This document shows positions 1 to 64,000 of a stretch of DNA of 64,000 bases, one piece after another. The notes under the pieces were generated by a model. The model was not told where the DNA came from and made no database searches. It saw only the letters and a list, made by a program, of their open reading frames with translations. Position 1 is the first letter of the stretch; every line of letters starts with the position of its first letter. Origin of the DNA: a virus (lineage: Duplodnaviria > Heunggongvirae > Uroviricota > Caudoviricetes); the IMG/VR virus record IMGVR_UViG_3300044929_000080; one strand, written 5' to 3'. The position numbers and the translations under genes are program-made.

Positions 1-1434
1 ATGCTGAATTCAATTCTTGATTCACGCTCTGGGAAAAAAGACCAGACGGTCAGAGGACTGGAAAGCTTACCAGACCTCCTTAAGAGTTACCTAGAAGTTG
101 AACAAATCAATAAATGGATTTTCCGTCGTGAAAAAGATGGGCAGCTTTATCCATATCTCGTTAAAGCCATTCAGATGTGCTCCGATGACAGTTTTCGTCA
201 GACAGACAAAGAAGATCAGTTTGTCATCATGCGCCTCGTCTCTTACAGCATTTGCGACGATGGAAAGATGGGAACAAAGTCCGAAACGATCTCGTTTCAT
301 CGGCATCACGTATCCAATCGCAGGATTTCCAAAATCCTGTCCGATTTTGATCTTTTCAAGGAGACAAAAGAACTGATCGCTGAGTACGAAGCTCAAGTGG
401 AGCGTTATCGTGAAATCATTATGCCTGGATTTTCGCAGCAATTTGTTGCCACCGGACAGACCGTAAAGATTGGCTATAGCGGCAAGGACACTTTTTTAAA
501 CAAAACACGCGTCATTCACGACCTGTCTTCAAAAGATTTTGGTGCTTATAACGACACCATGGACGCTGAGACGAAGACCAATCACAATGAAAGCTTCCCG
601 TGTCCATTGCATCCTATGGTCAAGGTTTTCGATCTTGAATCTCATGATTTCCATTGGATCAATGGCAATATGGTGGAGCCATATGTCTATAAAAACCTAC
701 TCAATCATCTGGTTTTGCCAGAAACCCATCACGACCTTCTGGAAATGCTTACTGATGACCTGACAGACTTCTCGAATGATTTCGTTGAAGGCAAGGCAGC
801 TGGAAACCTGATTATCTGTAAGGGGCCTCCAGGCGTCGGCAAAACGCTGACAGGTGAACTGTATTCAGAGCATAAAAAAGTGCCTCTAATCGTATTACGC
901 GCGGGCAAACTCGGCACTACGGTTGCTGAAGTCACAAAAGGAATGAAGCAATACCTGGAATGGGCCACGAGGTGGAATTGCCCTATCCTCGTTAATGAAT
1001 GCGATATCTACATTGCCAAGCGCAGTGATAATATCAATCTGAACGCAATCGTCGCCGAAATGCTGCAGTTGGTTGAGTACTATCCTGGCCTGCTCTTTAT
1101 GACGACAAATCGTCCTGACGATATCGATGATGCGTTCGTCAGTCGTGCGTTGGCAATTATCAATTACGCAGCACCTGAAGGAAATCTCGTGGACGAAAGC
1201 TGGCGTCAGATTGCTTCTCTTCATGATTTGAAAATGGACGAAACTATGATCATGTCTCTCAAACAGCAATTCCCAAGCATCGTTCAGAGAGACATGAAGA
1301 TGCTTCTGAAACTCGCAATGAAAAGATCGAAGCGCAGCCGAGAACCGATTACTCCAGACTTGCTACGCAAGATGGCAATGTTCCGAGACATCAAGATGTC
1401 GGCAATTGAATTAGGCACTCCAGATAACCAATAA
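1..1434 (+). CDS. AAA+ ATPase (classic clade) with unknown ~250-aa N-domain; may be 5'-truncated by window edge
   Basis: Walker A GPPGVGKT, Walker B-like LVNECD, sensor-1 TTN, Arg-finger region DDAFVSRA (FtsH/p97-like second region of homology). Confidence 0.75.
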   Translation: MLNSILDSRSGKKDQTVRGLESLPDLLKSYLEVEQINKWIFRREKDGQLYPYLVKAIQMCSDDSFRQTDKEDQFVIMRLVSYSICDDGKMGTKSETISFHRHHVSNRRISKILSDFDLFKETKELIAEYEAQVERYREIIMPGFSQQFVATGQTVKIGYSGKDTFLNKTRVIHDLSSKDFGAYNDTMDAETKTNHNESFPCPLHPMVKVFDLESHDFHWINGNMVEPYVYKNLLNHLVLPETHHDLLEMLTDDLTDFSNDFVEGKAAGNLIICKGPPGVGKTLTGELYSEHKKVPLIVLRAGKLGTTVAEVTKGMKQYLEWATRWNCPILVNECDIYIAKRSDNINLNAIVAEMLQLVEYYPGLLFMTTNRPDDIDDAFVSRALAIINYAAPEGNLVDESWRQIASLHDLKMDETMIMSLKQQFPSIVQRDMKMLLKLAMKRSKRSREPITPDLLRKMAMFRDIKMSAIELGTPDNQ

Positions 1435-1589
1435 ATAACAAATAATTATCATTAATGAGGCTGTCCGATTAAAGTCGAGCGGCCTTATTTTTTGAATAAT
1501 GCTTAAATATCACCGGAATCTCTACAATAAACCTTGCGGACTCTTTATTGCTTTGGATATCATTAACCCTCAAATGATGAGGTTTTATT

Positions 1590-2789
1590 ATGTCCAGCAT
1601 TCCAACTTTTAAAATTAAAAATTACGACAATAGTGGAAATTATATATACGATTTAAATATGGATGCCGTCCTTTTAAGTATGGACACTCGTCGCGCTTTT
1701 ACCGTTCTTGAGAAACTGGCGAATGGACAAAAGAATGTGGGATATCTTCCCTTATATAAGGGTCTACCGCGACATCATCTTGAAGACCTGATGTCGATTA
1801 ATTCCAATAATGTCATTGATTATGACCTTTCTCTTGAAGCTAAAAATTTCTTTGACAAGCTCGGCGGGAAGTCTGGCTACCGCCAGTTTGTTGAACTCAA
1901 TCGATATCGCGATACCCTGGAGCGTAAAAAGGATCGCATTTCCCAAGAAATGATTGACCTTAACGCTGCAAATTTCATTCTGGCTCCAGCATCAAAGAAC
2001 GAGATGCTTTATGACCATCTCGGAGAAAAAGGCGGCGATGTTGAAACATTGCTTATGCAGTACAACATGCCAAAAGAAATTTTCGAGATGAGTGACACAC
2101 CGGACCGTCACAATGCATTCGAAAAATGGATCAGAGATAATGGCCGTCCTTATGCGTGGGATACATTTCGCAATGATTGGAATGGCATCTCTGTCGATGA
2201 CGTCCTAAGCTGTTGGGATGATATCTACGACGAAGACAATCAAGATGAAAAGCTTTCGAACCCTGAACTACTCAATCAATTGATAGCTGATGTAAAGGCA
2301 ACCATCGATTGCCAACTTGAAACGGACCATTATGAAGATGCCCAATACGAAGTCGTCGACATCAAAGAAATAGACGAAATAATCACGAATTGGTTCAATC
2401 AGAAAGACGCGAACAAGCCGACAGCTGACCAGAAACTGAAAGAAGAGCTAGCCTCCTGGGGAGAAAAGCAGTCCATCACGTCATATCAACAAGATAAAGG
2501 CACATTCGTTGGGCTTCATCCGAACGTAACAGCACTGGAATGCAAGCAATTTCTGGAACGAGAATTTTCAAAACTGCGCATAGAGATCGACAACATCGAC
2601 ACCATGTGGCGTCAGCCACTGTCAGAAGGAGTTTACGAGCTATCTGAAAGGCTGTCATCCTCAGGGATTTGGCTAACCCATGGGCCATATGACCCGAAGT
2701 ATCGAATTCGTTCGACGCCGGATAATCTGGATGCCGATTTCCCGACACTGGAACTTGCAGTAGAATTTGCCGAGAACATCAATCGATGA
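1590..2789 (+). CDS. hypothetical protein (399 aa)
   Basis: Long ORF, ATG with GAGG 7 nt upstream, co-directional with AAA+ gene; no recognisable motif. Confidence 0.5.
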   Translation: MSSIPTFKIKNYDNSGNYIYDLNMDAVLLSMDTRRAFTVLEKLANGQKNVGYLPLYKGLPRHHLEDLMSINSNNVIDYDLSLEAKNFFDKLGGKSGYRQFVELNRYRDTLERKKDRISQEMIDLNAANFILAPASKNEMLYDHLGEKGGDVETLLMQYNMPKEIFEMSDTPDRHNAFEKWIRDNGRPYAWDTFRNDWNGISVDDVLSCWDDIYDEDNQDEKLSNPELLNQLIADVKATIDCQLETDHYEDAQYEVVDIKEIDEIITNWFNQKDANKPTADQKLKEELASWGEKQSITSYQQDKGTFVGLHPNVTALECKQFLEREFSKLRIEIDNIDTMWRQPLSEGVYELSERLSSSGIWLTHGPYDPKYRIRSTPDNLDADFPTLELAVEFAENINR

Positions 2790-3388
2790 GATACAACCTC
2801 TTACCACTTGACGACCAGTTCGCAGCGATCATGGATCATCTCGATACATTGAGAGATGAAAACCACCCTAAGGAAATGCGTCCAAGCTATCTTCGGGAAC
2901 TTGTGAAGCAAGCAAGCAAGCGCGATGACCTCCCACGAGACAAAGTTTGTCGCTGGCTTGGCTATTGCTATGGCATAGTGATGGCACGGCACAGCAGCCT
3001 ATCGCAGATATTTTCGTTTAACGAACCAAAACTTGTTGATGATTTATCGAACCATCCTGTGGTTATGGCGTCATTGGAAATTCTAAACCATTTACAAACT
3101 ATCATCCAAAAGAACGATAAAATCGTTCGATATGCCGATAATTTCCCCAATACTGAGAATGTTTACGCACCAATTTTAATTGAAGCATTGATCGATTATA
3201 CAAAAAAAGACGCAAAACTAATTGGTGTAAATGCTTTAAGTCTTCGTCTTGGATTAATTCAAGGCTACATGGTCGCTTATAACTATATCGACGTTGACCA
3301 GGAACGTAATTTCACCAGGCCTTTATTTCACAAAGCCTACGAAAATATTGGGATTGTGCCACCAAGAAGTGTTTCTGTTAGTGTCTAA
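2786..3388 (+). CDS. hypothetical protein (200 aa)
   Basis: ATGA start/stop overlap with upstream ORF (translational coupling). Confidence 0.5.
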   Translation: MRYNLLPLDDQFAAIMDHLDTLRDENHPKEMRPSYLRELVKQASKRDDLPRDKVCRWLGYCYGIVMARHSSLSQIFSFNEPKLVDDLSNHPVVMASLEILNHLQTIIQKNDKIVRYADNFPNTENVYAPILIEALIDYTKKDAKLIGVNALSLRLGLIQGYMVAYNYIDVDQERNFTRPLFHKAYENIGIVPPRSVSVSV

Positions 3389-3400
3389 AAGGAAATCACC

Positions 3401-3931
3401 ATGCTGGATATGCAAAATGTAAATGTTTCCACAGACGCAGCGCTCTCCAATTATACGAGATGGGCTAATTCAGGGTTTTGGGCCAGCTTTTTTCAGCTGG
3501 ACTTTAATGTTCACTCATTTAAATCCATAAAGCTACCTAGCGCTAACGTCCGGGAACGTATGTGCAATGCCATGATGGCTAATATCAGCACGGTTTCGCC
3601 CTCTCAAATGAACAATCGCTTGAGCTTCATGGAAGCTGTCTTGGATGCAATGAGAAAAAGAGAAAGCTTATTGTTGAACCACTATTTCACAATGCGGAAG
3701 CACGGCGTTAACGTCCTGTTTTTATGTTCTATCTCAATGGCGTTTTTGACGTTCGCAATAGGTATGCAGAATAGCCCGCTTTCCCTTGTTATTTCCTCGA
3801 TGATCGCGATATCTGCAATCTTGGGCTACAGCACTGCCAGAAATACCTTCAAGAAAAAGTATAATAAGATACAAAGTATCGCAAATGATCCTGGTGAACA
3901 GAGTAATTACATTTTATGGGAAGAAAAATAA
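3401..3931 (+). CDS. membrane protein, soluble N-domain + C-terminal 2-TM hairpin
   Basis: AAGGA RBS 8 nt upstream; hydrophobic segments VNVLFLCSISMAFLTFAIGM and LSLVISSMIAISAILGY near C-terminus. Confidence 0.5.
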   Translation: MLDMQNVNVSTDAALSNYTRWANSGFWASFFQLDFNVHSFKSIKLPSANVRERMCNAMMANISTVSPSQMNNRLSFMEAVLDAMRKRESLLLNHYFTMRKHGVNVLFLCSISMAFLTFAIGMQNSPLSLVISSMIAISAILGYSTARNTFKKKYNKIQSIANDPGEQSNYILWEEK

Positions 3932-4461
3932 TGACAAACAGATCAGAACCGATAAATGATGTGAATAAAATATTAGAACATATTATTGCCTTCTCTAAAA
4001 TGGGATTTATCACAGGATATTTCAGAATAGAAAATCAAATAGATGCTTCTGCGTTGCCTAGCGTAAAATTACGACGCCAGTTTACTGAAGATCAAGAAAA
4101 AAACAGGAGAAGCACAGATAGCTATGAAGCTATAGAAAACCGAAAAATCTATACTCATCAAATCGTAGAAAATCTGGAAGCTGCTGAGAAATCTATTGTC
4201 GAAAAATTTCAAAACGACAAAAGAAAAGGGACAGACGCTTTTTTTGGATCGGTTGTATTCATGTTTTTGTTGGCGATAATTGCAACACAGCTGATAGAAG
4301 ATGAAAAAAATGCTGCATCTGTTGGCCTTAACATTCTATCCGTTTTCCCTCTTATTTACATTCCCCTCTATATTTTTATGAAAATCAGAGTTAAGAGACT
4401 TTACGACAAGGCCCATGCTGCACAAGACATGAGCTGGGTATTTCCATGGAAACAGCCGTAA
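3931..4461 (+). CDS. membrane protein, soluble N-domain + C-terminal 2-TM hairpin (paralog-like of 5294..5827)
   Basis: TAATG stop/start overlap with upstream ORF (track start 3916 is in frame but upstream). Shares N-terminal motif KMGF-x-G-Y/F with 5294..5827. Two C-terminal TM segments. Confidence 0.5.
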   Translation: MTNRSEPINDVNKILEHIIAFSKMGFITGYFRIENQIDASALPSVKLRRQFTEDQEKNRRSTDSYEAIENRKIYTHQIVENLEAAEKSIVEKFQNDKRKGTDAFFGSVVFMFLLAIIATQLIEDEKNAASVGLNILSVFPLIYIPLYIFMKIRVKRLYDKAHAAQDMSWVFPWKQP

Positions 4462-4477
4462 GACTTCGCGAGGTTTG

Positions 4478-4726
4478 GTGACTACTGATACAGAAAGAGA
4501 AGGTACGAAAAAGAGGGTTTCCCGCTTCCGTGAGCGCGAGAAAGCAAGAAACCTTCAAATTGCATTAGCGTCTGCAAGAATGGCGCTTGGCAAAGATGTC
4601 GGCGATTCCGGACGCGCACTTGCCGATTTTCTGGAAAAGCAAGCCAAACAGCCAGATCTTCCTGATGATTATTCCTCCCTAATGGGAGACGCCATTGACG
4701 TTTTGCGATCAAAAAGACGGCGTTGA
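4478..4726 (+). CDS. small basic protein (approx 82 aa), GTG/TTG start
   Basis: ORF with GAGG upstream of GTG; Lys/Arg-rich N-terminus; weak support. Confidence 0.25.
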   Translation: MTTDTEREGTKKRVSRFREREKARNLQIALASARMALGKDVGDSGRALADFLEKQAKQPDLPDDYSSLMGDAIDVLRSKRRR

Positions 4727-4793
4727 ATTGTCATATAGGCAATATTTTCTGCACAGCAAATATAGCGATTCCTCAAAATTTCTGACAGTTAGT

Positions 4794-5153
4794 TCATTTT
4801 TTAAACGTGTTAACTAGGCCCTGGCAACTCGTGTCGAGATCGTTCTTGAGGGAGTCATATCCACGCTCTTCGACCTGTAAATTATATTCAACCAACTTGT
4901 GCACCACGAAAGTCTGAGCATCCTGCTCAGAGATGTTAAGAGTTGACGCCTCAAACATAAATTCGTCGCCAAGTGTTGCCAGTGTCTGAGCTGCAAATGG
5001 CGAGACAACGTTCTTCCCATCAAATCCATTTTTGATCGCGGTGTAGGCCATGCATTGGCCCAACTCTTTATAATGCTTGTCATCTGCCGCACCGGCGAAT
5101 GTCGCATTAAACGCGAGTGCAGTCGCAATCAAAATTGTTCTGACGTTATACAT
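4794..5153 (-). CDS. secreted small protein with signal peptide
   Basis: N-terminal MYNVRTILIATALAFNATFAGAADD resembles Sec signal peptide with AxA cleavage site; two Cys. Confidence 0.5.
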   Translation of the reverse strand: MYNVRTILIATALAFNATFAGAADDKHYKELGQCMAYTAIKNGFDGKNVVSPFAAQTLATLGDEFMFEASTLNISEQDAQTFVVHKLVEYNLQVEERGYDSLKNDLDTSCQGLVNTFKK

Positions 5154-5293
5154 TAAGAAAATCCTTTGGTTTTAATCATTTTAGCCACAAGTTTTACGGT
5201 CAACAAGTGCCAAAGCACTCATAAACCTTGAATTAATTTCAGCCTGTATTCATCCTATTCATCAGAGAAATATCCCTGCCAAGGACACCCATA

Positions 5294-5827
5294 ATGCCAT
5301 CTTCGAGCGAAATAAAAAGAAATTATGATAGCGATATCATCGTAGAACAACTTTCAGCACCAATGAAAAAATGGGCAAAAATGGGTTTCATGCGCGGATT
5401 TGTCGGGTTAAGAACTGAGGCCTTGCCGAAAGGCAAGATGGTTTTACCTTCAGCTGCATTTAATGAAGTTGCTTTAAAAGCAATTGATGAGGGTAAGCCA
5501 ACAGATGAAGAAATGACACTTCGAACAAGATTTGTCGCAGAAGTCGATCAAAAGCTTCGAGAAATGCAAGGCGAAGCAATCAATCGCCATTTTAAATTTG
5601 CAACGATAGGCCAGTTTGTAGATATCGTAATGGCTATTGGAATTACTATTTTGATCGTCGGTCTTCTGATAAGGGTTGGCCCCTATCACCCGATCACAAT
5701 GGCCCTGGTTCCGTTGTTTGGCGTAAAACTTCTATTCGTACGACACAGTGCAAAGAGAGTGCTGAATATTGCTCAACAAGCCTTTAAATCAAAAGCCGAT
5801 CAAATAGGCCTGCCATGGTCGTCATGA
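5294..5827 (+). CDS. membrane protein, soluble N-domain + C-terminal 2-TM hairpin
   Basis: AAGGA RBS; motif KMGFMRGF shared with 3931..4461; two C-terminal TM segments. Confidence 0.5.
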   Translation: MPSSSEIKRNYDSDIIVEQLSAPMKKWAKMGFMRGFVGLRTEALPKGKMVLPSAAFNEVALKAIDEGKPTDEEMTLRTRFVAEVDQKLREMQGEAINRHFKFATIGQFVDIVMAIGITILIVGLLIRVGPYHPITMALVPLFGVKLLFVRHSAKRVLNIAQQAFKSKADQIGLPWSS

Positions 5828-5829
5828 CA

Positions 5830-5866
5830 GGCCTTGTCTCAATGTCTAGGCCCATGGGCCTTGTCT
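5830..5866. repeat. palindrome/direct repeat between convergent genes (possible bidirectional terminator)
   Basis: Perfect 14-bp palindrome AGGCCCATGGGCCT flanked by direct repeat GGCCTTGTCT x2. Confidence 0.4.
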
Positions 5867-6871
5867 GCGTTGTGAAGAAGGCGACAAAACTTTGGCTCCG
5901 GCATAGGAAACCAGCGACTTAATGCGCTGATCGATTGTCGGATGCGTCGAAAACAAATTCCCGGCAAAGGATCGTGCATTATCAAAAAACATGCCTCTAA
6001 CTTCATTTGGCACGCCTTGCACGTCTGAACGTCCTGAGATTTTTAGAAGTGCCGAAACCATAGCATCAGGGTTCTTTGTCATGCGAACTGCTTCAAGGTC
6101 TGCCATATATTCCCGCGTTCTAGACAAAGCGAGCTGTGTCATTACCGACAAAATGCGGGTGACAATTAATATGGCCAAGGCAATCAGAACAAGAATGAGG
6201 ACAGCTGCCGCTCCCCCACCTTTATCATTGCTGCTCTTTTTGCTGGTTGATGAAACGGTGAACGCGCGAAGAAAAATGTCACCGTTTCTAAACATTAATT
6301 CCAAGATCAATGTAAAGATACCAACGAAAACACTAGCAATAACCATAAGGCGGACATCTCCGTGCCGGATATGCGCAAGTTCATGTGCCAGGACGCCTTC
6401 AAGTTCATCTTTACTTAGCGTACGCATCAATCCACGCGTAACCGCAACCATATATTGCCGCTTCGTCATACCTGAAGCAAAGGCATTCATCGCATCTGTT
6501 TCAATAATGCTAAGCCTAGGCATTGGCATGCCTTTGGCGATACACAGATTTTCAAGAAGATTATAGAGCTCAGGCTCCTGCTTCCGGCTTACAGACTTTG
6601 CACCCATCGCCATATTAATCATCTGAACATTGAGAAGGAAAGCAATGACAAACCAGACAGCCACACCAACAAAGACATAAGGAATAGTAGGCGGCAGAGC
6701 ATAAAATCCTGCCACCAGTGCTTCCGTAACGGGCATTCCGGAAAGGCCAAGCTGTACAATGAGGCCTGCGTAAACGATCAGTCCCACAAAAACAGGGAAC
6801 ATCGCCAGCAGAAACAGAGACTTGATGCCGTTATTCCAAATTTGGGACTGACTGCCCGTTGATTTCATCAT
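5846..6871 (-). CDS. M48 family zinc metallopeptidase (HtpX-like), polytopic membrane
   Basis: HExxH zinc motif LAHELAHIRHGD, multiple TM helices; immediately downstream of LemA gene (conserved LemA-HtpX neighbourhood). Confidence 0.8.
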   Translation of the reverse strand: MMKSTGSQSQIWNNGIKSLFLLAMFPVFVGLIVYAGLIVQLGLSGMPVTEALVAGFYALPPTIPYVFVGVAVWFVIAFLLNVQMINMAMGAKSVSRKQEPELYNLLENLCIAKGMPMPRLSIIETDAMNAFASGMTKRQYMVAVTRGLMRTLSKDELEGVLAHELAHIRHGDVRLMVIASVFVGIFTLILELMFRNGDIFLRAFTVSSTSKKSSNDKGGGAAAVLILVLIALAILIVTRILSVMTQLALSRTREYMADLEAVRMTKNPDAMVSALLKISGRSDVQGVPNEVRGMFFDNARSFAGNLFSTHPTIDQRIKSLVSYAGAKVLSPSSQRRQGPWA

Positions 6872-6895
6872 TCGGTCAATACCTCATCACACTAA

Positions 6896-7465
6896 TCAGA
6901 AAGATACCGTGGGCGCACGCTCTTCCTGCTGTCGCGCATCTTCGGTGAGCATGAACATAGTTTCAGCCTTGAAACCAAGCATTGAAGCATAGAGGACTGC
7001 AGGGAACACCTCGATTGCGCTGTTATATTCAGCAACAGAACCGTTCAGAAATCGGCGAGATGATGCAACCTTATTTTCGATGTCAGACAGTTCGCGTTGG
7101 AGTTCGAGAAAATTCTGGTTTGCCTTCAGATCAGGATAGGCTTCAGCAACAGCAAAGAGCCTGCCAAGCGCCGCTGTCATCATCCCTTCTGCTTGTGCAG
7201 CACCCCCTGGAGACGTTGCACCATTGGCGGCGGCACGGGCTTTCAAAACTGCTTCGAGCGTATCCTTTTCATGGCTGGCATAACCCTTAACTGTATTGAC
7301 AAGATTGCCAATCAGATCGCTACGCGCACGAATTTGAGCATCGATATCGCTGAAAGCCTGGCGAACATTTTGCCTAAGCCGCACGAGACGGTTGTAGCCA
7401 ATAATCAGGAATAAGGCCACAACAGCAAAAATAGCGAGAATGATGTACAAGAATTCCAATTTCAT
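6896..7465 (-). CDS. lemA: LemA family protein
   Basis: N-terminal TM then LemA-like sequence (IGYNRLVRLRQNVRQAFSDIDAQ...). AAGGAG RBS. Operon with M48 peptidase. Confidence 0.8.
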   Translation of the reverse strand: MKLEFLYIILAIFAVVALFLIIGYNRLVRLRQNVRQAFSDIDAQIRARSDLIGNLVNTVKGYASHEKDTLEAVLKARAAANGATSPGGAAQAEGMMTAALGRLFAVAEAYPDLKANQNFLELQRELSDIENKVASSRRFLNGSVAEYNSAIEVFPAVLYASMLGFKAETMFMLTEDARQQEERAPTVSF

Positions 7466-7650
7466 CTCCTTTATTCATTTTAAACGGCAATAAGCCATTT
7501 ATTTATGTAAGGGTTATAATTGACACATCAAAGGATAGCAATATTTATGATTTAAAATAATCCCTGTTTAATAAAAATATATTTTTATCAATTAAATTTG
7601 AAATTTGCACATTAATAGTCCCTCATAAAAATGAAATTCAGGAGATAATT

Positions 7651-8076
7651 ATGCGTTTCGGAAAATTAGATGCCGCCCCTTTTCCCATTGAAGCATCAGA
7701 TGAAAACATCGCGTTAGCCAAGGAGTTTTTGCTTCAAAAATGGATTGAGCGGCATGAAGAGTTAAAAATTGACCGCCCTGCCCCAACCGATCTTTCGAAT
7801 TCTTGTAAGTTCAGCGCTTTGTTTTCGAGTGTAGTTTTTGGAGGCGACATTGCGGGAAATTATGATCACGTTTTCACATTAATTGATGACGAAGTTTTAG
7901 ATCTGAACGAAGATGCAGTCGATGTAGCAGAACTACCCGATCCACATAAAGAGGATGATGCGTTCATTTACAGTGAGGATTTTGACTATTCAATCCGGAC
8001 TTGTATTCCACGCGTTCAAAATTGGATTGCTGAATTTTCGGTCCTGCTTGAAGCTACAACCTCTTTAAAAATTTAA
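7651..8076 (+). CDS. hypothetical acidic protein (141 aa)
   Basis: AGGAG RBS 7 nt upstream of ATG. Confidence 0.45.
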   Translation: MRFGKLDAAPFPIEASDENIALAKEFLLQKWIERHEELKIDRPAPTDLSNSCKFSALFSSVVFGGDIAGNYDHVFTLIDDEVLDLNEDAVDVAELPDPHKEDDAFIYSEDFDYSIRTCIPRVQNWIAEFSVLLEATTSLKI

Positions 8077-8706
8077 AGGGGTTAACTGTCGATTTTCTTC
8101 ATAATAGAATCGTGTAACATGGCTTTGGTGTGAATACTTCTTTTCTTCTAAAGAAGTCGGAATATTCAACTCAGGCAGCAAAACCTCAATAGCGCTTTCA
8201 ATATCAGGGTATTCTGATGCCACAAAGCGATGATTTCCACGCCGAAATTTAACATGCCAGCCAATGCCACCAACTACGCCTTCATGAGGCTTTGCCTCTG
8301 AATGCTGAGTTGCATGAACAGATTTCGATTTTCCGCTCACTTGATTGAGTGCCATATAGGTCCTGCAGATATCGCCATAACCTTGATATTCATAACAGCA
8401 ATGAAAGGTCCAGTCGCCCGTTACAAGCGTTTTGTCCCGATGCCTATACCAATCAACCAATTCTTGAACCATATGACGTTTCGTGGTTCGGCTATAACCA
8501 CCAATTACAGCTGAATTGATGAGCGTCGTTCCCATGCCAAGAACAATGGATTCACCAAACCAGCACTTTACATCGCCACCATTTTCACCACGCCAAACAT
8601 CACCAATATGACAGCCGTCCAGCTCAACACGCCATCTAGCCCGTTCCAGAAAACCATAATCAATCTGATTTGTGTGGTCGATCTTGATGAGAACTGGTTC
8701 TGACAT
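8065..8706 (-). CDS. hypothetical protein (213 aa), Cys/His-rich
   Basis: GGGAGA RBS; last gene of three-gene minus-strand array with MBL nuclease. Confidence 0.5.
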   Translation of the reverse strand: MSEPVLIKIDHTNQIDYGFLERARWRVELDGCHIGDVWRGENGGDVKCWFGESIVLGMGTTLINSAVIGGYSRTTKRHMVQELVDWYRHRDKTLVTGDWTFHCCYEYQGYGDICRTYMALNQVSGKSKSVHATQHSEAKPHEGVVGGIGWHVKFRRGNHRFVASEYPDIESAIEVLLPELNIPTSLEEKKYSHQSHVTRFYYEENRQLTPLNF

Positions 8707-8716
8707 GACAATCTCC

Positions 8717-9136
8717 CTAAACAGTTAGCGGTGGATCTTCGGCATCTTTAGCAAACTGGGCTTCCTTAAAAGACTTCTGCCGTTCTCTATATAGCCTAGT
8801 CCAATCCTCGCCCCATTCCTTCTGTGCCGCCTTGATTGCATCCACACGCTCACGCGCTGCAATGGCTTCTGGCCTGCCATTTTCTGTCAGTTCCCACAGC
8901 ATGTCCGCCTTCCCGCCCATAATTGACAGACCAAACTTGGTTGATCGAACCCAACCATTTCGGCGAGCTTTTTTAAAAGCAGGCTTGAGATAGCTGTCGA
9001 TGGGAGGGAAGCTGTTTTTCAATTCTCCGTCTGATCCTGCGAACCAGGACATGACCGTGTCGAGATGCTTCGGGTCTTTCGGATAATAGCGCCCGACCAT
9101 CACCTCATTGTGGTTCATTGTTTTTTTGCGGGCCAT
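8717..9136 (-). CDS. hypothetical basic protein (139 aa)
   Basis: 10-nt spacing to downstream ORF, 8-nt spacing to upstream nuclease gene. Confidence 0.45.
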   Translation of the reverse strand: MARKKTMNHNEVMVGRYYPKDPKHLDTVMSWFAGSDGELKNSFPPIDSYLKPAFKKARRNGWVRSTKFGLSIMGGKADMLWELTENGRPEAIAARERVDAIKAAQKEWGEDWTRLYRERQKSFKEAQFAKDAEDPPLTV

Positions 9137-9144
9137 ATATCCTC

Positions 9145-10698
9145 CTATGCAACCATCGGTGAGAGGCTGGTTTCAAAGTGCTCATAAACGGCTTCAGGGT
9201 TATTGCTGTCCCAAGGAACAAAAGTGCCACGTTCAACGCCGGATCTCTCGGCAACGAGATCAATTTTCAGATGTGCGACCTTCCTGATGCCTTGCTGATT
9301 GATTGCGAACACAGTCCCTTCTTTAGGGAGGCAAACCTGTTCTACACCATTACTCATCGCAATATCGGCATGGGCTTCCATGTGGTGTTCCTCCCCGTGA
9401 ACAGGAATAGAAAAACGAGGGCGAACAAGGTCATACATGGTAGCAATCTCGTTTCCGACCGCATGGCCAGTTACGTGGAGAGGTGAGCCCCGATATTCCT
9501 TTTCCAAGATGCGGACCCGCTTTGAACGAAGCTTGTCGAAGATCGAATAAAGGTCTTGTTCGTTGCCTGGAATAACGCGAGCCGAATGAACCACTGTATC
9601 GGACTGATGGACTTCCGGCAGTCTCCAATTTTCACCAGCGGCGTATTTTGCAAGAGATGCATTCTGTTCACCTTGCGCACCCGTACAAATCAACACCATC
9701 TCACGACGATCAAGTCCTCTAAGATGAGAAGGCTCTTTCAAAAATGGCCGAACGCCGTCCATCAATCCGAGTTCGCGTGCTATTTCTTCATTGCGCCGCA
9801 ATGAACGGCCAGAGAGCGCCACTTGACGGCCAGTAGCGGCGGCAGCACGGCCAATTGATGCCACACGAGCAATATTGGTCGCAAAACAACTAACCAAACA
9901 AAGACCAGGAGCCTTTTTAAATACTTTCGCCATACCAGTTGCAACATCGCGTTCCGAAGTAACTGTACCTTGTCGATCCGCATTGGTGCTGTCACAAACT
10001 ATAGCAAGAACGCCTTTTTCGCCCAGAGACTGGAGAGCCTTCATATTCGTTGGCCGACCCACTACTGGATGAGGATCGAATTTCCAGTCACCAGTATGAA
10101 AGACCTTTCCAACAGGCGTATCGAAAACAAGGCTTACACATTCAGGAACTGAGTGCGTCATGCGGATCGTATCGATATGCATGTTACCGACGCGTAGCCT
10201 GTTTCCAGGCTGGAACTGACGCAGTTTAACATGTCCCAATGTTCCGGCCTCAGCAAAGCGGTTATTGAGAACCTTGGAAGCAAACGGAGTTGCGTAGATC
10301 GGACATTTTATTGTAGGCCAAAGCCGATGGATAGCGCCAATATGGTCTTCATGAGCATGTGTCACGACAAGACCTGAAAGCCTTGGCAAAACACCTTTCA
10401 GTGAATTCAAATCGGGGAAAATGGCGTCGACGCCATCAATATCGCGTGGAGCAAACGCAGAGCCTGCGTCAACCAAAACCCACTCGCCATCATAGCCGTA
10501 AAGGGTCCAGTTCATTCCAATCTGACCGATGCCGCCGACTGTGCAAACGAGAACAGAATCTCGACTAGGAATTGGTAAAATTGAGGGGGAATTATTTGAA
10601 TTTAATTTTAATAATTCAGAATTTAAATGGGATTTACCCGAAACGTTTTCTTTTTCTTTCATGCTCTTCGTTTTCCGTGAATTTAGGACCAATGTCAA
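9145..10698 (-). CDS. metallo-beta-lactamase fold beta-CASP nuclease, RNase J-like
   Basis: RNase J-type N-terminus VCTVGGIGQIGMNWT...VLVDAGSAF and MBL motif VVTHAHEDHIGA. Track start is TTG; an internal ATG (about 10662, MKEKENV) is an alternative start. Confidence 0.7.
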   Translation of the reverse strand: MTLVLNSRKTKSMKEKENVSGKSHLNSELLKLNSNNSPSILPIPSRDSVLVCTVGGIGQIGMNWTLYGYDGEWVLVDAGSAFAPRDIDGVDAIFPDLNSLKGVLPRLSGLVVTHAHEDHIGAIHRLWPTIKCPIYATPFASKVLNNRFAEAGTLGHVKLRQFQPGNRLRVGNMHIDTIRMTHSVPECVSLVFDTPVGKVFHTGDWKFDPHPVVGRPTNMKALQSLGEKGVLAIVCDSTNADRQGTVTSERDVATGMAKVFKKAPGLCLVSCFATNIARVASIGRAAAATGRQVALSGRSLRRNEEIARELGLMDGVRPFLKEPSHLRGLDRREMVLICTGAQGEQNASLAKYAAGENWRLPEVHQSDTVVHSARVIPGNEQDLYSIFDKLRSKRVRILEKEYRGSPLHVTGHAVGNEIATMYDLVRPRFSIPVHGEEHHMEAHADIAMSNGVEQVCLPKEGTVFAINQQGIRKVAHLKIDLVAERSGVERGTFVPWDSNNPEAVYEHFETSLSPMVA

Positions 10699-10767
10699 TT
10701 AGTAAATCGCATGAAACAACGTTGGTTAGACGACAGGCGACAGTTTGTTGCAAAAAAGAACCAGTTA

Positions 10768-11313
10768 TTAAAGTGAATGCTGTTTTATCCGATACGAAAG
10801 AGCACGGAAAAACGCCACTAACAGCAAAACGATAACTGCAAAAGACACTATTGCATTCAAGCCAGCAAGGCTAACTCCAAGGAAACGCAATGCAGGTTCA
10901 GTGCACGATACCATTTTTGTATTCTGGATTGCACTCAATAAATCTGTCGCATCCATTCCCGATTGTAAATTAAACGATCCACAAGATGTAGGACCTTCCC
11001 AAAATTTCCATTCAGCACCTGCGTGATAAACGGAAATTACCAGACCATACAAATAAATAATAACTGCCAAAATAATCATATGAATTATTTTTCGATAAGG
11101 AGAGGCGGCCCAAGACAACGATAAAAGCATTACAGGGATGCCTAAATAATGCGAAATTCGTCCTTTGTAACATAGCTCACACGGTACATAGCCTCCCACG
11201 TGTTCAAAACACAGTGCAATTGTGATTGCAATAAATGAGATAAAAATAGCAATACAAACAATACCTTCAGGCCTTCTAAAAACTTTCGCGGTCAATCCCA
11301 TAAAATTCTCCAA
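10768..11313 (-). CDS. DsbB-like disulfide bond formation membrane protein
   Basis: Four-TM topology with CxxC (CELC) in first loop and second Cys pair in second loop. Confidence 0.5.
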   Translation of the reverse strand: MENFMGLTAKVFRRPEGIVCIAIFISFIAITIALCFEHVGGYVPCELCYKGRISHYLGIPVMLLSLSWAASPYRKIIHMIILAVIIYLYGLVISVYHAGAEWKFWEGPTSCGSFNLQSGMDATDLLSAIQNTKMVSCTEPALRFLGVSLAGLNAIVSFAVIVLLLVAFFRALSYRIKQHSL

Positions 11314-11432
11314 TCAATATCTATTAAAAAAAATAGTTCATTCAAAAATTATTGACAACACATAATATTTATGGATTTTTAAAACTCATCGGCAAGCGAT
11401 TGCCCTATCAATAAATTAATAAGGAGATTTAA

Positions 11433-12392
11433 TTGATTAACCCATCCGCCTATGTCATGAACCCAAATTCAATCAATCCATTCGAAATGGTATTTTCGCT
11501 ATTTTTATCATTCATCGCAATTATTATTGTCGGATTGATAATCCGTTCGTGTTTTGTCATGGTTCGCGAAAAATCCTTCAAGACCACTGTTCTTTTTGGG
11601 AGTCGATATTTTCGCACTTTGAAGCCTGGTTTGCATCTGAAGTTCCCATATCCATTCGAAATGGTTGATCGAACAGGATATACAGGTATCGCCGAATTGC
11701 CTGTTGAAGTAAAATCTCTCACCAAGGATCGCGCTAACATTACTCTCGGTGTTCGCGTTCAGTATGTCGCAAACGAGGACAAGGCTTATGAGGCTGCATA
11801 CATGCTGGAAAATCCAGAAATGCAGATCAAATCCTATATCGAAAACACGATGCGCGCCCAGATTACGACTATGAACGTGGAAGATGTCTTTTCATCCACC
11901 AATGAGTTCGAAAGCAGTGTTCAGCAAGAGTTGGAAACTCGTTTTCATGCCTATGGCTACAATATCATCAATGTTCTCATCGATCAGCCACAGCTTTCGA
12001 AAGAACTGACGGCCGCGTACCAAGCCAAGCTTGTCGCGGTACAGCTTCAGGAAGCCGCAACTGCTGAAGGCGAAGCAATCCGCATTAAAATGGTAGCAAA
12101 GGCCAACGCTGAAGGTGAAAGCCTTGTCGTTAAGGCAAATGCTTTCAAAGAATTTCGAAAGGTTGTCGCCGAAGGCAATGCTGAGGCAATCAACGCCTTC
12201 CTTAACGATCTCCCTGACGCCTCGATCACAGGCAAGGATGTCATGCAATTCTTTGCTGGAATTGATGAGCGAGATGCGCTGCGCGATGTCGGTCAAAATG
12301 GCGGACGAGTGGTCATGATCACTGGTCAAACAAATGCCAACCCAATTGCGGGTACGACAGCAGCAATTGAAGCGGCGGTTAAAGATCGATAA
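11433..12392 (+). CDS. SPFH/band-7 (stomatin/prohibitin-like) membrane protein
   Basis: N-terminal TM followed by SPFH-like core (FGSRYFRTLKPGLHLKFPYPFE...ITLGVRVQYV) and Ala/Glu-rich coiled coil; TTG start preceded by AAGGAG. Confidence 0.75.
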   Translation: MINPSAYVMNPNSINPFEMVFSLFLSFIAIIIVGLIIRSCFVMVREKSFKTTVLFGSRYFRTLKPGLHLKFPYPFEMVDRTGYTGIAELPVEVKSLTKDRANITLGVRVQYVANEDKAYEAAYMLENPEMQIKSYIENTMRAQITTMNVEDVFSSTNEFESSVQQELETRFHAYGYNIINVLIDQPQLSKELTAAYQAKLVAVQLQEAATAEGEAIRIKMVAKANAEGESLVVKANAFKEFRKVVAEGNAEAINAFLNDLPDASITGKDVMQFFAGIDERDALRDVGQNGGRVVMITGQTNANPIAGTTAAIEAAVKDR

Positions 12393-12410
12393 TCGGGCAG
12401 GATATAATGA

Positions 12411-12441
12411 AAAAAGGCGTGGAAATTTCTGCGCCTTTTCG
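12411..12441 (+). terminator. rho-independent terminator after SPFH gene
   Basis: AAGGCG-12nt loop-CGCCTT hairpin followed by TTTCG T-tract. Confidence 0.45.
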
Positions 12442-12590
12442 TATTGGCTTTGTCATGTAATAAACACTAAATACGCTAATCCCATTTTTTGCACGGCTTT
12501 TAATATTAAATAAGCTAAACAATCAGAACGTTTTAATTTGATACAAGACTTATTGAAGGGAGATGTCTCGTTTAGCGAGCAATTTACGTC

Positions 12591-14726
12591 ATGGAAAAAT
12601 CGAAGCGAGTTCTATTTCTAACTGAAAAATGGCAAGGACGCGTCATGGAGCGCTCCAACGACGACCATTCCAGGAAGAAAGAGTTCAAAGGTGTGGAAAC
12701 CCTTGTTTCGCTCGATCCGACCCCTCGCAGTGAATATCTGGATTGGATTTGCCGCACTTATGTCGGTCAATCATTCCTAATCGAAGACGCTGACCGCGTC
12801 TCCAACACCCTCACCATATTTCATCGATTCAAACGCCGCTTGCCTGTTGCACAGCGTGACATTGGTCGTATCAAAAACGAACAGGATCTATGGGAGATCG
12901 TAGAACGCTTCATTCCTCATAACGGGGAGGAAGAACCAGTCGAAGGCAAGGAGTTGAAGCGTCAGGAAAAGGCAACGGCGATAAGCGAAAGCGACATCCT
13001 GGAAAGTACCGACCTCGAAGGCTGGATTGTTGCTTCTCCTGTTACACATTTTGCAGCTCGATGGTGGTCCAGAGGAACACGCTGGTGCACAGGCATGAAG
13101 AACCCAGCGCATTTCAATAGATACGCAATCAACGGACCTTTGCGCGTATTCATCTCGCCTTCTGGGGATAAATTTCAGGCGCATATTGCCACATTTACGT
13201 TCTGCGACGCTGCAGATCGACAGATCGATAAAAACAAATTCCTTTCCAGTATTCCCAAATCCGCGCTCGAATTGTTGCAAGGCGATGTCATCCAATCTTT
13301 TGACAACCTAGGTAATATCACAACTATTCCAGCGCTTTTAAGATCAGAAGGAATGATTGAAAAGGCAAAGAAAGCAGGTTTTGATAAGGCTGTCACCATC
13401 GCTGAAAACAAGGGCGGTTACGCGCTCAAGTTTTTGCCATCCATGCTGTCTATGTGGGCTTATGGACTGGCCGAAGAATCTGATTTCAGACGTGGCGAGC
13501 AGCGGGCTGACATCGCGCTCTTTCATGGCGGTGAAGTGCTCGCAAGATACTTTGTCGCCAATCACTACGGAATTGCTCTTGGAAATGAAATCAAGAAGAC
13601 GGCAGACGTTGAATTCATTCAACAAGCGGCCAACGGCATGATGTGTCTATGGGAGAAAAACTCGATTTTCGCTGAGGGATTTCTCGTTGGAGTAAAAGAC
13701 GCGTTTGCAGAGGATTTCTTCACTCAAAAGACTTGGGACGTCTATTTCGCACAGGCTTCCAAAAAACAACGAGGAAAGAGCGTTTTCGAAATCAAGCCGG
13801 ATGTAGTAACCGACGAGATGGCAAATGCGTTGGCCAGACATAACCTGCTCACGATACTTCCGCTTTCATTGGTGACGCCAGAGCGCGTCGACATTTTCGT
13901 ATCAGAGACACCTGAGCACATTAGCCGCATTACTCACATCGGCCTCGATCACATGATTTCTGATGAGGCGATCAAACAGGCCGCACGCTGGAAAAAAGGC
14001 AAAGGCCTCGCCTTCATTCCTTTCGAACGATTGAACCAAGAATTATTCCGTAGTGTCGTCGAGGAGTTCCCTACGGCCATCTGTCACGTTGACGAGCGAT
14101 ATCTAACAACAGAACTGATCGACAGGGTTGTATGTGTAACTCCGAATGTAGTGTTCAACATTCCAAAACGTTTTGTGACCGAGGAACTGCTGATCAAAGC
14201 CGTTTCTATTCAAGGCAACCTGTATCAACAGCTAAAACCTGAATGGCGAACCCCGTCAGTGACAGAAGTCGCGTTACGCGTCTCGCCCAACGTCTTCGTC
14301 AACACGGACTGCGAATTGACTTACCAGCAATTCCTCGACGGCGTAGCACTATCAGGTAGCACGCTCTCACGCGTTCCTCTGATTTATCGTACAATTGAGA
14401 TGTGCGAAGCCGCATTGAGCTTCAATATCAGCGAGGCAATCAGCCACGTCCCTCCTCCCATACTTAAAACAATCAAGCAGAAAGTCGACGCCAACACTGG
14501 AACGCTGTTTGAAGAAAAGATCAGAAATTGGAACCGCCCGATTTCAAAACGCTATGCTGCATCAGATCCAATCCATTCCTTCTACCCTGATGAGGCAACG
14601 ATCTTGCCCGAGCGTCTGAAAAAACTAATGCACGGCGACAAAACGGAGATTTACACCGATCCAGAAGGCTTGCTCGTTCGCGACCCAGAAATGAAAAATG
14701 CCCAGGCACTCGCTATGTCAATATAG
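12591..14726 (+). CDS. large hypothetical protein, paralog A; conserved N-module + C-terminal DUF4116-like repeats
   Basis: About 50% identity to 14795..17047 over first ~235 aa (REYxDWxCRTYV, LPVxQRDIGR, WWxRGTRWCT, KxQAHIA). C-terminus has ~25-aa repeats T-x-E-L/M-C-x-x-A. Confidence 0.65.
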   Translation: MEKSKRVLFLTEKWQGRVMERSNDDHSRKKEFKGVETLVSLDPTPRSEYLDWICRTYVGQSFLIEDADRVSNTLTIFHRFKRRLPVAQRDIGRIKNEQDLWEIVERFIPHNGEEEPVEGKELKRQEKATAISESDILESTDLEGWIVASPVTHFAARWWSRGTRWCTGMKNPAHFNRYAINGPLRVFISPSGDKFQAHIATFTFCDAADRQIDKNKFLSSIPKSALELLQGDVIQSFDNLGNITTIPALLRSEGMIEKAKKAGFDKAVTIAENKGGYALKFLPSMLSMWAYGLAEESDFRRGEQRADIALFHGGEVLARYFVANHYGIALGNEIKKTADVEFIQQAANGMMCLWEKNSIFAEGFLVGVKDAFAEDFFTQKTWDVYFAQASKKQRGKSVFEIKPDVVTDEMANALARHNLLTILPLSLVTPERVDIFVSETPEHISRITHIGLDHMISDEAIKQAARWKKGKGLAFIPFERLNQELFRSVVEEFPTAICHVDERYLTTELIDRVVCVTPNVVFNIPKRFVTEELLIKAVSIQGNLYQQLKPEWRTPSVTEVALRVSPNVFVNTDCELTYQQFLDGVALSGSTLSRVPLIYRTIEMCEAALSFNISEAISHVPPPILKTIKQKVDANTGTLFEEKIRNWNRPISKRYAASDPIHSFYPDEATILPERLKKLMHGDKTEIYTDPEGLLVRDPEMKNAQALAMSI

Positions 14727-14794
14727 AGAGGTCGCGAAACCAGAGTCTGGTTTCATGCAAGGTAAAATGGTCTCCTGATCAAAGGAGATTTTAT

Positions 14795-17047
14795 ATGGCA
14801 ATTACACCGAGACTGCTGTTCCTCAGAAACAAATGGAACGCGCGATTGATCGAAAGGCAGGCTACAGATAGCTCGCATCCACAGGACGCCAATCCGATGG
14901 ACTTTCTGATTGATGTCGACCCAACGAAGAAGCGCGAGTACACCGACTGGCTATGCCGAACATACGTCTCGGGCAATTTTCGCTACGAAGACCGCGAACG
15001 CGTAAAGTTTACACTCGAACTTTTCAATCTGCACAAACACCGCCTCCCTGTCGAACAGCGCGACATCGGACGCATGAGAACCGAGCAGGATGTATGGCAT
15101 ATCGTCGAAAATTATTTACCGAAGGATGACGAAGAAGAACCAACGCCTGCTGGACGAGAGAAAAGACGCCAGGAACGTGCAAAGGCTTTGGCTGAAAGCG
15201 AGATTGATGATAGCGAATTGAGCGGTGATTGGATTATCGCATCCCCCAACACTCATTTCGCAAGCCAATGGTGGGGAAGAGGTACGCGCTGGTGTACGGC
15301 TATGAAAACACCTGAGAATTTCGATGCCTATATGGTATCTAGTCCTCTTCGCATTTTTATATCTCCTGATGGCAGCAAATTACAGGCTCATATAGCCTCT
15401 ATGACAATCTGCGACGAAGAGGATATTCCGCTTGATTTTAAGACTGTTGCGAAACAATTACCTGTTGCAGCAATCGAGCTTCTTAGATGCGATTTAATCC
15501 AATGTATCCATAAAGCCGATCCGGCTGTACTTGATTATCCTGACAGGACTCCAAAAGAGCTATTGGACGATAATACAACAAAGGCACTCATAAAGAAGCT
15601 GGAGGAGTTTTCTTTAATTAAGGTGAATTCGACCAATGGTGCATGGTCATTGAGAATACTCGAAAATAAATATTCAGAATGGCTAAGGCATTTGCATAAA
15701 GACGCAAGTATCCCAAAACAAATAGGATACGCTCGACAGGAAGGATCTGTCGTATATCTGTCTGAAAATAATAAGGTGACAAATGCATTCCCTTTTCACA
15801 GCAGAAAAATGGACAAGGACAACACAGACAAGACTCTGAATGCAATTGTGAAAACTAATGATAAAGCATTTATCAAAGAATGCGCTGATGAACTTATGGA
15901 TGCTTGGCGAGTTAAAATGTTAGGCTCGAATATAGTTAATCAATTCATGGCCGCTATTCCTGACGATTGTAAAACTGACAATTTTTGGAAAGCATACACA
16001 GAAGGATTCGCTGCCTATACAAGAAATAAGGATTTCATTTCGCCACCTGAGCAATATCTGAATGAAAATAACATTAGAAACATCGCGCTGTTTAATCTTC
16101 CGAGAGTTCCACTTCATAAGATCACAAAGGAAATTTTGAAAGAAGGACTATACAGCTCAGGATCAGATGGAAAGATATTTGCCAAAAACAACGATTTATT
16201 CAGACTCATAAATGAAGAAGAAATCATTGAATTTGCGACGTCTGGTAAAGGTGCAGATGTTGAGTTTCTTCCCGAAAAACACATAACACCAAAATTAGCT
16301 AAATATTATGTTGAGGCCAGACCAGCGCACATTGGACACCTTGATCTTGCTACCGATTTTAACTCAACGGGCCGCAGTGCGATAACAGAAGAGTTGTGTT
16401 TCAGGGCTATTGAACTCTCGCAGGCAGCGATAAGTTCAATTCCTAGGAGAATGCTGACGCCAGAAATGTGTATTTACGCAATTGAACATCACAGATTTGC
16501 TATTAATGATATACCGAAAAACATGAGAACAGTTGAGATGTATGTTGAAAGCATTCGGCGCGAGCCAGACACTATTTCACATGTTCATACTGATAAAGTT
16601 TTGATCCCCTATGAAACCTTTTTGTCTGCTGTTTCAAGCAACTCCAGCCATCTTGGAATTGTTCCATTACCATATAGAACGACAGAGATGTGTACCGCCG
16701 CCATCAACAGCATAACCAAAAATGATGTCGACGATTTATCGCCACACATCGCCGAAAAGAACCGAATTGGTAAAATGGAAGAAATTTTAAAACACGTGCC
16801 GCCGAAAGTTGCACATCAAATACCAGCATTCAAAGAAATAATGGAATTACGCTCCAATAATACGAATTTTATAGCACGAGGATATGCCAATGACATCCAC
16901 ATAATGAATTTTGAACCTTATGATCAAATTCCAGAAGCCTTACCAATATTATTCAAGGATTCAAAATCAAAAGAGTATCAGAGTTTACCAATGAATGTTA
17001 TGGAAATTATGGAAGAATTTGAAGAAAAGATTTGCCCGAAACTATAG
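14795..17047 (+). CDS. large hypothetical protein, paralog B; conserved N-module + C-terminal DUF4116-like repeats
   Basis: AAAGGAG RBS; N-terminal homology to 12591..14726; C-terminal repeats (LTPEMCIYAIEHH..., RTTEMCTAAINS...). Confidence 0.7.
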   Translation: MAITPRLLFLRNKWNARLIERQATDSSHPQDANPMDFLIDVDPTKKREYTDWLCRTYVSGNFRYEDRERVKFTLELFNLHKHRLPVEQRDIGRMRTEQDVWHIVENYLPKDDEEEPTPAGREKRRQERAKALAESEIDDSELSGDWIIASPNTHFASQWWGRGTRWCTAMKTPENFDAYMVSSPLRIFISPDGSKLQAHIASMTICDEEDIPLDFKTVAKQLPVAAIELLRCDLIQCIHKADPAVLDYPDRTPKELLDDNTTKALIKKLEEFSLIKVNSTNGAWSLRILENKYSEWLRHLHKDASIPKQIGYARQEGSVVYLSENNKVTNAFPFHSRKMDKDNTDKTLNAIVKTNDKAFIKECADELMDAWRVKMLGSNIVNQFMAAIPDDCKTDNFWKAYTEGFAAYTRNKDFISPPEQYLNENNIRNIALFNLPRVPLHKITKEILKEGLYSSGSDGKIFAKNNDLFRLINEEEIIEFATSGKGADVEFLPEKHITPKLAKYYVEARPAHIGHLDLATDFNSTGRSAITEELCFRAIELSQAAISSIPRRMLTPEMCIYAIEHHRFAINDIPKNMRTVEMYVESIRREPDTISHVHTDKVLIPYETFLSAVSSNSSHLGIVPLPYRTTEMCTAAINSITKNDVDDLSPHIAEKNRIGKMEEILKHVPPKVAHQIPAFKEIMELRSNNTNFIARGYANDIHIMNFEPYDQIPEALPILFKDSKSKEYQSLPMNVMEIMEEFEEKICPKL

Positions 17048-17286
17048 GGAATGCACTGGTAGTGGTAAGCTGTTACCGGATAGTTGTCTTAAGCAAAATA
17101 TTGATCGACGATCATATTAAAACATTATGGAGATTAAAATATGAGCGAAGAAACCATCTCTCTCTCGCCACATAACTCCTGACGCCAGATTACGGCTATG
17201 AAGGCGACAGCATAGTAACCGTTCGACGTCCTGAAGCCACACCATCATCGCCAGGCCTGTGAAACTTGAAAAGTGACGTATATGAA

Positions 17287-17316
17287 AAGGCGGCTGTTGA
17301 GCCGCCTTCATTGTTT
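17287..17316. terminator. bidirectional rho-independent terminator between convergent operons
   Basis: AAGGCGGC-TGTTGA-GCCGCCTT hairpin flanked by A-tract upstream and T-tract downstream. Confidence 0.6.
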
Positions 17317-17348
17317 TAAATCACTCAATGAAGAGCTTTACCAGGCCG

Positions 17349-17570
17349 TTATCGAGCGCCCTCTATCACAGGCGTATGCGCTTTCGCACGGTACCGTAGA
17401 GAAGTAGTGTACGAGGTTCCAACAAATGTATGGGCTTTCACATAATGATTATAAAGGGTGTCGGTGTCCGATGAAGTGACCTTTTGGAAACCATAATCCC
17501 AAGCGAACATAGCGCAGACGAACAGTGTCAGGAAAACAATAATCGTGGATGATTGTCTAGTTTGATCCAT
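17349..17570 (-). CDS. small membrane protein (73 aa) translationally coupled to upstream gene
   Basis: ATG overlaps TGA stop of 17570..19000 (TGATGG). N-terminal TM IIVFLTLFVCAMFAW. The longer 109-aa ORF in the track is an out-of-frame extension. Confidence 0.4.
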   Translation of the reverse strand: MDQTRQSSTIIVFLTLFVCAMFAWDYGFQKVTSSDTDTLYNHYVKAHTFVGTSYTTSLRYRAKAHTPVIEGAR

Positions 17571-19000
17571 CAGAAGCCACCGCCAGTTGATGAATCTCCA
17601 CCGCCAAATCCGCCTCCAGAGGACCACGATGATGAACCTCCAAAGCCACCGCTGTCGGACGAAGATGACGATCCCCAAGAAGATGAGCCACTTGAGCTAT
17701 CCCAAGAACTAGAGCTGGTCGATGAACTGCGAACTCGTGGAGAATAGTAATCCTCTGTCTGTCGATGGGAGCGTTGTACCGCATCCCAGAACACGGAAGC
17801 TGTGATCACACCGGTTGCAAGATTCTCAATCGTCCGATCATCGAGCTTGTCGCTGAATCGGTCAGAAGAACCACTCCAACCACGACGACGAAGCATACTT
17901 TCGGCATCATCCAACTCCTTCATACGTTTTTCAAACTCAAGTTTACCAGGCTGGAGATGCAGGATCTGCACACTAATATTCTTGTGATTAGCCTCCAGAG
18001 CGCTGATCTGTGCAACGATCTGATCGTCCTCTTTACCCTCAGTCTTTCGTGCCAAAGCGTAAAGATCGCTGATGCCGAGCTTCGCCATCTGTTCAGCATA
18101 GGTCTTTGTAATCCGGAACAGATCATCATCGGTCGCAAGGGCCGCTTCAGAAATGTATTCAGACGCTTGTCGGACGTCACCACGAAGCACCGAAATTTCG
18201 TTGTCGATCTGCTTTAGTGATTTGTTTGATGCATCGACCTTTTCCTTAAGCGCAAAAACGTGTTCGTGGGTCTTTTGATAGATTGCCTCCAATGAAGACA
18301 CATCAGACTTGTGATCTTCATTAACTTTATGAATACGTTCATTGAACCATTCAGGAATAGCATGCAAAATATCGTAATCACCTTTCTTGCGCTTGAATGA
18401 GATCAAGTTCGCAAGCCAGCCATCGATACGTGCAGTCAAACCAAAACTATTATATTCGGATTCTCCATAATTTCGCTTGATCAGGTACGAAAAGAACGGG
18501 TCCTCTTCATACGCAACACGCTTTTCAGAAAGCTCTGATTGTGCGCGTTCCATCTTGCGGACGAGGCTTCCAATAACCTCATTAACGCTGGCCAGATGGC
18601 TTCGCAAACGAATAGCTTCTGGATCTTCTTCGTAACGAAGATTGGCTGCCTTATTGGCCTTATCGTAAACTTCGAAAGCTGCATTCGTATCGCGGGCAAC
18701 ACCCTCTCTCTGATCGCGAAGATCATTGATCTTTTGTTCAGCCGCTTTAATTTTGGCCTTGGAATCGTTGATGCGCTGATCACGAGAACGCAACATGTTT
18801 TCGATGTTTTTAGGCAGAGCGACGTCCTGCTTCAAATGCATTGAAGCCAATTGCTGGAGAAGTCGTGCCTGCTCCTGAACGACGCCGCTCAGTTCACGTT
18901 CAAGACCAGCGATCTGACTCGTTACAATGCGAGCCTGTCTCTGAACTTCATCACGCTTGCTAGCAAGTTTATGAGAAATTTCTCTTCCTGTTGTAGCCAT
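17570..19000 (-). CDS. coiled-coil protein with C-terminal Gly/Ser-rich low-complexity tail
   Basis: Heptad-rich helical N-terminal half. C-terminal ~50 aa SSTSSSSWDSSSGSSSWGSSSSSDSGGFGGSSSWSSGGGFGGGDSSTGGGF. Confidence 0.6.
   Translation of the reverse strand: MATTGREISHKLASKRDEVQRQARIVTSQIAGLERELSGVVQEQARLLQQLASMHLKQDVALPKNIENMLRSRDQRINDSKAKIKAAEQKINDLRDQREGVARDTNAAFEVYDKANKAANLRYEEDPEAIRLRSHLASVNEVIGSLVRKMERAQSELSEKRVAYEEDPFFSYLIKRNYGESEYNSFGLTARIDGWLANLISFKRKKGDYDILHAIPEWFNERIHKVNEDHKSDVSSLEAIYQKTHEHVFALKEKVDASNKSLKQIDNEISVLRGDVRQASEYISEAALATDDDLFRITKTYAEQMAKLGISDLYALARKTEGKEDDQIVAQISALEANHKNISVQILHLQPGKLEFEKRMKELDDAESMLRRRGWSGSSDRFSDKLDDRTIENLATGVITASVFWDAVQRSHRQTEDYYSPRVRSSSTSSSSWDSSSGSSSWGSSSSSDSGGFGGSSSWSSGGGFGGGDSSTGGGF
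17572..17730 (-). repeat. low-complexity coding tract (G/S-rich tail)
   Basis: Reiterated gcc/acc/gga/tcc triplets on + strand encoding Gly/Ser/Trp repeats on - strand. Confidence 0.6.
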
Positions 19001-19015
19001 CTGAATATCCCTTCC

Positions 19016-20206
19016 TTACCAGCCCGTGATCATCTGATTTTTTTGCTGTGGAATTGACCACTTGAATTCCAGAGTTCCGGCAGGCTTCTCGCCGACTTCA
19101 AAATCATCGATGACACCATCAGATTGCTTGTCTTGACCAACTTTGTTGTAAGTCTTTTCAGGAACACGGATGCCCCAATGAGTCACGGTCTCGGTATTGC
19201 CTGTTTCAAAGCTCTTTATTGGAAAAGACACCGCAACGCCGTTTACGTCCAACGCCTCGACAATCAAATAATATACTTTGGTCCGATTATTATCCGGCGT
19301 GCGCCAGACACCTGAACGAACTCCTGCACGATCAACAATACGAAGCATCAAAGGTGTTTGGATGCGATTTACCTGTTCATCCAGGTTTCGTTTGGCTGCA
19401 GAAAATGCAACCTCGTCACCCTTCTTAGCGGCGATTTCAATCCGATAAAAATAGGGTTCCAACGAACGTTTAGCGCCATCATCCATAGGCTTTGCTGACA
19501 CTTCGTTTTTCAACGTTTCAAGTTCAGACTGCAAAATTGCAATTGCAGCTTTAGCCTTAAGTGAAGATGCCATTTCATTCAGAGTGACAATATTCTTGCG
19601 CGCATCATCGACACGTTTGGCATCAATAAACTGTTGAGTAGCATCACGAAGATTATCAGAATGGGCCTTGGCAACATCGTCATTATATTCTTCGGCAGCT
19701 GAAATGGCCGCCGTATGAGCGCTCTTCAATGCTTGGGGAAGACGAGTTTCGACATCAAGTTTCAATTCAGCTGCAATGCGATCTTGTTCTGCTTTCGCCG
19801 CGATTTCAGCCCGTTCACGAGGCTTTACCACGAACTCGCTATGAATAAATAAGGCCGATCCATAAATAAATGCTACCGATGCGACCGCAGCTGCAGATCG
19901 TGCTGCAATTTTCCCGCGATTAATCCACATCCGCGCAAGTAGACGAGAAAATCCAGGTGCAAGCGGCTCATGAACATAGCGATTTTTGTCCATATCTTCG
20001 ACAGCACGATTAATAATTTCGTCAGAAACAAGCATTCCTTGCGATTCATACCACTGTCGAAGTTTAGCCTTGAGTGCCGAACGACGATCATCGGAAAGAA
20101 TTTCCGTTTCCTGAATGGCCATTTCATGACGAATTGTATCGACAGTATCTGCCGCCATTAAAACGTCTTCCATCGAAGGCGTATTTTTCACTGCAATAGC
20201 TGACAT
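19016..20206 (-). CDS. hypothetical protein with single N-terminal TM helix, helical middle and beta-rich C-domain
   Basis: TM IAARSAAAVASVAFIYGSALFI; 15-nt spacing to downstream gene. Confidence 0.55.
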   Translation of the reverse strand: MSAIAVKNTPSMEDVLMAADTVDTIRHEMAIQETEILSDDRRSALKAKLRQWYESQGMLVSDEIINRAVEDMDKNRYVHEPLAPGFSRLLARMWINRGKIAARSAAAVASVAFIYGSALFIHSEFVVKPRERAEIAAKAEQDRIAAELKLDVETRLPQALKSAHTAAISAAEEYNDDVAKAHSDNLRDATQQFIDAKRVDDARKNIVTLNEMASSLKAKAAIAILQSELETLKNEVSAKPMDDGAKRSLEPYFYRIEIAAKKGDEVAFSAAKRNLDEQVNRIQTPLMLRIVDRAGVRSGVWRTPDNNRTKVYYLIVEALDVNGVAVSFPIKSFETGNTETVTHWGIRVPEKTYNKVGQDKQSDGVIDDFEVGEKPAGTLEFKWSIPQQKNQMITGW

Positions 20207-20272
20207 TAAGCTTTAATTCCTTATTAAAACAAATAGCATGAGGCCAGAACCATTCCAGCCTCATGCGGAGAA

Positions 20273-21457
20273 TTAAACGTTTACAGTCACGGTCTGAGCC
20301 TTGCCATTGGAGACAAGGTCAGCAATCCGGCGCTTGCCATCTTCGACGTAATCACGAATTTCCTTCGCGTTCTGTTCAGATTCCCTACGCATATCAGAAA
20401 TAATCTTGGTGCTGTTTTCTTGGAACTCGACAACAGAATCGACCAGCTTCTTTACCGACTGGGCGCGAATGCTCGGGCCATAGCCCTTACGGAGCGCATT
20501 TTCGGTAATCTTCGTGCCAACGTCAGCGATACTTTCAAGGCTTTTGGAAATTCCGTCATGCATCGCATCGAGCGCCTGCGTTGCTTCGTGAAGCCCCATA
20601 AGCCCCGTATAAGTCGCCTTGAGCGCCGTGAGAACTGAACTATTCGTACTCATAAATGCAACAGACTGCTTGAAAAGGCGATCTTTCGCCATATGCGATT
20701 CAGCAAGCTTCGCCATAGTCACTTCGGTTACAGAATAAGAAACCTGCAGATTATTGGCGAGGTCGGTCGCAATCTGCCAGCGATCTTCGACGGCCTTTGC
20801 GGCGCGCTGGGCTTCATCGCGCTCAAGTTCGAGACGGCTCTTTTCCTGCGGAGATGCGTCAGATGCCTGCTGCACCAGCACCATTGCATCCGCTACCTTC
20901 GTCTGTGCGGCCTTGAGGTCCTCATCGAGGATCGCCTTGACTTCGTATGCGATGATTTCAGCTTCCTTGATAGAACTGCGGAAATCAGCATAAGCTTCGA
21001 GAATAGCACTCTCTCGTTCAACCTGAACGCCAACGTCCTTGATCACTTCGTCAAAAGTCTTGCGGATAGCATCAAAACGATCAGAAATGTCGCCGCGAGT
21101 AAGCTTCATGACAACATTCGACACTCGGTCACCAACGGTTGGTGCAGAACGCTCAGCCTGCGATACAAGACGTTTGGAGTCATCACGAATACTGTCGAAA
21201 CGCTTGACGATATCATCGAAACGACCGCCAAAATTGATCTGTGAAATCTGGCTTGCTACCAAGCTGTCGAAATTTTGCTGGTGTGAAAGAGTACGGGCAA
21301 TAACGAGAACTCGATCTTCATCTACATCAGAAATGCGCTTTAATAGCGCAACAATTGGAGCTGTACCTGTGTCGGGCGTACCGACGCCGAGCACCTTCAA
21401 GCTATCAAGAGCTTTCTGAAGGTATTTTGGAGCCGCAGATTTAATCATATCGTTCAT
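20273..21457 (-). CDS. TelA-like (toxic anion resistance family) helical protein, tentative
   Basis: ~390-aa all-helical protein with N-terminal region and coiled-coil segments; the TelA assignment is from overall resemblance only. Confidence 0.4.
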   Translation of the reverse strand: MNDMIKSAAPKYLQKALDSLKVLGVGTPDTGTAPIVALLKRISDVDEDRVLVIARTLSHQQNFDSLVASQISQINFGGRFDDIVKRFDSIRDDSKRLVSQAERSAPTVGDRVSNVVMKLTRGDISDRFDAIRKTFDEVIKDVGVQVERESAILEAYADFRSSIKEAEIIAYEVKAILDEDLKAAQTKVADAMVLVQQASDASPQEKSRLELERDEAQRAAKAVEDRWQIATDLANNLQVSYSVTEVTMAKLAESHMAKDRLFKQSVAFMSTNSSVLTALKATYTGLMGLHEATQALDAMHDGISKSLESIADVGTKITENALRKGYGPSIRAQSVKKLVDSVVEFQENSTKIISDMRRESEQNAKEIRDYVEDGKRRIADLVSNGKAQTVTVNV

Positions 21458-21777
21458 TATTTCTATTTCCTTTCAAAATTCAATAGACCGCGATTCTTCA
21501 ATAATATTTAAACGATTGTCGCAATCAGTAGATGCATTTATTTTCTAATGTCAGGTAATTCGTCTGCTTATTAATGTCAATATATTTTCGGTTATTTACG
21601 AATTTTTATCCGGGAATAATGCGGCTTTTTATTTAAGACGCCTCCACTGATATTAGAGGCTATATTTTTGAGGTGCCAACTTCAATATATATGCGATTCC
21701 ATTCGCCGAATAGGTATTTAAGTCCATTATAGTTAAATAAAAACGTTTACCCGTCCACAAAATTAATTGAAAATGAA

Positions 21778-24489
21778 TTGCAGATCATATATTGCAACAT
21801 TATTGAACAGGCGGTTTCAGGCATGGCGAAAAATAACATGACACTCGGTTTCCGTAAAACCATTTTGGTGCATGGCAGAATGGCATTACGAACTGAACGA
21901 CTACGGTTGGCTAGAGAGGGAGCCAGCGGTATCCAAGTCATGGCAATCGAACATTTTGCAGAGCGGCTTGCGGGCGGTTTTCTCAAAATGGTTGATAATC
22001 GTACGCTCAAACAGGTCATAGGGAAAATTCTGCCTGAAACAGATATTGGAGAACTGGAGCCAATTAAAGATTTGCCTGGGATGACAGCCGCAGCTGCCGA
22101 CACCCTCATGAAACTATGGCTTTCTCAGCCTGATTTTGAAAACAATTCTGACCACAAGCGCATTCAGTCTATCATCGCACTTGAAACCGCAGTGGTTAAT
22201 GCCCTTCCCGCTCATCTGCGGCGACCCAATGACATTATTGAGATCGCCATTACACGCGCCAAACACTCTCCATCCATCTTTGGCAACGTCTCCATAAGCG
22301 GAATGACTGAACTACATCCGGTATGGCGTCCTCTCATTGATGAGGTTTCCAAGTATATCTCTATCGAATGGAATGCTGGACCACGAGAAGTGTCTTCTTG
22401 GATTGAAAATGCAATGCGAGTCAATCGTTGCGAACCAACTAATCCGGAAATTCAGTCATACATTTGCGGCACTGCACTTCATGAAGTTATCGAAGCCGTT
22501 CGTTGGTCCCGCAAATTGATGTCAGAAGGTGTATTGCCACGAGATATTGCCATCGCAAGTGTCTCAACGACGGCTTATGATGAACATATGCTAGCAGTTT
22601 GCTCCGACAGCAAGTTAGGTATTCATTTCGCTCACGGCATTTCCTGTGTGCATAGGATTGAAGGACAGGCGGCCAGCGCGCTCGCAGATGTGTTATTGCG
22701 TGGATTATCTCAAAAGCGAGTTCAACGCCTATTTGACCTTCTGCAAGGTATTGGTTCAGAGGTTGTCAAAGGTCTGTCTGGTGATTGGAGCCGCAATTTC
22801 CGGCCGGATGCAGCCCTCACTGAACTATCGCGTTGGGAGAAAACGCTAAACAGCAAACCACAGCTCGCAGAACTTAAAAACATTATGCTCCCGATCCTTT
22901 CTCTTATTTCCAAGGGGATCGATGTTGCTCCAGAAGCTGGCGAGAAGCTATTTCACGGCCAAACCAAGAAAATTTGGGAAGCGGCTCTCCTGGAAGGGCC
23001 TGCAGCCGCCTTAGACCGTACAATCCCCGTACAAAGAATTGATGACGGTGAAGATCCTCATTCCTCTGCATGTTTTATGTCGGCAGAGAAATTGGCGGCC
23101 TCTCCAAGGCCTTACGTTCGCCTCATTGGACTGACTTCAAGAGATTGGCCTCGGCAATCTGTAGAAGATGCTCTCATTCCAGACTACATCATTCCTTCGG
23201 CCGCACTTGATCCGCTGCCTCGTTCCAATATTGACAGACGTGATTACAATACGATTAAGGCCACGACTGAGAAACTCCTTATTCTTTCATGGCCTCGGCG
23301 TGATGCTGAAAGCCGTCAATTAGGCGTCAGCCGTCTGGTTACACAGGCAGAACGTGATCGCGCAATATCCATACAACTCACGGACCGCCCTGAACATGCG
23401 TTCTCTGAGGCAGATCGCATGTTTGCGCGCGACAAGGAATACGCAACAACCACACAAGCATTGTCGGCGGCACAATGTTGGTCAAATTGGCGATCCAAGG
23501 ATTTGACCGCTCATGATGGCGTCATTTCGCCTAATCACCCGCGTGTCCTGGAAGTGTTCAATCAATACCATTCGGCAACATCCATTCGCTTACTACTGCG
23601 CGATCCAATTGGCTTTGTCTGGCGTTATGCACTTGGTTTCAGTGCACCAGAATACGAGGATGCTCCACTTTTTGCCGATCCTCGCGAATTCGGAAATATC
23701 GTCCATGACATTTTGAAGCAAACCGTTGATCAGTTAATCCGTAAGGGCGGTTTCGTAAACGCATCAGCAGACGACATTTCTCGCACGATTGATGAGCAGT
23801 CAATTAATGTTGGTATGCGGGTCGAAATGTCTAAACCGATCCCACCAAAACTGATCTGGTTTGGAATGATGGAAAGAGCCACTCAGTTCGCTAAGAAAGC
23901 ACTGCTTAGTGAAATTGAACCCTATGCTAATCAGGTTACATATGCAGAGGTTCCATTCGGCGGAAAAATAGAGCTTCAGGATGTTGAGTTCCCTTGGGAT
24001 ACTGAACAAGAAGTAACCGTCCCAGGAACTGGCATCAAATTGCAAGGCATTATTGACCGTCTGGATTACTCAACGTCTTCGCCAAGAGCCCGCGTAATCG
24101 ATTACAAGACTGGAAAGACGCCGAAAAACATTGACGACCTCATTATTGGTGGTGGCAACGAAATCCAACGCGCGATCTATGGCTTCGTTGTTAAGTCACT
24201 GATGGGCGGCAATGCTCAAGTTGAAACGGGACTTCTTTATCCTGAAACTGGTGTCTTTGCCATTCTGGAAGAGCCTGAAGAGGTTTTGACACAGGTTGCA
24301 AACGGTATCTTGATTGCCAAGGAATCTCTCAAACGAGGAAATGCGATTCCAGGAATTGGAACCAGAGAAACATTTAACGACATGCGTTTTGCACTGCCAG
24401 CAAACGCCGCAGCCACATATTTGCTGCGAAAAAACCAGACGTTTCTTGATCAGATCGGGGAAGCGGCAGATATTTGGGAGTACAAATAA
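21778..24489 (+). CDS. addB: AddB-type nuclease subunit of AddAB helicase-nuclease (alphaproteobacterial type, no Fe-S cluster)
   Basis: RecB-family nuclease motif RVIDYKTGKTPK near C-terminus; no Walker A; immediately upstream of addA. Confidence 0.7.
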   Translation: MQIIYCNIIEQAVSGMAKNNMTLGFRKTILVHGRMALRTERLRLAREGASGIQVMAIEHFAERLAGGFLKMVDNRTLKQVIGKILPETDIGELEPIKDLPGMTAAAADTLMKLWLSQPDFENNSDHKRIQSIIALETAVVNALPAHLRRPNDIIEIAITRAKHSPSIFGNVSISGMTELHPVWRPLIDEVSKYISIEWNAGPREVSSWIENAMRVNRCEPTNPEIQSYICGTALHEVIEAVRWSRKLMSEGVLPRDIAIASVSTTAYDEHMLAVCSDSKLGIHFAHGISCVHRIEGQAASALADVLLRGLSQKRVQRLFDLLQGIGSEVVKGLSGDWSRNFRPDAALTELSRWEKTLNSKPQLAELKNIMLPILSLISKGIDVAPEAGEKLFHGQTKKIWEAALLEGPAAALDRTIPVQRIDDGEDPHSSACFMSAEKLAASPRPYVRLIGLTSRDWPRQSVEDALIPDYIIPSAALDPLPRSNIDRRDYNTIKATTEKLLILSWPRRDAESRQLGVSRLVTQAERDRAISIQLTDRPEHAFSEADRMFARDKEYATTTQALSAAQCWSNWRSKDLTAHDGVISPNHPRVLEVFNQYHSATSIRLLLRDPIGFVWRYALGFSAPEYEDAPLFADPREFGNIVHDILKQTVDQLIRKGGFVNASADDISRTIDEQSINVGMRVEMSKPIPPKLIWFGMMERATQFAKKALLSEIEPYANQVTYAEVPFGGKIELQDVEFPWDTEQEVTVPGTGIKLQGIIDRLDYSTSSPRARVIDYKTGKTPKNIDDLIIGGGNEIQRAIYGFVVKSLMGGNAQVETGLLYPETGVFAILEEPEEVLTQVANGILIAKESLKRGNAIPGIGTRETFNDMRFALPANAAATYLLRKNQTFLDQIGEAADIWEYK

Positions 24490-24490
24490 T

Positions 24491-27400
24491 ATGCTAAATG
24501 ACTCAACAGCTCGTCGTGTTGCCCTTCTCGAAATCAACCGCACTCTTATGGTTGAAGCTGGTGCTGGTTCGGGAAAAACATCACTCATGGCAGGGCGCAT
24601 TATTTCAATGCTCGCCAATGGAATTCATCCTCGCGATATTGCAGCCGTATCATTTACGGAAATGGCGGCAGCTGAACTCATGGCCCGCGTCAGTGATACA
24701 ATAGACGATGTATTAAAAGGAACGCCACCAGCCGACCTCCGTGCCTCTTACGAAGGCGGCAACGTCTCATCAGAAGGGCAAGCGAAGCTTCAGGAGGCCC
24801 AACATCACCTTGGTGAAATGACCTGCACCACTATTCACGGTTTCTGTAAGCGTCTCCTGAAGCCCTATCCGGTCGAGGCCGATATTGATCCTGGTGCCGC
24901 AATCCTAGATGCGACGCAGGCATCTCTCCTTTTTGAGGACGTATTCAACGAATGGATTCGTGAGCGACTGAACAGCGAAGATTATCATAAAGATATCATT
25001 ACCGAGATGGTCGCCGCCCATTCAGATACAAAGGAAGCTATCGAAACCATCCGTCGTCTCGCTGAACAGTTACGTGGTTCACCAGACCTATTCCTACATA
25101 AACAGGAATTCGATATTTCTCCTGTGACTAAATTAATTAGCCAAATCGAAAGCTACGAAAAATGGATCGCGGGTCTTGGTTTTGAAGCCGAGGGCAATGA
25201 AGATATCCGCGCCGATTTTGCTAAATTGCTAAATGATTTGAAGGCAACAAAAACCGTGAAAACGCATCAAGCGGTCATGGACATCATTCGTATGAAGCTT
25301 TCCAGTTCGGTTCTCAAAGCCGATGGCGGATTTCGCGTCTACAAGATGAAGGGAAAATGGCAGGTTGCTGCTCCTTCAAAAAAGGTCGGTGAAGATTGCA
25401 ATACAGAGGCGACTGAACGCTATAATGAAATAGCAGAAGGTTACACCGCCATTAAAACAATGGCCGCGTCGGCAGCGCTTACGATCCTTGAAAGAGAAAT
25501 TCGCCCAATGCTTAATCGCTATCGCGAAAGAAAGCGGCAGGGCGCTGCTCTTGATTTTGAAGATTTGCTCGTCGCAACCCGCAAGCTTCTGCAAAATTAT
25601 CCTGAGATCGCAAGTGCTCTCGGACAGCGGTATAAACATGTCCTCGTTGACGAATTCCAGGACACTGACCCTGTCCAGACAGAGATTTTCAAGCATCTTT
25701 GTTTCGACCGTGACAGCGACGGCGACTGGCTTCCACGTGATGGCGCGATCTTCCTTGTCGGTGATCCAAAACAGGGGATTTATCGTTTCCGTGGCGCTGA
25801 CGTGAAGACATATCTGGATATGCGTAATCTTCTCGAAAAACATGACCCGACATCTATCTTGAAAATCTCTACAAATTTTCGGTCGAGCAAAGGCATTCTG
25901 GATTATGTCAATAACGTATTCGATGTTCCTTTAAGCACACCTACACAGCCAGGATTTACCGCACTCGACCCTTTCCGTCAGGACACGACAAAACATCCTT
26001 CGGTTTCGACAATAAAGATTGGTGAATGGCCTAACATTGCCGAGACACGTGATGAGGAAGCGCGTCAAATTGCAGAAATGGCGCGTAAATTAATTAACAC
26101 ATTCCCTGTTTTTGATAAGAGAATTGGGGCCACACGTCCGTGCAAACCATCCGACATTGCATTGCTCGCTCCAACAGGTTCTGATCTGTGGCGCTATGAG
26201 CACGCACTGGAAGAAGAAGGAATTTCAGTTGCTACTCAGGCGGGCAAGGGAATGTTTCAGCGGCAGGAAGTTCAAGACATGATCGCGATCACCCGCGTTC
26301 TTGCTGATCCTCGCGACCATCTCGCTTTAGGTGCACTATTGCGTGGCCCTCTAGTCGGCATGTCGGAAAACGATCTTCTTGATGCTGCCTACAATCTTCC
26401 GAAACGCGAAGATGAAAGTCTTGCTCATTTACACATTGGTGTCGACACGGACCATATCAAAAATCCCGTTCTGAAGTCTGTTTTGAAACAACTCAACACG
26501 TTGCGTAACAACGGCAAATACACGACGCCTTATGACGTTCTTTCGAGCGCTGTAGACATGTTGAACATCAGAGCGACCGTTAAAGCTCGCCATGTGAAGT
26601 CACCTCATCGTGCGTTGGCCAATATAGACAGATACCTTGAAATGAGCCGTCCTTACACAACACGAGGATTAAGAGCCTTCTCTGATGAGGTCCGTTCCCT
26701 ATGGGAAGAAGCTGAGCGTATTGCGGAAGCACATCCTGACGGAGAAGATCAGTCGGTCTCCATCATTACGATGCACTCATCTAAGGGGCTGGAATGGCCT
26801 GTGGTTTTCGTTATTAACACAATGACAGAAATTATGCGTTCGAGACCGCTGGTTGTTGATGTTAGTTCACGTCAAATATCGATGCCTTTCTTCGGAAGTC
26901 AGCCAACAGGATATAGCGAATTAAAACAGATTTCGGATGACGAATCTCACAATGAACGCGTGCGCTTACTTTACGTAGCAACGACGCGTGCCCGCGATCT
27001 TCTCGTTGTTCCTGTTCATGAAAAAGTAACGGAAAGGCAGTGGGCAACTGTAACTGACTTGAAGTTACAGGATATCCAGACAATGGATCTGGAAACTTTT
27101 TCCAGCAAGATGCGCATACAGCGCGATGTCACCCTCAATAATCAGGATGAGAAGACTTTTTCTGAACAAACTAACTCAATTCTGTCTGCCAAGAAGCTCG
27201 TCGTAAATAAAACCCCTTCTCGCCACGAAAGCCACGCATCGAGCCTTCGGATTACTATCGATGATCTCATCGAAGCTGAACCAGTCAGCGACCCATCCGA
27301 ATTCGTTCAAGGCAGCGCAGAACGCGGTATTGTGATGCATAAGCTGATGGAAGAAATCCTGACAGGAGAGTTGTCCGAGAACGAGGAAGATATTGAAAAG

Positions 27401-27793
27401 CGTGCGCGCGAGTTAATCCAACAGATGATTGCTTCAAAAGAAGATGAGATCAAAGACATGGATGAACACATCATGACAAAGGAGATCATACAAACCCTCT
27501 CCTTGCCCCAAATCGTCATGATGCGTGATCGGCTTGTGCCAGAAGTTGCAACCTATTCCTCATTCGAAAACGACAAGTTTGAAGGCGTTACATTCGGCAT
27601 TATGGATGCGGCCGAAATATCGGATAATGGAACCGTTGAAACCGTTATTGATTGGAAATCGGACAGAAGTCCCGCAGACGCAACAATTGAATTGTACCGC
27701 AAGCAAATTTCGGACTATATGGCCATGAACGGGGTCAACCGGGGATTGATCGTTTTTATGGCAAGCGGAAAAGTTATAGAAGTAGCCGCATGA
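24491..27793 (+). CDS. addA: AddA-type UvrD-family helicase with C-terminal RecB-like nuclease domain
   Basis: Walker A AGAGSGKTS, VDEFQDTDPVQ, TNFRSS, TMHSSKGLEWPVVFV, LLYVATTRARDLLVV; nuclease motif VIDWKSD. True ATG 1 nt after addB stop (track ORF starts upstream in the same frame). Confidence 0.85.
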   Translation: MLNDSTARRVALLEINRTLMVEAGAGSGKTSLMAGRIISMLANGIHPRDIAAVSFTEMAAAELMARVSDTIDDVLKGTPPADLRASYEGGNVSSEGQAKLQEAQHHLGEMTCTTIHGFCKRLLKPYPVEADIDPGAAILDATQASLLFEDVFNEWIRERLNSEDYHKDIITEMVAAHSDTKEAIETIRRLAEQLRGSPDLFLHKQEFDISPVTKLISQIESYEKWIAGLGFEAEGNEDIRADFAKLLNDLKATKTVKTHQAVMDIIRMKLSSSVLKADGGFRVYKMKGKWQVAAPSKKVGEDCNTEATERYNEIAEGYTAIKTMAASAALTILEREIRPMLNRYRERKRQGAALDFEDLLVATRKLLQNYPEIASALGQRYKHVLVDEFQDTDPVQTEIFKHLCFDRDSDGDWLPRDGAIFLVGDPKQGIYRFRGADVKTYLDMRNLLEKHDPTSILKISTNFRSSKGILDYVNNVFDVPLSTPTQPGFTALDPFRQDTTKHPSVSTIKIGEWPNIAETRDEEARQIAEMARKLINTFPVFDKRIGATRPCKPSDIALLAPTGSDLWRYEHALEEEGISVATQAGKGMFQRQEVQDMIAITRVLADPRDHLALGALLRGPLVGMSENDLLDAAYNLPKREDESLAHLHIGVDTDHIKNPVLKSVLKQLNTLRNNGKYTTPYDVLSSAVDMLNIRATVKARHVKSPHRALANIDRYLEMSRPYTTRGLRAFSDEVRSLWEEAERIAEAHPDGEDQSVSIITMHSSKGLEWPVVFVINTMTEIMRSRPLVVDVSSRQISMPFFGSQPTGYSELKQISDDESHNERVRLLYVATTRARDLLVVPVHEKVTERQWATVTDLKLQDIQTMDLETFSSKMRIQRDVTLNNQDEKTFSEQTNSILSAKKLVVNKTPSRHESHASSLRITIDDLIEAEPVSDPSEFVQGSAERGIVMHKLMEEILTGELSENEEDIEKRARELIQQMIASKEDEIKDMDEHIMTKEIIQTLSLPQIVMMRDRLVPEVATYSSFENDKFEGVTFGIMDAAEISDNGTVETVIDWKSDRSPADATIELYRKQISDYMAMNGVNRGLIVFMASGKVIEVAA

Positions 27794-27833
27794 TCGCGGC
27801 TACCGTCACTTTTGTGAGTTGGGGTCGTTGCGA

Positions 27834-29423
27834 ATGAATACGAGAACACAGCAGATTTCTGATGAAGAAATAGATTCAATAGGCCAGATATTCGAAGACA
27901 GAATGAACGAGAACGTACGTTTTGTCGACAACATCAAGGTCGCTGAAGATGATTTTTCTGAACTTGATTACAAGACATCACGGCCGTCTGCATCATTCAT
28001 TACTAGCATTGACTACGATACCAAATTCTACATCGAAACTCACCCAGGTGCCTATAACGGCGTTAATTTTCCACTTCTTACTGCAAACGCTGCACAAGAC
28101 TTACAACATATCAAGGCTGCCAATCTTCGGAACAGGTACGAAACGACAGCCGCAATCATAGAATTTGTAAAATCAGGATCGTCTAAACGTCAGATTGCCG
28201 ACATGCATGTCGCACGAAACCAGTACTCTTGCACGTCCTGCAATGGAATTGGAAATCACACATGCTCTAATTGTAGCGGATATGGGAGCAATACTTGCTA
28301 CAAGTGCAGTTTCGGTACGGTTTCTTGTTTCCATTGCGGCGGGACAGGCCGTAGCAATCCATCACAAAGTCGCCATGTATCGCCGTGCGCATTATGTGTT
28401 GGGACAGGGCGCAGAACCTGCTCCGATTGTAACGGTACCACAAAAATAAGATGCGGGAATTGCAAAGGTTCTGGAGATATTGGCTGTGGCACCTGCAAAA
28501 GCAGCGGTGTCTTAACGGACTTCTATGGTCTCAGATACTCTTCTGAGTTCAAACACAATTTGGCGAATTCATCGTTTGAAGAGGATGAGCTTTACCCTCT
28601 TTATGATTGGATGCACAGTGGATTTTCAAATCCCAATACAAGCAGCGCCACTGCTCCTTCATTAAATATGCAACGAATAATTACTGACGCGAAACCAGCG
28701 GTTGAACGTTCAAGACACTTGCTGTCAATAAAAATTGACGCCATGAAAATGATCATTGAAGGCAGCTACAAACAAAAGAATATCCAAGCACGATATGTCA
28801 TGTTTGATAAACCGTGGGTCTGGTACAATCCATACCTCGATGAGGACGTCGCTAGAATAGCCGAAAGAGCATCCAAATTTTCAACATCTTTGCCATCAGA
28901 TTTTCTTCTCGAAATGGCCAAACACCCTGCACTCAATGAAGCCTTGAGAAATGGATGGTCTCGTGAGGATGTTGATGGTGAAGAATGGGCGGAGAAAGTA
29001 CATCAGAACAGCCTTGGCTCAATAAGCAAGGAAGTTGCAAGGCCAATATTCATTGCGTTTCGGCAGTGTATGGAAAACTATGAGAAAACGGTCATCAAGA
29101 AGACATTCAAACTGCCACTTCTTGCAACCTTACTGCTCTGGTTAGGGACGCAGTACATGAACCTTCCGTGGAGTATCTCTTATGGTGGCTTAGGAAACAT
29201 ACTTATCGTACTCTATGTACTCGCCCCCTATTTCATCACCAACAAGATGATCCAATCGAGCGTTAAAAGGCGCGTGCGCAAAGAAACAGGCGCTGATCAG
29301 CAACCGAAGCTGGGTATTGCCGGACGCATAGTGCCCATCATCAGCTCTGCGCTTTTCGCAGCCACTTGGTATTTCGGATTTCAGCTGTCGAATATCGTGA
29401 TCGCTGGACGTCCATTATTCTGA
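27834..29423 (+). CDS. membrane protein with two DnaJ-type CxxCxGxG zinc-finger clusters
   Basis: CTSCNGIGNHTCSNCSGYGSNTCYKCSFGTVSCFHCGGTG and CALCVGTGRRTCSDCNGTTKIRCGNCKGSGDIGCGTCKSSG; C-terminal TM segments; ATG at 27834 preferred over TTG at 27819. Confidence 0.6.
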   Translation: MNTRTQQISDEEIDSIGQIFEDRMNENVRFVDNIKVAEDDFSELDYKTSRPSASFITSIDYDTKFYIETHPGAYNGVNFPLLTANAAQDLQHIKAANLRNRYETTAAIIEFVKSGSSKRQIADMHVARNQYSCTSCNGIGNHTCSNCSGYGSNTCYKCSFGTVSCFHCGGTGRSNPSQSRHVSPCALCVGTGRRTCSDCNGTTKIRCGNCKGSGDIGCGTCKSSGVLTDFYGLRYSSEFKHNLANSSFEEDELYPLYDWMHSGFSNPNTSSATAPSLNMQRIITDAKPAVERSRHLLSIKIDAMKMIIEGSYKQKNIQARYVMFDKPWVWYNPYLDEDVARIAERASKFSTSLPSDFLLEMAKHPALNEALRNGWSREDVDGEEWAEKVHQNSLGSISKEVARPIFIAFRQCMENYEKTVIKKTFKLPLLATLLLWLGTQYMNLPWSISYGGLGNILIVLYVLAPYFITNKMIQSSVKRRVRKETGADQQPKLGIAGRIVPIISSALFAATWYFGFQLSNIVIAGRPLF

Positions 29424-29442
29424 AAACTCGCTTGGGCCTAAG

Positions 29443-29477
29443 ACGCCGTCTACTTCTGTCAGGCGGCGTCCTTTTGT
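29443..29477 (+). terminator. rho-independent terminator after zinc-finger membrane protein gene
   Basis: GACGCCG-loop-CGGCGTC hairpin followed by CTTTTGT; overlaps the 3' end of the convergent gene. Confidence 0.45.
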
Positions 29478-30097
29478 CGGATCGAGAAATTCAACGTATT
29501 CATGTCGTATCCGCTCTGGATCAACGCCTCAAGCAGCGTTTCTGAAGGCTCCTTCGGCCCAAGCATACGCTGAATCTCCACATGACCATAACCCAAACGC
29601 CCCCACTCTTTCTCCAATCGCTCACGGCCCGGATTGTTTGCGTCCCATTCTTCGAATGCATTGCTCAAGACGCGCGCGTCGGATTGATTAGCTCCTGATC
29701 CACCCCAGGAATAGCAAAGTTGCTTTGTATATTTATCTTCTGGAGGACAACCCCAATATACCCGAAGCGCTCCTGGTTTAGCTTTCTTCAATGAGAAACG
29801 CTTGGGAAGCTTTTCTGGAGTATCTTCAACGGGTTTTAGCGCAACCGAAAACTTCAAAGTTGTTATATCGTATCCACGCTCTTTGAGAATGGAGACAAGA
29901 TTTGGCTCCCTCATACTGTCCTCGAAAATAGACATCAACATATTAACGTCACGTCCACTCGTTCCATCTCCACCGTGGGCGTAGACAAGGCTTGGATAAC
30001 TGAAGAAATCAAGTTTACCCCAGGCAATTTTGAGAGCGCGGGGCTTCGCATCGATCTGATAAATACGACGACGTTTAATTATATTAGTATCAGACAT
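29459..30097 (-). CDS. hypothetical protein with internal tandem duplication
   Basis: Two repeats of GGxGxSxxDxxxLxxxFE...LxxxGYDxxTLxFS within 212 aa. Confidence 0.5.
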   Translation of the reverse strand: MSDTNIIKRRRIYQIDAKPRALKIAWGKLDFFSYPSLVYAHGGDGTSGRDVNMLMSIFEDSMREPNLVSILKERGYDITTLKFSVALKPVEDTPEKLPKRFSLKKAKPGALRVYWGCPPEDKYTKQLCYSWGGSGANQSDARVLSNAFEEWDANNPGRERLEKEWGRLGYGHVEIQRMLGPKEPSETLLEALIQSGYDMNTLNFSIRQKDAA

Positions 30098-30353
30098 TTT
30101 CTACCCCGTAGACGAAATGGTTCACAAACTAAATAAGGATTAATTCATCATGGTAATATTAATTCTATTAATCAGGAAGCAGAAATTTTTTATGCATTTA
30201 CGTGGCATTTTACAAAGGAAGGAGTGCAGATGAGATTTATTGCTAAAATATCCTCCAGAACGAAACGTCGTTTCCACCTTGTCGGCCAGGTGTAAACAGA
30301 TACAGCAAATTAACACGATGATAAATGTCTGATAATCCAACGTTTTAAAAAAA

Positions 30354-31316
30354 TCAAAGACATCTATAAATTGGAGTATTCACTGCATCAAGTTTATTTA
30401 CCCATGTCAGATGCTCATCGAAAAGCTGGTCTTCACCACGCCACGTATATGCTGCCAGCACACCGTCCTTCGCTATCGAGAAATCGAGGCAAGCCATCTT
30501 CGGCGAGAGCAAATAGGGCGTTCCGCTCATCCAATAGTGACCGAAGAACGTCAGCTTGTTCGATGCCGCAATCTTCAGATGATCTGGGAGTGAAAGCTCA
30601 GGCAGGTTCTCTAAACCTTCTTCCGGCATGACAGCACTGCGATAATCAGTGGCGTCATCCTTCCACCATTGCAAGCGTGATTTTGTTCTAACGACACCAC
30701 CCTTGTCGGTAAAAGAAAAACCGTCAGGAAGTTCGATCTCCAACCCCTTGGTGACAACCTCAATTGGATCATAAAGGGCATGCCCCTTTTCGAAACTTGC
30801 TAGAAGATCGTCACGATTCATTGACCCATCATCGTTCATATGAGCTTTTAACGCGTTAAGAGAACTCGGATGCCAACATGCATGAGCCGCTCTGAAATCA
30901 TCCGTTTCAAAAGCGACAGCCAACGTCGAAAAGAATTCAACCAACTCTTTATGGAGATTTGAATCTTCACCAACAGCTTCGATGAAGGCTTTATGTTGAT
31001 GACGGTTTTTGGGCCCACGTAGTCGTAAATGTCGGCCGGACTTACTGTCGGGAACTGGTGTTGCATAACCGATTGCGTTGAGTTCGTGATTGCCCATCAA
31101 AACATGAGCTGCGCCAGCATCACGCATTCTCCGAGGGATGTCTATGGAACGAAGTTGGTCAGGACCGCGATCAATCAGATCACCCAGAAAGATAGCCATC
31201 CTGTTGGGATTTGAATGGCGATAGGTCCCGGCCCTGTTTACGTAACCAAGCTTTTCCAGAAGAGATTCAAGTGCATCAGCGTGACCGTGAATATCTCCAA
31301 TAAAATCGTATTCCAT
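30354..31316 (-). CDS. calcineurin-like metallophosphoesterase (ApaH/PrpE-like)
   Basis: GDIHGH, GDLIDRGPD, GNHE motifs. Confidence 0.8.
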   Translation of the reverse strand: MEYDFIGDIHGHADALESLLEKLGYVNRAGTYRHSNPNRMAIFLGDLIDRGPDQLRSIDIPRRMRDAGAAHVLMGNHELNAIGYATPVPDSKSGRHLRLRGPKNRHQHKAFIEAVGEDSNLHKELVEFFSTLAVAFETDDFRAAHACWHPSSLNALKAHMNDDGSMNRDDLLASFEKGHALYDPIEVVTKGLEIELPDGFSFTDKGGVVRTKSRLQWWKDDATDYRSAVMPEEGLENLPELSLPDHLKIAASNKLTFFGHYWMSGTPYLLSPKMACLDFSIAKDGVLAAYTWRGEDQLFDEHLTWVNKLDAVNTPIYRCL

Positions 31317-31566
31317 AAGACCTGCTACTGAAATTTAGATAAATCAATTAGACAGCAATCTCTCGTAAACAGCAACTCTCAACTGTCAGAATTTCTCATA
31401 TCATCCAATTCTTTTTCTATTCCAGAAAGCTCTTTACTTAATTCCGCCAGTTTAATGCCTTCAGGATCGATTGATGGATATGACTTAATCGTCTCAATGT
31501 CTTGAAAAACTTCGGTTTGTCTATCGACTAGATAATCGAATCTGGTGTACGCCATCACAGGAATCC

Positions 31567-32031
31567 TTACCGAGGACGAATGCCAATCAAAGCCGTAGCT
31601 TCTTCCCGGTCAATAAAAATCGAATGATTGATCGTCGTCTCCCCACCGAATTTGAAGTAATGACTTTCGAATCTATATCCTTCTACACCATCACAACGGC
31701 ATTCATATCCCTGATCTTTCATAGAATTCATGAACAATTCTGCTTCATCTGTGGTTGTAGAAACCTGGATCATCAGTTTCATATCCTCACCTGGAGACGG
31801 CTCTGGACGGACACGAATAATTGCTCCAGCTTCCTCAAGTCCAAGTAGGACTTCATAGCTCTCCAGCGGAGTGGGTCCGCTTTTCTGCATAAATCGTTCA
31901 ATATTGAATTCCGGCCGTAAGGGATCATTGTCCCCTTTTTTCGCCGTGTAATTCGGAAAACCAGACCTTGCCATGTTCTGAATGAATCGTAGTCCTTGAT
32001 CACGACTAACCTTGATTTCGATAAAATCCAT
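31567..32031 (-). CDS. hypothetical protein (approx 154 aa)
   Basis: Track ORF (to 32127) overlaps serS 3' end by 29 nt; internal ATG (MDFIEIKV) avoids overlap. Confidence 0.4.
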   Translation of the reverse strand: MDFIEIKVSRDQGLRFIQNMARSGFPNYTAKKGDNDPLRPEFNIERFMQKSGPTPLESYEVLLGLEEAGAIIRVRPEPSPGEDMKLMIQVSTTTDEAELFMNSMKDQGYECRCDGVEGYRFESHYFKFGGETTINHSIFIDREEATALIGIRPR

Positions 32032-32098
32032 CTTCTGCCCCTTGTTCACTGATACGGGAGACGTCCCAGTGACACCTCCCTCGAATTCAAAACCCAAA

Positions 32099-33391
32099 TT
32101 AATTAGGCTGGATAGTCTCAAGCCCACCCATATACGAACGTAACGAGGTCGGAACCGTGATGGTGCCGTCTTCGTTCTGATAATTCTCCATGATCGCGAT
32201 CAGGAGACGCCCGACAGCGACCCCGGAACCATTGAGCGTATGAACGAATTGTGTACCCTTCTGGCCCCTTACCTTGTGACGGGCATTCATGCGACGGGCC
32301 TGGAAGTCACCGCAATACGAGCAGCTTGAAATCTCACGGTAGGTCTTCTGGCCTGGTACCCAGACTTCGATGTCGTAGGTTTTGCGAGCGCTAAAGCCCA
32401 TATCGCCGCCGCAGAGTAGCATTACGCGGTACGGAAGCTCGAAAGCCTGCAGGATAGCCTCAGCAGCGCCTAGCATGCGCTCCAGTTCCACTTCGCCGTC
32501 CTCTTCCTTCACAATCGATACCAGCTCGACCTTATTGAACTGATGCTGCCGTAGAATACCTCGGACGTCACGGCCAGCCGATCCTGCTTCCGAACGGAAA
32601 CATGGCGTAAGCGCAGTAAACCGTAGCGGCAAGCTTTCCGTCTCCACGATCTGATCGGAAACCAGATTGGTAAGCGAGACCTCAGCTGTTGGGATCAGGT
32701 AACGGCCATCCGTCGTTTTAAAGAGATCTTCTTCAAATTTGGGAAGCTGTCCTGTGCCGAACATTGCGGTTTCGCGAACCAGCAGAGGCACCTGACATTC
32801 CTCGTAACCGTGCTTGCTTGCCATATCTAGCATAAACTGACCAAGCGCACGTTCCAGCTTAGCAATACCTCCACGAAGAACAACAAAGCGGGAACCCGAG
32901 ATGCGACCAGCGCTCTCGAAATCTAGACCGCCAAGTTCTTCACCAAGCTCAAAATGCTGTTTTGGCAAAAAACCCATTTCAGGGATCAATCCAACCGTCC
33001 GTACAAGAACATTGTCTTTCTCATCAACGCCAGCAGGTACACTATCGAGTGGCAAGTTAGGGAAAGTGGCAAGTCGATCAATCAGAGCGTCACCAACCGC
33101 TTTCGCTTTAACTTCCAGCGAGGAGATGGCTTCCTTCAAGGTTGCCACATCTTGCTTAAGAGCATCGCCGGAAGCCTTGTCACCTGCTTTATAAAAGGCT
33201 CCAATTTTCGATGAAAGAACCTTTACCTCATGATTTTTGGTTTCAATTTCCGAATTCGATTCATTGACGATATCACGGGAATCGCGAACAAATCCAAAAA
33301 TGAACAGCGCCTCATCACGCGTATAACCACGCTTCTCAAGGCCTGCAATAAATGCTTCCTCATTATCAATAATTGTTTTTGCGTTATGCAT
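32099..33391 (-). CDS. serS: seryl-tRNA synthetase (class II)
   Basis: N-terminal coiled-coil arm. Class II motif 2 FRSEAGSAGRDVRGILRQHQFNKVELV. GQLPKFEEDLFK. Motif 3 region GSGVAVGRLLIAIMENYQ. Confidence 0.9.
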   Translation of the reverse strand: MHNAKTIIDNEEAFIAGLEKRGYTRDEALFIFGFVRDSRDIVNESNSEIETKNHEVKVLSSKIGAFYKAGDKASGDALKQDVATLKEAISSLEVKAKAVGDALIDRLATFPNLPLDSVPAGVDEKDNVLVRTVGLIPEMGFLPKQHFELGEELGGLDFESAGRISGSRFVVLRGGIAKLERALGQFMLDMASKHGYEECQVPLLVRETAMFGTGQLPKFEEDLFKTTDGRYLIPTAEVSLTNLVSDQIVETESLPLRFTALTPCFRSEAGSAGRDVRGILRQHQFNKVELVSIVKEEDGEVELERMLGAAEAILQAFELPYRVMLLCGGDMGFSARKTYDIEVWVPGQKTYREISSCSYCGDFQARRMNARHKVRGQKGTQFVHTLNGSGVAVGRLLIAIMENYQNEDGTITVPTSLRSYMGGLETIQPN

Positions 33392-33437
33392 TGTCTTATT
33401 CCGTTTTCGATTTCCTAAGTTCGCGTCAAATGGATAA

Positions 33438-33980
33438 TTAAATAGACACGTCTCTCGTCTTTTTAAGAGATTTGGAAATCATAGATCGAAGCTGGTCACG
33501 ATAAAGACCATCGTCTTTTTTCTTTGGCTTGAAATAGCCCCAGTTGTCAAGAAATCCGAGAAATTGCTGATGCTGCTCATGCGACAGCTTTAGAATTTCC
33601 CCCATAAAGCTATGCATGACAACAACACGAGGGTCGCCCTCTGGAGAAACAGTGATTGTCATCGATGAGCTAGTGTTTTCATCAATTGTATCAACAAGTG
33701 AACCGACAAACTCCGGACGATCATGGTTCTTTGCAAACCAAGGAAGTAATTCGCCGCAATCGATAATCGGAACATATTGAACAGCGCCATCACTTTCATC
33801 AACACGCGTGATAATGCCTTGGCTTACTAGAATATCCAGCGCAATTTGTGCGCGCTTGGAAGGACGCACGGCCTTCATGCCAAATCGAAGTGTGCCTTTA
33901 TTGGGCTCAAGCATACCAAACCAAGCCGCACAAATTGCCTTAACTTCATCAGTTAGATTTTCAAACTTTTCAATGCTCAT
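33438..33980 (-). CDS. hypothetical protein (180 aa)
   Basis: ORF between serS and ParB-like gene, same strand. Confidence 0.45.
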   Translation of the reverse strand: MSIEKFENLTDEVKAICAAWFGMLEPNKGTLRFGMKAVRPSKRAQIALDILVSQGIITRVDESDGAVQYVPIIDCGELLPWFAKNHDRPEFVGSLVDTIDENTSSSMTITVSPEGDPRVVVMHSFMGEILKLSHEQHQQFLGFLDNWGYFKPKKKDDGLYRDQLRSMISKSLKKTRDVSI

Positions 33981-34075
33981 ATCTAAAATCCTCTTCGCGG
34001 GGATTTAAACACCATTGCGCTTAAAACATCAACTGAAAATGTCATTATTTATTCGGAATTATTAAGTACGCATTT

Positions 34076-34618
34076 TTAATTATGGTAATTCGTATTTTCC
34101 TCAGCGGATAAAGTCTGGTATTTGGGGATAATTATGCCAAGGGAGACAACAGAGCCACTTAAAAAACCACCGAGTTCGACATTAATTCCATTATCGCCAC
34201 GATAAATAGCAGCAGCCAATCGATGATGGCCATCAAATAAACTAATTGGCAAATAATCACTGCCATTCAATTCAATTCCAATTGGCTCATCGAAACCATA
34301 ATGCACAAGGAATGCAATCCGGGCTTCATGTTTGGCAGCGCCCCATGATCTTTCATGAATGGCAAATTGTGCTGAATATGGTTCGGCTTCGAAACGCAAG
34401 GCTTCAATGGCAACCTTCACTCCATTCATCGTCACGCCTTTGCCATCGTGCCAAGGTGAGTTTTCAAATGGGTTAAACTCAGCTAGACGATCAAGAGGAA
34501 GGCTACCAATCAGCCTATCTTCACTATCAGGATGAAATTCAATGAGATTTTCAACACCGCCCCAACGTTCGGCATCTTCTAACGGAATAGTTTCGACCAA
34601 ATTTTCATCCATCACCAA
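34076..34618 (-). CDS. ParB/Srx-fold domain protein (ParB-like nuclease domain)
   Basis: DGHHR motif (ISLFDGHHRLAAAIYRG) typical of ParB N-terminal/sulfiredoxin fold. Confidence 0.55.
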   Translation of the reverse strand: MVMDENLVETIPLEDAERWGGVENLIEFHPDSEDRLIGSLPLDRLAEFNPFENSPWHDGKGVTMNGVKVAIEALRFEAEPYSAQFAIHERSWGAAKHEARIAFLVHYGFDEPIGIELNGSDYLPISLFDGHHRLAAAIYRGDNGINVELGGFLSGSVVSLGIIIPKYQTLSAEENTNYHN

Positions 34619-34818
34619 GCCTCAATAATAGCGAACGGGTTTACCGTAGCCCAAACAAGACCATCATACTCGACCAGATGGTGTTCTCCAAACTGATCCA
34701 GAACATTAAAGACGCCTGGTTCCGCATAAGGTTGCGTTTCGCCGACGAACTGGACCTTGCGCCCAAGATCGTCATCCATAACCGACATTTCGATGTCGTC
34801 ACCAAGCTTGGGCTTCAT
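34612..34818 (-). CDS. small hypothetical protein (start uncertain)
   Basis: Track ORF 34612..34986 overlaps 34799..35821 by ~190 nt; an internal Met start is assumed. Confidence 0.25.
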   Translation of the reverse strand: MKPKLGDDIEMSVMDDDLGRKVQFVGETQPYAEPGVFNVLDQFGEHHLVEYDGLVWATVNPFAIIEAW

Positions 34819-35821
34819 TTGCTTTTCCTTCCAAGATTCCCGCATCAAGTAGCCCCTTCTCGGTGACGACATAACCGACACCACCGCGCTCGATCCAATC
34901 GGCGGCAAGCAATTCATTGATCTCACCGTTACTAATGTCGAACGCACCGCATCTCGCACGAGGATTGGATCGCTTACTGTAAGCATTCAGGCCACCCGCA
35001 GAATGAGCATATGCAAGCAGCTTTTTGCGTTTAGGGGTCATCTTGATCGTAGCGACATACGCGTCACGAATAGCCTTCTTCTTGGCTTCTTCAGCCTGGT
35101 TCAAGGCAGTTGAAATTCTCTCCGAGATCGCAATCACATCGGGGATGGTGGCGATATCGCTCACTTTGACATCGAATTCATCCGTCTCAAGCCCGTTCTC
35201 TTGCAAGATCGAGTGAACGAGAGCTTTATGCTGAGGATGAAATTGAAAGAGATGGCCGCAGGAAGTTTCGACCGAATACGGGCCAGTTGGCTCTTTAAAA
35301 GAGACCTGCATCAAGTCGCCTTGAGAGTTTTTGACACGCAGGAATCCACGACCAAATTCAAATCCAGTGGGTCGCCCTTCAAAACGTGATCCGCCTGCGG
35401 CGACAAATGCGTCGAAGATTGGCTGTGCGGCAATGGATTCAGCATCATGATCCCGCGCACGTTCTGCAGTGACTTGATCCAGATGGCGAGCGATAGCCGC
35501 CGAGTCATGCTTACCGTACGTATGGCCAACGAATTTCAAACAGTCGTTGACTGAATTTCCTTCGCAGCGAGGTTCATCGAGGCGACCGATGATAACAATT
35601 CTGTTCGCCTCAGTGGTGCCGACATTCCAGTCGTAAACAACACTGTTCCCAAGACCTGCATAGTCGAGACCTTGCACAAAAGATTCAGCTGTCCTGCTAT
35701 CTGTGAACGAATGAATTTCAACCAGAAACGACGGAAGCTGATCAACCGATGTCAGCGGCTCACCGTCTAGCGCGGAGATGCCTGTATTGTTACCCGGATT
35801 AGCGAACAGCTCGGCCATCAC
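34799..35821 (-). CDS. hypothetical protein (340 aa)
   Basis: Long ORF in minus-strand array; 4-nt overlap with upstream gene. Confidence 0.5.
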   Translation of the reverse strand: MMAELFANPGNNTGISALDGEPLTSVDQLPSFLVEIHSFTDSRTAESFVQGLDYAGLGNSVVYDWNVGTTEANRIVIIGRLDEPRCEGNSVNDCLKFVGHTYGKHDSAAIARHLDQVTAERARDHDAESIAAQPIFDAFVAAGGSRFEGRPTGFEFGRGFLRVKNSQGDLMQVSFKEPTGPYSVETSCGHLFQFHPQHKALVHSILQENGLETDEFDVKVSDIATIPDVIAISERISTALNQAEEAKKKAIRDAYVATIKMTPKRKKLLAYAHSAGGLNAYSKRSNPRARCGAFDISNGEINELLAADWIERGGVGYVVTEKGLLDAGILEGKANEAQAW

Positions 35822-36219
35822 TCCACGCCTCCTGGCTTGTCAGGATCTTCGGGATGACGTTCATAGCGAATATGATATTTTGCCAAAGACAGTTTTTCTG
35901 TTCCAATTATACGAACGATTTCACCATAAGTTAATTCATACTCGGCAACGGCCACATTAAAAATATTCCCGACACCCTTAACAGCGCTCATCAATGGATC
36001 GCTTGCAAGAGGATGATCAGACCATTTCAAAGTAGCTTCCCGCTCTGACATGTCATGGCGTCCAGCATCAATCCAAAAACGTTCTATCTCATTCCAGATA
36101 TAATAAATATCCATATATGAAAATTCGCCAACACTAGAAATATAATTTTCAACCGCACATAGAATTTGGGTTTCGGCTTTTTTAGCTTCTAATTCTCGCT
36201 TATGAATTTTCATTCTCAC
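35818..36219 (-). CDS. hypothetical protein (133 aa)
   Basis: Overlaps downstream gene by 4 nt (coupling). Confidence 0.4.
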   Translation of the reverse strand: MRMKIHKRELEAKKAETQILCAVENYISSVGEFSYMDIYYIWNEIERFWIDAGRHDMSEREATLKWSDHPLASDPLMSAVKGVGNIFNVAVAEYELTYGEIVRIIGTEKLSLAKYHIRYERHPEDPDKPGGVE

Positions 36220-36233
36220 AACTCCAATATTCT

Positions 36234-37052
36234 TTATGCAGCGATTTCTACGTATTCATTCATATTATTATCGAACACAGTGCCAAGACCGCGATCAAGC
36301 AGGACAGGTTCGACGTCGACAACAGACTTGAAACTGCCATCCGTCTGGAAAAAACGGAACGAGCCGTTATCGATAGCTACTGCCGTTAGGCGACCGCTAT
36401 GATAAGCACCCGTATCAATCGAAATGCGATTTTCCGTGACGACTGGAAGGTCGCCAACGACAGTGTGTCCGTGAACAATAATGTTCTGAAGACGCCCAAC
36501 ATGATCCAGAAACGGGTCCCTGATCCACATCAGGTTCTTTTCCGTCTGATCTGTTAGGGAAACCATTGGATCGATGCCAGCGTGGGCGAAAACGATACCG
36601 TCAACAGTTACCATTGGCTTGGCGTTCGCAAACATGCGCAGATGATCTCCATGCATGGTACGCACAAACTCCACTGCCTCATTTAGGTCGCCTGGATAAT
36701 ATGAAGCCAATGTTTCCATACCACCGCGAGACATCCAAGCCGCTGCATATCTGCGATCCTGTTCAAATACAGCTTTCAGAAAAAGGTCATCATGATTGCC
36801 CTTAAGAACAATTGAACCTTCATAATCGATGAGAGCTTCTGCAACGGCATCCATGGCCTGACGGGATTGAGGCCCCTTATCGCAGATATCACCTAAAAAA
36901 ATAAAAATGGGAGTGGCGTCATGAATTGCAGCATCTGCAACAGCATGCGCCATGATCGCGTTTAGAAGATCAGCGCGACCATGGACATCACCAATTGCAT
37001 AAGTGATTTTCTTTGACATTTCTCGCCCCTTTGGATGCGAGATTAATATCAT
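36234..37052 (-). CDS. calcineurin-like metallophosphoesterase (Ser/Thr phosphatase / ApaH-like)
   Basis: GDVHGR, FLGDICDKGP, GNHD motifs. Confidence 0.8.
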   Translation of the reverse strand: MILISHPKGREMSKKITYAIGDVHGRADLLNAIMAHAVADAAIHDATPIFIFLGDICDKGPQSRQAMDAVAEALIDYEGSIVLKGNHDDLFLKAVFEQDRRYAAAWMSRGGMETLASYYPGDLNEAVEFVRTMHGDHLRMFANAKPMVTVDGIVFAHAGIDPMVSLTDQTEKNLMWIRDPFLDHVGRLQNIIVHGHTVVGDLPVVTENRISIDTGAYHSGRLTAVAIDNGSFRFFQTDGSFKSVVDVEPVLLDRGLGTVFDNNMNEYVEIAA

Positions 37053-37142
37053 TATTTAAATGGATGTCAACAAAATAGATTAATTTAAAGACAGAAATTC
37101 TTATAATTAATTATATAATTACTGATGTAACTCCTATTATCC

Positions 37143-37700
37143 CTAGCCACTCTTTTTCATATTTTCAAGGTCTATTTCTTCCATCATTTTTGTTAGCATT
37201 TTTGCATCAACGTTGCTTTTGTCGACCTTCGATTCTAGAGCTTCGATATCCTTTTTCAGGACATTAATTCGGTCGTTGTAAAATTCGGCACTTGAAAGCG
37301 CGTTTTTCGCAGCCTTTTCGATAGCTTCACGTTTATTCGTGTAGTGCGAATCGTCATACTGAAGAATACCGGAATGCGTGGTGTTAGGAAATCCGAGTTT
37401 CTCTGCCTTATCTTCGACGATCTGGCTGCCGTCCCATGTGTAGACAGTGGTCGATTCCGTGAATTCGTCAGCGCTATTCAGAAGATTAACGAACAGGTTG
37501 GAATCGGAATTGATTTCATCCTGATACCGCATAAGCTCGCCTTTCCGATCCCAAAGATCATCGTATGGCTTGATAATCACACCTTCGGCAGATATGCCAA
37601 TCAAATCATGAACCATGGGCGACCCGATATAAACAATGTCACCAACTTTATGTACGATATGGCCAATATTGTAATGTTTCTTGATGGCTTTAACGCCCAT
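37143..37700 (-). CDS. hypothetical protein, tandem paralog 1
   Basis: Shares IKxxYxIxH...IGSP...EGVI and LG(F/Y)PN(T/A)TH(S/E)G(I/L)L motifs with 37729..38262. Confidence 0.5.
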   Translation of the reverse strand: MGVKAIKKHYNIGHIVHKVGDIVYIGSPMVHDLIGISAEGVIIKPYDDLWDRKGELMRYQDEINSDSNLFVNLLNSADEFTESTTVYTWDGSQIVEDKAEKLGFPNTTHSGILQYDDSHYTNKREAIEKAAKNALSSAEFYNDRINVLKKDIEALESKVDKSNVDAKMLTKMMEEIDLENMKKSG

Positions 37701-37728
37701 GTTTTTCTCCTGTGTTTACATAATAAGA

Positions 37729-38262
37729 TTAGTTCATTGCCTTCAACGTCTCGACCTGTTTAGCATATCGATCACGCGCATCAGTCTCTTTGACAAGTTC
37801 CTTGGTAAGTTCATCAATCCGTCTAACTGACCACTTGAAAGCAGATTCCGAATTTTCCAGTGCCCATTCAATGACTTTAGAACGATCTGTAGAAAAACGA
37901 TTTTCGTACATCAACAGGCCTTCATGAGTAGCGTTTGGATAGCCAAGGTTCTCACAAAAATGCTCTGTTATCTCAGCTTCATTATAAGAAAAAACACGAA
38001 TTGATCGCTCGAAGACGTCTTTCATATTTATTAATTCGCGTAATTTCACTGGATCACTGACTAGTTCTTCATAAATGCGATCAAGTTCACCACCTAAGCG
38101 AGAAAAAACTCTGTTGATTTCCTGAATCACGCCTTCATTATCGAAAACAATAATATTCGGAATATATGGTGACCCAATTCTGAACAATCCATTCTGAACA
38201 TCTATGTTGTGCTCAATACCATAGTACTCTTTAATCGATTTCCACCCCATGATTTGCTCCAT
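37729..38262 (-). CDS. hypothetical protein, tandem paralog 2
   Basis: Paralogous to 37143..37700. Confidence 0.5.
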   Translation of the reverse strand: MEQIMGWKSIKEYYGIEHNIDVQNGLFRIGSPYIPNIIVFDNEGVIQEINRVFSRLGGELDRIYEELVSDPVKLRELINMKDVFERSIRVFSYNEAEITEHFCENLGYPNATHEGLLMYENRFSTDRSKVIEWALENSESAFKWSVRRIDELTKELVKETDARDRYAKQVETLKAMN

Positions 38263-38333
38263 ATATTTTCACTAATAATGATTTAAATAAGACCGCTTTG
38301 CTTATTGGAATCTTCGTTTTTTTGTTGCTTTAA

Positions 38334-40229
38334 CTAACCACCCGTCTTCCAACGCGACCGCTCTTCGAAGATTACCTCAATCATCCTATCGAGTTCCTCG
38401 CTTGTCAGGCCGTCAGTAATGCCCTTGAGACGCTGACGTTCCTTATCCATTCTGTAGCGCTTCATCACTTCACTATTTTCGTTATCCACGATGCTCTGAA
38501 CGCCTTCTTCAGCGATGTTCACACGAAGGTTCTTGAACTTCGTCACGAATACGACGCCAGGATCAATATTCTCGACTTCCATGCGAACTGGATCACCAAC
38601 CTTGGTCACCACAATATCGCCGATCTTTTCTTCGGTGATCTCGAAGATTTTGTTCGGAACCGAGTCAACGGAGACGTAGAAGCTAGTCTTACCGTTCTGG
38701 ACATATGGCATGTGCGTTACGACGAGACCTTCAATAGCATCGTTCACACTTCCATGATTAGCTTCAAAAGCGCTGTCCCGTGAGGAACGCTGCCGAGCAC
38801 GGCTATATTCGGTTACTGCTGCTTGTACTGACGATCCGATGCCGACAATGTTGCGATTATCCTGAGCGACAATTGCAAATCCTTTACGAACGCCACTGCC
38901 ATCCAGAACAATCGAGAAATAGGCCTCGTTACCATTGATCGAGATCAGGATAGGCTCTGCCGCTTCATAGCCGCGATAGTTCGAATATGCCTGCGTGAGG
39001 ACTTCTCGTGCGGTTTCCTCGGTAATACCAGCACGTGGGTAAAACGTAATCTGTCCAGTCCTTGCGTCAGCGATATAAACACCGGACGAGGCACCTTCAG
39101 ATTTGGCGTTCTGGAATTGAGTTCCAGAATAATAGACGATCTTGCCTCGTGGGTCGATTGTAACCGAGATGCCTTTGGTGCTCTGGATTACATTATTGCC
39201 TGAGATCGCGCATGCCCACCAACCTTGAGAATAGCAACCCCAATCGTCAAATCGTTCTGCAATTTTGTCCTGCGGATAGACACGGTCGATCCATTCGGGA
39301 ACATCTTCAGCCTTGGCATATTCCTTGAGATCGCCTGTTGTAGCGTTAATGACAACCCACTTCACGGGCTGATAGGCCGAAAAACCAACAGTAGGATACA
39401 TAAGTGCAACGATCCAATGAGGTACGCCCTGTGGATCGATCTGGAAGATAGGTTCATCATAGCGATAGTTGATGTAGCCTGCCGAGTAGACGCGACGGAT
39501 GACAGAGTCGTTGAAATAAGCCCCCTCACCGATCTTAATCGGATGGTTCTGAACGAATTTAGCATCAAGTTCATTTGCCTGAGAAACCATCATGTAGCCA
39601 GGTGTTGTGCCAAAATTCATATAGCGGAAAAAACTGGAGTGTTCCAAAGGTGCAACCCAGAAGAACTTTCCATTGATTTCATTACCCCACATGTCGCCAA
39701 TAGTGACACGCGAACCGACACCCTGCTCATCAGAACTGGAAATTAATTCAGCTGCACGCTTGCGAGCCATCGCAGAGGTCACGAGCCGAACCTGAGATTG
39801 ATCTGTTAACGGCATTGCAACGTCACGGCTCGCGACAATCGGTTTCGCGATATTTGCATATTGTTCAGCATTCAGCATGCCACTGGTCGAAATAAACGCG
39901 ACAATTAGAAATCCAATAAGCACAATTACGTAGGTAACAATTGCCAAACCTAACGTTTCAGCTTCTCTACGAGCGAATGGAACTGAAACAAAAAACGAAA
40001 TTGCCCACAGGACCAATACGGTAAAAACCGTTTCAACCAACCAAGGATCAAGAGGTAACATAAATACGTAAGATGCTACCCATCCGAGAATAGCGCCAAG
40101 GATGCCCAACCCAATCGAAATTCGTCCAATAGTGAAAATACCATTGAACAAAAAAAGAAAGGCAGAAACTGCAGCCCACACCCCATAACTAAACATGCCT
40201 GCAACTCCAATCATAATTAAATCGCTCAT
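38334..40229 (-). CDS. large membrane protein: N-terminal 4-5 TM helices + ~480-aa extracytoplasmic/soluble domain
   Basis: Hydrophobic segments in first 130 aa; no recognisable catalytic motif. Confidence 0.6.
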   Translation of the reverse strand: MSDLIMIGVAGMFSYGVWAAVSAFLFLFNGIFTIGRISIGLGILGAILGWVASYVFMLPLDPWLVETVFTVLVLWAISFFVSVPFARREAETLGLAIVTYVIVLIGFLIVAFISTSGMLNAEQYANIAKPIVASRDVAMPLTDQSQVRLVTSAMARKRAAELISSSDEQGVGSRVTIGDMWGNEINGKFFWVAPLEHSSFFRYMNFGTTPGYMMVSQANELDAKFVQNHPIKIGEGAYFNDSVIRRVYSAGYINYRYDEPIFQIDPQGVPHWIVALMYPTVGFSAYQPVKWVVINATTGDLKEYAKAEDVPEWIDRVYPQDKIAERFDDWGCYSQGWWACAISGNNVIQSTKGISVTIDPRGKIVYYSGTQFQNAKSEGASSGVYIADARTGQITFYPRAGITEETAREVLTQAYSNYRGYEAAEPILISINGNEAYFSIVLDGSGVRKGFAIVAQDNRNIVGIGSSVQAAVTEYSRARQRSSRDSAFEANHGSVNDAIEGLVVTHMPYVQNGKTSFYVSVDSVPNKIFEITEEKIGDIVVTKVGDPVRMEVENIDPGVVFVTKFKNLRVNIAEEGVQSIVDNENSEVMKRYRMDKERQRLKGITDGLTSEELDRMIEVIFEERSRWKTGG

Positions 40230-40296
40230 TTAATTCCTGTTATAGAATTATAAATATTTTTGTCAATAAATCCCCTTTAAATAAGAATAAATAAAC

Positions 40297-40327
40297 AAAT
40301 TTGTCGTTGCATAATTGAGCTTGCGAT
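40297..40327 (+). promoter_or_regulatory. putative sigma70-type promoter for 40346..41949 operon
   Basis: TTGCAT -35-like and TATATAAT -10-like separated by ~17-19 nt, about 20 nt upstream of RBS/ATG. Confidence 0.35.
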
Positions 40328-40345
40328 GTTATATAATCCCCATAA

Positions 40346-41017
40346 ATGGAGAAAATCATGTCTAGCGAAAAAGATTGGAACAAAATTGATTTTATCAATT
40401 GGATGAACCGCAATGGTCTCACCCATGATGATGTTGCTTGTGTATTCAATCAGCACCCGCTGACGAATGATCTTACTGCATCCAATGTTCGCGATATTCT
40501 CGACGGCACGGCTCCTCTATGGGAAGAGTACGAAGCAAGCGCACGACGCTTTGAAGCTGAACGACTTGTATCAGATGACGTCGACATGACCGCAGCGATT
40601 GCTGAACTATCCGATAAATGTCAGACGGTTCCGCAGGGCGTTATTACTGGCATTACCGCAGGCTCGCTGCGGGGTTGGACATCTGCGAACACAATCGTTT
40701 ACTTCGTTGCTACCAAGTCGGAGAACGTCGCCAAGGATTACCCTTCGAATATCATTCCAATCGCTTGTGACAACATCATGGATCGTGTTGAAGTCCGCCA
40801 GGACAGCGATGGTAATTGGTATCGTCTTGCTGATCCTGTGCGTATGGTCATCGATGCTATTCGTTACGATGTTGAACAAGATCGTTTTTCGGTAGAAGAA
40901 CTCTTCCGAGAAGCCATTGCAGAAGGCGTAAGACGAGATGAACTATGTGAGTTTGCGAAGCGTCAAGGCGATGTAGCAGTTACAAAACTCAATTACTACT
41001 TCACACTTCTCGACTGA
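40346..41017 (+). CDS. hypothetical protein, possible partner/antitoxin of downstream nucleotidyltransferase
   Basis: Co-directional, 68-nt spacing to AbiEii-like gene; no motif recognised. Confidence 0.45.
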   Translation: MEKIMSSEKDWNKIDFINWMNRNGLTHDDVACVFNQHPLTNDLTASNVRDILDGTAPLWEEYEASARRFEAERLVSDDVDMTAAIAELSDKCQTVPQGVITGITAGSLRGWTSANTIVYFVATKSENVAKDYPSNIIPIACDNIMDRVEVRQDSDGNWYRLADPVRMVIDAIRYDVEQDRFSVEELFREAIAEGVRRDELCEFAKRQGDVAVTKLNYYFTLLD

Positions 41018-41085
41018 TCCAGTTTGTCAAATGCTGAAGTTGAAGTCATCGTATTGGTGACTTCGGCTTCAGAGAGAAAAAGAAT

Positions 41086-41949
41086 ATGCAAACAGGCGAC
41101 CAAATCGCAGAATCCATTAGACAACGCGCCAAGAATACAGGGATCGATCCACTCGAATCCATGCGCAGATTTGTCATGGAGCGCTTTATTGTTCGCTTAA
41201 ACCTCGCAGACAAGACGGACAAAGTCGTTCTGAAAGGCGGAATGGCATGGTGGCTTCAGCCAGAGCTGGTTGAACACGCTCGATCAACGTTCGATATAGA
41301 CATACACTTACATGTTCCAGAAAAACACGAAGACGTTGTAGCCCTGTTTAAAAAGGCACAGTCTATCGACTGCGAAGACGGGTGTCGCTTCGAGTTCAAG
41401 AAAATTCGCAAACTGGAACATTCCGGTGATCATGAAGGCTTACGCGTCATGGTTCGCGCTTTTATTGGAACGAAATTCGTGGACTTCCACAGCGACATTG
41501 GATTTGGAGGCACAAAGCCCTCTACTTTAAAAACTGTCAATTTCAAATCAATGCATCCTCGCGTATCAGGAGGAAGCATAATGATTACTCCTCCAGAATT
41601 TGTAGTTTCCGAAAAAATTTCAGCGATAATTAAGAACGGAACAAGCAACACTCGTATCAAAGATTATAACGATCTTTTTGTTCTTTCTAATATTCACATA
41701 GACGCAGCGGATTTGGTCTACGCCATTAATACAACATTTTCAGATCGTAAACAGGAACTTCCCTACTCAATTGACGAAATCGCTGGGCTGTCTCAACAAT
41801 ATGCTGATGCCAATCAAGCAGCTTGGGAAAAATGGCTTATCCAGTCCAACAGGACAGCAAGAATGCCTGGTGATTTCTCTCAAGTCGTAAATAGAGTAGG
41901 GTCTTTTACAGAAGAAATAATGGCTTATAAAAACACTTGGCGTCCATAG
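41086..41949 (+). CDS. nucleotidyltransferase of AbiEii/AbiGii (DUF1814) toxin family
   Basis: Pol-beta-type motif VVLKGGMAWW...RSTFDIDIHL (GG...DxD); size ~287 aa typical of AbiEii. Confidence 0.55.
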   Translation: MQTGDQIAESIRQRAKNTGIDPLESMRRFVMERFIVRLNLADKTDKVVLKGGMAWWLQPELVEHARSTFDIDIHLHVPEKHEDVVALFKKAQSIDCEDGCRFEFKKIRKLEHSGDHEGLRVMVRAFIGTKFVDFHSDIGFGGTKPSTLKTVNFKSMHPRVSGGSIMITPPEFVVSEKISAIIKNGTSNTRIKDYNDLFVLSNIHIDAADLVYAINTTFSDRKQELPYSIDEIAGLSQQYADANQAAWEKWLIQSNRTARMPGDFSQVVNRVGSFTEEIMAYKNTWRP

Positions 41950-41954
41950 CCCAT

Positions 41955-42641
41955 TTAACTCCACCAGTAAGCAATTACAGGGCGAAGTTTATTAATCCCA
42001 GCGTCATCCATAATTCCGAGCTTTTTTAAATACCATCGGATCTCACTAGGGATTTGCGGCACAACCTTTACGGTTTCCGCCCACCGTTTTTCCTGTTCTG
42101 AAATAGGAAACCTGTAATCATCCATGCGTACAGGCTTTCCGTCTGGCTCCATGATAAAGTAACTCCAAAGTCCAAAACCGTCATTAAGATAACTAATCCG
42201 ATCCTTGGATTGCCAGATGCTCCCATTATTTTCCGGACGATGAGCCTCGATCATCTGATCAAGATAATCCGACCGCCTGCACCATTCTTTTCTATACGAG
42301 AGGTTTGGGAAGAAAATAACATCGCGCGGGTCGTCGTCATTCGGGCCGAATACGAGCTGATAAAGGTCTTCCGCTGGACCAATGTCCGCTGGGCGACGAT
42401 TTCCTTCTGTGTAAGTCCTGGATAGGAGCTGCAATTCTCCAATCGACGGAATAGGGTCTTTGCTATAAAAAATTTTTTTGTAGAAATCCAACTCAACGGT
42501 CAGGAATTCAGAAGTAGCGTTGTCGAAAATATCCCTGAAGACATCTAATGTATCATGCGCTTCGCAATCGAGAATTACCTCGTTTTCGAAATCATGCCAC
42601 GGCATGCCATATCCTATTGCATTGTGAAAAGCATTACTCAT
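41955..42641 (-). CDS. hypothetical protein (228 aa)
   Basis: Long ORF convergent with the AbiEii-like gene. Confidence 0.5.
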   Translation of the reverse strand: MSNAFHNAIGYGMPWHDFENEVILDCEAHDTLDVFRDIFDNATSEFLTVELDFYKKIFYSKDPIPSIGELQLLSRTYTEGNRRPADIGPAEDLYQLVFGPNDDDPRDVIFFPNLSYRKEWCRRSDYLDQMIEAHRPENNGSIWQSKDRISYLNDGFGLWSYFIMEPDGKPVRMDDYRFPISEQEKRWAETVKVVPQIPSEIRWYLKKLGIMDDAGINKLRPVIAYWWS

Positions 42642-42755
42642 TTAAATCTCCAGTTATATTTTTATTATCAAAATTTACACTACAAACTCAAGTCTAATAA
42701 TCGCTGCTGTTTATTTAATTGAATCCCAGCTTTAAATAAGGCATAAAATAGCATT

Positions 42756-43031
42756 ATGGAGGCCACAATGTCATTTTTTTCAACATTTTCTATTTGTTGT
42801 AACAGAGGGAATTTCCACGATTCCCATATTACGGTGTTTTTGAATTCAGATGATCATACTAATGAAGCAATCCGTGTTTTTATTGACACGGTTATTGGTA
42901 AGAGAAATGACATAAACTCGATTATGGCAGAATTGCTTTCGTCTAAAGCAGAAGGTTCTAACGAATTTCTGTTTTCTCTCGGATCAAACGCAAACAAAGA
43001 CGTCGGTCTAGGCGAGCTACGAGCTGACTAA
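42756..43031 (+). CDS. small hypothetical protein (91 aa)
   Basis: ORF 2 nt upstream of DUF4031-like gene. Confidence 0.3.
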   Translation: MEATMSFFSTFSICCNRGNFHDSHITVFLNSDDHTNEAIRVFIDTVIGKRNDINSIMAELLSSKAEGSNEFLFSLGSNANKDVGLGELRAD

Positions 43032-43033
43032 AA

Positions 43034-43312
43034 ATGGCCGTGTACGTCGACAAGACCAGAACACCATACCGCAACATGATCATGTGCCACATGTTGGCTG
43101 ATACACCTCATGAATTGCATGATATGGCATTGAAGATCGGTATGAAACTGTCTTGGTTCCAACCATTGTCGTCACCGCATTATGATGTCTGTCTTATGCG
43201 CAGAAAACGTGCAATTAATCTAGGGGCAGTAGAGATCGACCGAAGGAAGACAGTCGAACTCATTCGAAAAATAAGAGAAAACTCCGATATTGATTGGCGT
43301 CCGCATACTTAA
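43034..43312 (+). CDS. DUF4031-like small protein
   Basis: MAVYVD...MCHMLADTPHELHDMALKIGMKLSWFQ...HYDVCLMRRKRAINLGAVEI resembles DUF4031 signature (from memory). Confidence 0.45.
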   Translation: MAVYVDKTRTPYRNMIMCHMLADTPHELHDMALKIGMKLSWFQPLSSPHYDVCLMRRKRAINLGAVEIDRRKTVELIRKIRENSDIDWRPHT

Positions 43313-43340
43313 AGGGCGAACAAACAAAACCCGGATTTGC

Positions 43341-44381
43341 TCACATCGATGGCGCAGATGACAGCGCGGTTTCGTTCGCGACCAACATGTCGAGATCCGC
43401 GAGCATCTGCGGGTAATAGTCCCTGCCCGCTATTTCAATGCCGACGTTATCACGTTGCAAATTCTCAATTGCATCCATTATGCTATCTTTCGCAGCAATA
43501 AGCCTCCCAAAGTCTCTTGCGGGCATACGCGCCATATTAATCGCAGCGTGATTAAGTGTTTCACTTTTAAATGTCTCAGGAATGCCGGGTACATATATAG
43601 GACGTCCCTGTAAAAGTGCATATCTCACCGCGTGCATTGAACCACTTTCCATATCCCCTTGCATAAAGAATGTTGCAGCGGAAACGCCAGTCTGAATGCG
43701 GTTCCTGCGTATTAGTGAAGACGGGTCATGTTCTTTACCCAACGACTGCTCGGTTATCACGACGCCACCGCTTTGAACTATGCGCTCTACAAGGGAAAAC
43801 GCGGAGTCAGATGAATACACATCAATGCCAGAGCCAATGATCGCGGCTGTAGGTGATTTAACGTCGAGAGCAATGTTATGAGCAATGGAATCTACACCAC
43901 GCGCAAGACCTGAAACGATAGTCCAGCCGTCCTCTGCTAAAGTAGCGGTAACTCGCCGAGAGACGGCCGCACCGAACTCCGTAGGACTGCGTGTACCTAT
44001 ACAGGCCACAGAACGATCCAGTAGGTTCATATCACCACTGGTGTAAATCACGAGAGGTGCGTCGGGTGATGATGCAAGGCGCTTAGGATAACCGTCGTCA
44101 TATATGCTGAATATGACTGCGCCCATTTCACGGGCATCAAATAATTCGCCTTCCGCGTTGTCTATTGCCTGAAGAACGGCATCCCGTCCTTCTAAAAGAA
44201 TTCGTCGAACGGGTGCTGTGGCTACACCCTTCAGGATTTCTTCAGTCGAATTAACAACGTCACCCAAGGTTTCGAATTTATCGAGAATTTTGTTCATCGT
44301 TGTCGGGCCAAGGCCTTTAATACCCAGTAGCGTCTTAATGCCCAACGCAGATTTAAGCTGTATGTCATCCATACCCAACAT
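43341..44381 (-). CDS. dprA: DNA processing protein A (DprA/Smf family)
   Basis: Rossmann-like core GLARGVDSIAHNIAL...TAAIIGSGIDVYSSDS; N-terminal HhH-like region. Confidence 0.8.
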   Translation of the reverse strand: MLGMDDIQLKSALGIKTLLGIKGLGPTTMNKILDKFETLGDVVNSTEEILKGVATAPVRRILLEGRDAVLQAIDNAEGELFDAREMGAVIFSIYDDGYPKRLASSPDAPLVIYTSGDMNLLDRSVACIGTRSPTEFGAAVSRRVTATLAEDGWTIVSGLARGVDSIAHNIALDVKSPTAAIIGSGIDVYSSDSAFSLVERIVQSGGVVITEQSLGKEHDPSSLIRRNRIQTGVSAATFFMQGDMESGSMHAVRYALLQGRPIYVPGIPETFKSETLNHAAINMARMPARDFGRLIAAKDSIMDAIENLQRDNVGIEIAGRDYYPQMLADLDMLVANETALSSAPSM

Positions 44382-44480
44382 CCCATAGAATCATTTAACT
44401 AAAGATAACGTCCAATGATGCATGTTCATAACATTAAATCGAAATTCGTTTTGCAACATCAAGTGACACTGACTAGCGCT

Positions 44481-44512
44481 AAAAGAAAAACGGGCAGAAT
44501 ATTTCTACCCGC
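44481..44512 (-). terminator. rho-independent terminator after small membrane protein gene
   Basis: On minus strand: GCGGGTAG-AAATATT-CTGCCCG hairpin followed by TTTTTCTTTT. Confidence 0.5.
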
Positions 44513-44534
44513 TGAGCATGTTTAGGATTGATAT

Positions 44535-44876
44535 TTATCGAGCAGGTTTATTTTCTGAAAGTCTCAAAACACCTTTTATCAATCTATATATAAACCAAAC
44601 TCCCGTAAAAATAAGTATGAAAAAACCCACTATGAAGAATGCTGTAACAGCTCCTATAAAAGACCAAAGAATAGTCCACCAAGCTGTAGAGATAAGGTAA
44701 TTAAAGTGGGAGTTATAAATTGTGCCTTCGGAATCATTCCGTTTCACATAGGCTACTATCATGCCGATTATGAAACCAAGCCCTCCTGTAAATATACTAA
44801 TAATAAATGCAATATACGTAATCCAAGCCACTGTTTTAAGGCTGTCGGATTGTTCAATATTTTGCCCGCTATTCAT
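44535..44876 (-). CDS. small polytopic membrane protein (approx 113 aa)
   Basis: Three hydrophobic helices; GGAG 9 nt upstream of internal ATG (MNSGQN...); track ORF extends to 44915. Confidence 0.45.
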   Translation of the reverse strand: MNSGQNIEQSDSLKTVAWITYIAFIISIFTGGLGFIIGMIVAYVKRNDSEGTIYNSHFNYLISTAWWTILWSFIGAVTAFFIVGFFILIFTGVWFIYRLIKGVLRLSENKPAR

Positions 44877-44963
44877 TTGAAACTCCATTATGTATCGGCA
44901 ATTATATTTATTCACTTCTTTAATCTGGCGGCAATGATTATTTATTGATATTTATTTTTTATC

Positions 44964-45794
44964 GTGTATTTTGCCCGCAAAAGGAACCGACAAATGACTG
45001 CACCAATTGCAAATATGGAAAAGTACAACAAGGAAATGGTGAAATCGCTGGTCGACAAGATCGCTTTCATCGACAAGGTTGACGCCGAAGTTTTTGTCGA
45101 TTTTGGCTGCGCAGACGGCACCCTTCTTGGCTTCATCAAGAAGCTTTTCCCACAATACACTTTGATCGGTTACGACAACGATTCAGAAATGATCGAACGG
45201 GCGAAGACAAATCCTGAGAATGAAGGAATTGTCTTTACGACGGACTGGGCTGAGATCGAAGCCATCGTTAGTTCAGAGAAAAAACGCGGGCATCATGCCT
45301 GTGTTGTCCTGTCGTCCGTTATACATGAACTCCGCAGCTATCTTTCGGAACAGGAGATGGCTGACGTATGGAGCAAAATCTGGAGCGCTGGAACAAAGGA
45401 GAAGTTGTTCAGCTATGTCGCTATCCGAGATATGATGGTCAGCCGGACTACCAGCCGCGCTGCAGACCCGATGCAGGTTGCCCGTATTCGCCAGCTATTC
45501 GACAAAGACAAGCTAAACCAATGGGAAGCAATTTGGGGTTCTATCAACGAAAATTGGAGCCTGACGCATTTCCTGTTAACGTATCGCTACACCCATTCTT
45601 GGGAACGTGAGGCTCGGGAAAACTATCTCCCTGTGAACTACGAAGATTTTATGGCGAGCATTCCAATTGATTATTTTCCGATTTTCATGGAACACTACAC
45701 GCTTCCATTCCTGAGACGTTGTGTGCAAAAGGATTTTGGTTTTGATCTGTCGGATCGCACTCACTTGAAGCTGGTTCTCGAACTTCGCAAATAA
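44964..45794 (+). CDS. class I SAM-dependent methyltransferase
   Basis: Motif I VFVDFGCADGTLLGF; motif II-like TLIGYDND. Confidence 0.65.
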   Translation: MYFARKRNRQMTAPIANMEKYNKEMVKSLVDKIAFIDKVDAEVFVDFGCADGTLLGFIKKLFPQYTLIGYDNDSEMIERAKTNPENEGIVFTTDWAEIEAIVSSEKKRGHHACVVLSSVIHELRSYLSEQEMADVWSKIWSAGTKEKLFSYVAIRDMMVSRTTSRAADPMQVARIRQLFDKDKLNQWEAIWGSINENWSLTHFLLTYRYTHSWEREARENYLPVNYEDFMASIPIDYFPIFMEHYTLPFLRRCVQKDFGFDLSDRTHLKLVLELRK

Positions 45795-46791
45795 CATAGA
45801 TTACACCAGCCAAGCCACGATATAAAAAAAGGCAGCCTTTATACCAGCCCCTAACCGAAATGTTGAAGAACTGCTGTGTTCTGCATTATCTATTAAGCGG
45901 CTACTACCGTGACCTTACGATACCGAGATACCGAGATGCCGACTGTGACATCTCAGGTCACATCCTGCGCGCGACTAACGCGTTCTCTGCTGGAACATAC
46001 CTGTCAAGAAGCCACTCGACCCACGGGTAGGTACGGCTCCGTCCTTGACACTATATGCAAGCTTCTCATGCTTTTTGGCGTCCGCCAGTTCTTGGAAAAC
46101 CGTATCGACCCTTTCCGAACCTGTCGGCAGGACGCTTGGTGGGACAAATTCGTCAATGATTCACTGAACCCAGTCTGAGGGGACTGGATGGCCAACTCCG
46201 AGGTGCTGGTCAATTTTTGCGAGTTTTCCTTCTCTGCTCAGATCCGCAAAGCCAGTTCTCATCGTTGACACCCTTTCTTCCAGTGTCGTTCTGAGCATAT
46301 CTTAAGCTGCAGAATGTTAGGTCAAAGACCTAATTTATCGGCCTGCCATGTTGGTTTCCACATATTAGTTAAGGCTGGACCCTTTAGAGATACGCTTTTG
46401 CATAGGTGTTTAGACTCTCAAGGTGCTACGGTGACTGCCGTAGGCTCGCGTCAACAATGTTCCACCACCAAGAGAGTAATTAATATAAAAATCATTGGGC
46501 GTATGGCATCAAGGGGAGAATAAATGATAGTTAATTATCGGAGCATACTGAATGGGGAAATTCTCGGTTCAAGTATCAAATTTACGCCTGTATACCTTTA
46601 GACTGATCAATACACTTAGCTCTCCAACTATTATCCCGAAAAATGACACCATGAGATTCGAAGGCCCTGGATTAATTCGAAAAAATAATAATTAATAATC
46701 ACAAATAAGCATTATCAACAAGCGATTTATATATTTATCTATTGCTATTTATTTATAATTTGTTTATTGAGGCAACATCAAAAGGAAAATA

Positions 46792-46983
46792 ATGATGTCC
46801 AATAAATCACAGAGACTTACCACAGCGACTGCTTATTTAATTCGAGCAATGTTCTTGTCTGTAATGGTAGCTTCACCTGTTCTTCCTTTTGCAGCAACCC
46901 AAGCCTTCGGGCTCATAGGATTGGATAACTCAGCTAAAAGTGCAGGCGCTGGTTTGGTTCTCTGGATGAGCTTGCAACGCTAA
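46792..46983 (+). CDS. small hydrophobic protein (63 aa)
   Basis: AAGGA RBS 7 nt upstream of ATGATG; hydrophobic stretch AMFLSVMVASPVLPFAA. Confidence 0.3.
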   Translation: MMSNKSQRLTTATAYLIRAMFLSVMVASPVLPFAATQAFGLIGLDNSAKSAGAGLVLWMSLQR

Positions 46984-46993
46984 ACAGCTTGCC

Positions 46994-47653
46994 TTGTGTC
47001 GGGACAACATTTATCAAGGGCTTCCAGAACGTGTTTCGGAGGCCCTTTTGCACGTAGGTGAAATGTATATCTGTGATGTGTTGCAACCCAAACTATTTAA
47101 TGCGCTAGAGATTGTTGCTCTTCATATGCATGATCTTTTCAATAGGGACGGAAGGTTTATTCATGACATATCGAAGCAAAGCTGTGTTTTGTGTTCGCTG
47201 ACCGTTCGTGATTTTCTCTTTTTAAATGGTTTCCGGGATGTTGAAGTTCGACCCGTATTTGTCGCGATACGCGCCATTGAAAATAACGCAGAGCTCTATT
47301 CACTTGGCATTGGCAACCTTAATTTAAAGGCGGCACCCGACCCAAAACGATGGCATGGACACATGGTCGTGTATCTGCCTTCTGATGGGATCATAATAGA
47401 CACCACTCTTTATCAAGCTAAGAGGTCCTATTGGAGCAAGCTGCCATCCATGATGGTCACTCAGTTTGACGACAGCCATGAACAATGGAATTTGCGATCA
47501 ATAGCTTCTGTTATGGCTGAACAGGAGCAAAAATCTCTCATCATTCAATGGTTTGACCAGCCTATGAATAAAAATTGGAAGGACGGACCTGATACCTCAA
47601 AGCGGAGACGTGAACCTATCGTGAAAGCCATGGCAAACCTGTTTAAAAATTGA
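46994..47653 (+). CDS. hypothetical protein (219 aa)
   Basis: Long ORF, no motif. Confidence 0.45.
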   Translation: MCRDNIYQGLPERVSEALLHVGEMYICDVLQPKLFNALEIVALHMHDLFNRDGRFIHDISKQSCVLCSLTVRDFLFLNGFRDVEVRPVFVAIRAIENNAELYSLGIGNLNLKAAPDPKRWHGHMVVYLPSDGIIIDTTLYQAKRSYWSKLPSMMVTQFDDSHEQWNLRSIASVMAEQEQKSLIIQWFDQPMNKNWKDGPDTSKRRREPIVKAMANLFKN

Positions 47654-47722
47654 TATTTGTCATAAGCTCAGTATTCAACCAATCTGTATCCAGTGATGTA
47701 ACAATGAGATACGGAGAACGAA

Positions 47723-48346
47723 ATGGGTTGGGTTTTTGGAGCTAAACCAAACAATATTGGTGAATGGTTGCACAAGATTTATAGTCGGGAAACGAACGAC
47801 ACGAAACAGATCTGTCTTGACTACGCTATGGTCAACATGTCTGAGATTTATATCGCTGTTGAACAAACCGACAAGTATGGGATCAAAACCATAACCGCCG
47901 AAATCATGAGCATTAAGTTTGCAAACGAACGGGAAGACGGCTTCGTCTATCCACAAATGGGTTACAACGTATATGGAGAACAATGCGGAGTTCACCAGAC
48001 CAGCTGTCCCAAGCGAATTTTGGATGTCCTAACACCCACTGACGACATAACATCGAATGAGTGGCGTGATAAGTGTCGCAAAAGACTGGAACACAGAGCC
48101 TCCGTATCCAAACTTCAAGACGGTGACTACATACAATTCTCCGAGAAGATACAATTCAATAACGGAGAGCAACGCGACACGTTTAAAATTAAAAGCTTCA
48201 ACAAAAAGAAAATTCTTGTAGCCGTTTCTAACGATACAGGTGAAACACTTTTTCGTGCCCAAATAAAAAACTGGCGAGATATCGCCTTCAAGAAACTTGA
48301 AGAAGACGATCTCCCTTGGAAAGCAGTCAACAGGATGCGACCATGA
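47723..48346 (+). CDS. hypothetical protein (207 aa)
   Basis: Long ORF, no motif. Confidence 0.45.
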   Translation: MGWVFGAKPNNIGEWLHKIYSRETNDTKQICLDYAMVNMSEIYIAVEQTDKYGIKTITAEIMSIKFANEREDGFVYPQMGYNVYGEQCGVHQTSCPKRILDVLTPTDDITSNEWRDKCRKRLEHRASVSKLQDGDYIQFSEKIQFNNGEQRDTFKIKSFNKKKILVAVSNDTGETLFRAQIKNWRDIAFKKLEEDDLPWKAVNRMRP

Positions 48347-48885
48347 CAGTTCTGGGAAATATCGTCCTGAACTCCAACGAGCGCATCGTATTCCACACTA
48401 CAAGTGCCAGTTTTGATGCGTTTGACGAAGCCTACCTCGGCACTGGCGTGGACAACAACTCCGCGCTCGGTTTCTTTTTTTCGGACAATCCAGAAAACAT
48501 AATCCTGTACACAGACACAGATAGTCGTGTGCTAGTATCTGCTGTCCGCGTGGAGAAGCCATATGGTGAACTCTCCTATTACGAGTTGTTTGGCTATCAG
48601 GAAAACGGCGGCACGGTTACTTCCAAGGAGGACTTCGCATCGATGAGAGACAACCTCCTGATCCACGGATATGACTCCATTGAGTATGAAGACAATGAGG
48701 AAGCAATGCTGATAGCTCTTTCCGCATCTTCAATAAGGCCCCTCGCCTGGTTTTCAGTAGATCAGGCCACAGAGCTTGGCAAACAGATTGGAAGTTTAGC
48801 TGACCCGGAAGATGACAAAGCACGCCTAGTCTGCCTTCAGACCGTCTTGTCAGGATTGAACACAGATACCCCTTATCTACGTTAG
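48316..48885 (+). CDS. hypothetical acidic protein (189 aa)
   Basis: Overlaps upstream ORF by 31 nt; start may be an internal Met. Confidence 0.4.
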   Translation: MESSQQDATMTVLGNIVLNSNERIVFHTTSASFDAFDEAYLGTGVDNNSALGFFFSDNPENIILYTDTDSRVLVSAVRVEKPYGELSYYELFGYQENGGTVTSKEDFASMRDNLLIHGYDSIEYEDNEEAMLIALSASSIRPLAWFSVDQATELGKQIGSLADPEDDKARLVCLQTVLSGLNTDTPYLR

Positions 48886-49304
48886 CGGCGATAGCCGCGA
48901 GAGAGGACACTATGGAGGCGCGTGTGGAGCGGCTCGGGACCGATAGTGATCATTTGCTCAGATAGACGTGCACTCGTATACCTCTGCCGTACAATTTTAT
49001 CGGAGCAAGTCGTAACGGGGTCAGGTAGACTAACTTCATATAAACTGTTCCCAACCTTCACGACGTATTGTTGCGCGACCTGATCAAATGTGATTGCATC
49101 TTCTTTCAAAGAGGGAACCTTTAAATTATTTCGGAAAATCTTATTCAATAGAAATTCATTGAAAAATCCTGATTGATCGCGTTGATATAAACAAGCCTCT
49201 CCCTTAATTAGAAAGGTATTCGCGCATCTACCTTTGACGCGACCAATTTCGCCGCGCTCAATACGTGGCAATTTTGCAGAAATATACATAACGAAATTCT
49301 CCAA
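48882..49304 (-). CDS. hypothetical protein (140 aa)
   Basis: Convergent ORF, 4-nt overlap with upstream + gene. Confidence 0.4.
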   Translation of the reverse strand: MENFVMYISAKLPRIERGEIGRVKGRCANTFLIKGEACLYQRDQSGFFNEFLLNKIFRNNLKVPSLKEDAITFDQVAQQYVVKVGNSLYEVSLPDPVTTCSDKIVRQRYTSARLSEQMITIGPEPLHTRLHSVLSRGYRR

Positions 49305-49393
49305 AAATGATCCATGAAATTACATTGGATAAATACGCTATTACCAGAAATATTCAAATAAATAATTGAGTGCTATTGTAAAATATTGACTTA

Positions 49394-49657
49394 TTAATAT
49401 CGGCACAATTCGCCCTCGCCGCGCTGGTTAAGAGCTGCCATTATGTCATAAATACAAAACCCATCCACCTCATCAAGGCAGAATTCAGAGGCTTCAAACT
49501 GGATCCAAAGATTTATAATATATTCAGTTGGGTGCTTTTCAAATATTTCACGAACACGGGACTGATAAGTATTTCTGCGATTTTCTTCAGCGCGCTCTTT
49601 TTTTATTCGCGCGCCTTCCGCCAACATCTTTACAAACTCTTCAATCACTTTTTCCAT
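49394..49657 (-). CDS. small hypothetical protein (87 aa)
   Basis: ORF upstream of 536-aa gene on same strand. Confidence 0.3.
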   Translation of the reverse strand: MEKVIEEFVKMLAEGARIKKERAEENRRNTYQSRVREIFEKHPTEYIINLWIQFEASEFCLDEVDGFCIYDIMAALNQRGEGELCRY

Positions 49658-49699
49658 AAATATACCTGATTAATCATACTTCAAAGTACGATAATCGTT

Positions 49700-51310
49700 T
49701 TAGATGGAAAATACCATGTCAACCTCTTCAGTTTCGTTATCAATTGGATTCAATGAGACTTCAGCACTGTAGCCTATATTTACATTCCCCAATTTCGACT
49801 GCATAAATTTTCTGATGTCAAACTTAAGTTCATCTGCTTTTCCCATTGTAATTAAGGCCGTTTCAATAATTTCTTCCTTAATGCCCTCGGAGATTGCAAT
49901 TTTTAGAATTGCTTCGTCATACGACATGTTGAAGCGTTCAATAGTCCGCCCAGTGAGCTTCCCATATATTTCTTTTTCCGGATACCAGAGAATAGCCTGC
50001 AAATCTGCCGCACTCATCTCGTAACCATAGTTTTTTAGCTTTTGAATTGATTTTGTTACTACATTCCCAATCCATCTTCTCATAGTACCATTTTTAGGCA
50101 TATCTACTGGCATACCCAGTGACCCAACAATTGAATCAGCAGCACCTGGCCAACCTAACTTTGATTTAAACTCGGAAGCTTCGACATTTGATGGGCGTTC
50201 TTTTCTAGGGACCGATAATGTTGCATAAGAATTGGAAATTTTACCTTCAACATACCGACGCCTAATCTTTTCCCAACCAAGTTTTAACTTGCGGCAATAA
50301 TCTAAAAGAGCGGGTGCGTCCATTTCATCGATTTCACGACTTGTGCGAGCAAGACCTTCCTTTTCAAGAAGCCCCTTCATTCGCACGCTTTCCATGGATT
50401 TCTTCATTCCTTTCAACAATCGCTCATGGGCATCACCTGAGATTTCATCACGGATAAGAGTCCCAGTGTATCGGCCCCACATGCGCATAAACCAGAGATC
50501 AACCGTTACAGGTTCATGATTTCCCATCAGATTCTGAAAGAATCCATTCCCAACCTTCGGTCCAAATAACATGCTTCCATAAACAATCTCATCAGCAAGC
50601 ACCCTGCCGCCAATTTCTATTCCATGTTTCCTTCCAATTTTCTGCAATTGGCTCATCGTCAACTTCATTGTCAAAAGTTTCCTGAGACGGGTAAGATCAC
50701 CTCCAGCACGCGACAATATAAAATTGAAACGTGCGAGGTTGCTTTCGATGGCGGCACCATTCGCACCGTACCCCTTTGGCTTAAAATTTCCAGTCGTAAG
50801 AAAATGGCGATATTGTTCAAGAGCATACTTCATGTTGTCTTGGACATTAATATTTTGAGATGTGATGGCCATTGCAGCGAAAAGAACGGTTCGTGCTTCA
50901 TTCCTATTTTTGAAGAGATTTGATGGATGCCGACTGGCTTCATCGTCCGAGCCAATTTCGGGATGTATTGTCGATGCAATAACCACCATTCGATCAATGG
51001 CATCTGTATACCAATTACATGAAGTAACAACATCTTCTCGATTGAGAGCGAATAATGCTTCTGAGACCATCATGTCCGACAAGACTTCATCGTTTTCAGG
51101 AGTGGACTCTGTAATAGCTTTACCGTCTAAATCCTGAAGAGCACTTTCCATCAAAAAACGAGCCGCTGCTGAATTATCAGGGAACGAATAATCACTCGTT
51201 TCGTCGACGATAGTTCCTATGTAGACACTTGGTAAAGGCAAACGAATTTCACTAAAGTTCCAATTTTTTTCCGCATTTGAAGGCATATAATTATTTCCAA
51301 AAGTCAGCAC
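49700..51310 (-). CDS. large hypothetical protein (536 aa)
   Basis: Long ORF, soluble, no motif recognised. Confidence 0.55.
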   Translation of the reverse strand: MLTFGNNYMPSNAEKNWNFSEIRLPLPSVYIGTIVDETSDYSFPDNSAAARFLMESALQDLDGKAITESTPENDEVLSDMMVSEALFALNREDVVTSCNWYTDAIDRMVVIASTIHPEIGSDDEASRHPSNLFKNRNEARTVLFAAMAITSQNINVQDNMKYALEQYRHFLTTGNFKPKGYGANGAAIESNLARFNFILSRAGGDLTRLRKLLTMKLTMSQLQKIGRKHGIEIGGRVLADEIVYGSMLFGPKVGNGFFQNLMGNHEPVTVDLWFMRMWGRYTGTLIRDEISGDAHERLLKGMKKSMESVRMKGLLEKEGLARTSREIDEMDAPALLDYCRKLKLGWEKIRRRYVEGKISNSYATLSVPRKERPSNVEASEFKSKLGWPGAADSIVGSLGMPVDMPKNGTMRRWIGNVVTKSIQKLKNYGYEMSAADLQAILWYPEKEIYGKLTGRTIERFNMSYDEAILKIAISEGIKEEIIETALITMGKADELKFDIRKFMQSKLGNVNIGYSAEVSLNPIDNETEEVDMVFSI

Positions 51311-51434
51311 TCATTAAAAATGCTGACATATCGGCATGCATAATACGACCGTTAAATGTTGTAATTTTCTATATATAAGTGGCAAAAGCGCCCATCACAA
51401 TTTACATAGTTTAAGGACGCTTTTCCGTAGGAAA

Positions 51435-52016
51435 TTAGATTTTTGGAGCTGCAAGCCTCGGTACCCAATCAGGCATCTCGTCAGCAATATGCAAATCCCA
51501 ATCAAGTGGATTATTGAGTGCACCTTCATTCGCGTTCTTCAAGTGATCCTCAACGTCTGCATTCACGTCATCAGAGCCTGGTACAAAATATTGGCCGTCC
51601 TGATTAAATCCGCCTGGGATTTCACAATATACGAGACGCTCCTCTTCACGATCATATACAAATCGAATTTCGCTGTCGTTTTTCCCATCGAGGATATGTG
51701 TCCAGGAACCGTTTTCGCCTTCAGCGATAACATATCTTGCTCCAGTTAGACCTTCAGCATCCATAAAGCTATCCAGCTCCCCCTTATTGATTTCGACGGT
51801 AAATGGCCCGTCATGATCAGGTTGGAAGCCAACGAGGTTTACCATGAAATCCAGATCGCTGGAATGGCGACCAACCTTGTGCAGAAGAATTTCTCGATCC
51901 ACTCCAGACATCTTGCGAACTGCATCTGAAATGTTGAATTCCCAGTTATCTCCAGTAGGAATAGCATGATCATTGATCCACGCCTCTGCACGATAGTTTG
52001 CTTTCAGTTCCGCCAT
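51435..52016 (-). CDS. hypothetical acidic protein (193 aa)
   Basis: ORF in minus-strand array. Confidence 0.45.
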   Translation of the reverse strand: MAELKANYRAEAWINDHAIPTGDNWEFNISDAVRKMSGVDREILLHKVGRHSSDLDFMVNLVGFQPDHDGPFTVEINKGELDSFMDAEGLTGARYVIAEGENGSWTHILDGKNDSEIRFVYDREEERLVYCEIPGGFNQDGQYFVPGSDDVNADVEDHLKNANEGALNNPLDWDLHIADEMPDWVPRLAAPKI

Positions 52017-52144
52017 CTAAAACTCCTGAAGTGATGCAGTACATAGACATGGTCTATCAGCTGTTTGCGCAACGAACAAATTCCACAAAACAAAATCAAG
52101 TAGTCTTGTTAAAACAGTACAAGACCACTTGATTTACGGAAAAT

Positions 52145-53176
52145 TTAAGCGCTTCTCATTGCATTTGACACTACTTCTGCGTGCATCCAATGGTTCTCTG
52201 TAGAAACGTGGTTTGAACGCACCCATTTGAAGAATGAACGCTGAAAATCGCTGTAACGGATCGGACCAGCAAGCCGTCCGACAAAGCCTTCACATACTGT
52301 CGTGTCGATATCCTTGGCCAACTTTTCCAAAACTTTCAGTTCAAAAGGCCCGTCAAAGAGAACCTTAACTGGGGTTACACCCAGAAGATCAAACCATTCG
52401 ATGGTTTGATCCCAATCGAGGCAGACATTATGATCATTCCATACAGAGAAACCATAAAAGTAACTTTCAAGATCCTCGTAACGGATAGAATGCTGAGCAA
52501 ACATATTCTCACCGCAAACACGCCAGCCCTCTGGAATGTCATGCGCAATTGTTGACCAGAAACGCTTTAGCCAATCACGGCTTGGATGACTGCGACCATC
52601 GATGCTGCGAGCATGCATGTAATCTGAATACAGACTTGAATTCTCGCCATCCATCTTGATGCTCACAATGACACGTTTGCCGAGCAAGTGAGACCAATCT
52701 GCGATTACCTTGTCATCGGACGTCACACATGCAGAGAAAGGCAGATGTGGCGTGCGTGGATATTTATAGTAGCGTAAGTAGCGGTCGAGCATATTGCCCG
52801 TCTTCAAAACCTTTTGAACGCCTTCTTCATGAAACAGTTCCCCACGAAGACGCATACCATTGGACAGGACAACTCCGCCCCACTTTTCGTAAACCGTATC
52901 CTCGTCGAAATGAGGAGGAATGACTGGTTTCGAAATACCGCACTTTTCTCGCAAAGTTTCTACTGAGATTTCAGTCGTTTCGCATTGATAATGGTGTTCA
53001 TTGCAAACTGAAGCTCCATTATCGAGATAGTAGCCACCATCCGGAAATAATCTACGCTCAAGAATATGATGAGGGTCAGCCGCAGGTGCGCCGCAGATAA
53101 CACATTTATGATTATCTCGTTCAAAAACGTATTTCTTGAAATCTTTTCTGCTAAGAAGACCTTTTGGGGCAGACAT
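52145..53176 (-). CDS. HNH endonuclease - ATP-dependent polynucleotide (RNA/DNA) ligase fusion protein
   Basis: N-terminal HNH: CVICGAPAADPHHILERRLFPDGGYYLDNGASVCNEHH. Ligase nucleotidyltransferase motifs I KMDGEN, III VCGENMF, IV CEGFVGR, V FKWVR. Confidence 0.7.
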   Translation of the reverse strand: MSAPKGLLSRKDFKKYVFERDNHKCVICGAPAADPHHILERRLFPDGGYYLDNGASVCNEHHYQCETTEISVETLREKCGISKPVIPPHFDEDTVYEKWGGVVLSNGMRLRGELFHEEGVQKVLKTGNMLDRYLRYYKYPRTPHLPFSACVTSDDKVIADWSHLLGKRVIVSIKMDGENSSLYSDYMHARSIDGRSHPSRDWLKRFWSTIAHDIPEGWRVCGENMFAQHSIRYEDLESYFYGFSVWNDHNVCLDWDQTIEWFDLLGVTPVKVLFDGPFELKVLEKLAKDIDTTVCEGFVGRLAGPIRYSDFQRSFFKWVRSNHVSTENHWMHAEVVSNAMRSA

Positions 53177-53566
53177 TTTATTACTCTCCTTGGAGGCCTG
53201 TTAATGGCAGAGATATAGTAAAAAATCAATAATATTAATTAAGATTTTGTCGGGATAATATCCTGCCGTGATGCGCCCATAGCCCTCGGGACTATTTTCA
53301 GAAATTTATTTTAAAATTATCACTTGATTTTTATTTCTGAGCGCATCATCTTTAAATCACAGCAGACACGAAAGGAATAAACGATGTCGTAGCTCTTCTA
53401 AACGGGACGTCCGCACGGCTAAGGCCGAAACCCATAACAGCAAATCGAGTGCAGCCTTTTATGGTATAGCACCAAAGGTTCCTCCCTAGTTCCTGTTCTC
53501 GGAATTGAAATTCAAACCGAAGACAATATGGCCCAACAAACAAATGGCCAAAAAAGGAACATAATC

Positions 53567-53923
53567 ATGGAACCAAATACTCTCAACACAGAATCCCTGA
53601 ACAAGTTTATCAAACTCGCTCGCACACATAAGCGTGACGAAGAGATCGTTGATACGATTGCTGATAGCATTGGCGTACTTGAACGTAACGCTTATCTGGC
53701 ATTGGTCTCCGAATGGAAACAGACCTTTAAGGTACTATCGAACGACATTCGTGAAGCCAAGCTCATGCGAAAGACCGCTGACACCGAAACTGAACGCAAT
53801 CAGTGGAACTTCACACGCTGGCAGCTCCGTTGGAAAGCTCATTTCATGATGACTGCTCGGCTAGGCATCAAGCAGGTGGCCCGCAGGCATTGGGAAGCGA
53901 AGATCGCAAACGTCGCTGCTTAA
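53567..53923 (+). CDS. small hypothetical basic protein
   Basis: AAGGAAC RBS upstream of internal ATG (MEPNTLN...); track ORF starts 53528. Confidence 0.35.
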   Translation: MEPNTLNTESLNKFIKLARTHKRDEEIVDTIADSIGVLERNAYLALVSEWKQTFKVLSNDIREAKLMRKTADTETERNQWNFTRWQLRWKAHFMMTARLGIKQVARRHWEAKIANVAA

Positions 53924-53987
53924 GCGAACATGCGTCCAGGGGGATCGCTGTAGCAGCGACCCCCGATAGCCATCCAGGAGAGATAGA

Positions 53988-54341
53988 TTGAGTTCAGAAA
54001 CAACGGCCTATTTTGAAGTGCGTTACACGTACTACATGTTCAACAGTGGGGCAGCTGATAATGGATATTACACAAGCAGCATCAGAAAAAACACGGCTGA
54101 GGAAGCGATTGAATTAGCGGATAAAATTGAAAAACACGCTATCCATCACCGATTTCACCATGCCTCACATCATGATCGTCCATTGGAGAAAACCTACGAT
54201 CCAAGCGGCTATACGGAAGACAATGAGGACGAATCTCGCCTATTGATCGAAGACCTCATTCCTAATGATGGCTATTTCATTTCAGCGAAAGCGTATGAAA
54301 CATTGGTTCAGCGAACTCCGTTGAACCTCACACCAGAATAA
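53988..54341 (+). CDS. small hypothetical protein, His-rich (117 aa)
   Basis: ORF with HHRFHHASHH stretch. Confidence 0.35.
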   Translation: MSSETTAYFEVRYTYYMFNSGAADNGYYTSSIRKNTAEEAIELADKIEKHAIHHRFHHASHHDRPLEKTYDPSGYTEDNEDESRLLIEDLIPNDGYFISAKAYETLVQRTPLNLTPE

Positions 54342-54402
54342 ATGGCAGAACTTGTAATTAGTTCAACACCGTGGCCATCATCGAGAAGGCACAGCGAACC
54401 AG

Positions 54403-55380
54403 TTAGCCTTCTCGATGATGTAAAAGTTCCCATTTTATTGTACCTCCAATTTTTTGGGTCGTTTCATAAAAAGCCATAACAATTTTAATCTGGCTCACGC
54501 GCTCATCCACTTCGGCATAATCGGCCCAATGATTGGTATGCGCAAATCGCTCGCCATCAGCAGTGCAAAATACGAACCGTCCGGGATTTTTACTAGGTAA
54601 CTTCATATCGGCAATTGCAGAGCGATTAAAACCATTCACCTTTATATCGTTTAACTGTTTAACGGCCTCCTTTGCAATTAGGTTTGAAACAGTGATTTGA
54701 AGTTTTTCGCCTCCATTCCCAAGTTCCAAATATGAAATAAGCAGGAGATAGATTGCAAGGCCAACCGTGAACCACCAACCTGCATAAGCCGAATAACTTC
54801 CAATCACTAGTACCCCGATAACAGATACATACAGCGTAAATCGTTTTTCGTTCACTTTATTTAAAAATGAACTAAACACCGCACGCATAATTTGTCCGCC
54901 ATCTAACGGATATATGGGGAGCATATTAAAAATGAACAAAACTGCATTGACCGCGAAAGTCACAATTAAGAAACCATCTAATGTAAAAATGTGATCATCA
55001 TAAGCAACTGGTCTGGTAGCGTAGAGAACTGACAATGAAAGAAGTGTAATAACAGCATTAACAATGGGACCAGATATTGAAATAAAAAAACGTGCTGATG
55101 GTTTATCTATTGGGGAGGCAAAGTTCGCTGCGCCACCGATACAGCTCAATGAAATTGATGTTGTGATTATTCCGAATTTCTTAGCTGCAATTACATGGCC
55201 AATTTCATGTAAAAATACCGAAAAGAAAACAATCCCCCACCAGACAACACGTTCCAGAGCGCCATCAACTCCACCTTTGTTATACCCGTAGAAGCCAAAT
55301 CCGAACAATAAGGCAATCAGCGACCAATGAACGGTGATTGGAATTCCAAAAAAATTACCCACATTATGTGATCGAAACAT
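54403..55380 (-). CDS. M50 family site-2 protease-like intramembrane metalloprotease
   Basis: HExxH in TM helix (FLHEIGHVIAAKKFG) plus LDGG motif (PIYPLDGGQIMRAVF); polytopic. Confidence 0.85.
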   Translation of the reverse strand: MFRSHNVGNFFGIPITVHWSLIALLFGFGFYGYNKGGVDGALERVVWWGIVFFSVFLHEIGHVIAAKKFGIITTSISLSCIGGAANFASPIDKPSARFFISISGPIVNAVITLLSLSVLYATRPVAYDDHIFTLDGFLIVTFAVNAVLFIFNMLPIYPLDGGQIMRAVFSSFLNKVNEKRFTLYVSVIGVLVIGSYSAYAGWWFTVGLAIYLLLISYLELGNGGEKLQITVSNLIAKEAVKQLNDIKVNGFNRSAIADMKLPSKNPGRFVFCTADGERFAHTNHWADYAEVDERVSQIKIVMAFYETTQKIGGTIKWELLHHREG

Positions 55381-55564
55381 TTAAACCTCTTATTTTGGCA
55401 CGTAATTATACCATTATTCCTTTTTAATCAACTATGGTTTACGCAATTAACAATCTATCGATGAATTCGATTTTGCTGACGATTACAACGTTGGCAACCA
55501 TTACGCGTTTGTTGATTGCTATTAAAAATTATAAATTCTTGATAAGCATTTTTGAGGACTAAAA

Positions 55565-55879
55565 ATGGAAGCCATTGAATTTGGAAAAAACTATCGTGTA
55601 ACTGTTCGAGTAGATGAACTTTTGGCCTTCGCCCGTAGATGGCCATGTCACAACTTCGATCTTGATGCTGAATACGTCTTCGAATTTGATGCTAATAATG
55701 GCGATTTGGTTGACGTAGATAAGTATATCGACGGCAAATACACTGTGCCAGAGGAAACAGAAGACGGCCCTGAATTTGTTGCCCTGTCTGAAGATGCATG
55801 TGAATTTGGCGCTCGCGAACTCGGCCTATCAAGCGTTCTAGAAATCCGATTTGGTGAAAAATCAGGCCCTCGCCCTTAA
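55565..55879 (+). CDS. small hypothetical acidic protein (104 aa)
   Basis: ORF in intergenic-like region. Confidence 0.35.
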   Translation: MEAIEFGKNYRVTVRVDELLAFARRWPCHNFDLDAEYVFEFDANNGDLVDVDKYIDGKYTVPEETEDGPEFVALSEDACEFGARELGLSSVLEIRFGEKSGPRP

Positions 55880-55960
55880 ACAGAGAGACGACAGATAGTC
55901 ATAAGAAAAGCGCCTCATGGGCGCTTTTCTTATGACCAAGGCATCTTTGATCTGCCAGAA

Positions 55961-56515
55961 CTACATCTTCATCAATGCCTCATGCATGACTGGTTCCATT
56001 CTTGTCGGCCCATTGATAACCACCTCTCCGTCGAAGCCATTGAGAAAGGCTTTCAAATCGATATCTGATTCAATGACAATCTCACGAATTTCAAACCGAG
56101 ATAGGAAGTCGTCTGCCAGTCCAGATAAGACCTTTTTCATTCGGCCAAGTCTCAGATAAGTCTCGACTGTTGCGATATCTCCTTGGACGTCAGACAAGAA
56201 CCTCGAACGTACTGACGCGCCTGTCGGACCCCAAATAGCCTGCTCGCGTAGCCATCCTTCAAATTTAAGAACCATATCCTTACAGTCCACAACGAGCATT
56301 ACGCTAGCCGTTTCCAACGGTTCAATTTCAAATAGATGGTCGTCATCACGAGCGTAATCAGATGCCTGTTCTTTCGACGTTGACGCAAAAGAACAGCTGT
56401 CACCATAACGCTTTGTTTGGAAGCCAAGTGCCTGCAATCGCTCAGACAGCAACTTATCAAGAAGCGGGACGCGAGGATGATAGTCGGACCCCTTACCGTG
56501 ATAGAGTGCTGTCAT
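55961..56515 (-). CDS. hypothetical protein (184 aa)
   Basis: 8-nt spacing to upstream phosphoesterase gene on same strand. Confidence 0.4.
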   Translation of the reverse strand: MTALYHGKGSDYHPRVPLLDKLLSERLQALGFQTKRYGDSCSFASTSKEQASDYARDDDHLFEIEPLETASVMLVVDCKDMVLKFEGWLREQAIWGPTGASVRSRFLSDVQGDIATVETYLRLGRMKKVLSGLADDFLSRFEIREIVIESDIDLKAFLNGFDGEVVINGPTRMEPVMHEALMKM

Positions 56516-56522
56516 TTCAACC

Positions 56523-57293
56523 TCAATTGATGATTGTCGAAGGCCTCAGATTCCGCAAGTCAAGAACTAGGCTTTCGACGTATTCAGAATTTTCACCAAA
56601 ATAGCCTCGGCTATTGCAAATCACACGGGAATTCCCGACGACATAGTCATGATTTGAGTGAACAGCTCCATGCACCCAAAGGTCGGGAGCCGAAAATCCG
56701 TCGAGAAGAGAAGACAGATCGGTCGTAAAGCACGCATTATGGGGTGAACCATCGTAACGTGAATGAACAGAGTTACGATGAGGCGTATGATGCGTAACAA
56801 CAATTTTAGTACCGCTAAACGGCTCAGCCAGCTTGCTCCCGATAAACGAACGAGCCTTCTTGTGCTCTTCCAGCTGTCTCGATGGAGACCAGTTAGCAAT
56901 CATAACATTATCCGCTAGGAAGTTAGCCTGCACGAGTTCTTCTGCACGTTCTGAACCATCGAGTTGAAAGTCCGTCCACAGCGTGGAGCCGATGAAACGA
57001 ACACCATTGATGTCGTATGTGTCGTTAATCAGAAGGCGTACACCATTCTTTTCAGCCGCCTTGAGCGCTAGTTCGTTCGCTTTATCAAAACTCGTCCCGT
57101 AGTAGTCGCGATTACCGGGGACATAAATAACAGGCATCTTTTCAGCCAAATCCGACAAAGCGACCACAGATGACACCAGATTAGGTGAATGGTCACCTGC
57201 TACAATTGCGATATCTGCATCAATGTGATCACAGAAATCTGTTATACGGTCCCAGAAATCACATTGATGATCCGAAAAAATGAATGCTTTCAT
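56523..57293 (-). CDS. calcineurin-like metallophosphoesterase (third copy)
   Basis: Motifs FSDHQCD (DxH), IVAGDHSPN (GDxx), VPGNRDYY (GNxD). Confidence 0.7.
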   Translation of the reverse strand: MKAFIFSDHQCDFWDRITDFCDHIDADIAIVAGDHSPNLVSSVVALSDLAEKMPVIYVPGNRDYYGTSFDKANELALKAAEKNGVRLLINDTYDINGVRFIGSTLWTDFQLDGSERAEELVQANFLADNVMIANWSPSRQLEEHKKARSFIGSKLAEPFSGTKIVVTHHTPHRNSVHSRYDGSPHNACFTTDLSSLLDGFSAPDLWVHGAVHSNHDYVVGNSRVICNSRGYFGENSEYVESLVLDLRNLRPSTIIN

Positions 57294-57416
57294 AACTAGC
57301 CTTTCCTCAATCTCATATAAGAGATTATTTTCATCATCTTTTAGATATACTTAAAAATTAAGTCAACAATTATTGCATTATTATGCAAATATATATGCGG
57401 TATGAGTATCCATGTA

Positions 57417-58019
57417 TTATCTTTTTATAAGACCTTCTTTTTCGAGGATATCACTCGCTTCAGCATCAACAATTAAAACATCCAAGAAATAACTGTAATC
57501 ATCTTTGCTAATTTGACCATCGTTGGTAGCGCGATGTACTACCGACACAATACCATTGTCTGCAAACCTCGCATCCCAATCCTTTATGTGTTCTTTGAAT
57601 ACGCCATACCAGTCAGGTGTTGATGTTTTGGGTAAATTGAGCTTCTCCGTTAGTAACACGGAGGCCACCTTAAAATCCTGGACCTGATCATCCACGGTCA
57701 ACAAACGCCAGCCAAGACGGTTGTAAATCTGCTGAATTGTATTCTTATAGGGATCGGTCTGATCGAACAGCTCCCCTTTTACAAAATCCATGTAGTAATC
57801 AATGTAGTCCTCGCCTTCATTCCGCAATTCTGCAATGAGACCACCTGCATAACGCCATGAACACGAAAAACGTTGTCTGTCATCATTAATGTAAACTTCA
57901 TTGCAGAAGCTCTGATAAGCCGCGCAGGCAAAAATCTCATCTTTCAACAAGGCGAGGAATTCAGTATCATTTCTTAACGCCTCTTCCATATTCATGGCAA
58001 ACTCCTCGTTCAAAGACAA
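57417..58019 (-). CDS. hypothetical protein (200 aa)
   Basis: ORF preceded by AT-rich promoter-like spacer. Confidence 0.45.
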   Translation of the reverse strand: MSLNEEFAMNMEEALRNDTEFLALLKDEIFACAAYQSFCNEVYINDDRQRFSCSWRYAGGLIAELRNEGEDYIDYYMDFVKGELFDQTDPYKNTIQQIYNRLGWRLLTVDDQVQDFKVASVLLTEKLNLPKTSTPDWYGVFKEHIKDWDARFADNGIVSVVHRATNDGQISKDDYSYFLDVLIVDAEASDILEKEGLIKR

Positions 58020-58212
58020 CGAACAAATTCTCGCTATTTTTGGTTTACAATAATATTGTTATTCTGTAAATCCATACAGCAAATGGATTTGGCCAACCTA
58101 TCGAGTTATTTTCATATTAAAGCGGATTAAATATTTTTATTAATGCCAAATAATTAGCATCTATATTTTCTATATTTTATGATAAAACCAAAATTATCAC
58201 AGGAGTAGACGC

Positions 58213-58521
58213 ATGAAAAAATATGTATCTGAAAACACACTGAAAAAGCTCCTAAACAATTTAAAGAGCGACGGTCAAATTGACCGTGGTTCTGTAATCC
58301 AGATTTTGGAAAGCCTTGATGCAGAGCGTGTCATGCTCAGATCAATGGATCGCGAAGCTGCTACTCATGTGGAAACTGTTATCTGTATGCGCACTGATTT
58401 TGACGGTGATAAGGAAACAGGATGGAAAGGACTCGGTGCTGCTTTAAGTCGCGCACTTGATGAACGTGACCATTTGCGGAAAATTGCTTCCGCAAATGGT
58501 CAGACTGGTGTCGATTCATAG
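58213..58521 (+). CDS. small hypothetical protein (102 aa)
   Basis: AGGAG RBS (cacaggagtagacgcATG). Confidence 0.4.
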   Translation: MKKYVSENTLKKLLNNLKSDGQIDRGSVIQILESLDAERVMLRSMDREAATHVETVICMRTDFDGDKETGWKGLGAALSRALDERDHLRKIASANGQTGVDS

Positions 58522-58548
58522 ACACCACATCCATAGAGTATCGACTAC

Positions 58549-58887
58549 TTAGGGACGAAACGAACTATCGTCATTGAAATCGTCGCCATCAGTGGTATCT
58601 GATTCAAACTCCGCTCTATCCAGCCAAAGAACAGAATCCCACTCACCTGACTGCAATTCTTGCTCTGTAATAGGATTTTCTGACAGTACAAATCCTATTC
58701 GATCCACCAGATGGAAACCTGGACGAAGATACTGATTTTCGTTTTCGGTCTCAATAACAGTCCACACAGAAAGAGGATCAGCAGCCTTCACCTTTTCCAA
58801 GTCATCGCCATACGTTTCATATAACGATGTCCCATTGTTTTCTATAACATCTCCGAACCTATCATTCCATTGGTCTTCATTCTTCAT
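58549..58887 (-). CDS. small acidic hypothetical protein (112 aa)
   Basis: ORF downstream of HD-Pnk gene, same strand. Confidence 0.35.
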   Translation of the reverse strand: MKNEDQWNDRFGDVIENNGTSLYETYGDDLEKVKAADPLSVWTVIETENENQYLRPGFHLVDRIGFVLSENPITEQELQSGEWDSVLWLDRAEFESDTTDGDDFNDDSSFRP

Positions 58888-58953
58888 GATTTTGTCTCTC
58901 TGTAGTTTAAGATGTCATAATATGCGCGTCGAAAACAAACAGCAAATTAGATT

Positions 58954-60150
58954 TTAAATGGTTGGAAATACCTCCATTTGCATCCGAACGCCATTAACAC
59001 TCACCAAATTGCCCTCATAATACCATTCAACACAGTGTCCTTCTAATGACGATGGCGGCTGAAGCTTGCGGGCTAACCGATTGATCACATCGATGGGTAC
59101 GGTTGCTTTACGTTCATGATTTTGTTTCATCAAACGCGATGGCTCTACTTCCAAATATACGATTTTGATCCGCGCATTATAATCCCGCAAAAGTCGTGTA
59201 ATTTTTTCTCTGTTTAATTTCGTAACGTTCACCGCGTTCCAAACAAAATCTCTAGACGCTCGCAAGTGCTTACGAGCTTCCTCCAAACCTGCCTGAATGA
59301 TCTTGCCCTGGTTCCCAGAAGGATCGATATCAAGGTCTTCTCGCAGTCGATCCAGACTGACAACTGGAAGACCACTAAGATTTTGAGATATCCATGTATC
59401 CTTACCTGTTCCAGGCAACCCGCAAACCAGAGTTACTTCACATCGATAATCCTCATGTGCCTCATACCATGGGCTACGGTCATCCTTTTCAAAATATGCA
59501 AATCGACTTTCGTCGTTTGCGAATTCAAATGGACGATCCAGGACACCCATTTCTAAAAACACCTCCTTCGAGAGATCAATCTTTAGCAACAACTCAGAAA
59601 GATCATGACAAATACGCCCTCTTGCATCTGCTTCTGCGTGCGCAAGTAGCTGAGAGGAAGTGGCCGCCAATGAATATTGGCATGCCATTTTGGATGCATT
59701 ATCGCGCTCATATAGCCAAAACGGCAACTGATGTGCACTGATGATCGAGCAAATTTCTTCACGAAGAACAAGATCAAAGCCAGCAGACCGCATTAAATCG
59801 CGGGCAATTGCAGCTCCAAGCTTGGAATGGCCAACCGAAGATACGCGGCCGTTTTCATCCACTTCAGTTGTTCCTGGCTTACCAATGTCATGAAAAACCG
59901 CAGCCCAAAACATCTTGAACTGGTCATCGTCCGACATCGCCTTCCATGCTTTACCATCGACAAGTTGCTCTAGAACCATTCTGGTATGTGTCGCCACATC
60001 ACCTTCCGCGTGAAAGATTTTGTCCTGAAGACAAAATTTCAACTCACGAAGCTCATCGCATAAATTCTCGATTGCATTCCAATCGAAATATAGCCTGTCA
60101 GGCGATGGTGTTAATGCCCTTAAATCAGGCAATGTAAAATTGCGATTCAT
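58954..60150 (-). CDS. HD-Pnk-type RNA end-healing enzyme (N-terminal HD phosphohydrolase + C-terminal T4 Pnk-like 5'-OH polynucleotide kinase)
   Basis: HD motif AVFHDIGKPG. Kinase P-loop VCGLPGTGKDTWISQN (compare T4 Pnk GCPGSGKSTWAREF) and KATVPIDVINRLARKL (compare T4 Pnk KAVPIDVLRSMYKSM). Confidence 0.8.
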   Translation of the reverse strand: MNRNFTLPDLRALTPSPDRLYFDWNAIENLCDELRELKFCLQDKIFHAEGDVATHTRMVLEQLVDGKAWKAMSDDDQFKMFWAAVFHDIGKPGTTEVDENGRVSSVGHSKLGAAIARDLMRSAGFDLVLREEICSIISAHQLPFWLYERDNASKMACQYSLAATSSQLLAHAEADARGRICHDLSELLLKIDLSKEVFLEMGVLDRPFEFANDESRFAYFEKDDRSPWYEAHEDYRCEVTLVCGLPGTGKDTWISQNLSGLPVVSLDRLREDLDIDPSGNQGKIIQAGLEEARKHLRASRDFVWNAVNVTKLNREKITRLLRDYNARIKIVYLEVEPSRLMKQNHERKATVPIDVINRLARKLQPPSSLEGHCVEWYYEGNLVSVNGVRMQMEVFPTI

Positions 60151-60339
60151 TATTTATTGCCCATAAAAAGTTTTATAACCGTTTTAGCAAAAATAGAATT
60201 CAATTCAAGTAATTTGGACAAAATAGCCGTATCGTCATAATTTTTATTAACGGCACTCACGACTGGAAGAAAACACCCATTGATTTGCTACCTGCGTGCT
60301 TATATTGCATTCTGGACTGATAAATCGTGGAAACAGATC

Positions 60340-60903
60340 ATGAATAAACCTGTATCATGGGGCAGCTTCGATCCTGAGTTCATCAATGAGCTTTCTAAAT
60401 GGATAGATGGTCGCTCAGTTCTTGAAGTTTTCGCCGGAAACGGGTTCTTATCAAAACTTCTGGCCGATAAAGGAGTGAACATCAAAGCAACTAGTTTGCT
60501 TTCCGGTCATGATGGACATCAATATGGCATGCAATTTGATGTTGAGGAACTCGATGCGTCCAGTGCAATCAAGTCATACGGAGATACCTCAGAAATCCTG
60601 CTCATGTCTTGGCCAGTGGCGTCAGAGGCTGCCACAAAAGCCGCTTTGCTATGGGGACACGAAAGGCCTATCGTCTTTATTGGCGAAGTTACAAATCATG
60701 ACTTAGGTTTTGGTGGTTTAGGAGGATGCGCAAGCGATTTGTTTTTCGAGCTAACGAATGAAGGCAAGGTATTCAATGCATATAAACCACGTAACATGAT
60801 CGAACGCGCCGCCATCCGCTTTGTCGATCCTGAATATGCCCTAAAAATTGATCCAAGCTATCAATCCAGAAAACAGAAAGACACCAAAACACTTGAACCA
60901 TGA
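60340..60903 (+). CDS. hypothetical protein, possible Rossmann-fold methyltransferase-like
   Basis: VLEVFAGNGFLSKLLADKG resembles SAM-binding motif I (weak); track ORF starts 60280. Confidence 0.35.
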   Translation: MNKPVSWGSFDPEFINELSKWIDGRSVLEVFAGNGFLSKLLADKGVNIKATSLLSGHDGHQYGMQFDVEELDASSAIKSYGDTSEILLMSWPVASEAATKAALLWGHERPIVFIGEVTNHDLGFGGLGGCASDLFFELTNEGKVFNAYKPRNMIERAAIRFVDPEYALKIDPSYQSRKQKDTKTLEP

Positions 60904-60966
60904 ATTAAGGTCTTGAGATTAGGCAACTTGCAGCGTAAGCAAAATCATCATTCAAGCAAAGCGGTT

Positions 60967-61605
60967 ATGATGCACTGGTCAGAAGTCCCGATCCCGGATC
61001 GTATGCAACATCTTTCACGTGACAAACGTGGTTTACCGATACCTGCCAACGTGTTGATTGACCGTGACGGAAAACCACATTTTACGATCAATGACCATAA
61101 TCTGCGTAACAAGCACATCAAGGAGCAACTTTGCGCTATTTGCGGCAAGAAGCTTCTGCGAGGAAGATGGTCAGTTGGCGGGCCAGCAAGCGCACTGACA
61201 CGAGATGGCGTTTATTACGATACTCCGCTACATTACGAATGCGCTCGATATGCATTGCAAGTCTGTCCGTATCTTGCAATGCCGAGATATGCAAAACGCA
61301 TTGACGCAAGGACGCTGGATGAAAGCAAGCTAGACAATCACTTGGCGTTATTCGTCGACCCCACACAGATCGAAAAAAGGCCACCAGTTTTCGTAATGGT
61401 CATGCATATTGGGGAAACGTATTCCTATAATAAAATGGGCGAAGTTCAGTATATCAAGCCGAAAAGACCTCATAGGAGATACGAATTCTGGGCTGAAGGA
61501 ACCCAGCTTTCCAACGAAGAAGGCATGACGATTTCCTTGAAACATATCGAAGATCTCAAAAAAGAGCACCCCGACATGTTCAGAGATACTAACGCAAATG
61601 GTTAA
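60967..61605 (+). CDS. hypothetical Cys-containing protein
   Basis: Track start is TTG (60913); the first ATG (MMHWSEV) is preferred. Confidence 0.4.
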   Translation: MMHWSEVPIPDRMQHLSRDKRGLPIPANVLIDRDGKPHFTINDHNLRNKHIKEQLCAICGKKLLRGRWSVGGPASALTRDGVYYDTPLHYECARYALQVCPYLAMPRYAKRIDARTLDESKLDNHLALFVDPTQIEKRPPVFVMVMHIGETYSYNKMGEVQYIKPKRPHRRYEFWAEGTQLSNEEGMTISLKHIEDLKKEHPDMFRDTNANG

Positions 61606-61970
61606 GGGAAAGAGGGCTGAGGCATCTCATAAGGTTCGAATAAACTAGCTTCGACAGCCTGCGTTAGCACCAGTTTACCTGGTAAACCATGCGGCGAACT
61701 TATCTCCTCATCAATTGTTTCACCGATCCCGTCCTCTGGATCGACTTTGAGTATCGAATACGGGACATCCTTCAACTCCAGAACGGTTTCCGATCCCTTC
61801 TCATTAGCAAACCAGAGTGCATCTTCTGGGTGCGTTGTCAGATAGAGGTACCGCGATTGTCCGCACTGGCTTCCAGAAGCAAAGCTGTTCGGATGCCAGC
61901 CATTTTGGGTCAGGAGGGCCGCGCTTTCCAACGTGGTGCCATGGTAAAGGTTGATCGTCTTCTCGGTCAT
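61602..61970 (-). CDS. small protein with possible ADP-ribosyltransferase-like H-Y-E signature
   Basis: LYHGTTLESA (H-G-T), SRYLYLT (aromatic-rich strand), acidic DPEDGIGE; weak assignment. Confidence 0.35.
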   Translation of the reverse strand: MTEKTINLYHGTTLESAALLTQNGWHPNSFASGSQCGQSRYLYLTTHPEDALWFANEKGSETVLELKDVPYSILKVDPEDGIGETIDEEISSPHGLPGKLVLTQAVEASLFEPYEMPQPSFP

Positions 61971-62902
61971 CGTTTTGGCCCTCCATTGCAGTCGACCCTT
62001 CGATACCGATGCAGAAGGTCAGAAACCGACACTGACGACGAAGCCCATATACGTGCAATATCGATTTCTTCTATATCAAACGGCTTCTGTGAGTTGATCA
62101 GATACTCGCCGTCACTGCCAAGATCAGCGCGCAATGTCCTATCACGACCATAAATGGTCGTAAGATCGCCTCTTATTCTGAGAACGGGAATGTCAGAAAT
62201 GCTCTCAGCCTCTGGAATAATAGCGAGCAGATGTTCCTGAGCATTGGAAACATTGTATCGAGCCAGTTCGAAATGCGGCTCGATCAGAATAAAAGCATCT
62301 GGCACATCGGGATGACGATACGCCTTGAACACGCAAACACCAGCTTCATGGGTCATGTTGCCGAGTTCCTGCCGCCAAGGGTCAACTCCGTCTTCGTTAT
62401 CTTCCCTCATTAAGCCGAAGACCGACTTTCCAGCTTTCGGCATCTTCCCAAACCGGATGTAAATCCAATCCTTCATTTCGGGGGTGTAGGCGACCGTTCG
62501 GCCATAGAAACCTTCATTCTCCAGATCGGAAACCCGATCTAGCTCAACTTCAATGGCAGCATACTCTTCGTCACTGATAGAGGTGGCTTCTGCATCCCAT
62601 TTAACATGCAGTTCACCTTGTCTACGTGCGAGTTCCGGTATTCCGAGAGACGGAAGCTCGAACCAATGATCGAGGGAACCGTCATTGGTAAAGGCGTTCG
62701 CATGAAATACATGACGAACATATCCAGCAGCAGATTTGATTTCCCAATAAGTTTCATCTTTTTTGTTTTCAGCAGCCGCTAAATAATAATTGACCGCCTG
62801 CTCTGACAGAGCCTCTGCAATAACATTGTTATCGAATTCGCTTTTAATCGAATAAATGTTTTCGCGGTCGTCGTTTGTCAGAGCCATGTCGGCGAACCTC
62901 AC
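61967..62902 (-). CDS. hypothetical protein (311 aa)
   Basis: Overlaps downstream ORF by 4 nt. Confidence 0.5.
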   Translation of the reverse strand: MRFADMALTNDDRENIYSIKSEFDNNVIAEALSEQAVNYYLAAAENKKDETYWEIKSAAGYVRHVFHANAFTNDGSLDHWFELPSLGIPELARRQGELHVKWDAEATSISDEEYAAIEVELDRVSDLENEGFYGRTVAYTPEMKDWIYIRFGKMPKAGKSVFGLMREDNEDGVDPWRQELGNMTHEAGVCVFKAYRHPDVPDAFILIEPHFELARYNVSNAQEHLLAIIPEAESISDIPVLRIRGDLTTIYGRDRTLRADLGSDGEYLINSQKPFDIEEIDIARIWASSSVSVSDLLHRYRRVDCNGGPKR

Positions 62903-63249
62903 ATCTTCGGTGCAGGAGTATCCTGCACGGAGGTGACAGGTTGAGTGTCATTCAGGTTCGAAAAGATGCTATGGCCGTCTTTGACATCAGCCGCCAAATC
63001 CTCAGGCGTAGAATAAGCGGTAACATCGACGCTACGGCTACGCCCCATAGCTGCCTCAACCCACATTGCAAGGCTCGAAGTGTCTTCAATGTCATTTTCG
63101 TCATCTTCAAACTCAACGACAACCACAGCTACTTTCTTGACCATTTGTTCTCTCCCTAATTTAACGAAAATCATTATAGATGGAACGGCACGCATAAAAC
63201 GAACACAACCAGTCGTCCCTTGCAATGCGGCCACCAATAATCCATGCAT
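62899..63249 (-). CDS. small acidic hypothetical protein (116 aa)
   Basis: Overlaps downstream ORF by 4 nt (coupling). Confidence 0.35.
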   Translation of the reverse strand: MHGLLVAALQGTTGCVRFMRAVPSIMIFVKLGREQMVKKVAVVVVEFEDDENDIEDTSSLAMWVEAAMGRSRSVDVTAYSTPEDLAADVKDGHSIFSNLNDTQPVTSVQDTPAPKM

Positions 63250-63627
63250 GTGTTAAGGAGAATAAGCATGCAGTGGATTGAGCAATTGAACGACACTGAA
63301 CGCAAAGCGATCCTTGCGGCTACAAGCCATTCCACCATTGATTTCGATTTCATTTTATCGGACACAGAATTCACTGTCGCAGAAAAAATCTTTAATGATC
63401 TAGACAGAGTACAGAATAGCGAAATTCCGGCTGGATACGCAGTCGTCATTCCAGAAAGCCATCACAGGGCGATTTGGGCTGCCACATGCGCCTCCGTCAA
63501 CGATATTCACGCCCCTGTCGACAATCTAAGTGGCGAGCAATGGGATCAGCTGGATACGGTTCATAACGTCATCAACATGTGGGGCCGTGAAGTGGAAGAA
63601 CCCGCTGATGCCCTAGCAATGCGATAA
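63244..63627 (+). CDS. hypothetical protein (127 aa)
   Basis: AAGGAG RBS (gttaaggagaataagcATG). Confidence 0.45.
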   Translation: MHVLRRISMQWIEQLNDTERKAILAATSHSTIDFDFILSDTEFTVAEKIFNDLDRVQNSEIPAGYAVVIPESHHRAIWAATCASVNDIHAPVDNLSGEQWDQLDTVHNVINMWGREVEEPADALAMR

Positions 63628-63632
63628 TTGAC

Positions 63633-64000
63633 ATGGAAATCGCTGAATGGGAAAAACGTATCGAAGCCATCCACGAGGAGTTCTACGAGCAGATCGTCGG
63701 GACTACTGAATGCGGACCATTTGACGGCGGATGCGTTGTCACAGCACAGGCACTGCAGAAAGTCATCGGTGGTGAGATCATGGTTCTGATCAGGTCAAAT
63801 GACCGGGCTGATCACGCAGTCGTCCTAAAAGATGACCTTCTTTGGGATTTCGACGGTCCACTGCCTGCAGATGCCTTCATTCAGCGGTTCAATGCCACGG
63901 AACTGTCAGGCATGCCGTTCCAATGTATCCGATACCGCCCTATCCGTGACGCTGATCTCGATAAGGCTTATAGAGGCGACGAGCTAGTGGAAAAGCTGGA
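63633..64000 (+). CDS. hypothetical protein, 3'-truncated at window end
   Basis: Open frame from ATG (MEIAEWEKRIEAIHEEF...) to window edge without stop; not in supplied track. Confidence 0.35.
   Translation, partial: MEIAEWEKRIEAIHEEFYEQIVGTTECGPFDGGCVVTAQALQKVIGGEIMVLIRSNDRADHAVVLKDDLLWDFDGPLPADAFIQRFNATELSGMPFQCIRYRPIRDADLDKAYRGDELVEKL

What the first reader, a model, noticed from the sequence alone, without database searches (positions are those of the whole stretch)
12591..17047. Tandem giant paralogs: conserved N-module, divergent repeat-rich C-termini
Two adjacent 711/750-aa ORFs share about 50% identity over the first ~235 aa. Conserved motifs there include W-W-x-R-G-T-R-W-C-T and L-P-V-x-Q-R-D-I-G-R, which I cannot assign to a known family. 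They then diverge into different arrays of ~25-aa repeats (T-x-E-L/M-C-x-x-A-I...IP...) resembling DUF4116. A constant N-terminal module with a variable C-terminal repeat module is the pattern of effector, polymorphic-toxin or surface-recognition families. Each gene has its own RBS. A bidirectional terminator follows the pair.
Basis: seen in the sequence. Interest (0 to 1): 0.7.

Follow-up and report, generated by a model that had tools for sequence, protein, structure and literature searches.

The report
Duplicated phage-type head plus DUF4116 repeats
Two neighbouring genes in an uncultured alphaproteobacterium are old duplicates encoding a conserved, uncatalogued "head" domain that is mostly found in phages, joined to a degenerate helical-repeat tail; they are stable, constrained chromosomal genes, not the toxin or effector cassette first suspected, and their function is unknown.

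Summary
ORF1 (12591-14726, 711 aa) and ORF2 (14795-17047, 750 aa) are paralogs (BLASTP E 3e-106). They are 49% identical over the first 240 aa and 20-29% beyond.

The C-termini are not different arrays. The proteins are collinear along their whole length, and both carry the same degenerate DUF4116-type 24-residue repeats (aa ~473-640). These fall below Pfam's threshold but are clear by profile methods.

The pair sits at a conserved housekeeping site. The duplication predates at least four lineages, and a more distant relative has one copy. Every region is under purifying selection (dN/dS 0.07-0.35). There is no signal peptide, TM segment, toxin domain or conserved immunity gene. The effector, polymorphic-toxin and surface readings are therefore not supported.

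Best reading: a domesticated phage-type head (catalytic or docking) with an alpha-solenoid binding tail. Function is unknown.

The parts
12591..14726 (+). ORF1, 711 aa: head + middle region + DUF4116-type repeats + tail. The ATG at 12591 is supported by conservation of the first 18 codons in orthologs, although gene callers often start at M19 (693 aa).
12591..12986 (+). ORF1 head, helical subdomain (aa 1-132), with invariant D42-P43, W52, E65-D66 and the LPVAQRDIGR motif (nt 12840-12869).
   Evidence: AF2 model, pLDDT 93.9; invariant columns
12987..13310 (+). ORF1 head, alpha/beta core (aa 133-240). Contains the WWSRGTRWCT loop (nt 13062-13091), Y178, K194, Q196 and D209. This is the minimal unit that occurs alone or repeated in some relatives, and the part that resembles PcfJ.
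13311..14006 (+). ORF1 middle region (aa 241-472). Fastest-evolving part (20% identity to ORF2), with only vestigial repeat matches at aa 243-286 and 401-441.
14007..14426 (+). ORF1 degenerate DUF4116-type 24-residue repeats (aa 473-612, about 6 units).
   Evidence: orthologous position hits Pfam DUF4116 in P0004/P0005
14769..14790 (+). Hairpin in the ORF1-ORF2 spacer pairing ORF2's Shine-Dalgarno (AGGAG, 14783-14787) with an upstream anti-SD (TCTCCT). Conserved in all five lineages that have the pair.
14795..17047 (+). ORF2, 750 aa: paralog of ORF1 with the same layout. Head aa 1-241 (nt 14795-15517), WWGRGTRWCT at nt 15269-15298.
16220..16708 (+). ORF2 degenerate DUF4116-type repeats (aa 476-638, about 6-7 units).
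12555..12579 (+). SD-like GAAGGGAG (12555-12562) followed by a small stem-loop (12567-12579), ~29 nt upstream of ORF1's ATG. The arrangement is conserved in 4 of 5 lineages. Possible split RBS.
17074..17259 (+). Decayed remnant (internal stop and indels) of a 94-aa acidic ORF that is intact just downstream of the pair in L025 and L030.
17287..17308 (.). GC-rich hairpin (9 bp, 6 GC) with A/T runs on both sides, between the convergent ORF2 and the minus-strand operon. Plausible bidirectional terminator.

Best explanation
ORF1 and ORF2 are an anciently duplicated, vertically inherited pair of chromosomal genes in an uncultured Hyphomicrobiales-like alphaproteobacterium. Each encodes a soluble protein with no export signal, built in three parts.

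1. A ~220-240-aa N-terminal head: a helical subdomain plus an alpha/beta core carrying the near-invariant G-T-R-W-C-T loop. It belongs to a very large, uncurated family that is mostly phage or virus borne and is probably a distant branch of the PcfJ-like superfamily.
2. A fast-evolving middle region.
3. About six degenerate DUF4116-type 24-residue repeats, expected to form an alpha-solenoid.

Shown: the homology, architecture, family size and viral bias, synteny, duplication timing and purifying selection.

Inferred: the head is the conserved working unit. Its many invariant polar and aromatic residues (D42, E65-D66, T163, W165, C166, T167, Y178, K194, Q196, D209) fit a catalytic or ligand/machinery-docking site better than a mere scaffold. 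The solenoid tail would be a binding platform that chooses the partner or substrate. On this view the ancestral gene was captured from a phage and domesticated. After duplication, the two copies kept the head and diverged in the middle and tail regions, giving two specificities. They may work together, because relatives often fuse 2-5 heads in one polypeptide.
For: Paralogy and layout:
- BLASTP is collinear, E 3e-106. The head is 49% identical.

Family size and composition:
- 4,280 representatives at E<=1e-3 and 1,802 at <=1e-10.
- Nearly all annotated relatives are head + PF13475.
- 20 of 150 representatives carry 2-5 heads in one protein.
- One metagenomic contig is a head-to-tail array of at least 12 paralogs.

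Viral bias:
- 432 IMG/VR stretches against 19 loci in genome contigs.
- 13 phage records, including PA5oct gp EST35_0205, annotated as an MS-detected 'structural protein', and CcrBL9 gp486.
- BFVD Foldseek gives 22 hits at E<=1e-3, including Marseillevirus MAG proteins with ankyrin tails.
- The head is N-terminal in 89% of viral ORFs.

Structure:

PcfJ link:
- Pfam PF14284 hits the head core of P0079 (27.4 bits, cutoff 25) and P0043.
- Foldseek matches PcfJ-like viral proteins at prob 0.66-0.90.
- hhalign recovers the expected register.

Tail:
-.

Domestication, age and constraint:
- Same locus with the pair in L001-3, L025, L026, L029 and L030; a single copy in L027/28.
- The tree places the ORF1 and ORF2 clades as sisters.
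- dN/dS is 0.07-0.35 in every region.

Localisation:
- No signal peptide or TM segment.
Against: - No biochemical function is known for any member, nor for PcfJ (literature searches). The 'catalytic or docking head' is therefore inference from conservation only.
- The PcfJ link is statistically weak in my own profile-profile test: score 18.5 against a shuffle maximum of 18.4, and HMM-versus-sequence searches were no better than decoys.
- The direction of transfer (phage to bacterium) is inferred from abundance, not from a rooted phylogeny.
- The alpha-solenoid nature of the tail in these two proteins was not modelled. It rests on homology to DUF4116 and on PMC8078820.
- H198, which could have completed a Cys-His-Asp triad, is not conserved.
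Confidence: 0.55

Rival explanations
1. Secreted effectors or polymorphic toxins: a constant N-terminal trafficking module delivers variable C-terminal modules into a host or competitor cell.
For: - The family-wide pattern is a constant head with variable tails, with large lineage-specific expansions.
- DUF4116, ankyrin and LRR tails are typical of host-interaction proteins.
- The low GC (~44%) and the deep-branching uncultured lineage could fit a host-associated lifestyle.
- A small acidic ORF follows the pair in two relatives.
Against: - No signal peptide or TM segment.
- No toxin domain or known trafficking domain.
- The tails of the two paralogs are homologous, and are conserved among orthologs with dN/dS 0.07-0.30.
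- The small downstream ORF is decayed here and absent in L026 and L029.
- The locus is syntenic among housekeeping genes.
- No secretion-system genes were seen among the window proteins I scanned, but I scanned only part of the window.
Confidence: 0.1
2. A domesticated phage virion or ejection-protein module acting in phage-host conflict, either as defence or as anti-defence. The head would be a virion- or DNA-entry-associated anchor, as MuF is for MuF-fused toxins. The tail would be the cargo or sensor. The chromosomal pair would then recognise or decoy phage components.
For: - Strong viral predominance.
- The PA5oct homolog is annotated as a virion protein detected by ESI-MS/MS.
- pCF10 PcfJ overlaps an AcrIIA9-family gene next to DpnD/PcfM and ssb, just past the relaxase gene.
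- PcfJ-like domains precede DGR-diversified regions in CPR bacteria (PMC5758913).
- The paralog array in L042 lies next to a SocA_Panacea gene.
Against: - PADLOC finds nothing in either protein.
- The neighbours are RNase J, DsbB, an SPFH protein and AddAB, not a defence island.
- The locus is stable, under low dN/dS, and shows no sign of an arms race.
- The many invariant polar residues fit an active or binding site better than a passive anchor.
- The link to PcfJ is itself weak.
Confidence: 0.2
3. Surface-recognition or adhesin proteins displaying variable repeats on the cell surface.
For: A repeat-rich C-terminus; paralog divergence is concentrated outside the head.
Against: No signal peptide, lipobox, TM segment or autotransporter/anchor domain. 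The N-terminus is charged and forms part of a conserved folded helix. Cys-rich alpha-solenoid repeats of this type are typical of intracellular proteins.
Confidence: 0.03
4. Chance ORFs or decaying pseudogenes with no function.
For: No curated family hit. ORF1 lacks a canonical RBS.
Against: - Both ORFs are intact and syntenic in at least five lineages.
- dN/dS is 0.07-0.35.
- The exact proteins appear on 124-142 metagenomic contigs.
- The AF2 model is highly confident.
Confidence: 0.01

Closest known systems
DUF4116 domain-containing proteins (Pfam PF13475), e.g. the Archangium primigenium 705-aa protein P0242
   Same: Same two-part architecture: the same N-terminal head followed by 24-residue repeats with consensus LQYVPEEYRTPELCRLAVEQNG. 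DUF4116 is modelled in the literature as an alpha-solenoid (PMC8078820).
   Different: - In the window proteins the repeats are few (~6) and too degenerate to reach Pfam's threshold.
- They are separated from the head by a ~230-aa middle region that canonical members lack.
- Pfam and NCBI describe only the repeat. The head, which is the more conserved and more widespread part, has no model or name.
PcfJ-like domain (Pfam PF14284; PcfJ of Enterococcus faecalis plasmid pCF10; widespread in Herelleviridae phages)
   Same: - Similar core pattern: strand, P-x-[ST], helix, G-x-x-x-[WH]-C, then Y, G, beta-strands.
- The Pfam PcfJ model hits the head core of family members P0079 and P0043.
- Foldseek matches viral PcfJ-like models at prob 0.66-0.90.
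- Both occur mainly on phages and mobile elements, in multidomain proteins.
- Both are functionally uncharacterised.
   Different: - The window proteins do not hit PF14284.
- Profile-profile support is no better than the shuffled controls.
- In PcfJ proteins the domain is C-terminal (aa 287-433 of 447). Here it is N-terminal, preceded by a helical subdomain with its own invariant motifs (DPT..W, ED, RDI).
- Canonical PcfJ occurs on plasmids and Firmicutes phages. No plasmid in PLSDB carries this head.
PHROG families phrog_28193 and phrog_17056 (unknown function); Pseudomonas jumbo phage PA5oct gp EST35_0205 and Caulobacter phage CcrBL9 gp486
   Same: The same head domain: hmmsearch E 2e-67 and 6e-41, tblastn E 1e-21, Foldseek E 2.6e-15 and 1.3e-13.
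   Different: The phage proteins are shorter (482 and 249 aa) and have unrelated tails or none. The PA5oct protein is annotated as virion-associated. The window genes are chromosomal, syntenic and duplicated.
MuF-fused polymorphic toxins, and F-box/PRANC-ankyrin proteins of large viruses (analogy only; from my own knowledge of these families)
   Same: They share the logic of a constant N- or C-terminal docking module joined to a variable binding or effector module, expanded in mobile elements and viruses.
   Different: No sequence or structural relationship was detected. No toxin domain or immunity gene is present here. This analogy was not tested further.

Membership tests
DUF4116 (PF13475) | Match to the Pfam HMM at or above the gathering score (24.9 bits) | tested here: not met
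   No hit for either ORF even at E<=1. Close orthologs P0231 and P0232 also have none.
DUF4116 (PF13475) | Tandem ~24-residue repeats with the [LIVM]P-x4-T-x-E-[LM]-C-x2-A-[IV] signature, homologous to those of bona fide members | tested here: met
   Repeat HMM built from canonical members scores 28.8 / 63.3 bits against a shuffle maximum of 4.4. hhalign prob 95-98%, E 3e-12 to 5e-8. Single-copy relatives P0004 and P0005 reach Pfam significance at the homologous position.
DUF4116 (PF13475) | Alpha-solenoid fold of the repeat region | not tested
The solenoid fold is taken from PMC8078820.
PcfJ-like (PF14284) | Match to the Pfam HMM at or above the gathering score (25 bits) | tested here: not met
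   No hit for ORF1 or ORF2, nor for PA5oct or CcrBL9. It is met only by the distant family member P0079 (27.4 bits); P0043 falls below (21.9 bits).
PcfJ-like (PF14284) | Profile-profile homology to genuine PcfJ domains | tested here: inconclusive
   hhalign gives the expected register, but the score of 18.5 (P 0.05) equals the best of 40 column-shuffled controls. My PcfJ profile had only 11 sequences.
PcfJ-like (PF14284) | Shared fold with PcfJ-like proteins | tested here: inconclusive
   Foldseek against BFVD hits 7 PcfJ-like proteins at E 2e-3 to 5e-2, prob 0.66-0.90, TM ~0.27. No solved PcfJ structure turned up in my PDB searches.
Unnamed 'WWGRGTRWCT head' family (phrog_28193 / phrog_17056; no Pfam model) | Significant profile match over the ~35-220 core, with the invariant D-P, E-D, G-T-x-W-C-T, Y, K-x-Q and D positions | tested here: met
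   The family was defined from the window proteins: 4,280 hits. Invariant columns are shared with bacterial and viral members. PHROG E 2e-4.
Polymorphic toxin systems | N-terminal secretion or trafficking domain (e.g. LXG, RHS, WXG100, PT-TG, MuF) | tested here: not met
   No such domain in Pfam or NCBIfam. No signal peptide.
Polymorphic toxin systems | C-terminal toxin domain that varies between strains, followed by a cognate immunity gene | tested here: not met
   The tails are repeats, not toxin domains. Orthologous tails are 84-95% identical, omega 0.07-0.30. The downstream small ORF is decayed or absent.
Known anti-phage defence systems (PADLOC-DB) | Match to a defence-system protein model | tested here: not met
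   0 families for both ORFs at E<=1.

The most novel reading that the evidence does not exclude
The ~220-aa head is a previously undescribed enzymatic or machinery-docking domain of phage origin, with a fold not represented in the PDB. Phages, jumbo-phage virions and giant viruses would use it as a universal 'handle' for variable binding tails. Bacteria such as this alphaproteobacterium would then have captured it and fixed it as a core chromosomal function. If so, the window pair would be a tractable domesticated example for working out what thousands of phage proteins do.
Probability: 0.3. Interest if true: 0.65.

Novelty: new variant of a known kind. Interest (0 to 1): 0.42.

Why it matters
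The head domain defines one of the larger protein families that still lack any curated model, structure or function. It has at least 4,280 clusters at 50% identity and hundreds of phage contigs. It also occurs in a jumbo-phage protein annotated as virion-associated and in giant-virus MAGs. Public databases label these proteins only by their repeat tail ('DUF4116 domain-containing' or 'hypothetical').

Recognising the head as the conserved unit gives three things:
- a seed for a new family model;
- a testable set of invariant residues;
- a clean natural experiment in domestication and subfunctionalisation: single copy, then a tandem pair, at a fixed chromosomal site.

It also removes a false lead, because this locus is not a toxin or effector cassette.

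Tried and rejected
- **Word-indexed search.** Searching with the single N-module returned zero hits, although identical proteins are in that database. This is a sensitivity artefact. The exhaustive HMMER search and the profile search overturned the first impression that the module is rare.
- **First AF2 run.** With a 2-sequence alignment it was useless (pLDDT 45). I redid it with 64 sequences.
- **Structure comparisons.** The AFDB fold library was unavailable. PDB sequence searches with single proteins and with profiles gave nothing.
- **Cys-His-Asp triad (papain/NlpC-like).** Rejected, because H198 is replaced by F/W/Q in many members and no papain-like fold hit appeared.
- **Barnase / RNase Sa2.** The Foldseek hits are insignificant (E>1, TM 0.13).
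- **PD-(D/E)xK reading of D..K.Q..D.** The motif order does not fit.
- **PcfJ tests.** Comparing pCF10 PcfJ as a single sequence with the head profile gave only a spurious match. An 11-sequence PcfJ profile gave no more than borderline support.
- **The 94-aa downstream ORF as an immunity or partner gene.** Rejected, because it is not conserved.
- **Naming the organism.** Cluster names, Rfam (no RNA genes in the window) and genome contigs (species absent) all failed. Only SerRS gave order-level placement.
- **Literature.** Searches for PcfJ function found nothing.

Full report
**1. The observation**

The ORF listing finds ORF1 at 12591-14726 (+, 711 aa) and ORF2 at 14795-17047 (+, 750 aa), exactly as reported.
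- BLASTP aligns them collinearly over residues 1-688 / 1-728, at 31% identity and E 3e-106.
- The first 240 residues are 49% identical. Both quoted motifs are present: WW[SG]RGTRWCT and LPV[AE]QRDIGR.
- Identity by region is 48-50% in the head, 20% in the middle (aa 241-470), 29% in the repeat region and 23% in the tail.

So the paralogy and the identity gradient are real. The tails, however, are one ancestral array that has diverged, not 'different arrays'.

ORF2 has a canonical AAGGAG 8 nt upstream of its ATG. ORF1's only SD-like element (GAAGGGAG) is about 29 nt from its ATG. That ATG is nevertheless supported by conservation of the first 18 codons in four other lineages. A GC-rich hairpin flanked by A/T runs lies at 17287-17308, 240 nt downstream of ORF2.

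**2. The tail**

Pfam, NCBIfam and PADLOC return nothing for either protein. DUF4116 is not reported even at E<=1.
- In canonical relatives the region after the head is a crisp 24-residue repeat with consensus LQYVPEEYRTPELCRLAVEQNGLA.
- An HMM of that unit scores 28.8 bits (ORF1) and 63.3 bits (ORF2), against a maximum of 4.4 bits over 400 shuffled sequences.
- hhalign of the clade alignment against the double unit gives 95-98% probability at ORF1 473-520, 521-565 and 577-612. Traces appear at 243-286 and 401-441.
- Single-copy relatives P0004 and P0005 reach Pfam significance for DUF4116 at the homologous position.

DUF4116 has been modelled as an alpha-solenoid (PMC8078820). I did not model the tail here.

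**3. The head**

A word-indexed search with the single head found nothing. That was a sensitivity artefact. The exhaustive HMMER search with the two-sequence profile found 4,280 cluster representatives at E<=1e-3, 1,802 at <=1e-10 and 90 at <=1e-30.

Architecture across the family:
- Nearly all annotated relatives have the same head followed by PF13475.
- Other members carry ankyrin, HEAT/LRV, WG-beta or LRR tails.
- 20 of the 150 best representatives contain 2-5 heads in one polypeptide.
- Some relatives contain only the alpha/beta core, roughly head positions 120-215.

Invariant or near-invariant positions, shared by bacterial and viral members, are: D42-P43, W52, E65-D66, R89, P150, T152, W158-W159, G162-T163, W165, C166, T167, Y178, K194, Q196 and D209.

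With a 64-sequence alignment, AlphaFold2 gives a confident model (mean pLDDT 93.9, pTM 0.58). It has a helical subdomain (aa 1-132) and an alpha/beta subdomain (aa 133-240). It has no significant neighbour among solved structures:
- Foldseek against the PDB gives a best E of about 1.
- Profile searches of PDB sequences are empty.

**4. Relationship to PcfJ**

Evidence for a link:
- Two family members hit Pfam PF14284 (PcfJ-like) precisely on the head core: P0079 at 27.4 bits (cutoff 25) and P0043 at 21.9 bits.
- In the viral fold library, after 22 strong family hits, there is a tail of matches to PcfJ-like proteins (E 2e-3 to 5e-2, prob 0.66-0.90).

I tested the link directly with a PcfJ profile of 11 sequences, taken from pCF10 PcfJ (domain at aa 287-433) and ten phage PcfJ domains.
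- hhalign recovers the register I expected by eye (P-x-T ... G-x-x-x-[WH]-C ... Y ... G), but with a score of 18.5, P 0.05.
- That score equals the best of 40 column-shuffled controls. HMM-versus-sequence searches are no better than decoys.

I therefore call the link probable but distant. The window proteins are not PcfJ members by Pfam's own criterion. I found no functional data on PcfJ.

Two contextual points are worth noting. In pCF10, pcfJ overlaps an AcrIIA9-family gene next to DpnD/PcfM and ssb, just past the relaxase gene. In CPR bacteria, PcfJ-like domains precede DGR-diversified regions (PMC5758913).

**5. Where the family lives**

- The head pattern scan found 432 confirmed stretches in IMG/VR viral contigs, many on contigs of 100-500 kb.
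- It found only 19 loci in one genome for each of 185,579 bacterial and archaeal species. These were Archangium and Vitiosangium, several Devosia, a Hyphomicrobiales MAG, Pseudobdellovibrionaceae, Bacteroidia, Burkholderiales and Saccharibacteria. The two scans used slightly different patterns, so the ratio is approximate.
- No PLSDB plasmid carries it.
- GenBank phage hits are the PA5oct group of Pseudomonas jumbo phages and Caulobacter phage CcrBL9. The PA5oct protein (EST35_0205, 482 aa) is annotated 'structural protein, ESI-MS/MS' (hmmsearch E 2e-67).
- In the 80 best viral loci the head is N-terminal in 89% of ORFs, and the median protein length is 423 aa. Only 4 of 73 complete ORFs have DUF4116-type repeats. 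Ten loci carry two or more head genes side by side, up to five.
- Of 53 viral ORFs scanned, 44 have tails unknown to Pfam.
- A 42-kb metagenomic contig is a head-to-tail array of at least 12 head+DUF4116 genes.

So 'constant head, variable tail, prone to tandem amplification' is a true property of the family, and the family is mainly viral.

**6. This locus**

SerRS in the window (32099-33391, minus strand) is only 58-66% identical to named Hyphomicrobiales/Rhizobiales. Closer relatives (86-94%) exist only in metagenomes. The host is therefore an uncultured, deep-branching alphaproteobacterium of about 44% GC.

The pair lies between RNase J-DsbB-SPFH on one side and a three-gene minus-strand operon (including DUF6384) followed by AddB/AddA-like genes on the other.
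- The same arrangement, with both genes, recurs in L001-L003 (identical), L029, L030, L026 and L025.
- A more distant relative (L027/L028) has a single copy at the same site.
- A neighbour-joining tree places the ORF1 clade and the ORF2 clade as sisters, with the single-copy genes outside. The duplication therefore predates the split of these lineages, and both copies have been kept since.
- Against close relatives with unsaturated synonymous sites (L029, L030), dN/dS is 0.07-0.35 in every region of both genes, including the repeats (0.07-0.18) and the middle region (0.15-0.30).
- Neither protein has a signal peptide or a hydrophobic segment (maximum Kyte-Doolittle 19-residue mean 1.39).
- A six-frame scan finds no further copy of the head in the window.

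**7. Interpretation**

Shown: this is an old, constrained, chromosomal pair of head+solenoid proteins from a large, uncurated, virus-dominated family.

Inferred:
- The head is the working unit. The density of invariant polar and aromatic residues across about 25%-identical sequences argues for a catalytic or specific docking site.
- The solenoid tail is a binding platform.
- The ancestral gene was captured from a phage and domesticated.
- After duplication, the copies diverged mainly outside the head and acquired different partners. They may act together, given the frequent fusion of several heads in one protein.

The effector, polymorphic-toxin and surface readings fail their defining tests: no trafficking domain, no toxin domain, no conserved immunity gene, no tail hypervariability and no export signal. 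A conflict-related role (a phage entry or virion protein turned to defence or anti-defence) remains possible, but the neighbourhood and PADLOC do not support it.

**8. Novelty and score**

The proteins would be labelled 'hypothetical' or 'DUF4116 domain-containing' by current pipelines. What is new is recognising the head as a distinct, very large, mostly viral domain family without a model or a solved structural neighbour, probably a remote PcfJ-like branch, together with a clean case of its domestication and duplication. That is a new variant of a known kind, not a categorically new system. With no function in hand I rate interest at about 0.4.

Noticed in passing
window 14769-14790 (spacer between ORF1 and ORF2); also L025, L026, L029, L030: An 8-bp hairpin (GGTCTCCT-N6-AGGAGATT) pairs ORF2's Shine-Dalgarno with an upstream anti-SD. 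Both arms are conserved in all five lineages while the loop and the rest of the spacer vary. This is a candidate translational control of ORF2. A second hairpin (14734-14758) just after ORF1's stop is less conserved.
   Followed up: partly
window 12555-12590; also L025, L026, L029: ORF1's SD-like AAGGAG/GAAGGGAG lies ~29 nt upstream of the ATG, with a small stem-loop in between (CCTCG-N5-CGAGG; CTCG-N5-CGAG in the window). The arrangement is conserved in 4 of 5 lineages. It may be a split RBS brought into range by the hairpin.
   Followed up: partly
window 17074-17259: A decayed remnant (internal stop, indels; begins MSEETISLS at 17141) of a 94-aa acidic ORF. The ORF is intact immediately downstream of the pair in L025 (12579-12863) and L030 (12542-12826). 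It is absent from L026 and L029, and unrelated to the 83-aa ORF in L027.
   Followed up: yes
window 12591-12986 and 14795-15190 versus L026: The first 132 codons of both ORF1 and ORF2 show much lower synonymous divergence from L026 (pS 0.40/0.46; 4-fold sites 0.42/0.31) than the rest of each gene (pS 0.76-0.89). The effect is not seen against L025. It could reflect mosaic recombination between lineages or synonymous constraint at the 5' ends.
   Followed up: no
window 17570-21457 (minus strand): A conserved three-gene operon next to the pair in all lineages: a 394-aa protein with no family hit, a 396-aa DUF6384 protein, and a 476-aa coiled-coil-like protein ending in a long Ser/Gly-rich tail. 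A small 73-aa gene is called at its 3' end in L001.
   Followed up: no
window 1-1434: The first ORF (477 aa, cut by the window edge) has a weak match to the anti-phage ATPase IteA model (E 9e-9, 34.9 bits against a cutoff of 510). This indicates only a generic ATPase similarity.
   Followed up: no
L042 (JGI 3300082510 contig, 42,070 bp): A head-to-tail array of at least 12 head+DUF4116 paralogs (355-630 aa) on one strand, preceded by a SocA_Panacea-domain gene. More than 20 paralogs from this one contig appear among the database hits.
   Followed up: partly
L031 (pCF10) 15874-17984: pcfJ (447 aa) overlaps by 10 nt a gene annotated 'Cas9 inhibitor AcrIIA9 family protein'. DpnD/PcfM and ssb are nearby, on the strand opposite to the relaxase gene. 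This is an anti-defence-like neighbourhood for the founding PcfJ member.
   Followed up: no
L027 / L028 (single-copy relative): Downstream of the single head+DUF4116 gene, this lineage has an AbiEii-family toxin gene and other inserted genes between it and the DUF6384 operon. The site therefore accepts insertions in some lineages.
   Followed up: no
L006, L018, L022 (genome-contig loci): Tandem pairs of head genes also occur in a Hyphomicrobiales MAG (279 + 325 aa), a Saccharibacteria MAG (492 + 461 aa) and a Bacteroidia genome. Devosia species carry head-only proteins of ~240 aa.
   Followed up: partly

Follow-up and report, generated by a model that had tools for sequence, protein, structure and literature searches.

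A minimal RNA ligase fused to an HNH nuclease module: a candidate RNA-repair enzyme of giant phages

Introduction

Why would a tailed virus carry a nuclease and a ligase, activities that cut and seal nucleic acids, in a single polypeptide? The question is raised by a gene found in a 64,000-nucleotide stretch of DNA from a member of the class Caudoviricetes (IMG/VR record IMGVR_UViG_3300044929_000080; the whole stretch is hereafter called the window), in which one 343-aa open reading frame (ORF) combines the motifs of an HNH endonuclease with those of an ATP-dependent polynucleotide ligase. The original prediction, made from the sequence alone, regarded the fusion as an architecture that is not among the standard described ones, and suggested roles ranging from break-and-rejoin reactions and intron- or homing-like activity to repair or editing. 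We find that the gene is a further member of a catalogued family of giant-phage HNH-RNA ligases, so that its architecture is not new, and that RNA repair is the best-supported setting among the suggested roles.

Results

The fusion gene

The plus strand of the 52145-53176 segment is full of stop codons, and the sole ORF in this segment lies on the minus strand, with its ATG at 53176 (Table 1); the strand had not been stated in the original prediction. Both sets of motifs that had been read in this ORF are present, namely, C25-x2-C28, H36-H37, N53, and C58-x2-H61-H62 in the N-terminal HNH region, and K174-MDGEN, C221-GEN, E296-GFVGR, and K317-WVR in the ligase region. A promoter-scan hit was rejected because its second hexamer, ending at 53175, overlaps the start codon, and no terminator was found for the gene. 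The identical 343-aa protein is present on 144 JGI contigs. A search for near-identical DNA with positions 51000-55000 against a phage collection returned no match, and the 64-kb window contains no detectable tRNA genes or Rfam families.

Table 1. Features of the HNH-RNA ligase gene and of candidate partner genes in the window.
Feature	Coordinates	Strand	Details
HNH-RNA ligase gene, complete	52145..53176	-	343 codons plus stop; ORF list, translation, full-length phrog_24030 match
Shine-Dalgarno sequence AAGGAG	53186..53191	-	9 nt upstream of the ATG; read from sequence
HNH (beta-beta-alpha-metal) nuclease core	52967..53149	-	Residues ~10-70
Conserved middle region	52772..52966	-	Residues 71-135; R76, P87, H89, K98-W99-G100, R109, GELF
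RNA-ligase nucleotidyltransferase domain	52148..52771	-	Residues 136-343; without C-terminal or OB domain
Motif I, K174-MDGEN	52640..52657	-	Predicted lysine-AMP site; K174, D176, G177, E178 invariant in 121/121
Motif III, C221-G-E223-N	52505..52516	-	E223, N224 invariant in 121/121
Motif IV, E296-GFVGR	52274..52291	-	E296, G297 invariant; R301 in 120/121
Motif V, K317-WVR	52217..52228	-	K317, V319, R320 invariant in 121/121
Calcineurin-type metallophosphoesterase	56523..57293	-	Pfam Metallophos; phrog_1649, E = 2e-40; between ligase and HD-Pnk
HD-Pnk, candidate end-healing partner	58954..60150	-	Pfam HD, residues 54-147; AAA_33, residues 239-366

A catalogued family in bacterial and archaeal viruses

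The notion that the fusion departs from described architectures is refuted. The protein matches the family phrog_24030 ("RNA ligase") over its full length (residues 7-341 versus profile positions 3-341 of 342; E = 4.7e-131). In RefSeq, the homologues in phages ME3 (gp200) and CcrSC (gp219) are named "RNA ligase," as is gene 233 of HGTV-1, which bears the note "HNH endonuclease domain." Finally, Iyer et al. 2021 noted that ligases of the Rnl2 type occur with an HNH domain fused at the N-terminus. An 89%-identical copy is named "RNA ligase family protein" by NCBI.

The full-length fusion occurs in 17 phage records, and tblastn recovered full-length homologues in Salicola phage SCTP-2, Ralstonia phage RsoM2USA, Caulobacter phages CcrSC, CcrBL9, and J4, Acinetobacter phage ME3, and HGTV-1. 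The proteins of ME3, CcrSC, SCTP-2, RsoM2USA, and HGTV-1 share the two-domain architecture end to end, with 35-55% identity and identical catalytic residues in the two halves, and differ only in sequence divergence and host replicon. On a larger scale, the query has approximately 3,950 matches in a protein database at E<=0.001, the best 120 of them all being full-length fusions, and relatives are encoded on 307 IMG/VR viral contigs; the best 80 of these 307, on contigs of up to 561 kb, all carry the full-length fusion. A literature search found no experimental characterization of any family member.

A minimal RNA-ligase domain

As judged from sequence, residues 136-343 are a minimal ATP-dependent RNA-ligase nucleotidyltransferase (NTase) that belongs to the Rnl2/Rnl5 superfamily and has the full set of catalytic motifs, which supports the covalent nucleotidyltransferase predicted for the C-terminal part of the protein. 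The Pfam family PF09414 (RNA_ligase) matches residues 168-319 with a score of 93.2 bits (cutoff 27; E = 2.6e-26) across model positions 2-171 of 171, and a fold search retrieved Rnl2, Rnl5, Rnl3, and REL1, in keeping with a nucleotidyltransferase fold. Sequence searches of the PDB with the full protein and with the family profile returned nothing for the ligase half and only IscB for the HNH half.

Comparison with structurally known ligases points to a domain arrangement of a different kind. T4 Rnl2 (PDB 1S68 and 2HVQ) has a C-terminal helical domain, required for sensing nicks and for 5'-adenylylation; the fusion instead ends 23 residues after motif V, a segment modeled as one short helix, and carries the HNH domain at its N-terminus. 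Neither the sequence nor the model contains a Rnl2-type C-terminal domain, and structure prediction, which had been proposed as a way of finding an OB or other domain behind the NTase, revealed none. Motif V of the fusion reads K-x-x-R, unlike the K-x-K of Rnl2. The protein is, therefore, Rnl2-like in its NTase domain only. In Rnl5 (Naegleria gruberi NgrRnl, PDB 5COT, and Deinococcus DraRnl), the NTase is preceded by an OB fold, whereas the fusion has an HNH nuclease domain at its N-terminus; the fold search gave no OB match, the N-terminal module matching HNH folds. A ligase-only counterpart, a 210-aa Aneurinibacillus protein (locus L002), shares 51% identity with residues 138-341 and lacks the HNH module, as do the bacterial ligases paired with HD-Pnk or Pnk-HD that we examined.

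An HNH module with a family-specific extension

The HNH core comprises the zinc ligands C25, C28, C58, and H61, the general base H37, and further H36, N53, and H62. The alternative that the N-terminus is a zinc ribbon devoid of the HNH histidine and asparagine residues is not borne out, given that H37, N53, and H62 are kept and that a fold search matched the HNH domains of GVE2, IscB, and McrA, with their beta-beta-alpha-metal fold. In profile searches, of the kind originally proposed for each half, the HNH half stays below the Pfam thresholds, with sub-threshold matches to DUF968 and HNHc_6 only, and scores 17.8 bits against the NCBIfam IscB model (cutoff 175), but is matched by 11 PHROG HNH families (E = 3e-7 to 3e-3), and a profile built from just the N-terminal module matches IscB HNH domains in the PDB (E = 6e-4). 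Alignments with the HNH domains of IscB and Cas9 span 97-107 residues, and H37 falls on the catalytic H247 of OgeuIscB, the equivalent of Cas9 H840. The closest solved HNH relatives, those of IscB, McrA, GVE2, and Cas5-HNH, cut DNA rather than RNA. These DNA nucleases, like that of Cas9, are embedded in other proteins or stand alone, whereas the module of the fusion has a family-specific extension of about 65 residues and occurs in RNA-ligase contexts.

This extension (residues 71-135; pLDDT 88-95 in the predicted structure) travels with the HNH core as a single module of about 130 aa. When residues 1-135 were searched against 1.8 billion representative sequences, 955 matches were obtained, some of which are proteins of 130-136 aa that terminate right at the domain boundary, indicating that the HNH core and its conserved extension form an independent module. 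In BFVD, a 139-aa "Endonuclease" and a 204-aa "Ligase" are found as separate viral proteins. In the predicted structure of the 343-aa fusion (pLDDT 90.1, pTM 0.85), the two halves appear to pack as one unit.

Both catalytic centers are conserved

To assess conservation, the query was aligned with the 120 closest of its approximately 3,950 database relatives (n = 121). C25, C28, H36, H37, N53, C58, and H62 of the HNH half and K174, D176, G177, E178, E223, E296, K317, and R320 of the ligase half are invariant in 121/121 sequences; at position 61, 109 sequences have H, 9 have C, and 3 have D, each of them a possible zinc ligand. The archaeal virus HGTV-1, at 35% identity, and a huge uncultured phage, at 41%, retain the same catalytic residues. 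Invariance of the catalytic residues of both halves, maintained into such distant members, suggests that both activities are under selection.

These data bear on the idea that the HNH domain acts solely as a nucleic-acid clamp, which would retain the metal sites because they serve folding or binding, would no longer cut, and would play the part that the OB domain plays in Rnl5 or the C-terminal domain in Rnl2. A clamp would suit an NTase that is minimal and has no accessory domain of any sort, and it would fit the placement of the module N-terminal to the NTase, where NgrRnl and DraRnl have their OB domain. However, inactivated HNH domains usually lose the general-base histidine, the asparagine, and the metal-binding histidine, and it is precisely His37, Asn53, and His62 that are invariant, besides the zinc ligands, in all 121 sequences and in the 35%-identical archaeal-virus member. 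We thus hold a clamp-only role to be improbable, and a decayed or purely structural HNH domain, judging from the conserved residues, to be unlikely.

A second possibility is that the HNH domain is a selfish homing endonuclease that was joined to an RNA ligase gene at its 5' end and would promote the spread of that gene. Free-standing HNH and GIY-YIG homing genes are indeed common in the same phage loci, and inteins have invaded this very gene family: relatives of about 700 aa, which we had considered as triple fusions with HD-Pnk, owe their extra length to a Hint/LAGLIDADG intein (in one case, a mini-intein) inserted within motif I, between KMDGE and the following C or N, and the triple-fusion interpretation was rejected. 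Inteins typically target functionally critical sites. Nevertheless, the HNH half is more conserved than the supposed host gene, mean identity to the query being 69% in the HNH half as against 56% in the NTase and 53% in residues 71-135. The N-terminal module differs from the Pfam-detectable HNH and GIY-YIG types found free-standing in the same phage loci, scoring below the Pfam HNH thresholds, unlike the free-standing copies, and it carries no DNA-binding extensions. The fusion is also ancient and uniform in length (340-349 aa in 99 of the 121 proteins). Homing endonucleases are marked by a sporadic, mobile distribution and by accessory DNA-binding modules; instead, the 121 proteins are uniform in architecture, and no extra DNA-binding domain is present. 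A homing role for the fusion is accordingly unlikely, and we consider this explanation the most improbable of those discussed here.

Candidate partners in the window

The original prediction pointed to an HD-Pnk end-healing enzyme about 6 kb away, and such a gene does lie 5.8 kb off, on the same strand as the fusion. The encoded chain is predicted to combine an N-terminal HD phosphoesterase domain with a C-terminal P-loop kinase domain, and shares 37% identity along its entire length with the HD-Pnk encoded in a gene cluster (locus L010) described below. The interval between the ligase and HD-Pnk genes holds nine ORFs 90 aa or longer, of which four run on the opposite strand; given this distance and the oppositely oriented genes in between, the two genes do not share an operon in this window. 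The metallophosphoesterase gene located in the interval may, by its family assignment, encode an additional end-healing enzyme. Elsewhere, the window encodes DprA and an AddAB-like helicase-nuclease.

Neighborhoods in other phages and bacteria

An adjacent, co-oriented heal-and-seal gene pair, while not found in the window, is present in phage LR756500 and in Aneurinibacillus. In LR756500, genes for PARP, R2K ATP-grasp, AAA, the HNH-Rnl fusion, HD-Pnk, DFP, and major vault protein follow one another in the same orientation; the genes from AAA to HD-Pnk are separated by gaps of 3 nt, and HD-Pnk lies immediately downstream of the fusion. The order of ligase followed by HD-Pnk is common to LR756500 and the Runella repair cluster. 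In Aneurinibacillus, the ligase-only homologue follows a Pnk-HD gene at a distance of 25 nt. In HGTV-1, a tRNA nucleotidyltransferase gene is located approximately 3 kb from the fusion.

A broader survey tempers these examples. Among the best 80 of the 307 viral loci, only 1 has HD-Pnk within 10 kb of the fusion, and the match is weak, for which reason we reject HD-Pnk as a general neighbor; within the same distance, a CCA-adding enzyme is encoded in 5/80 and RlaP in 6/80 loci. We also compared the Pfam content of 150 near neighbors from 58 non-redundant viral loci with that of 150 control ORFs located 5-9 kb away. Metallophos (4), which is thus among the most frequent near neighbors of the fusion in other phages, and R2K (4) lead the list, followed by HAD_PNKP, HAD_SAK_2, Thg1, AAA_33/KTI12, and DUF2828 (2 each); the control ORFs yielded AAA (5), GIY-YIG (4), HNH (3), and RNA_ligase, RlaP, and Metallophos (2 each). 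RNA-repair families account for 12/150 near and 6/150 far genes on a strict count, a difference that is not significant (Fisher p = 0.22); a looser count gives a borderline p = 0.018, and their enrichment around the fusion across phages is weak. The neighborhoods in ME3, CcrSC, XacN1, and Phosso consist of hypothetical proteins and are uninformative.

There are also loci in which the HNH module is encoded as a separate protein. In locus L010, it stands beside a cluster of RNA ligase, CCA-adding enzyme, and HD-Pnk genes, and in loci L012 and L013, it stands beside DprA and RlaP genes, one such module lying between the two, with DprA being adjacent in L012. The gene downstream of the standalone module in locus L011 was considered as a split ligase half and rejected, as it shows no similarity.

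Shared function versus two unrelated jobs

Iyer et al. 2021 proposed that the HNH domain is a DNase used offensively on the DNA of the host or of competing phages; the ligase would independently repair RNA that the phage needs, and the fusion would merely couple the expression of two proteins with unrelated jobs. The DNA-cleaving nature of the nearest solved HNH relatives is compatible with this proposal, as is the predominance of unrelated ORFans in the gene neighborhoods. Yet the domain order, the domain boundary, and the strongly conserved segment between the domains are fixed from bacterial to archaeal viruses, the model is predicted to form a single body (pTM 0.85), and even as a separate protein, the HNH module still adjoins genes for the ligase, the CCA-adding enzyme, HD-Pnk, or RlaP. 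Collectively, the fixed architecture, the single-body model, and the neighbors of the standalone modules argue for a shared function rather than for co-expression alone, and we view two independent activities as unlikely, if worth keeping in mind.

A shared function could, in principle, be exerted on DNA, with the HNH domain nicking phage or host DNA and the ligase resealing it during nick processing, recombination, or packaging. GVE2-type HNH enzymes are DNA nickases, and the genes for DprA and the AddAB-like helicase-nuclease in the window, together with the DprA gene adjacent to the standalone module in L012, would fit such a scheme. We judge a DNA nick-and-seal enzyme to be distinctly improbable.

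Discussion

In the present study, we considered what a nuclease-ligase fusion might do for the viruses that encode it. The reading that we favor, to which we give an even chance of being correct, is that the fusion is a two-activity giant-phage enzyme for the repair of breaks in RNA, most likely tRNA, in which the HNH domain holds, trims, or re-cuts the substrate. The assignment to RNA repair draws on the operons shared with HD-Pnk and on the standalone HNH modules that lie beside ligase, CCA-adding enzyme, HD-Pnk, and RlaP genes. Counting against it are the scarcity of HD-Pnk near the fusion in other viruses, the weak enrichment of RNA-repair families, the lack of a shared operon, of tRNA genes, and of Rfam families in the window, the DNA-cutting activity of the closest solved HNH relatives, and the failure of the Runella ligase on standard substrates, described below.

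The RNA breaks made by host ribotoxins carry 2',3'-cyclic-phosphate and 5'-OH ends. Such ends would have to be healed first, most plausibly by the HD-Pnk encoded at 58954-60150 and/or by metallophosphoesterases. Following the established ligase mechanism, ATP would then react with K174 to give ligase-AMP, the AMP would pass onto the 5'-phosphate of the RNA, and attack by the 3'-OH would seal the break. The HNH module takes the N-terminal position of the OB domain of Rnl5 and may stand in for the missing accessory domain, probably holding the substrate and trimming or re-cutting it. Cleavage by HNH enzymes yields 5'-phosphate and 3'-OH ends. That the nuclease would act on the very substrate that is sealed is suggested by its intact catalytic set and by the fact that these products are exactly the substrates of the ligase.

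A related, more specific and rather doubtful possibility is that the HNH domain is an RNA-end trimming nuclease, clipping one or more damaged terminal nucleotides, such as those with a 2',3'-cyclic-phosphate end, from a broken tRNA or another RNA, and leaving a 3'-OH or 5'-phosphate for the fused ligase to seal. The gap could be refilled before sealing by the neighboring RlaP, CCA-adding enzyme, or Thg1. If this is true, trimming and sealing would constitute a self-contained RNA repair route that bypasses healing by kinase and phosphatase. It might also explain the failure of minimal HD-Pnk-linked ligases on standard substrates. The HD-Pnk-linked ligase of Runella slithyformis, from the cluster of Munir & Shuman, is reported to form ligase-AMP but to have sealed none of the standard substrates tried. 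Our comparison of the fusion with the Runella ligase is one of gene order.

The interest of the gene lies in its being a well-supported candidate for first biochemistry within a large and ancient family that spans bacterial and archaeal viruses. Such a compact combination of nuclease and ligase may also prove attractive as a tool enzyme. A result on the activity of the family would bear on what HD-Pnk-associated ligases seal, the question raised by the Runella work, and on how giant phages counter the RNA-cleaving defenses of their hosts.

Gene neighborhood of the ligase

Two sets of genes lie downstream of the HNH-RNA ligase fusion in the window. Neither of the 2 co-oriented ORFs closest to it (193 and 536 aa) has a significant Pfam match or any PHROG match; for the longer one, the sole Pfam signal is a sub-threshold match to DUF7178. 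Their conservation is limited to the close relative L001, and they are missing from all 80 other viral loci checked. Located 3-9 kb downstream of the ligase are genes for an ART-PolyVal-like ADP-ribosyltransferase, a SAM methyltransferase, and DprA, all syntenic in L001. This set bears a loose resemblance to the Runella repair cluster, a bacterial ligase and HD-Pnk cassette that includes Tpt1 and methyltransferase genes, but no Tpt1/KptA match was found.

Elsewhere in the window, further RNA-metabolism genes encode an RNase J-like nuclease, a histidyl-tRNA-synthetase-like protein, and 2 more calcineurin-type phosphoesterases, each of which also shows a match to the phosphoesterase portion of a PHROG family named "RNA ligase". 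The window also contains an AddAB-like nuclease and helicase pair, as well as 2 neighboring large ORFs (711 and 750 aa), which are paralogues without Pfam or PHROG matches. The two resemble one and the same stretch of a structural protein from the virion of PA5oct, a Pseudomonas jumbo phage.

Features of the window and of loci with relatives of the ligase or its HNH module
Feature	Location	Strand	Remark
RNase J-like beta-CASP nuclease	window 9145-10698	-	
ORF, 711 aa	window 12591-14726	+	
ORF, 750 aa	window 14795-17047	+	
PD-(D/E)XK nuclease protein	window 21778-24489	+	first gene of AddAB-like pair
UvrD-type helicase with C-terminal PD-(D/E)XK domain	window 24314-27793	+	second gene, overlaps first
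Calcineurin-type phosphoesterase	window 30354-31316	-	further gene of this type
Histidyl-tRNA-synthetase-like protein	window 32099-33391	-	full-length phrog_16140 match
Calcineurin-type phosphoesterase	window 36234-37052	-	further gene of this type
DprA	window 43341-44381	-	
SAM methyltransferase	window 44964-45794	+	
ART-PolyVal-like ADP-ribosyltransferase	window 48316-48885	+	score just under Pfam cutoff
ORF, 536 aa	window 49700-51310	-	co-oriented with ligase, downstream
ORF, 193 aa	window 51435-52016	-	co-oriented with ligase, directly downstream
Co-directional gene run	L009 (LR756500.1 19000-32000), 1905-11872	-	huge uncultured phage
Region with separate HNH-module gene	L010 3086-7144		adjoins RNA ligase, CCA-adding enzyme, HD-Pnk cluster
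Region with separate HNH-module gene	L012 5459-7782		flanked by DprA and RlaP

Relatives of the ligase and of its HNH module

The co-directional run in L009, in the order PARP, R2K ATP-grasp, AAA ATPase, HNH-RNA ligase, HD-Pnk, DFP-like protein, and major vault protein, is a vault/PARP-flavored RNA-repair cluster in a phage. The HNH-plus-extension module (~130 aa) is also found as a separate gene. Among the ligase-family relatives, P0123, P0132, P0228, and P0252 (about 700 aa) contain a Hint/LAGLIDADG intein within the ligase, and P0194 (530 aa) contains a mini-intein. The insertion point lies exactly within ligase motif I (KMDGE, then C...HN, then C/N).

Contigs carrying the ligase

The exact ligase protein is present on 144 JGI contigs, the longest of ~1.0 Mb; metagenome contig L003 (JGI 3300045179 Ga0485381_00007), which encodes it, spans 1,002,202 bp. 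L001 (NZ_JAVXZD010000002.1) is a 1.19-Mb contig labeled Mesorhizobium sp. SP-1A, with a local GC content of 50% versus 44.5% in the window. Its ligase gene, 82% identical to that of the window in DNA and 89% in protein, lies in a block of about 17 kb that shares synteny with ~43-60 kb of the window. The gene content is ORFan-rich and jumbo-phage-like, with Pfam matches limited to about 8 of 33 genes. A phage-like replicon of megabase scale would be unusual.

Follow-up and report, generated by a model that had tools for sequence, protein, structure and literature searches.

Does the viral sequence analyzed here (64,000 nucleotides of IMGVR_UViG_3300044929_000080, referred to as the window) encode a pathway for the repair of broken nucleic-acid strands, and which of its genes take part? 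An earlier note on positions 52,145 to 60,150 had described a dispersed RNA repair or anti-ribotoxin gene set with a fused phosphohydrolase-kinase (HD-Pnk), a ligase fused to HNH, and a metallophosphoesterase. An ORF check of the window recovered all of the named genes in place. The window belongs to a large phage-like element, probably an alphaproteobacterial jumbo phage.

Domains and active-site residues of the two enzymes

The two enzymes and their domains are located as follows:
52145..53176, minus strand: HNH-ligase fusion protein, 343 aa (PF09414 RNA_ligase with N-terminal HNH)
52967..53149, minus strand: predicted HNH nuclease domain, residues ~10-70 (PHROG HNH and IscB HNH models)
52154..52765, minus strand: DdrP/LigB-type adenylyltransferase (ligase) domain, residues 138-341 (homology to DR_B0100)
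[quoted passage not shown]
59611..60027, minus strand: predicted HD phosphoesterase domain, residues ~42-180 (invariant residues in the alignment)
59053..59439, minus strand: predicted P-loop 5'-OH polynucleotide kinase domain, residues ~238-366 (alignment with T4 Pnk)

The 398-aa protein contains a Pfam HD domain (residues 54-147, E 3.8e-10) followed by an AAA_33 kinase domain (residues 239-366, E 1.6e-17), and the same two-domain architecture was found in 672 homologues. BLASTP aligned it with DR_B0098 of Deinococcus radiodurans over residues 17-382, or 94% of its length (27% identity, E 2e-19). By sequence, the protein is a full-length homologue of a biochemically characterized HD-Pnk, and the fusion of an HD phosphohydrolase to a kinase is borne out by both lines of evidence. 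The metal-binding set of the HD domain (H...HD...H...H...D) is complete: H47, H87-D88, H108, H140, and D175 are invariant in 15 sequences, and H55 is also invariant (alignment A1). The HD motif and D175 are common to the window protein and DR_B0098. Both TIGR00277 (HDIG) and Pfam HD scored over their cutoffs, and among solved and curated entries the nearest HD domains belong to CCA-adding enzymes (3wfp, 3.6e-11 in the profile search; TIGR02692, 1.1e-13).

The kinase domain was aligned pairwise with T4 Pnk, the reference sequence of which was verified at 100% against T4 records. The corresponding motifs (window/T4) are GLPGTGKDTW/GCPGSGKSTW, VSLDRLR/INRDDYR, and RKA-TVPIDVI/RGTKAVPIDVL. Residues K250, D267, R270, and R347, equivalent to the T4 catalytic residues K15, D35, R38, and R126, are present and invariant. 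Therefore, the motifs do resemble those of T4 Pnk, as the earlier note claimed, but it missed that the Walker-A Ser16 of T4 is replaced by Asp251. The overall identity is only 20% (E 1e-5). Asp251 is invariant across the window clade; DR_B0098 has Ser. In profile searches, the domain matched PSTK (9e-13), the kinase of C. thermocellum Pnkp (4gp7, 3e-9), and T4 Pnk (3e-4). The closest relatives of the whole protein are alphaproteobacterial genes.

The HNH-ligase matched phrog_24030 end to end (4.7e-131), has full-length homologues in at least 120 clusters (53-92% identity), and gave an AF2 model with pLDDT 91 and pTM 0.85. Its closest relatives are HNH-ligases of jumbo phages. The HNH domain, matched by PHROG HNH models with scores down to 3e-7, carries the endonuclease signature of Cys/His zinc ligands with catalytic His and Asn; C25, C28, D34, H36, H37, N53, C58, and H62 are invariant in 31 sequences. 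PF09414 covers residues 168-319 (E 2.6e-26, 93 bits against a cutoff of 27), and the fusion to HNH described earlier was found again. DR_B0100 (LigB/DdrP) of D. radiodurans shares 47% identity with the ligase domain (E 1e-68), and its adenylylation lysine K40 aligns with K174. Invariant residues include motif I (K174-x-D-G-x-N), E223, E296-G297, and K317-x-V-R320. The C-terminus lies ~20 residues past motif V, with no OB or C-terminal domain, which is the minimal LigB/DdrP type. In the structural search by Foldseek, the best matches were RNA ligases of several families (~1e-5), with Rnl5, Rnl3, Trl1, Rnl2, and Rnl1 ranking about equal, and DNA ligases followed at ~1e-3. Strict assignment to the T4 Rnl2 family was rejected: the Rnl2 C-terminal domain is absent, there is no specific affinity to Rnl2, and Rnl2 was not matched at E <= 1 in the PDB profile search.

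Layout in the window and in other genomes

The HNH-ligase and HD-Pnk genes are 5.8 kb apart, in line with the ~6 kb noted earlier, and are separated by nine ORFs. Four of these ORFs lie on the opposite strand and are conserved in a 258-kb relative (77% protein identity), which has the same layout, both genes included. Because of the opposite-strand genes, the two genes are not co-transcribed and form no single operon, so that the operon with an ATP-dependent ligase, a feature of the HD-Pnk family, is absent for the window HD-Pnk.

In other genomes, a PF09414 ligase gene was next to HD-Pnk at 75 of 80 bacterial species loci, taken from at least 591 found; in Maliponia the two ORFs overlap. In all seven IMG/VR contigs examined that carry HD-Pnk, a ligase gene lies upstream of it on the same strand, at most 2.2 kb away. 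A free-standing HNH gene homologous to the window HNH domain (38% identity) is located inside the cluster in three of these contigs, and the same HNH was found ~1.2 kb downstream in one myxobacterial-type locus. In the huge phage LR756500.1, a fused HNH-ligase is located directly upstream of HD-Pnk and ends 2 nt before it.

The two enzymes could nevertheless be functionally independent: a stand-alone jumbo-phage HNH-ligase and a separately acquired host-type HD-Pnk with its own role, for example, in tRNA 3'-end or 5'-end maintenance, lying 6 kb apart by coincidence. The nearest relatives of the HD-Pnk (53-61% identity) are orphans whose bacterial contigs show no ligase gene within 10 kb, and HNH-ligases 55-60% identical to that of the window stand alone in other large contigs. 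No healing enzyme is adjacent to the HNH-ligase relatives of L093-L095 and of phages RsoM2USA and ME3; in cultured jumbo phages the fusion is a stand-alone gene, with no detectable full-length HD-Pnk, which was matched in one phage record only. To judge from these orphan and stand-alone relatives, each enzyme can evidently work without the other, and in 2017 Munir and Shuman reportedly described the operon of HD-Pnk with a ligase as frequent but not obligatory. The opposite-strand genes that part the two window genes also fit independence, whereas the adjacency of the families in bacterial and viral loci and the 47% identity to DR_B0100, a known HD-Pnk partner, argue against it, as does our own estimate of ~5% for the chance that two given genes fall within 6 kb in a genome of ~250 kb. 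On balance, independence is unlikely. Given the homology to DR_B0098 and DR_B0100 and the adjacency in 75/80 bacterial and 7/7 viral loci, it is reasonable to interpret the two enzymes as a heal-and-seal pair with an unusual, dispersed gene arrangement, as first suggested in the earlier note. The pairing is well supported, and the window holds a loosened, multi-transcript version of it, with the genes in separate transcription units.

Two further genes with recognizable products lie in the interval:
54403-55380, minus strand: Peptidase_M50 protease (Pfam E 1e-20)
56523-57293, minus strand: metallophosphoesterase (weak Metallophos match, 25 bits; phrog_1649 'metallo-phosphoesterase', 2.4e-40)

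The small ORFs reported together with them are also present and have no Pfam match. A scan of the window detected no tRNA genes, and neither an anticodon-nuclease-like protein nor Tpt1 was recognized among the ORFs scanned, in agreement with the earlier remark that no anticodon nuclease partner is visible. AddAB-like and DprA DNA-repair genes were also found in the window.

A wider module, in which the metallophosphoesterase and perhaps the protein encoded at 60340-60903 are extra components like the Pnkp phosphatase and Hen1, is very improbable. Both genes lie in or beside the interval, and this layout is conserved in L001. The viral contig L102 has a weak phosphoesterase match (25% identity, E 2e-10) ~2 kb downstream of HD-Pnk, and in L094 a related phosphoesterase is located 2.6 kb from the HNH-ligase. 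However, no gene for either protein adjoins HD-Pnk in LR756500.1, in the plasmid locus of R. leguminosarum, or in any of the 80 bacterial loci. The phosphoesterase family is present in 187 phage records from many phage types, against one for full-length HD-Pnk, and the window carries three Metallophos genes, this one included. The Pnkp phosphatase fold attributed to it holds at the superfamily level only, as judged from searches in which the NCBIfam Pnkp model TIGR04075 was unmatched (only TIGR03729 appeared, at 7e-08, below cutoff) and no PDB chain matched at E <= 1. The 60340-60903 protein, proposed earlier for a test of a Hen1-like fold, has no Pfam or NCBIfam match. AF2 modelled it (pLDDT 92) with a generic class I, SAM-methyltransferase-like fold, but the top 50 PDB matches in Foldseek were mainly small-molecule methyltransferases with one putative tRNA methyltransferase and no Hen1. 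No recurrent third gene flanks the ligase/HD-Pnk cassette, and the metallophosphoesterase, M50 protease, ORFans, and methyltransferase-like gene were never found near HD-Pnk outside the close relative of the window. These genes are regarded as neighbours, not components.

Proposed pathway and its substrate

With a probability of about 0.6, the window encodes a two-enzyme pathway for the repair of nucleic-acid strand breaks, homologous to the bacterial ligase/HD-Pnk cassette. We infer the joint action of the two proteins from their domain identities, catalytic residues, and homology and from the linkage of the families elsewhere. In the presumed order, strand breakage would first generate a 5'-OH end and an end with a 2',3'-cyclic or 3'-phosphate, such as those produced by metal-independent ribotoxins and certain types of DNA damage. 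HD-Pnk would then heal both ends: its N-terminal HD domain would take off the 3' or cyclic phosphate, and its C-terminal P-loop kinase would phosphorylate the 5'-OH. The ligase domain of the HNH-ligase would then self-adenylylate on K174, activate the 5'-phosphate, and seal the break. The fused HNH (residues 1-137 with a conserved linker) may provide nucleic-acid binding and/or end trimming, which are missing from the minimal ligase domain.

Also counted against this pathway is the Walker-A Ser/Thr position, occupied by Asp in the window and by Ser in the characterized Deinococcus enzyme. In addition, the members of the LigB/DdrP ligase family assayed so far, DR_B0100 and the Runella ligase, auto-adenylylate but joined no DNA or RNA substrate tested in vitro (PMC1997131 section 12; PMC6097658). 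Sealing of strands by the window protein is a prediction.

The pair might instead repair the DNA of the phage genome by healing and sealing breaks with 3'-phosphate and 5'-OH ends, with HNH acting on DNA, as proposed for the radiation-induced ligB operon of D. radiodurans. HNH nucleases are mostly DNases, which counts for this alternative, as do the AddAB-like and DprA genes of the window. DR_B0098 phosphorylates a 5'-OH DNA oligonucleotide (PMC1997131 section 14), and the Runella HD-Pnk is termed a DNA/RNA end-healing enzyme in a title cited in PMC6097658. DNA damage induces the D. radiodurans operon, which is tied to radiation and mitomycin resistance, pointing to DNA; resistance to ionising radiation needs HD-Pnk (PMC6300522). 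Nevertheless, DR_B0100 alone ligated no DNA (PMC1997131), and three hints from sequence and predicted structure lean toward RNA: the HD domain is nearest to those of CCA-adding enzymes and the kinase to PSTK and the Pnkp kinase, relatives with tRNA or RNA substrates, and in fold the ligase resembles RNA ligases more than DNA ligases. DNA repair by the pair is a serious candidate, if a somewhat unlikely one. For the two-enzyme pathway, RNA is slightly favoured over DNA as the substrate, and RNA repair against ribotoxins is one reading of the locus.

Comparison with known repair systems

The C. thermocellum Pnkp-Hen1 system has a related kinase domain (4gp7), and calcineurin-type phosphoesterases are also encoded in the window. 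However, Pnkp is a single kinase-phosphoesterase-ligase polypeptide that depends on Hen1, whereas the window has an HD domain as the phosphatase and a separate ligase, and no Hen1 was detected.

Phage T4 Pnkp and Rnl1 repair tRNA, countering the PrrC anticodon nuclease. The window shares with T4 the logic of phage-encoded healing and sealing and a homologous kinase domain with K15, D35, R38, and R126 kept. The phosphatase is an N-terminal HD domain in the window but a C-terminal HAD domain in T4, and in place of Rnl1 the window has a minimal DdrP-type ligase domain with HNH. We know of no cognate host nuclease for the window pair.

HNH-fused 'Rnl2-family' ligases of jumbo phages (Iyer et al., 2021, PMC7824862; phrog_24030) show the same fusion and the same length at 46-55% identity in Salicola phage SCTP-2, Ralstonia phage RsoM2USA, Caulobacter phages CcrSC and CcrBL9, and Acinetobacter phage ME3. 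The window ligase differs from that family name in scoring alike with Rnl1, Rnl2, Rnl3, Rnl5, and Trl1. The combination of the fusion with HD-Pnk was found in the window, its relatives, and LR756500.1, whereas no full-length HD-Pnk was detected in those cultured phages.

The Runella slithyformis LIG-HD-Pnk repair cluster (Munir and Shuman, 2017), as far as its description in PMC6097658 extends, likewise pairs an HD 2',3'-phosphoesterase and 5'-OH kinase with an ATP-dependent ligase. The ligase ORF overlaps the HD-Pnk ORF there, and most bacterial HD-Pnk homologues found in this study have the same arrangement. The Runella cluster, as described, also includes Tpt1, which was not recognized in the window ORFs scanned, and an MTase-HIT gene.

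The D. radiodurans ligB/ddrP operon comprises the DR_B0100 ligase, the DR_B0099 PARG, and the DR_B0098 HD-Pnk. It differs from the window in being one operon with PARG between the two enzymes, where the window has a 5.8-kb interval and no PARG, in the lack of the N-terminal HNH and linker on the ligase, and in a P-loop with GKS instead of GKD. However, it encodes direct homologues of both window proteins: a ligase with the same adenylylation lysine and an HD-Pnk that agrees in its active-site residues and in having the HD domain ahead of the kinase.

Gene content of the interval

The interval consists of eleven ORFs, seven on the minus strand and four on the plus strand. The ORFs and domains described for it in the earlier note were confirmed, with the domain calls borne out by Pfam, NCBIfam, and PHROGs.

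Genes of the interval
58954-60150, minus strand: HD-kinase (HD-Pnk, 398 aa), Pfam HD and AAA_33
Between HNH-ligase and HD-kinase, minus strand: small ORF, 112 aa
Between HNH-ligase and HD-kinase, minus strand: small ORF, 200 aa
56523-57293, minus strand: phosphoesterase, weak Metallophos match, strong phrog_1649 match
Between HNH-ligase and HD-kinase, minus strand: small ORF, 184 aa
54403-55380, minus strand: M50 protease, Peptidase_M50
52145-53176, minus strand: HNH-ligase (343 aa), PF09414 RNA_ligase with N-terminal HNH
Within the interval, plus strand: four small ORFs, no family match

Domain-family scans gave no family match for the small ORFs. In L001, a 258-kb metagenomic relative of the window, the gene order is the same, opposite-strand ORFs included, and the HD-kinase protein is 77% identical. 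This conservation indicates that the opposite-strand ORFs are real genes and that the interval comprises several transcription units rather than one operon. Scans for promoters and terminators gave a signal no better than shuffled sequence, and a k-mer comparison of upstream regions yielded AT-rich words only, thus providing no evidence of shared regulation.

Neither the region nor the window had a megablast match among phage genomes, and no capsid, terminase, or other structural gene was recognized in the 64 kb. Among phages, the ligase and the phosphoesterase match best in jumbo and T4-like phages of Salicola, Ralstonia, Caulobacter, Brevundimonas, and Rhizobium, and the element is probably a jumbo phage of an alphaproteobacterium. 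The window also carries M48 and M50 proteases, three Metallophos genes, and abundant genes for RNA and DNA metabolism.

Other genes of the window
9145-10698: RNase J
21778-27793: AddAB-like helicase-nuclease pair
32099-33391: seryl-tRNA synthetase
41086-41949, plus strand: AbiEii/AbiGII-type nucleotidyltransferase (Pfam, 6e-19; PDB 9hlo, 2e-15), a toxin-type enzyme on an apparent phage genome
43341-44381: DprA
48316-48885: polyvalent-protein-type ADP-ribosyltransferase

The HD-Pnk and HNH-ligase proteins

In an alignment of 15 sequences, the HD metal-binding set of HD-Pnk (H47, H55, H87-D88, H108, H140, and D175) is invariant, as are K250, D267, R270, and R347 of the kinase half. The latter residues align with K15, D35, R38, and R126 of T4 Pnk, for which the query sequence was verified against T4 records (100%); overall identity between the two proteins is 20%. 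A near-identity to T4 Pnk had been proposed for both the lid and the P-loop. The lid peptide is indeed nearly the same, but the P-loop has Asp251 at the position of T4 Ser16. The Walker-A motif is therefore GKD, not GKS/T (residues 249-251; window 59398-59406), and this Asp is invariant across the clade of proteobacterial, cyanobacterial, and phage HD-Pnk proteins. In a profile search of solved structures, HD-Pnk matched PSTK (9e-13), the HD domain of an Aquifex CCA-type enzyme (4e-11), the kinase domain of Clostridium thermocellum Pnkp (3e-9), and T4 Pnk (3e-4). Over almost its full length, it is 27% identical (E 2e-19) to Deinococcus radiodurans DR_B0098, the enzyme later named HD-Pnk, for which 5'-kinase activity was demonstrated (PMC1997131; PMC6300522).

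The ligase domain (residues 138-341) shares 47% identity (E 1e-68) with DR_B0100 (LigB/DdrP), whose gene heads the operon DR_B0100-DR_B0099-DR_B0098. K174 corresponds to DR_B0100 K40, a residue whose mutation abolishes adenylylation (PMC1997131). Ligase motifs I, III, IV, and V show no variation. The AlphaFold model of HNH-ligase (pLDDT 91, pTM 0.85) matched the Rnl5, Rnl3, Trl1, Rnl2, and Rnl1 families about equally (~1e-5), with DNA ligases being weaker structural matches (~1e-3). The ligase is a minimal adenylyltransferase, with neither an OB domain nor a C-terminal domain of the Rnl2 type. The HNH residues are invariant across 31 homologues. The fusion, previously noted in jumbo phages (PMC7824862), is common: HNH-ligase aligns with phrog_24030 over its whole length, and homologues of ~343 aa form at least 120 clusters at 53-92% identity.

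Genomic association of HD-Pnk, ligase, and neighboring genes

A scan of bacterial species genomes yielded at least 591 loci with HD-Pnk, and gene neighborhoods were counted in the best 80 of these loci. A PF09414 ligase directly adjoins HD-Pnk in 75 of the 80, being located just upstream on the same strand in 72 of those 75. In Maliponia the two ORFs overlap. Clustering of co-directional neighbors around the bacterial ligase/HD-Pnk cassette revealed only clade-local synteny and no recurrent third gene. Viral versions are rare: a set of 50,697 phage records yielded one full-length match, and HD-Pnk was found in seven IMG/VR contigs, each (7/7) with a ligase no more than 2.2 kb upstream. In the 462-kb huge phage LR756500.1, HD-Pnk begins two bases after the end of HNH-ligase. 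This pair lies amid genes for a PARP-like ADP-ribosyltransferase, a Macro-domain protein, an R2K ATP-grasp protein, an AAA ATPase, and a major-vault-protein-like protein (18000-33000).

Several observations stand against a partnership in the window itself. Its HD-Pnk is closest (53-61% identity) to orphan genes of bacterial contigs, the nearest relatives of HNH-ligase are stand-alone genes, and HD-Pnk was not detected in cultured phages carrying the HNH-ligase fusion. Since the nearest relatives of the two proteins differ, it is unlikely that the window genes were inherited together as an operon. The orphan HD-Pnk genes are located beside flagellar clusters or on Rep3-type replicons and lack the ligase that usually accompanies HD-Pnk. 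With both lines of evidence considered, a joint function of HD-Pnk and HNH-ligase is favored, with a probability of roughly 60%.

The most interesting lead is the recurrent association with HNH. The HNH gene is fused to the ligase or located within the cluster in four of the seven IMG/VR contigs. Three of the seven have a separate HNH gene between ligase and HD-Pnk, whose product shares 38% identity with the HNH domain of the window protein; at one myxobacterial-type locus, an HNH homologue follows the pair. The IMG/VR contigs L100 (8196-11092), L101 (7104-11083), and L103, whose HNH is likewise homologous to the window domain, share a co-directional series of ligase, unknown gene, free HNH, unknown or BtpA-family gene, and HD-Pnk. 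Another contig, L098, has two PF09414 ligase paralogues (727-1383 and 4122-4805) upstream of HD-Pnk, with a DUF4326/DUF488-like gene between the paralogues.

The interpretation in the earlier note is partly supported: the evidence favors the pairing of the two enzymes but not the wider module. The phosphoesterase, the M50 protease, the ORFans, and the protein at 60340-60903 had HD-Pnk as a neighbor in two close relatives, L001 and L002, and in no other locus compared. The annotation of the window is corrected to two linked repair enzymes in place of a five-gene module. The phosphoesterase was also rejected on comparative grounds because its family is present in 187 phage records and the window has three calcineurin-like phosphoesterase genes (30354-31316, 36234-37052, and 56523-57293); NCBIfam and PDB searches with the last of these gave no specific similarity to Pnkp. 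Its sequence reads GNRD where GNHD/E is usual. The protein at 60340-60903 (plus strand), considered as a possible Hen1, is confidently modeled (pLDDT 92) with a generic class I methyltransferase-like Rossmann fold that matches mainly small-molecule methyltransferases, and Hen1 is absent from its top 50 fold matches. It belongs to a family of ~110 proteins that lack annotation and occur in phage-like contigs and in genomes of Rhizobium, Agrobacterium, and Pararhizobium; the family has an invariant E-x-F-A-G-N-G motif and no Pfam model. The other methyltransferase (44964-45794) had no PDB match, Hen1 included. A kinship of F184 and N122, considered from a common initial LYHG motif, was rejected after pairwise comparison gave no significant similarity.

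Possible substrates and relation to known systems

The HD and kinase domains have relatives whose substrates are tRNA or RNA, and the ligase is similar to RNA ligases, which fits a T4-style anti-ribotoxin role. PADLOC gave no defense-system match for HD-Pnk or the ligase. The sole genetics for the family ties it to ionizing-radiation and mitomycin resistance (PMC6300522), and DR_B0098 phosphorylates DNA (PMC1997131). None of the substrates tried was sealed by DR_B0100 or by the Runella ligase (PMC1997131; PMC6097658). As a speculative and rather unlikely proposal, an HNH nuclease, a DdrP-type minimal ligase, and HD-Pnk might form a three-activity "cut, heal, seal" machine, whose natural substrate would differ from an ordinary 3'-OH/5'-phosphate nick and with which large phages would excise and rejoin nucleic acids cleaved or chemically blocked by host toxins. 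Such a substrate would explain the failure of two ligase-family members to seal standard ones. For this proposal, the recurrence of one HNH as a fusion, as a separate gene of the cluster, or immediately downstream is an argument that the nuclease is integral rather than a selfish insertion. Selection on the viral versions probably comes from host attack on nucleic acids, so these versions are a tractable means of finding the substrate and of learning why isolated ligases look inactive.

The cassette has been biochemically characterized in two bacteria. The characterized Deinococcus enzyme has a GKS P-loop, in contrast to the GKD of the window HD-Pnk and its clade, and the Runella HD-Pnk system is likened to the window genes through secondary descriptions. 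The window pair is a new, loosely organized member of this known module of repair enzymes rather than a system of a new kind.
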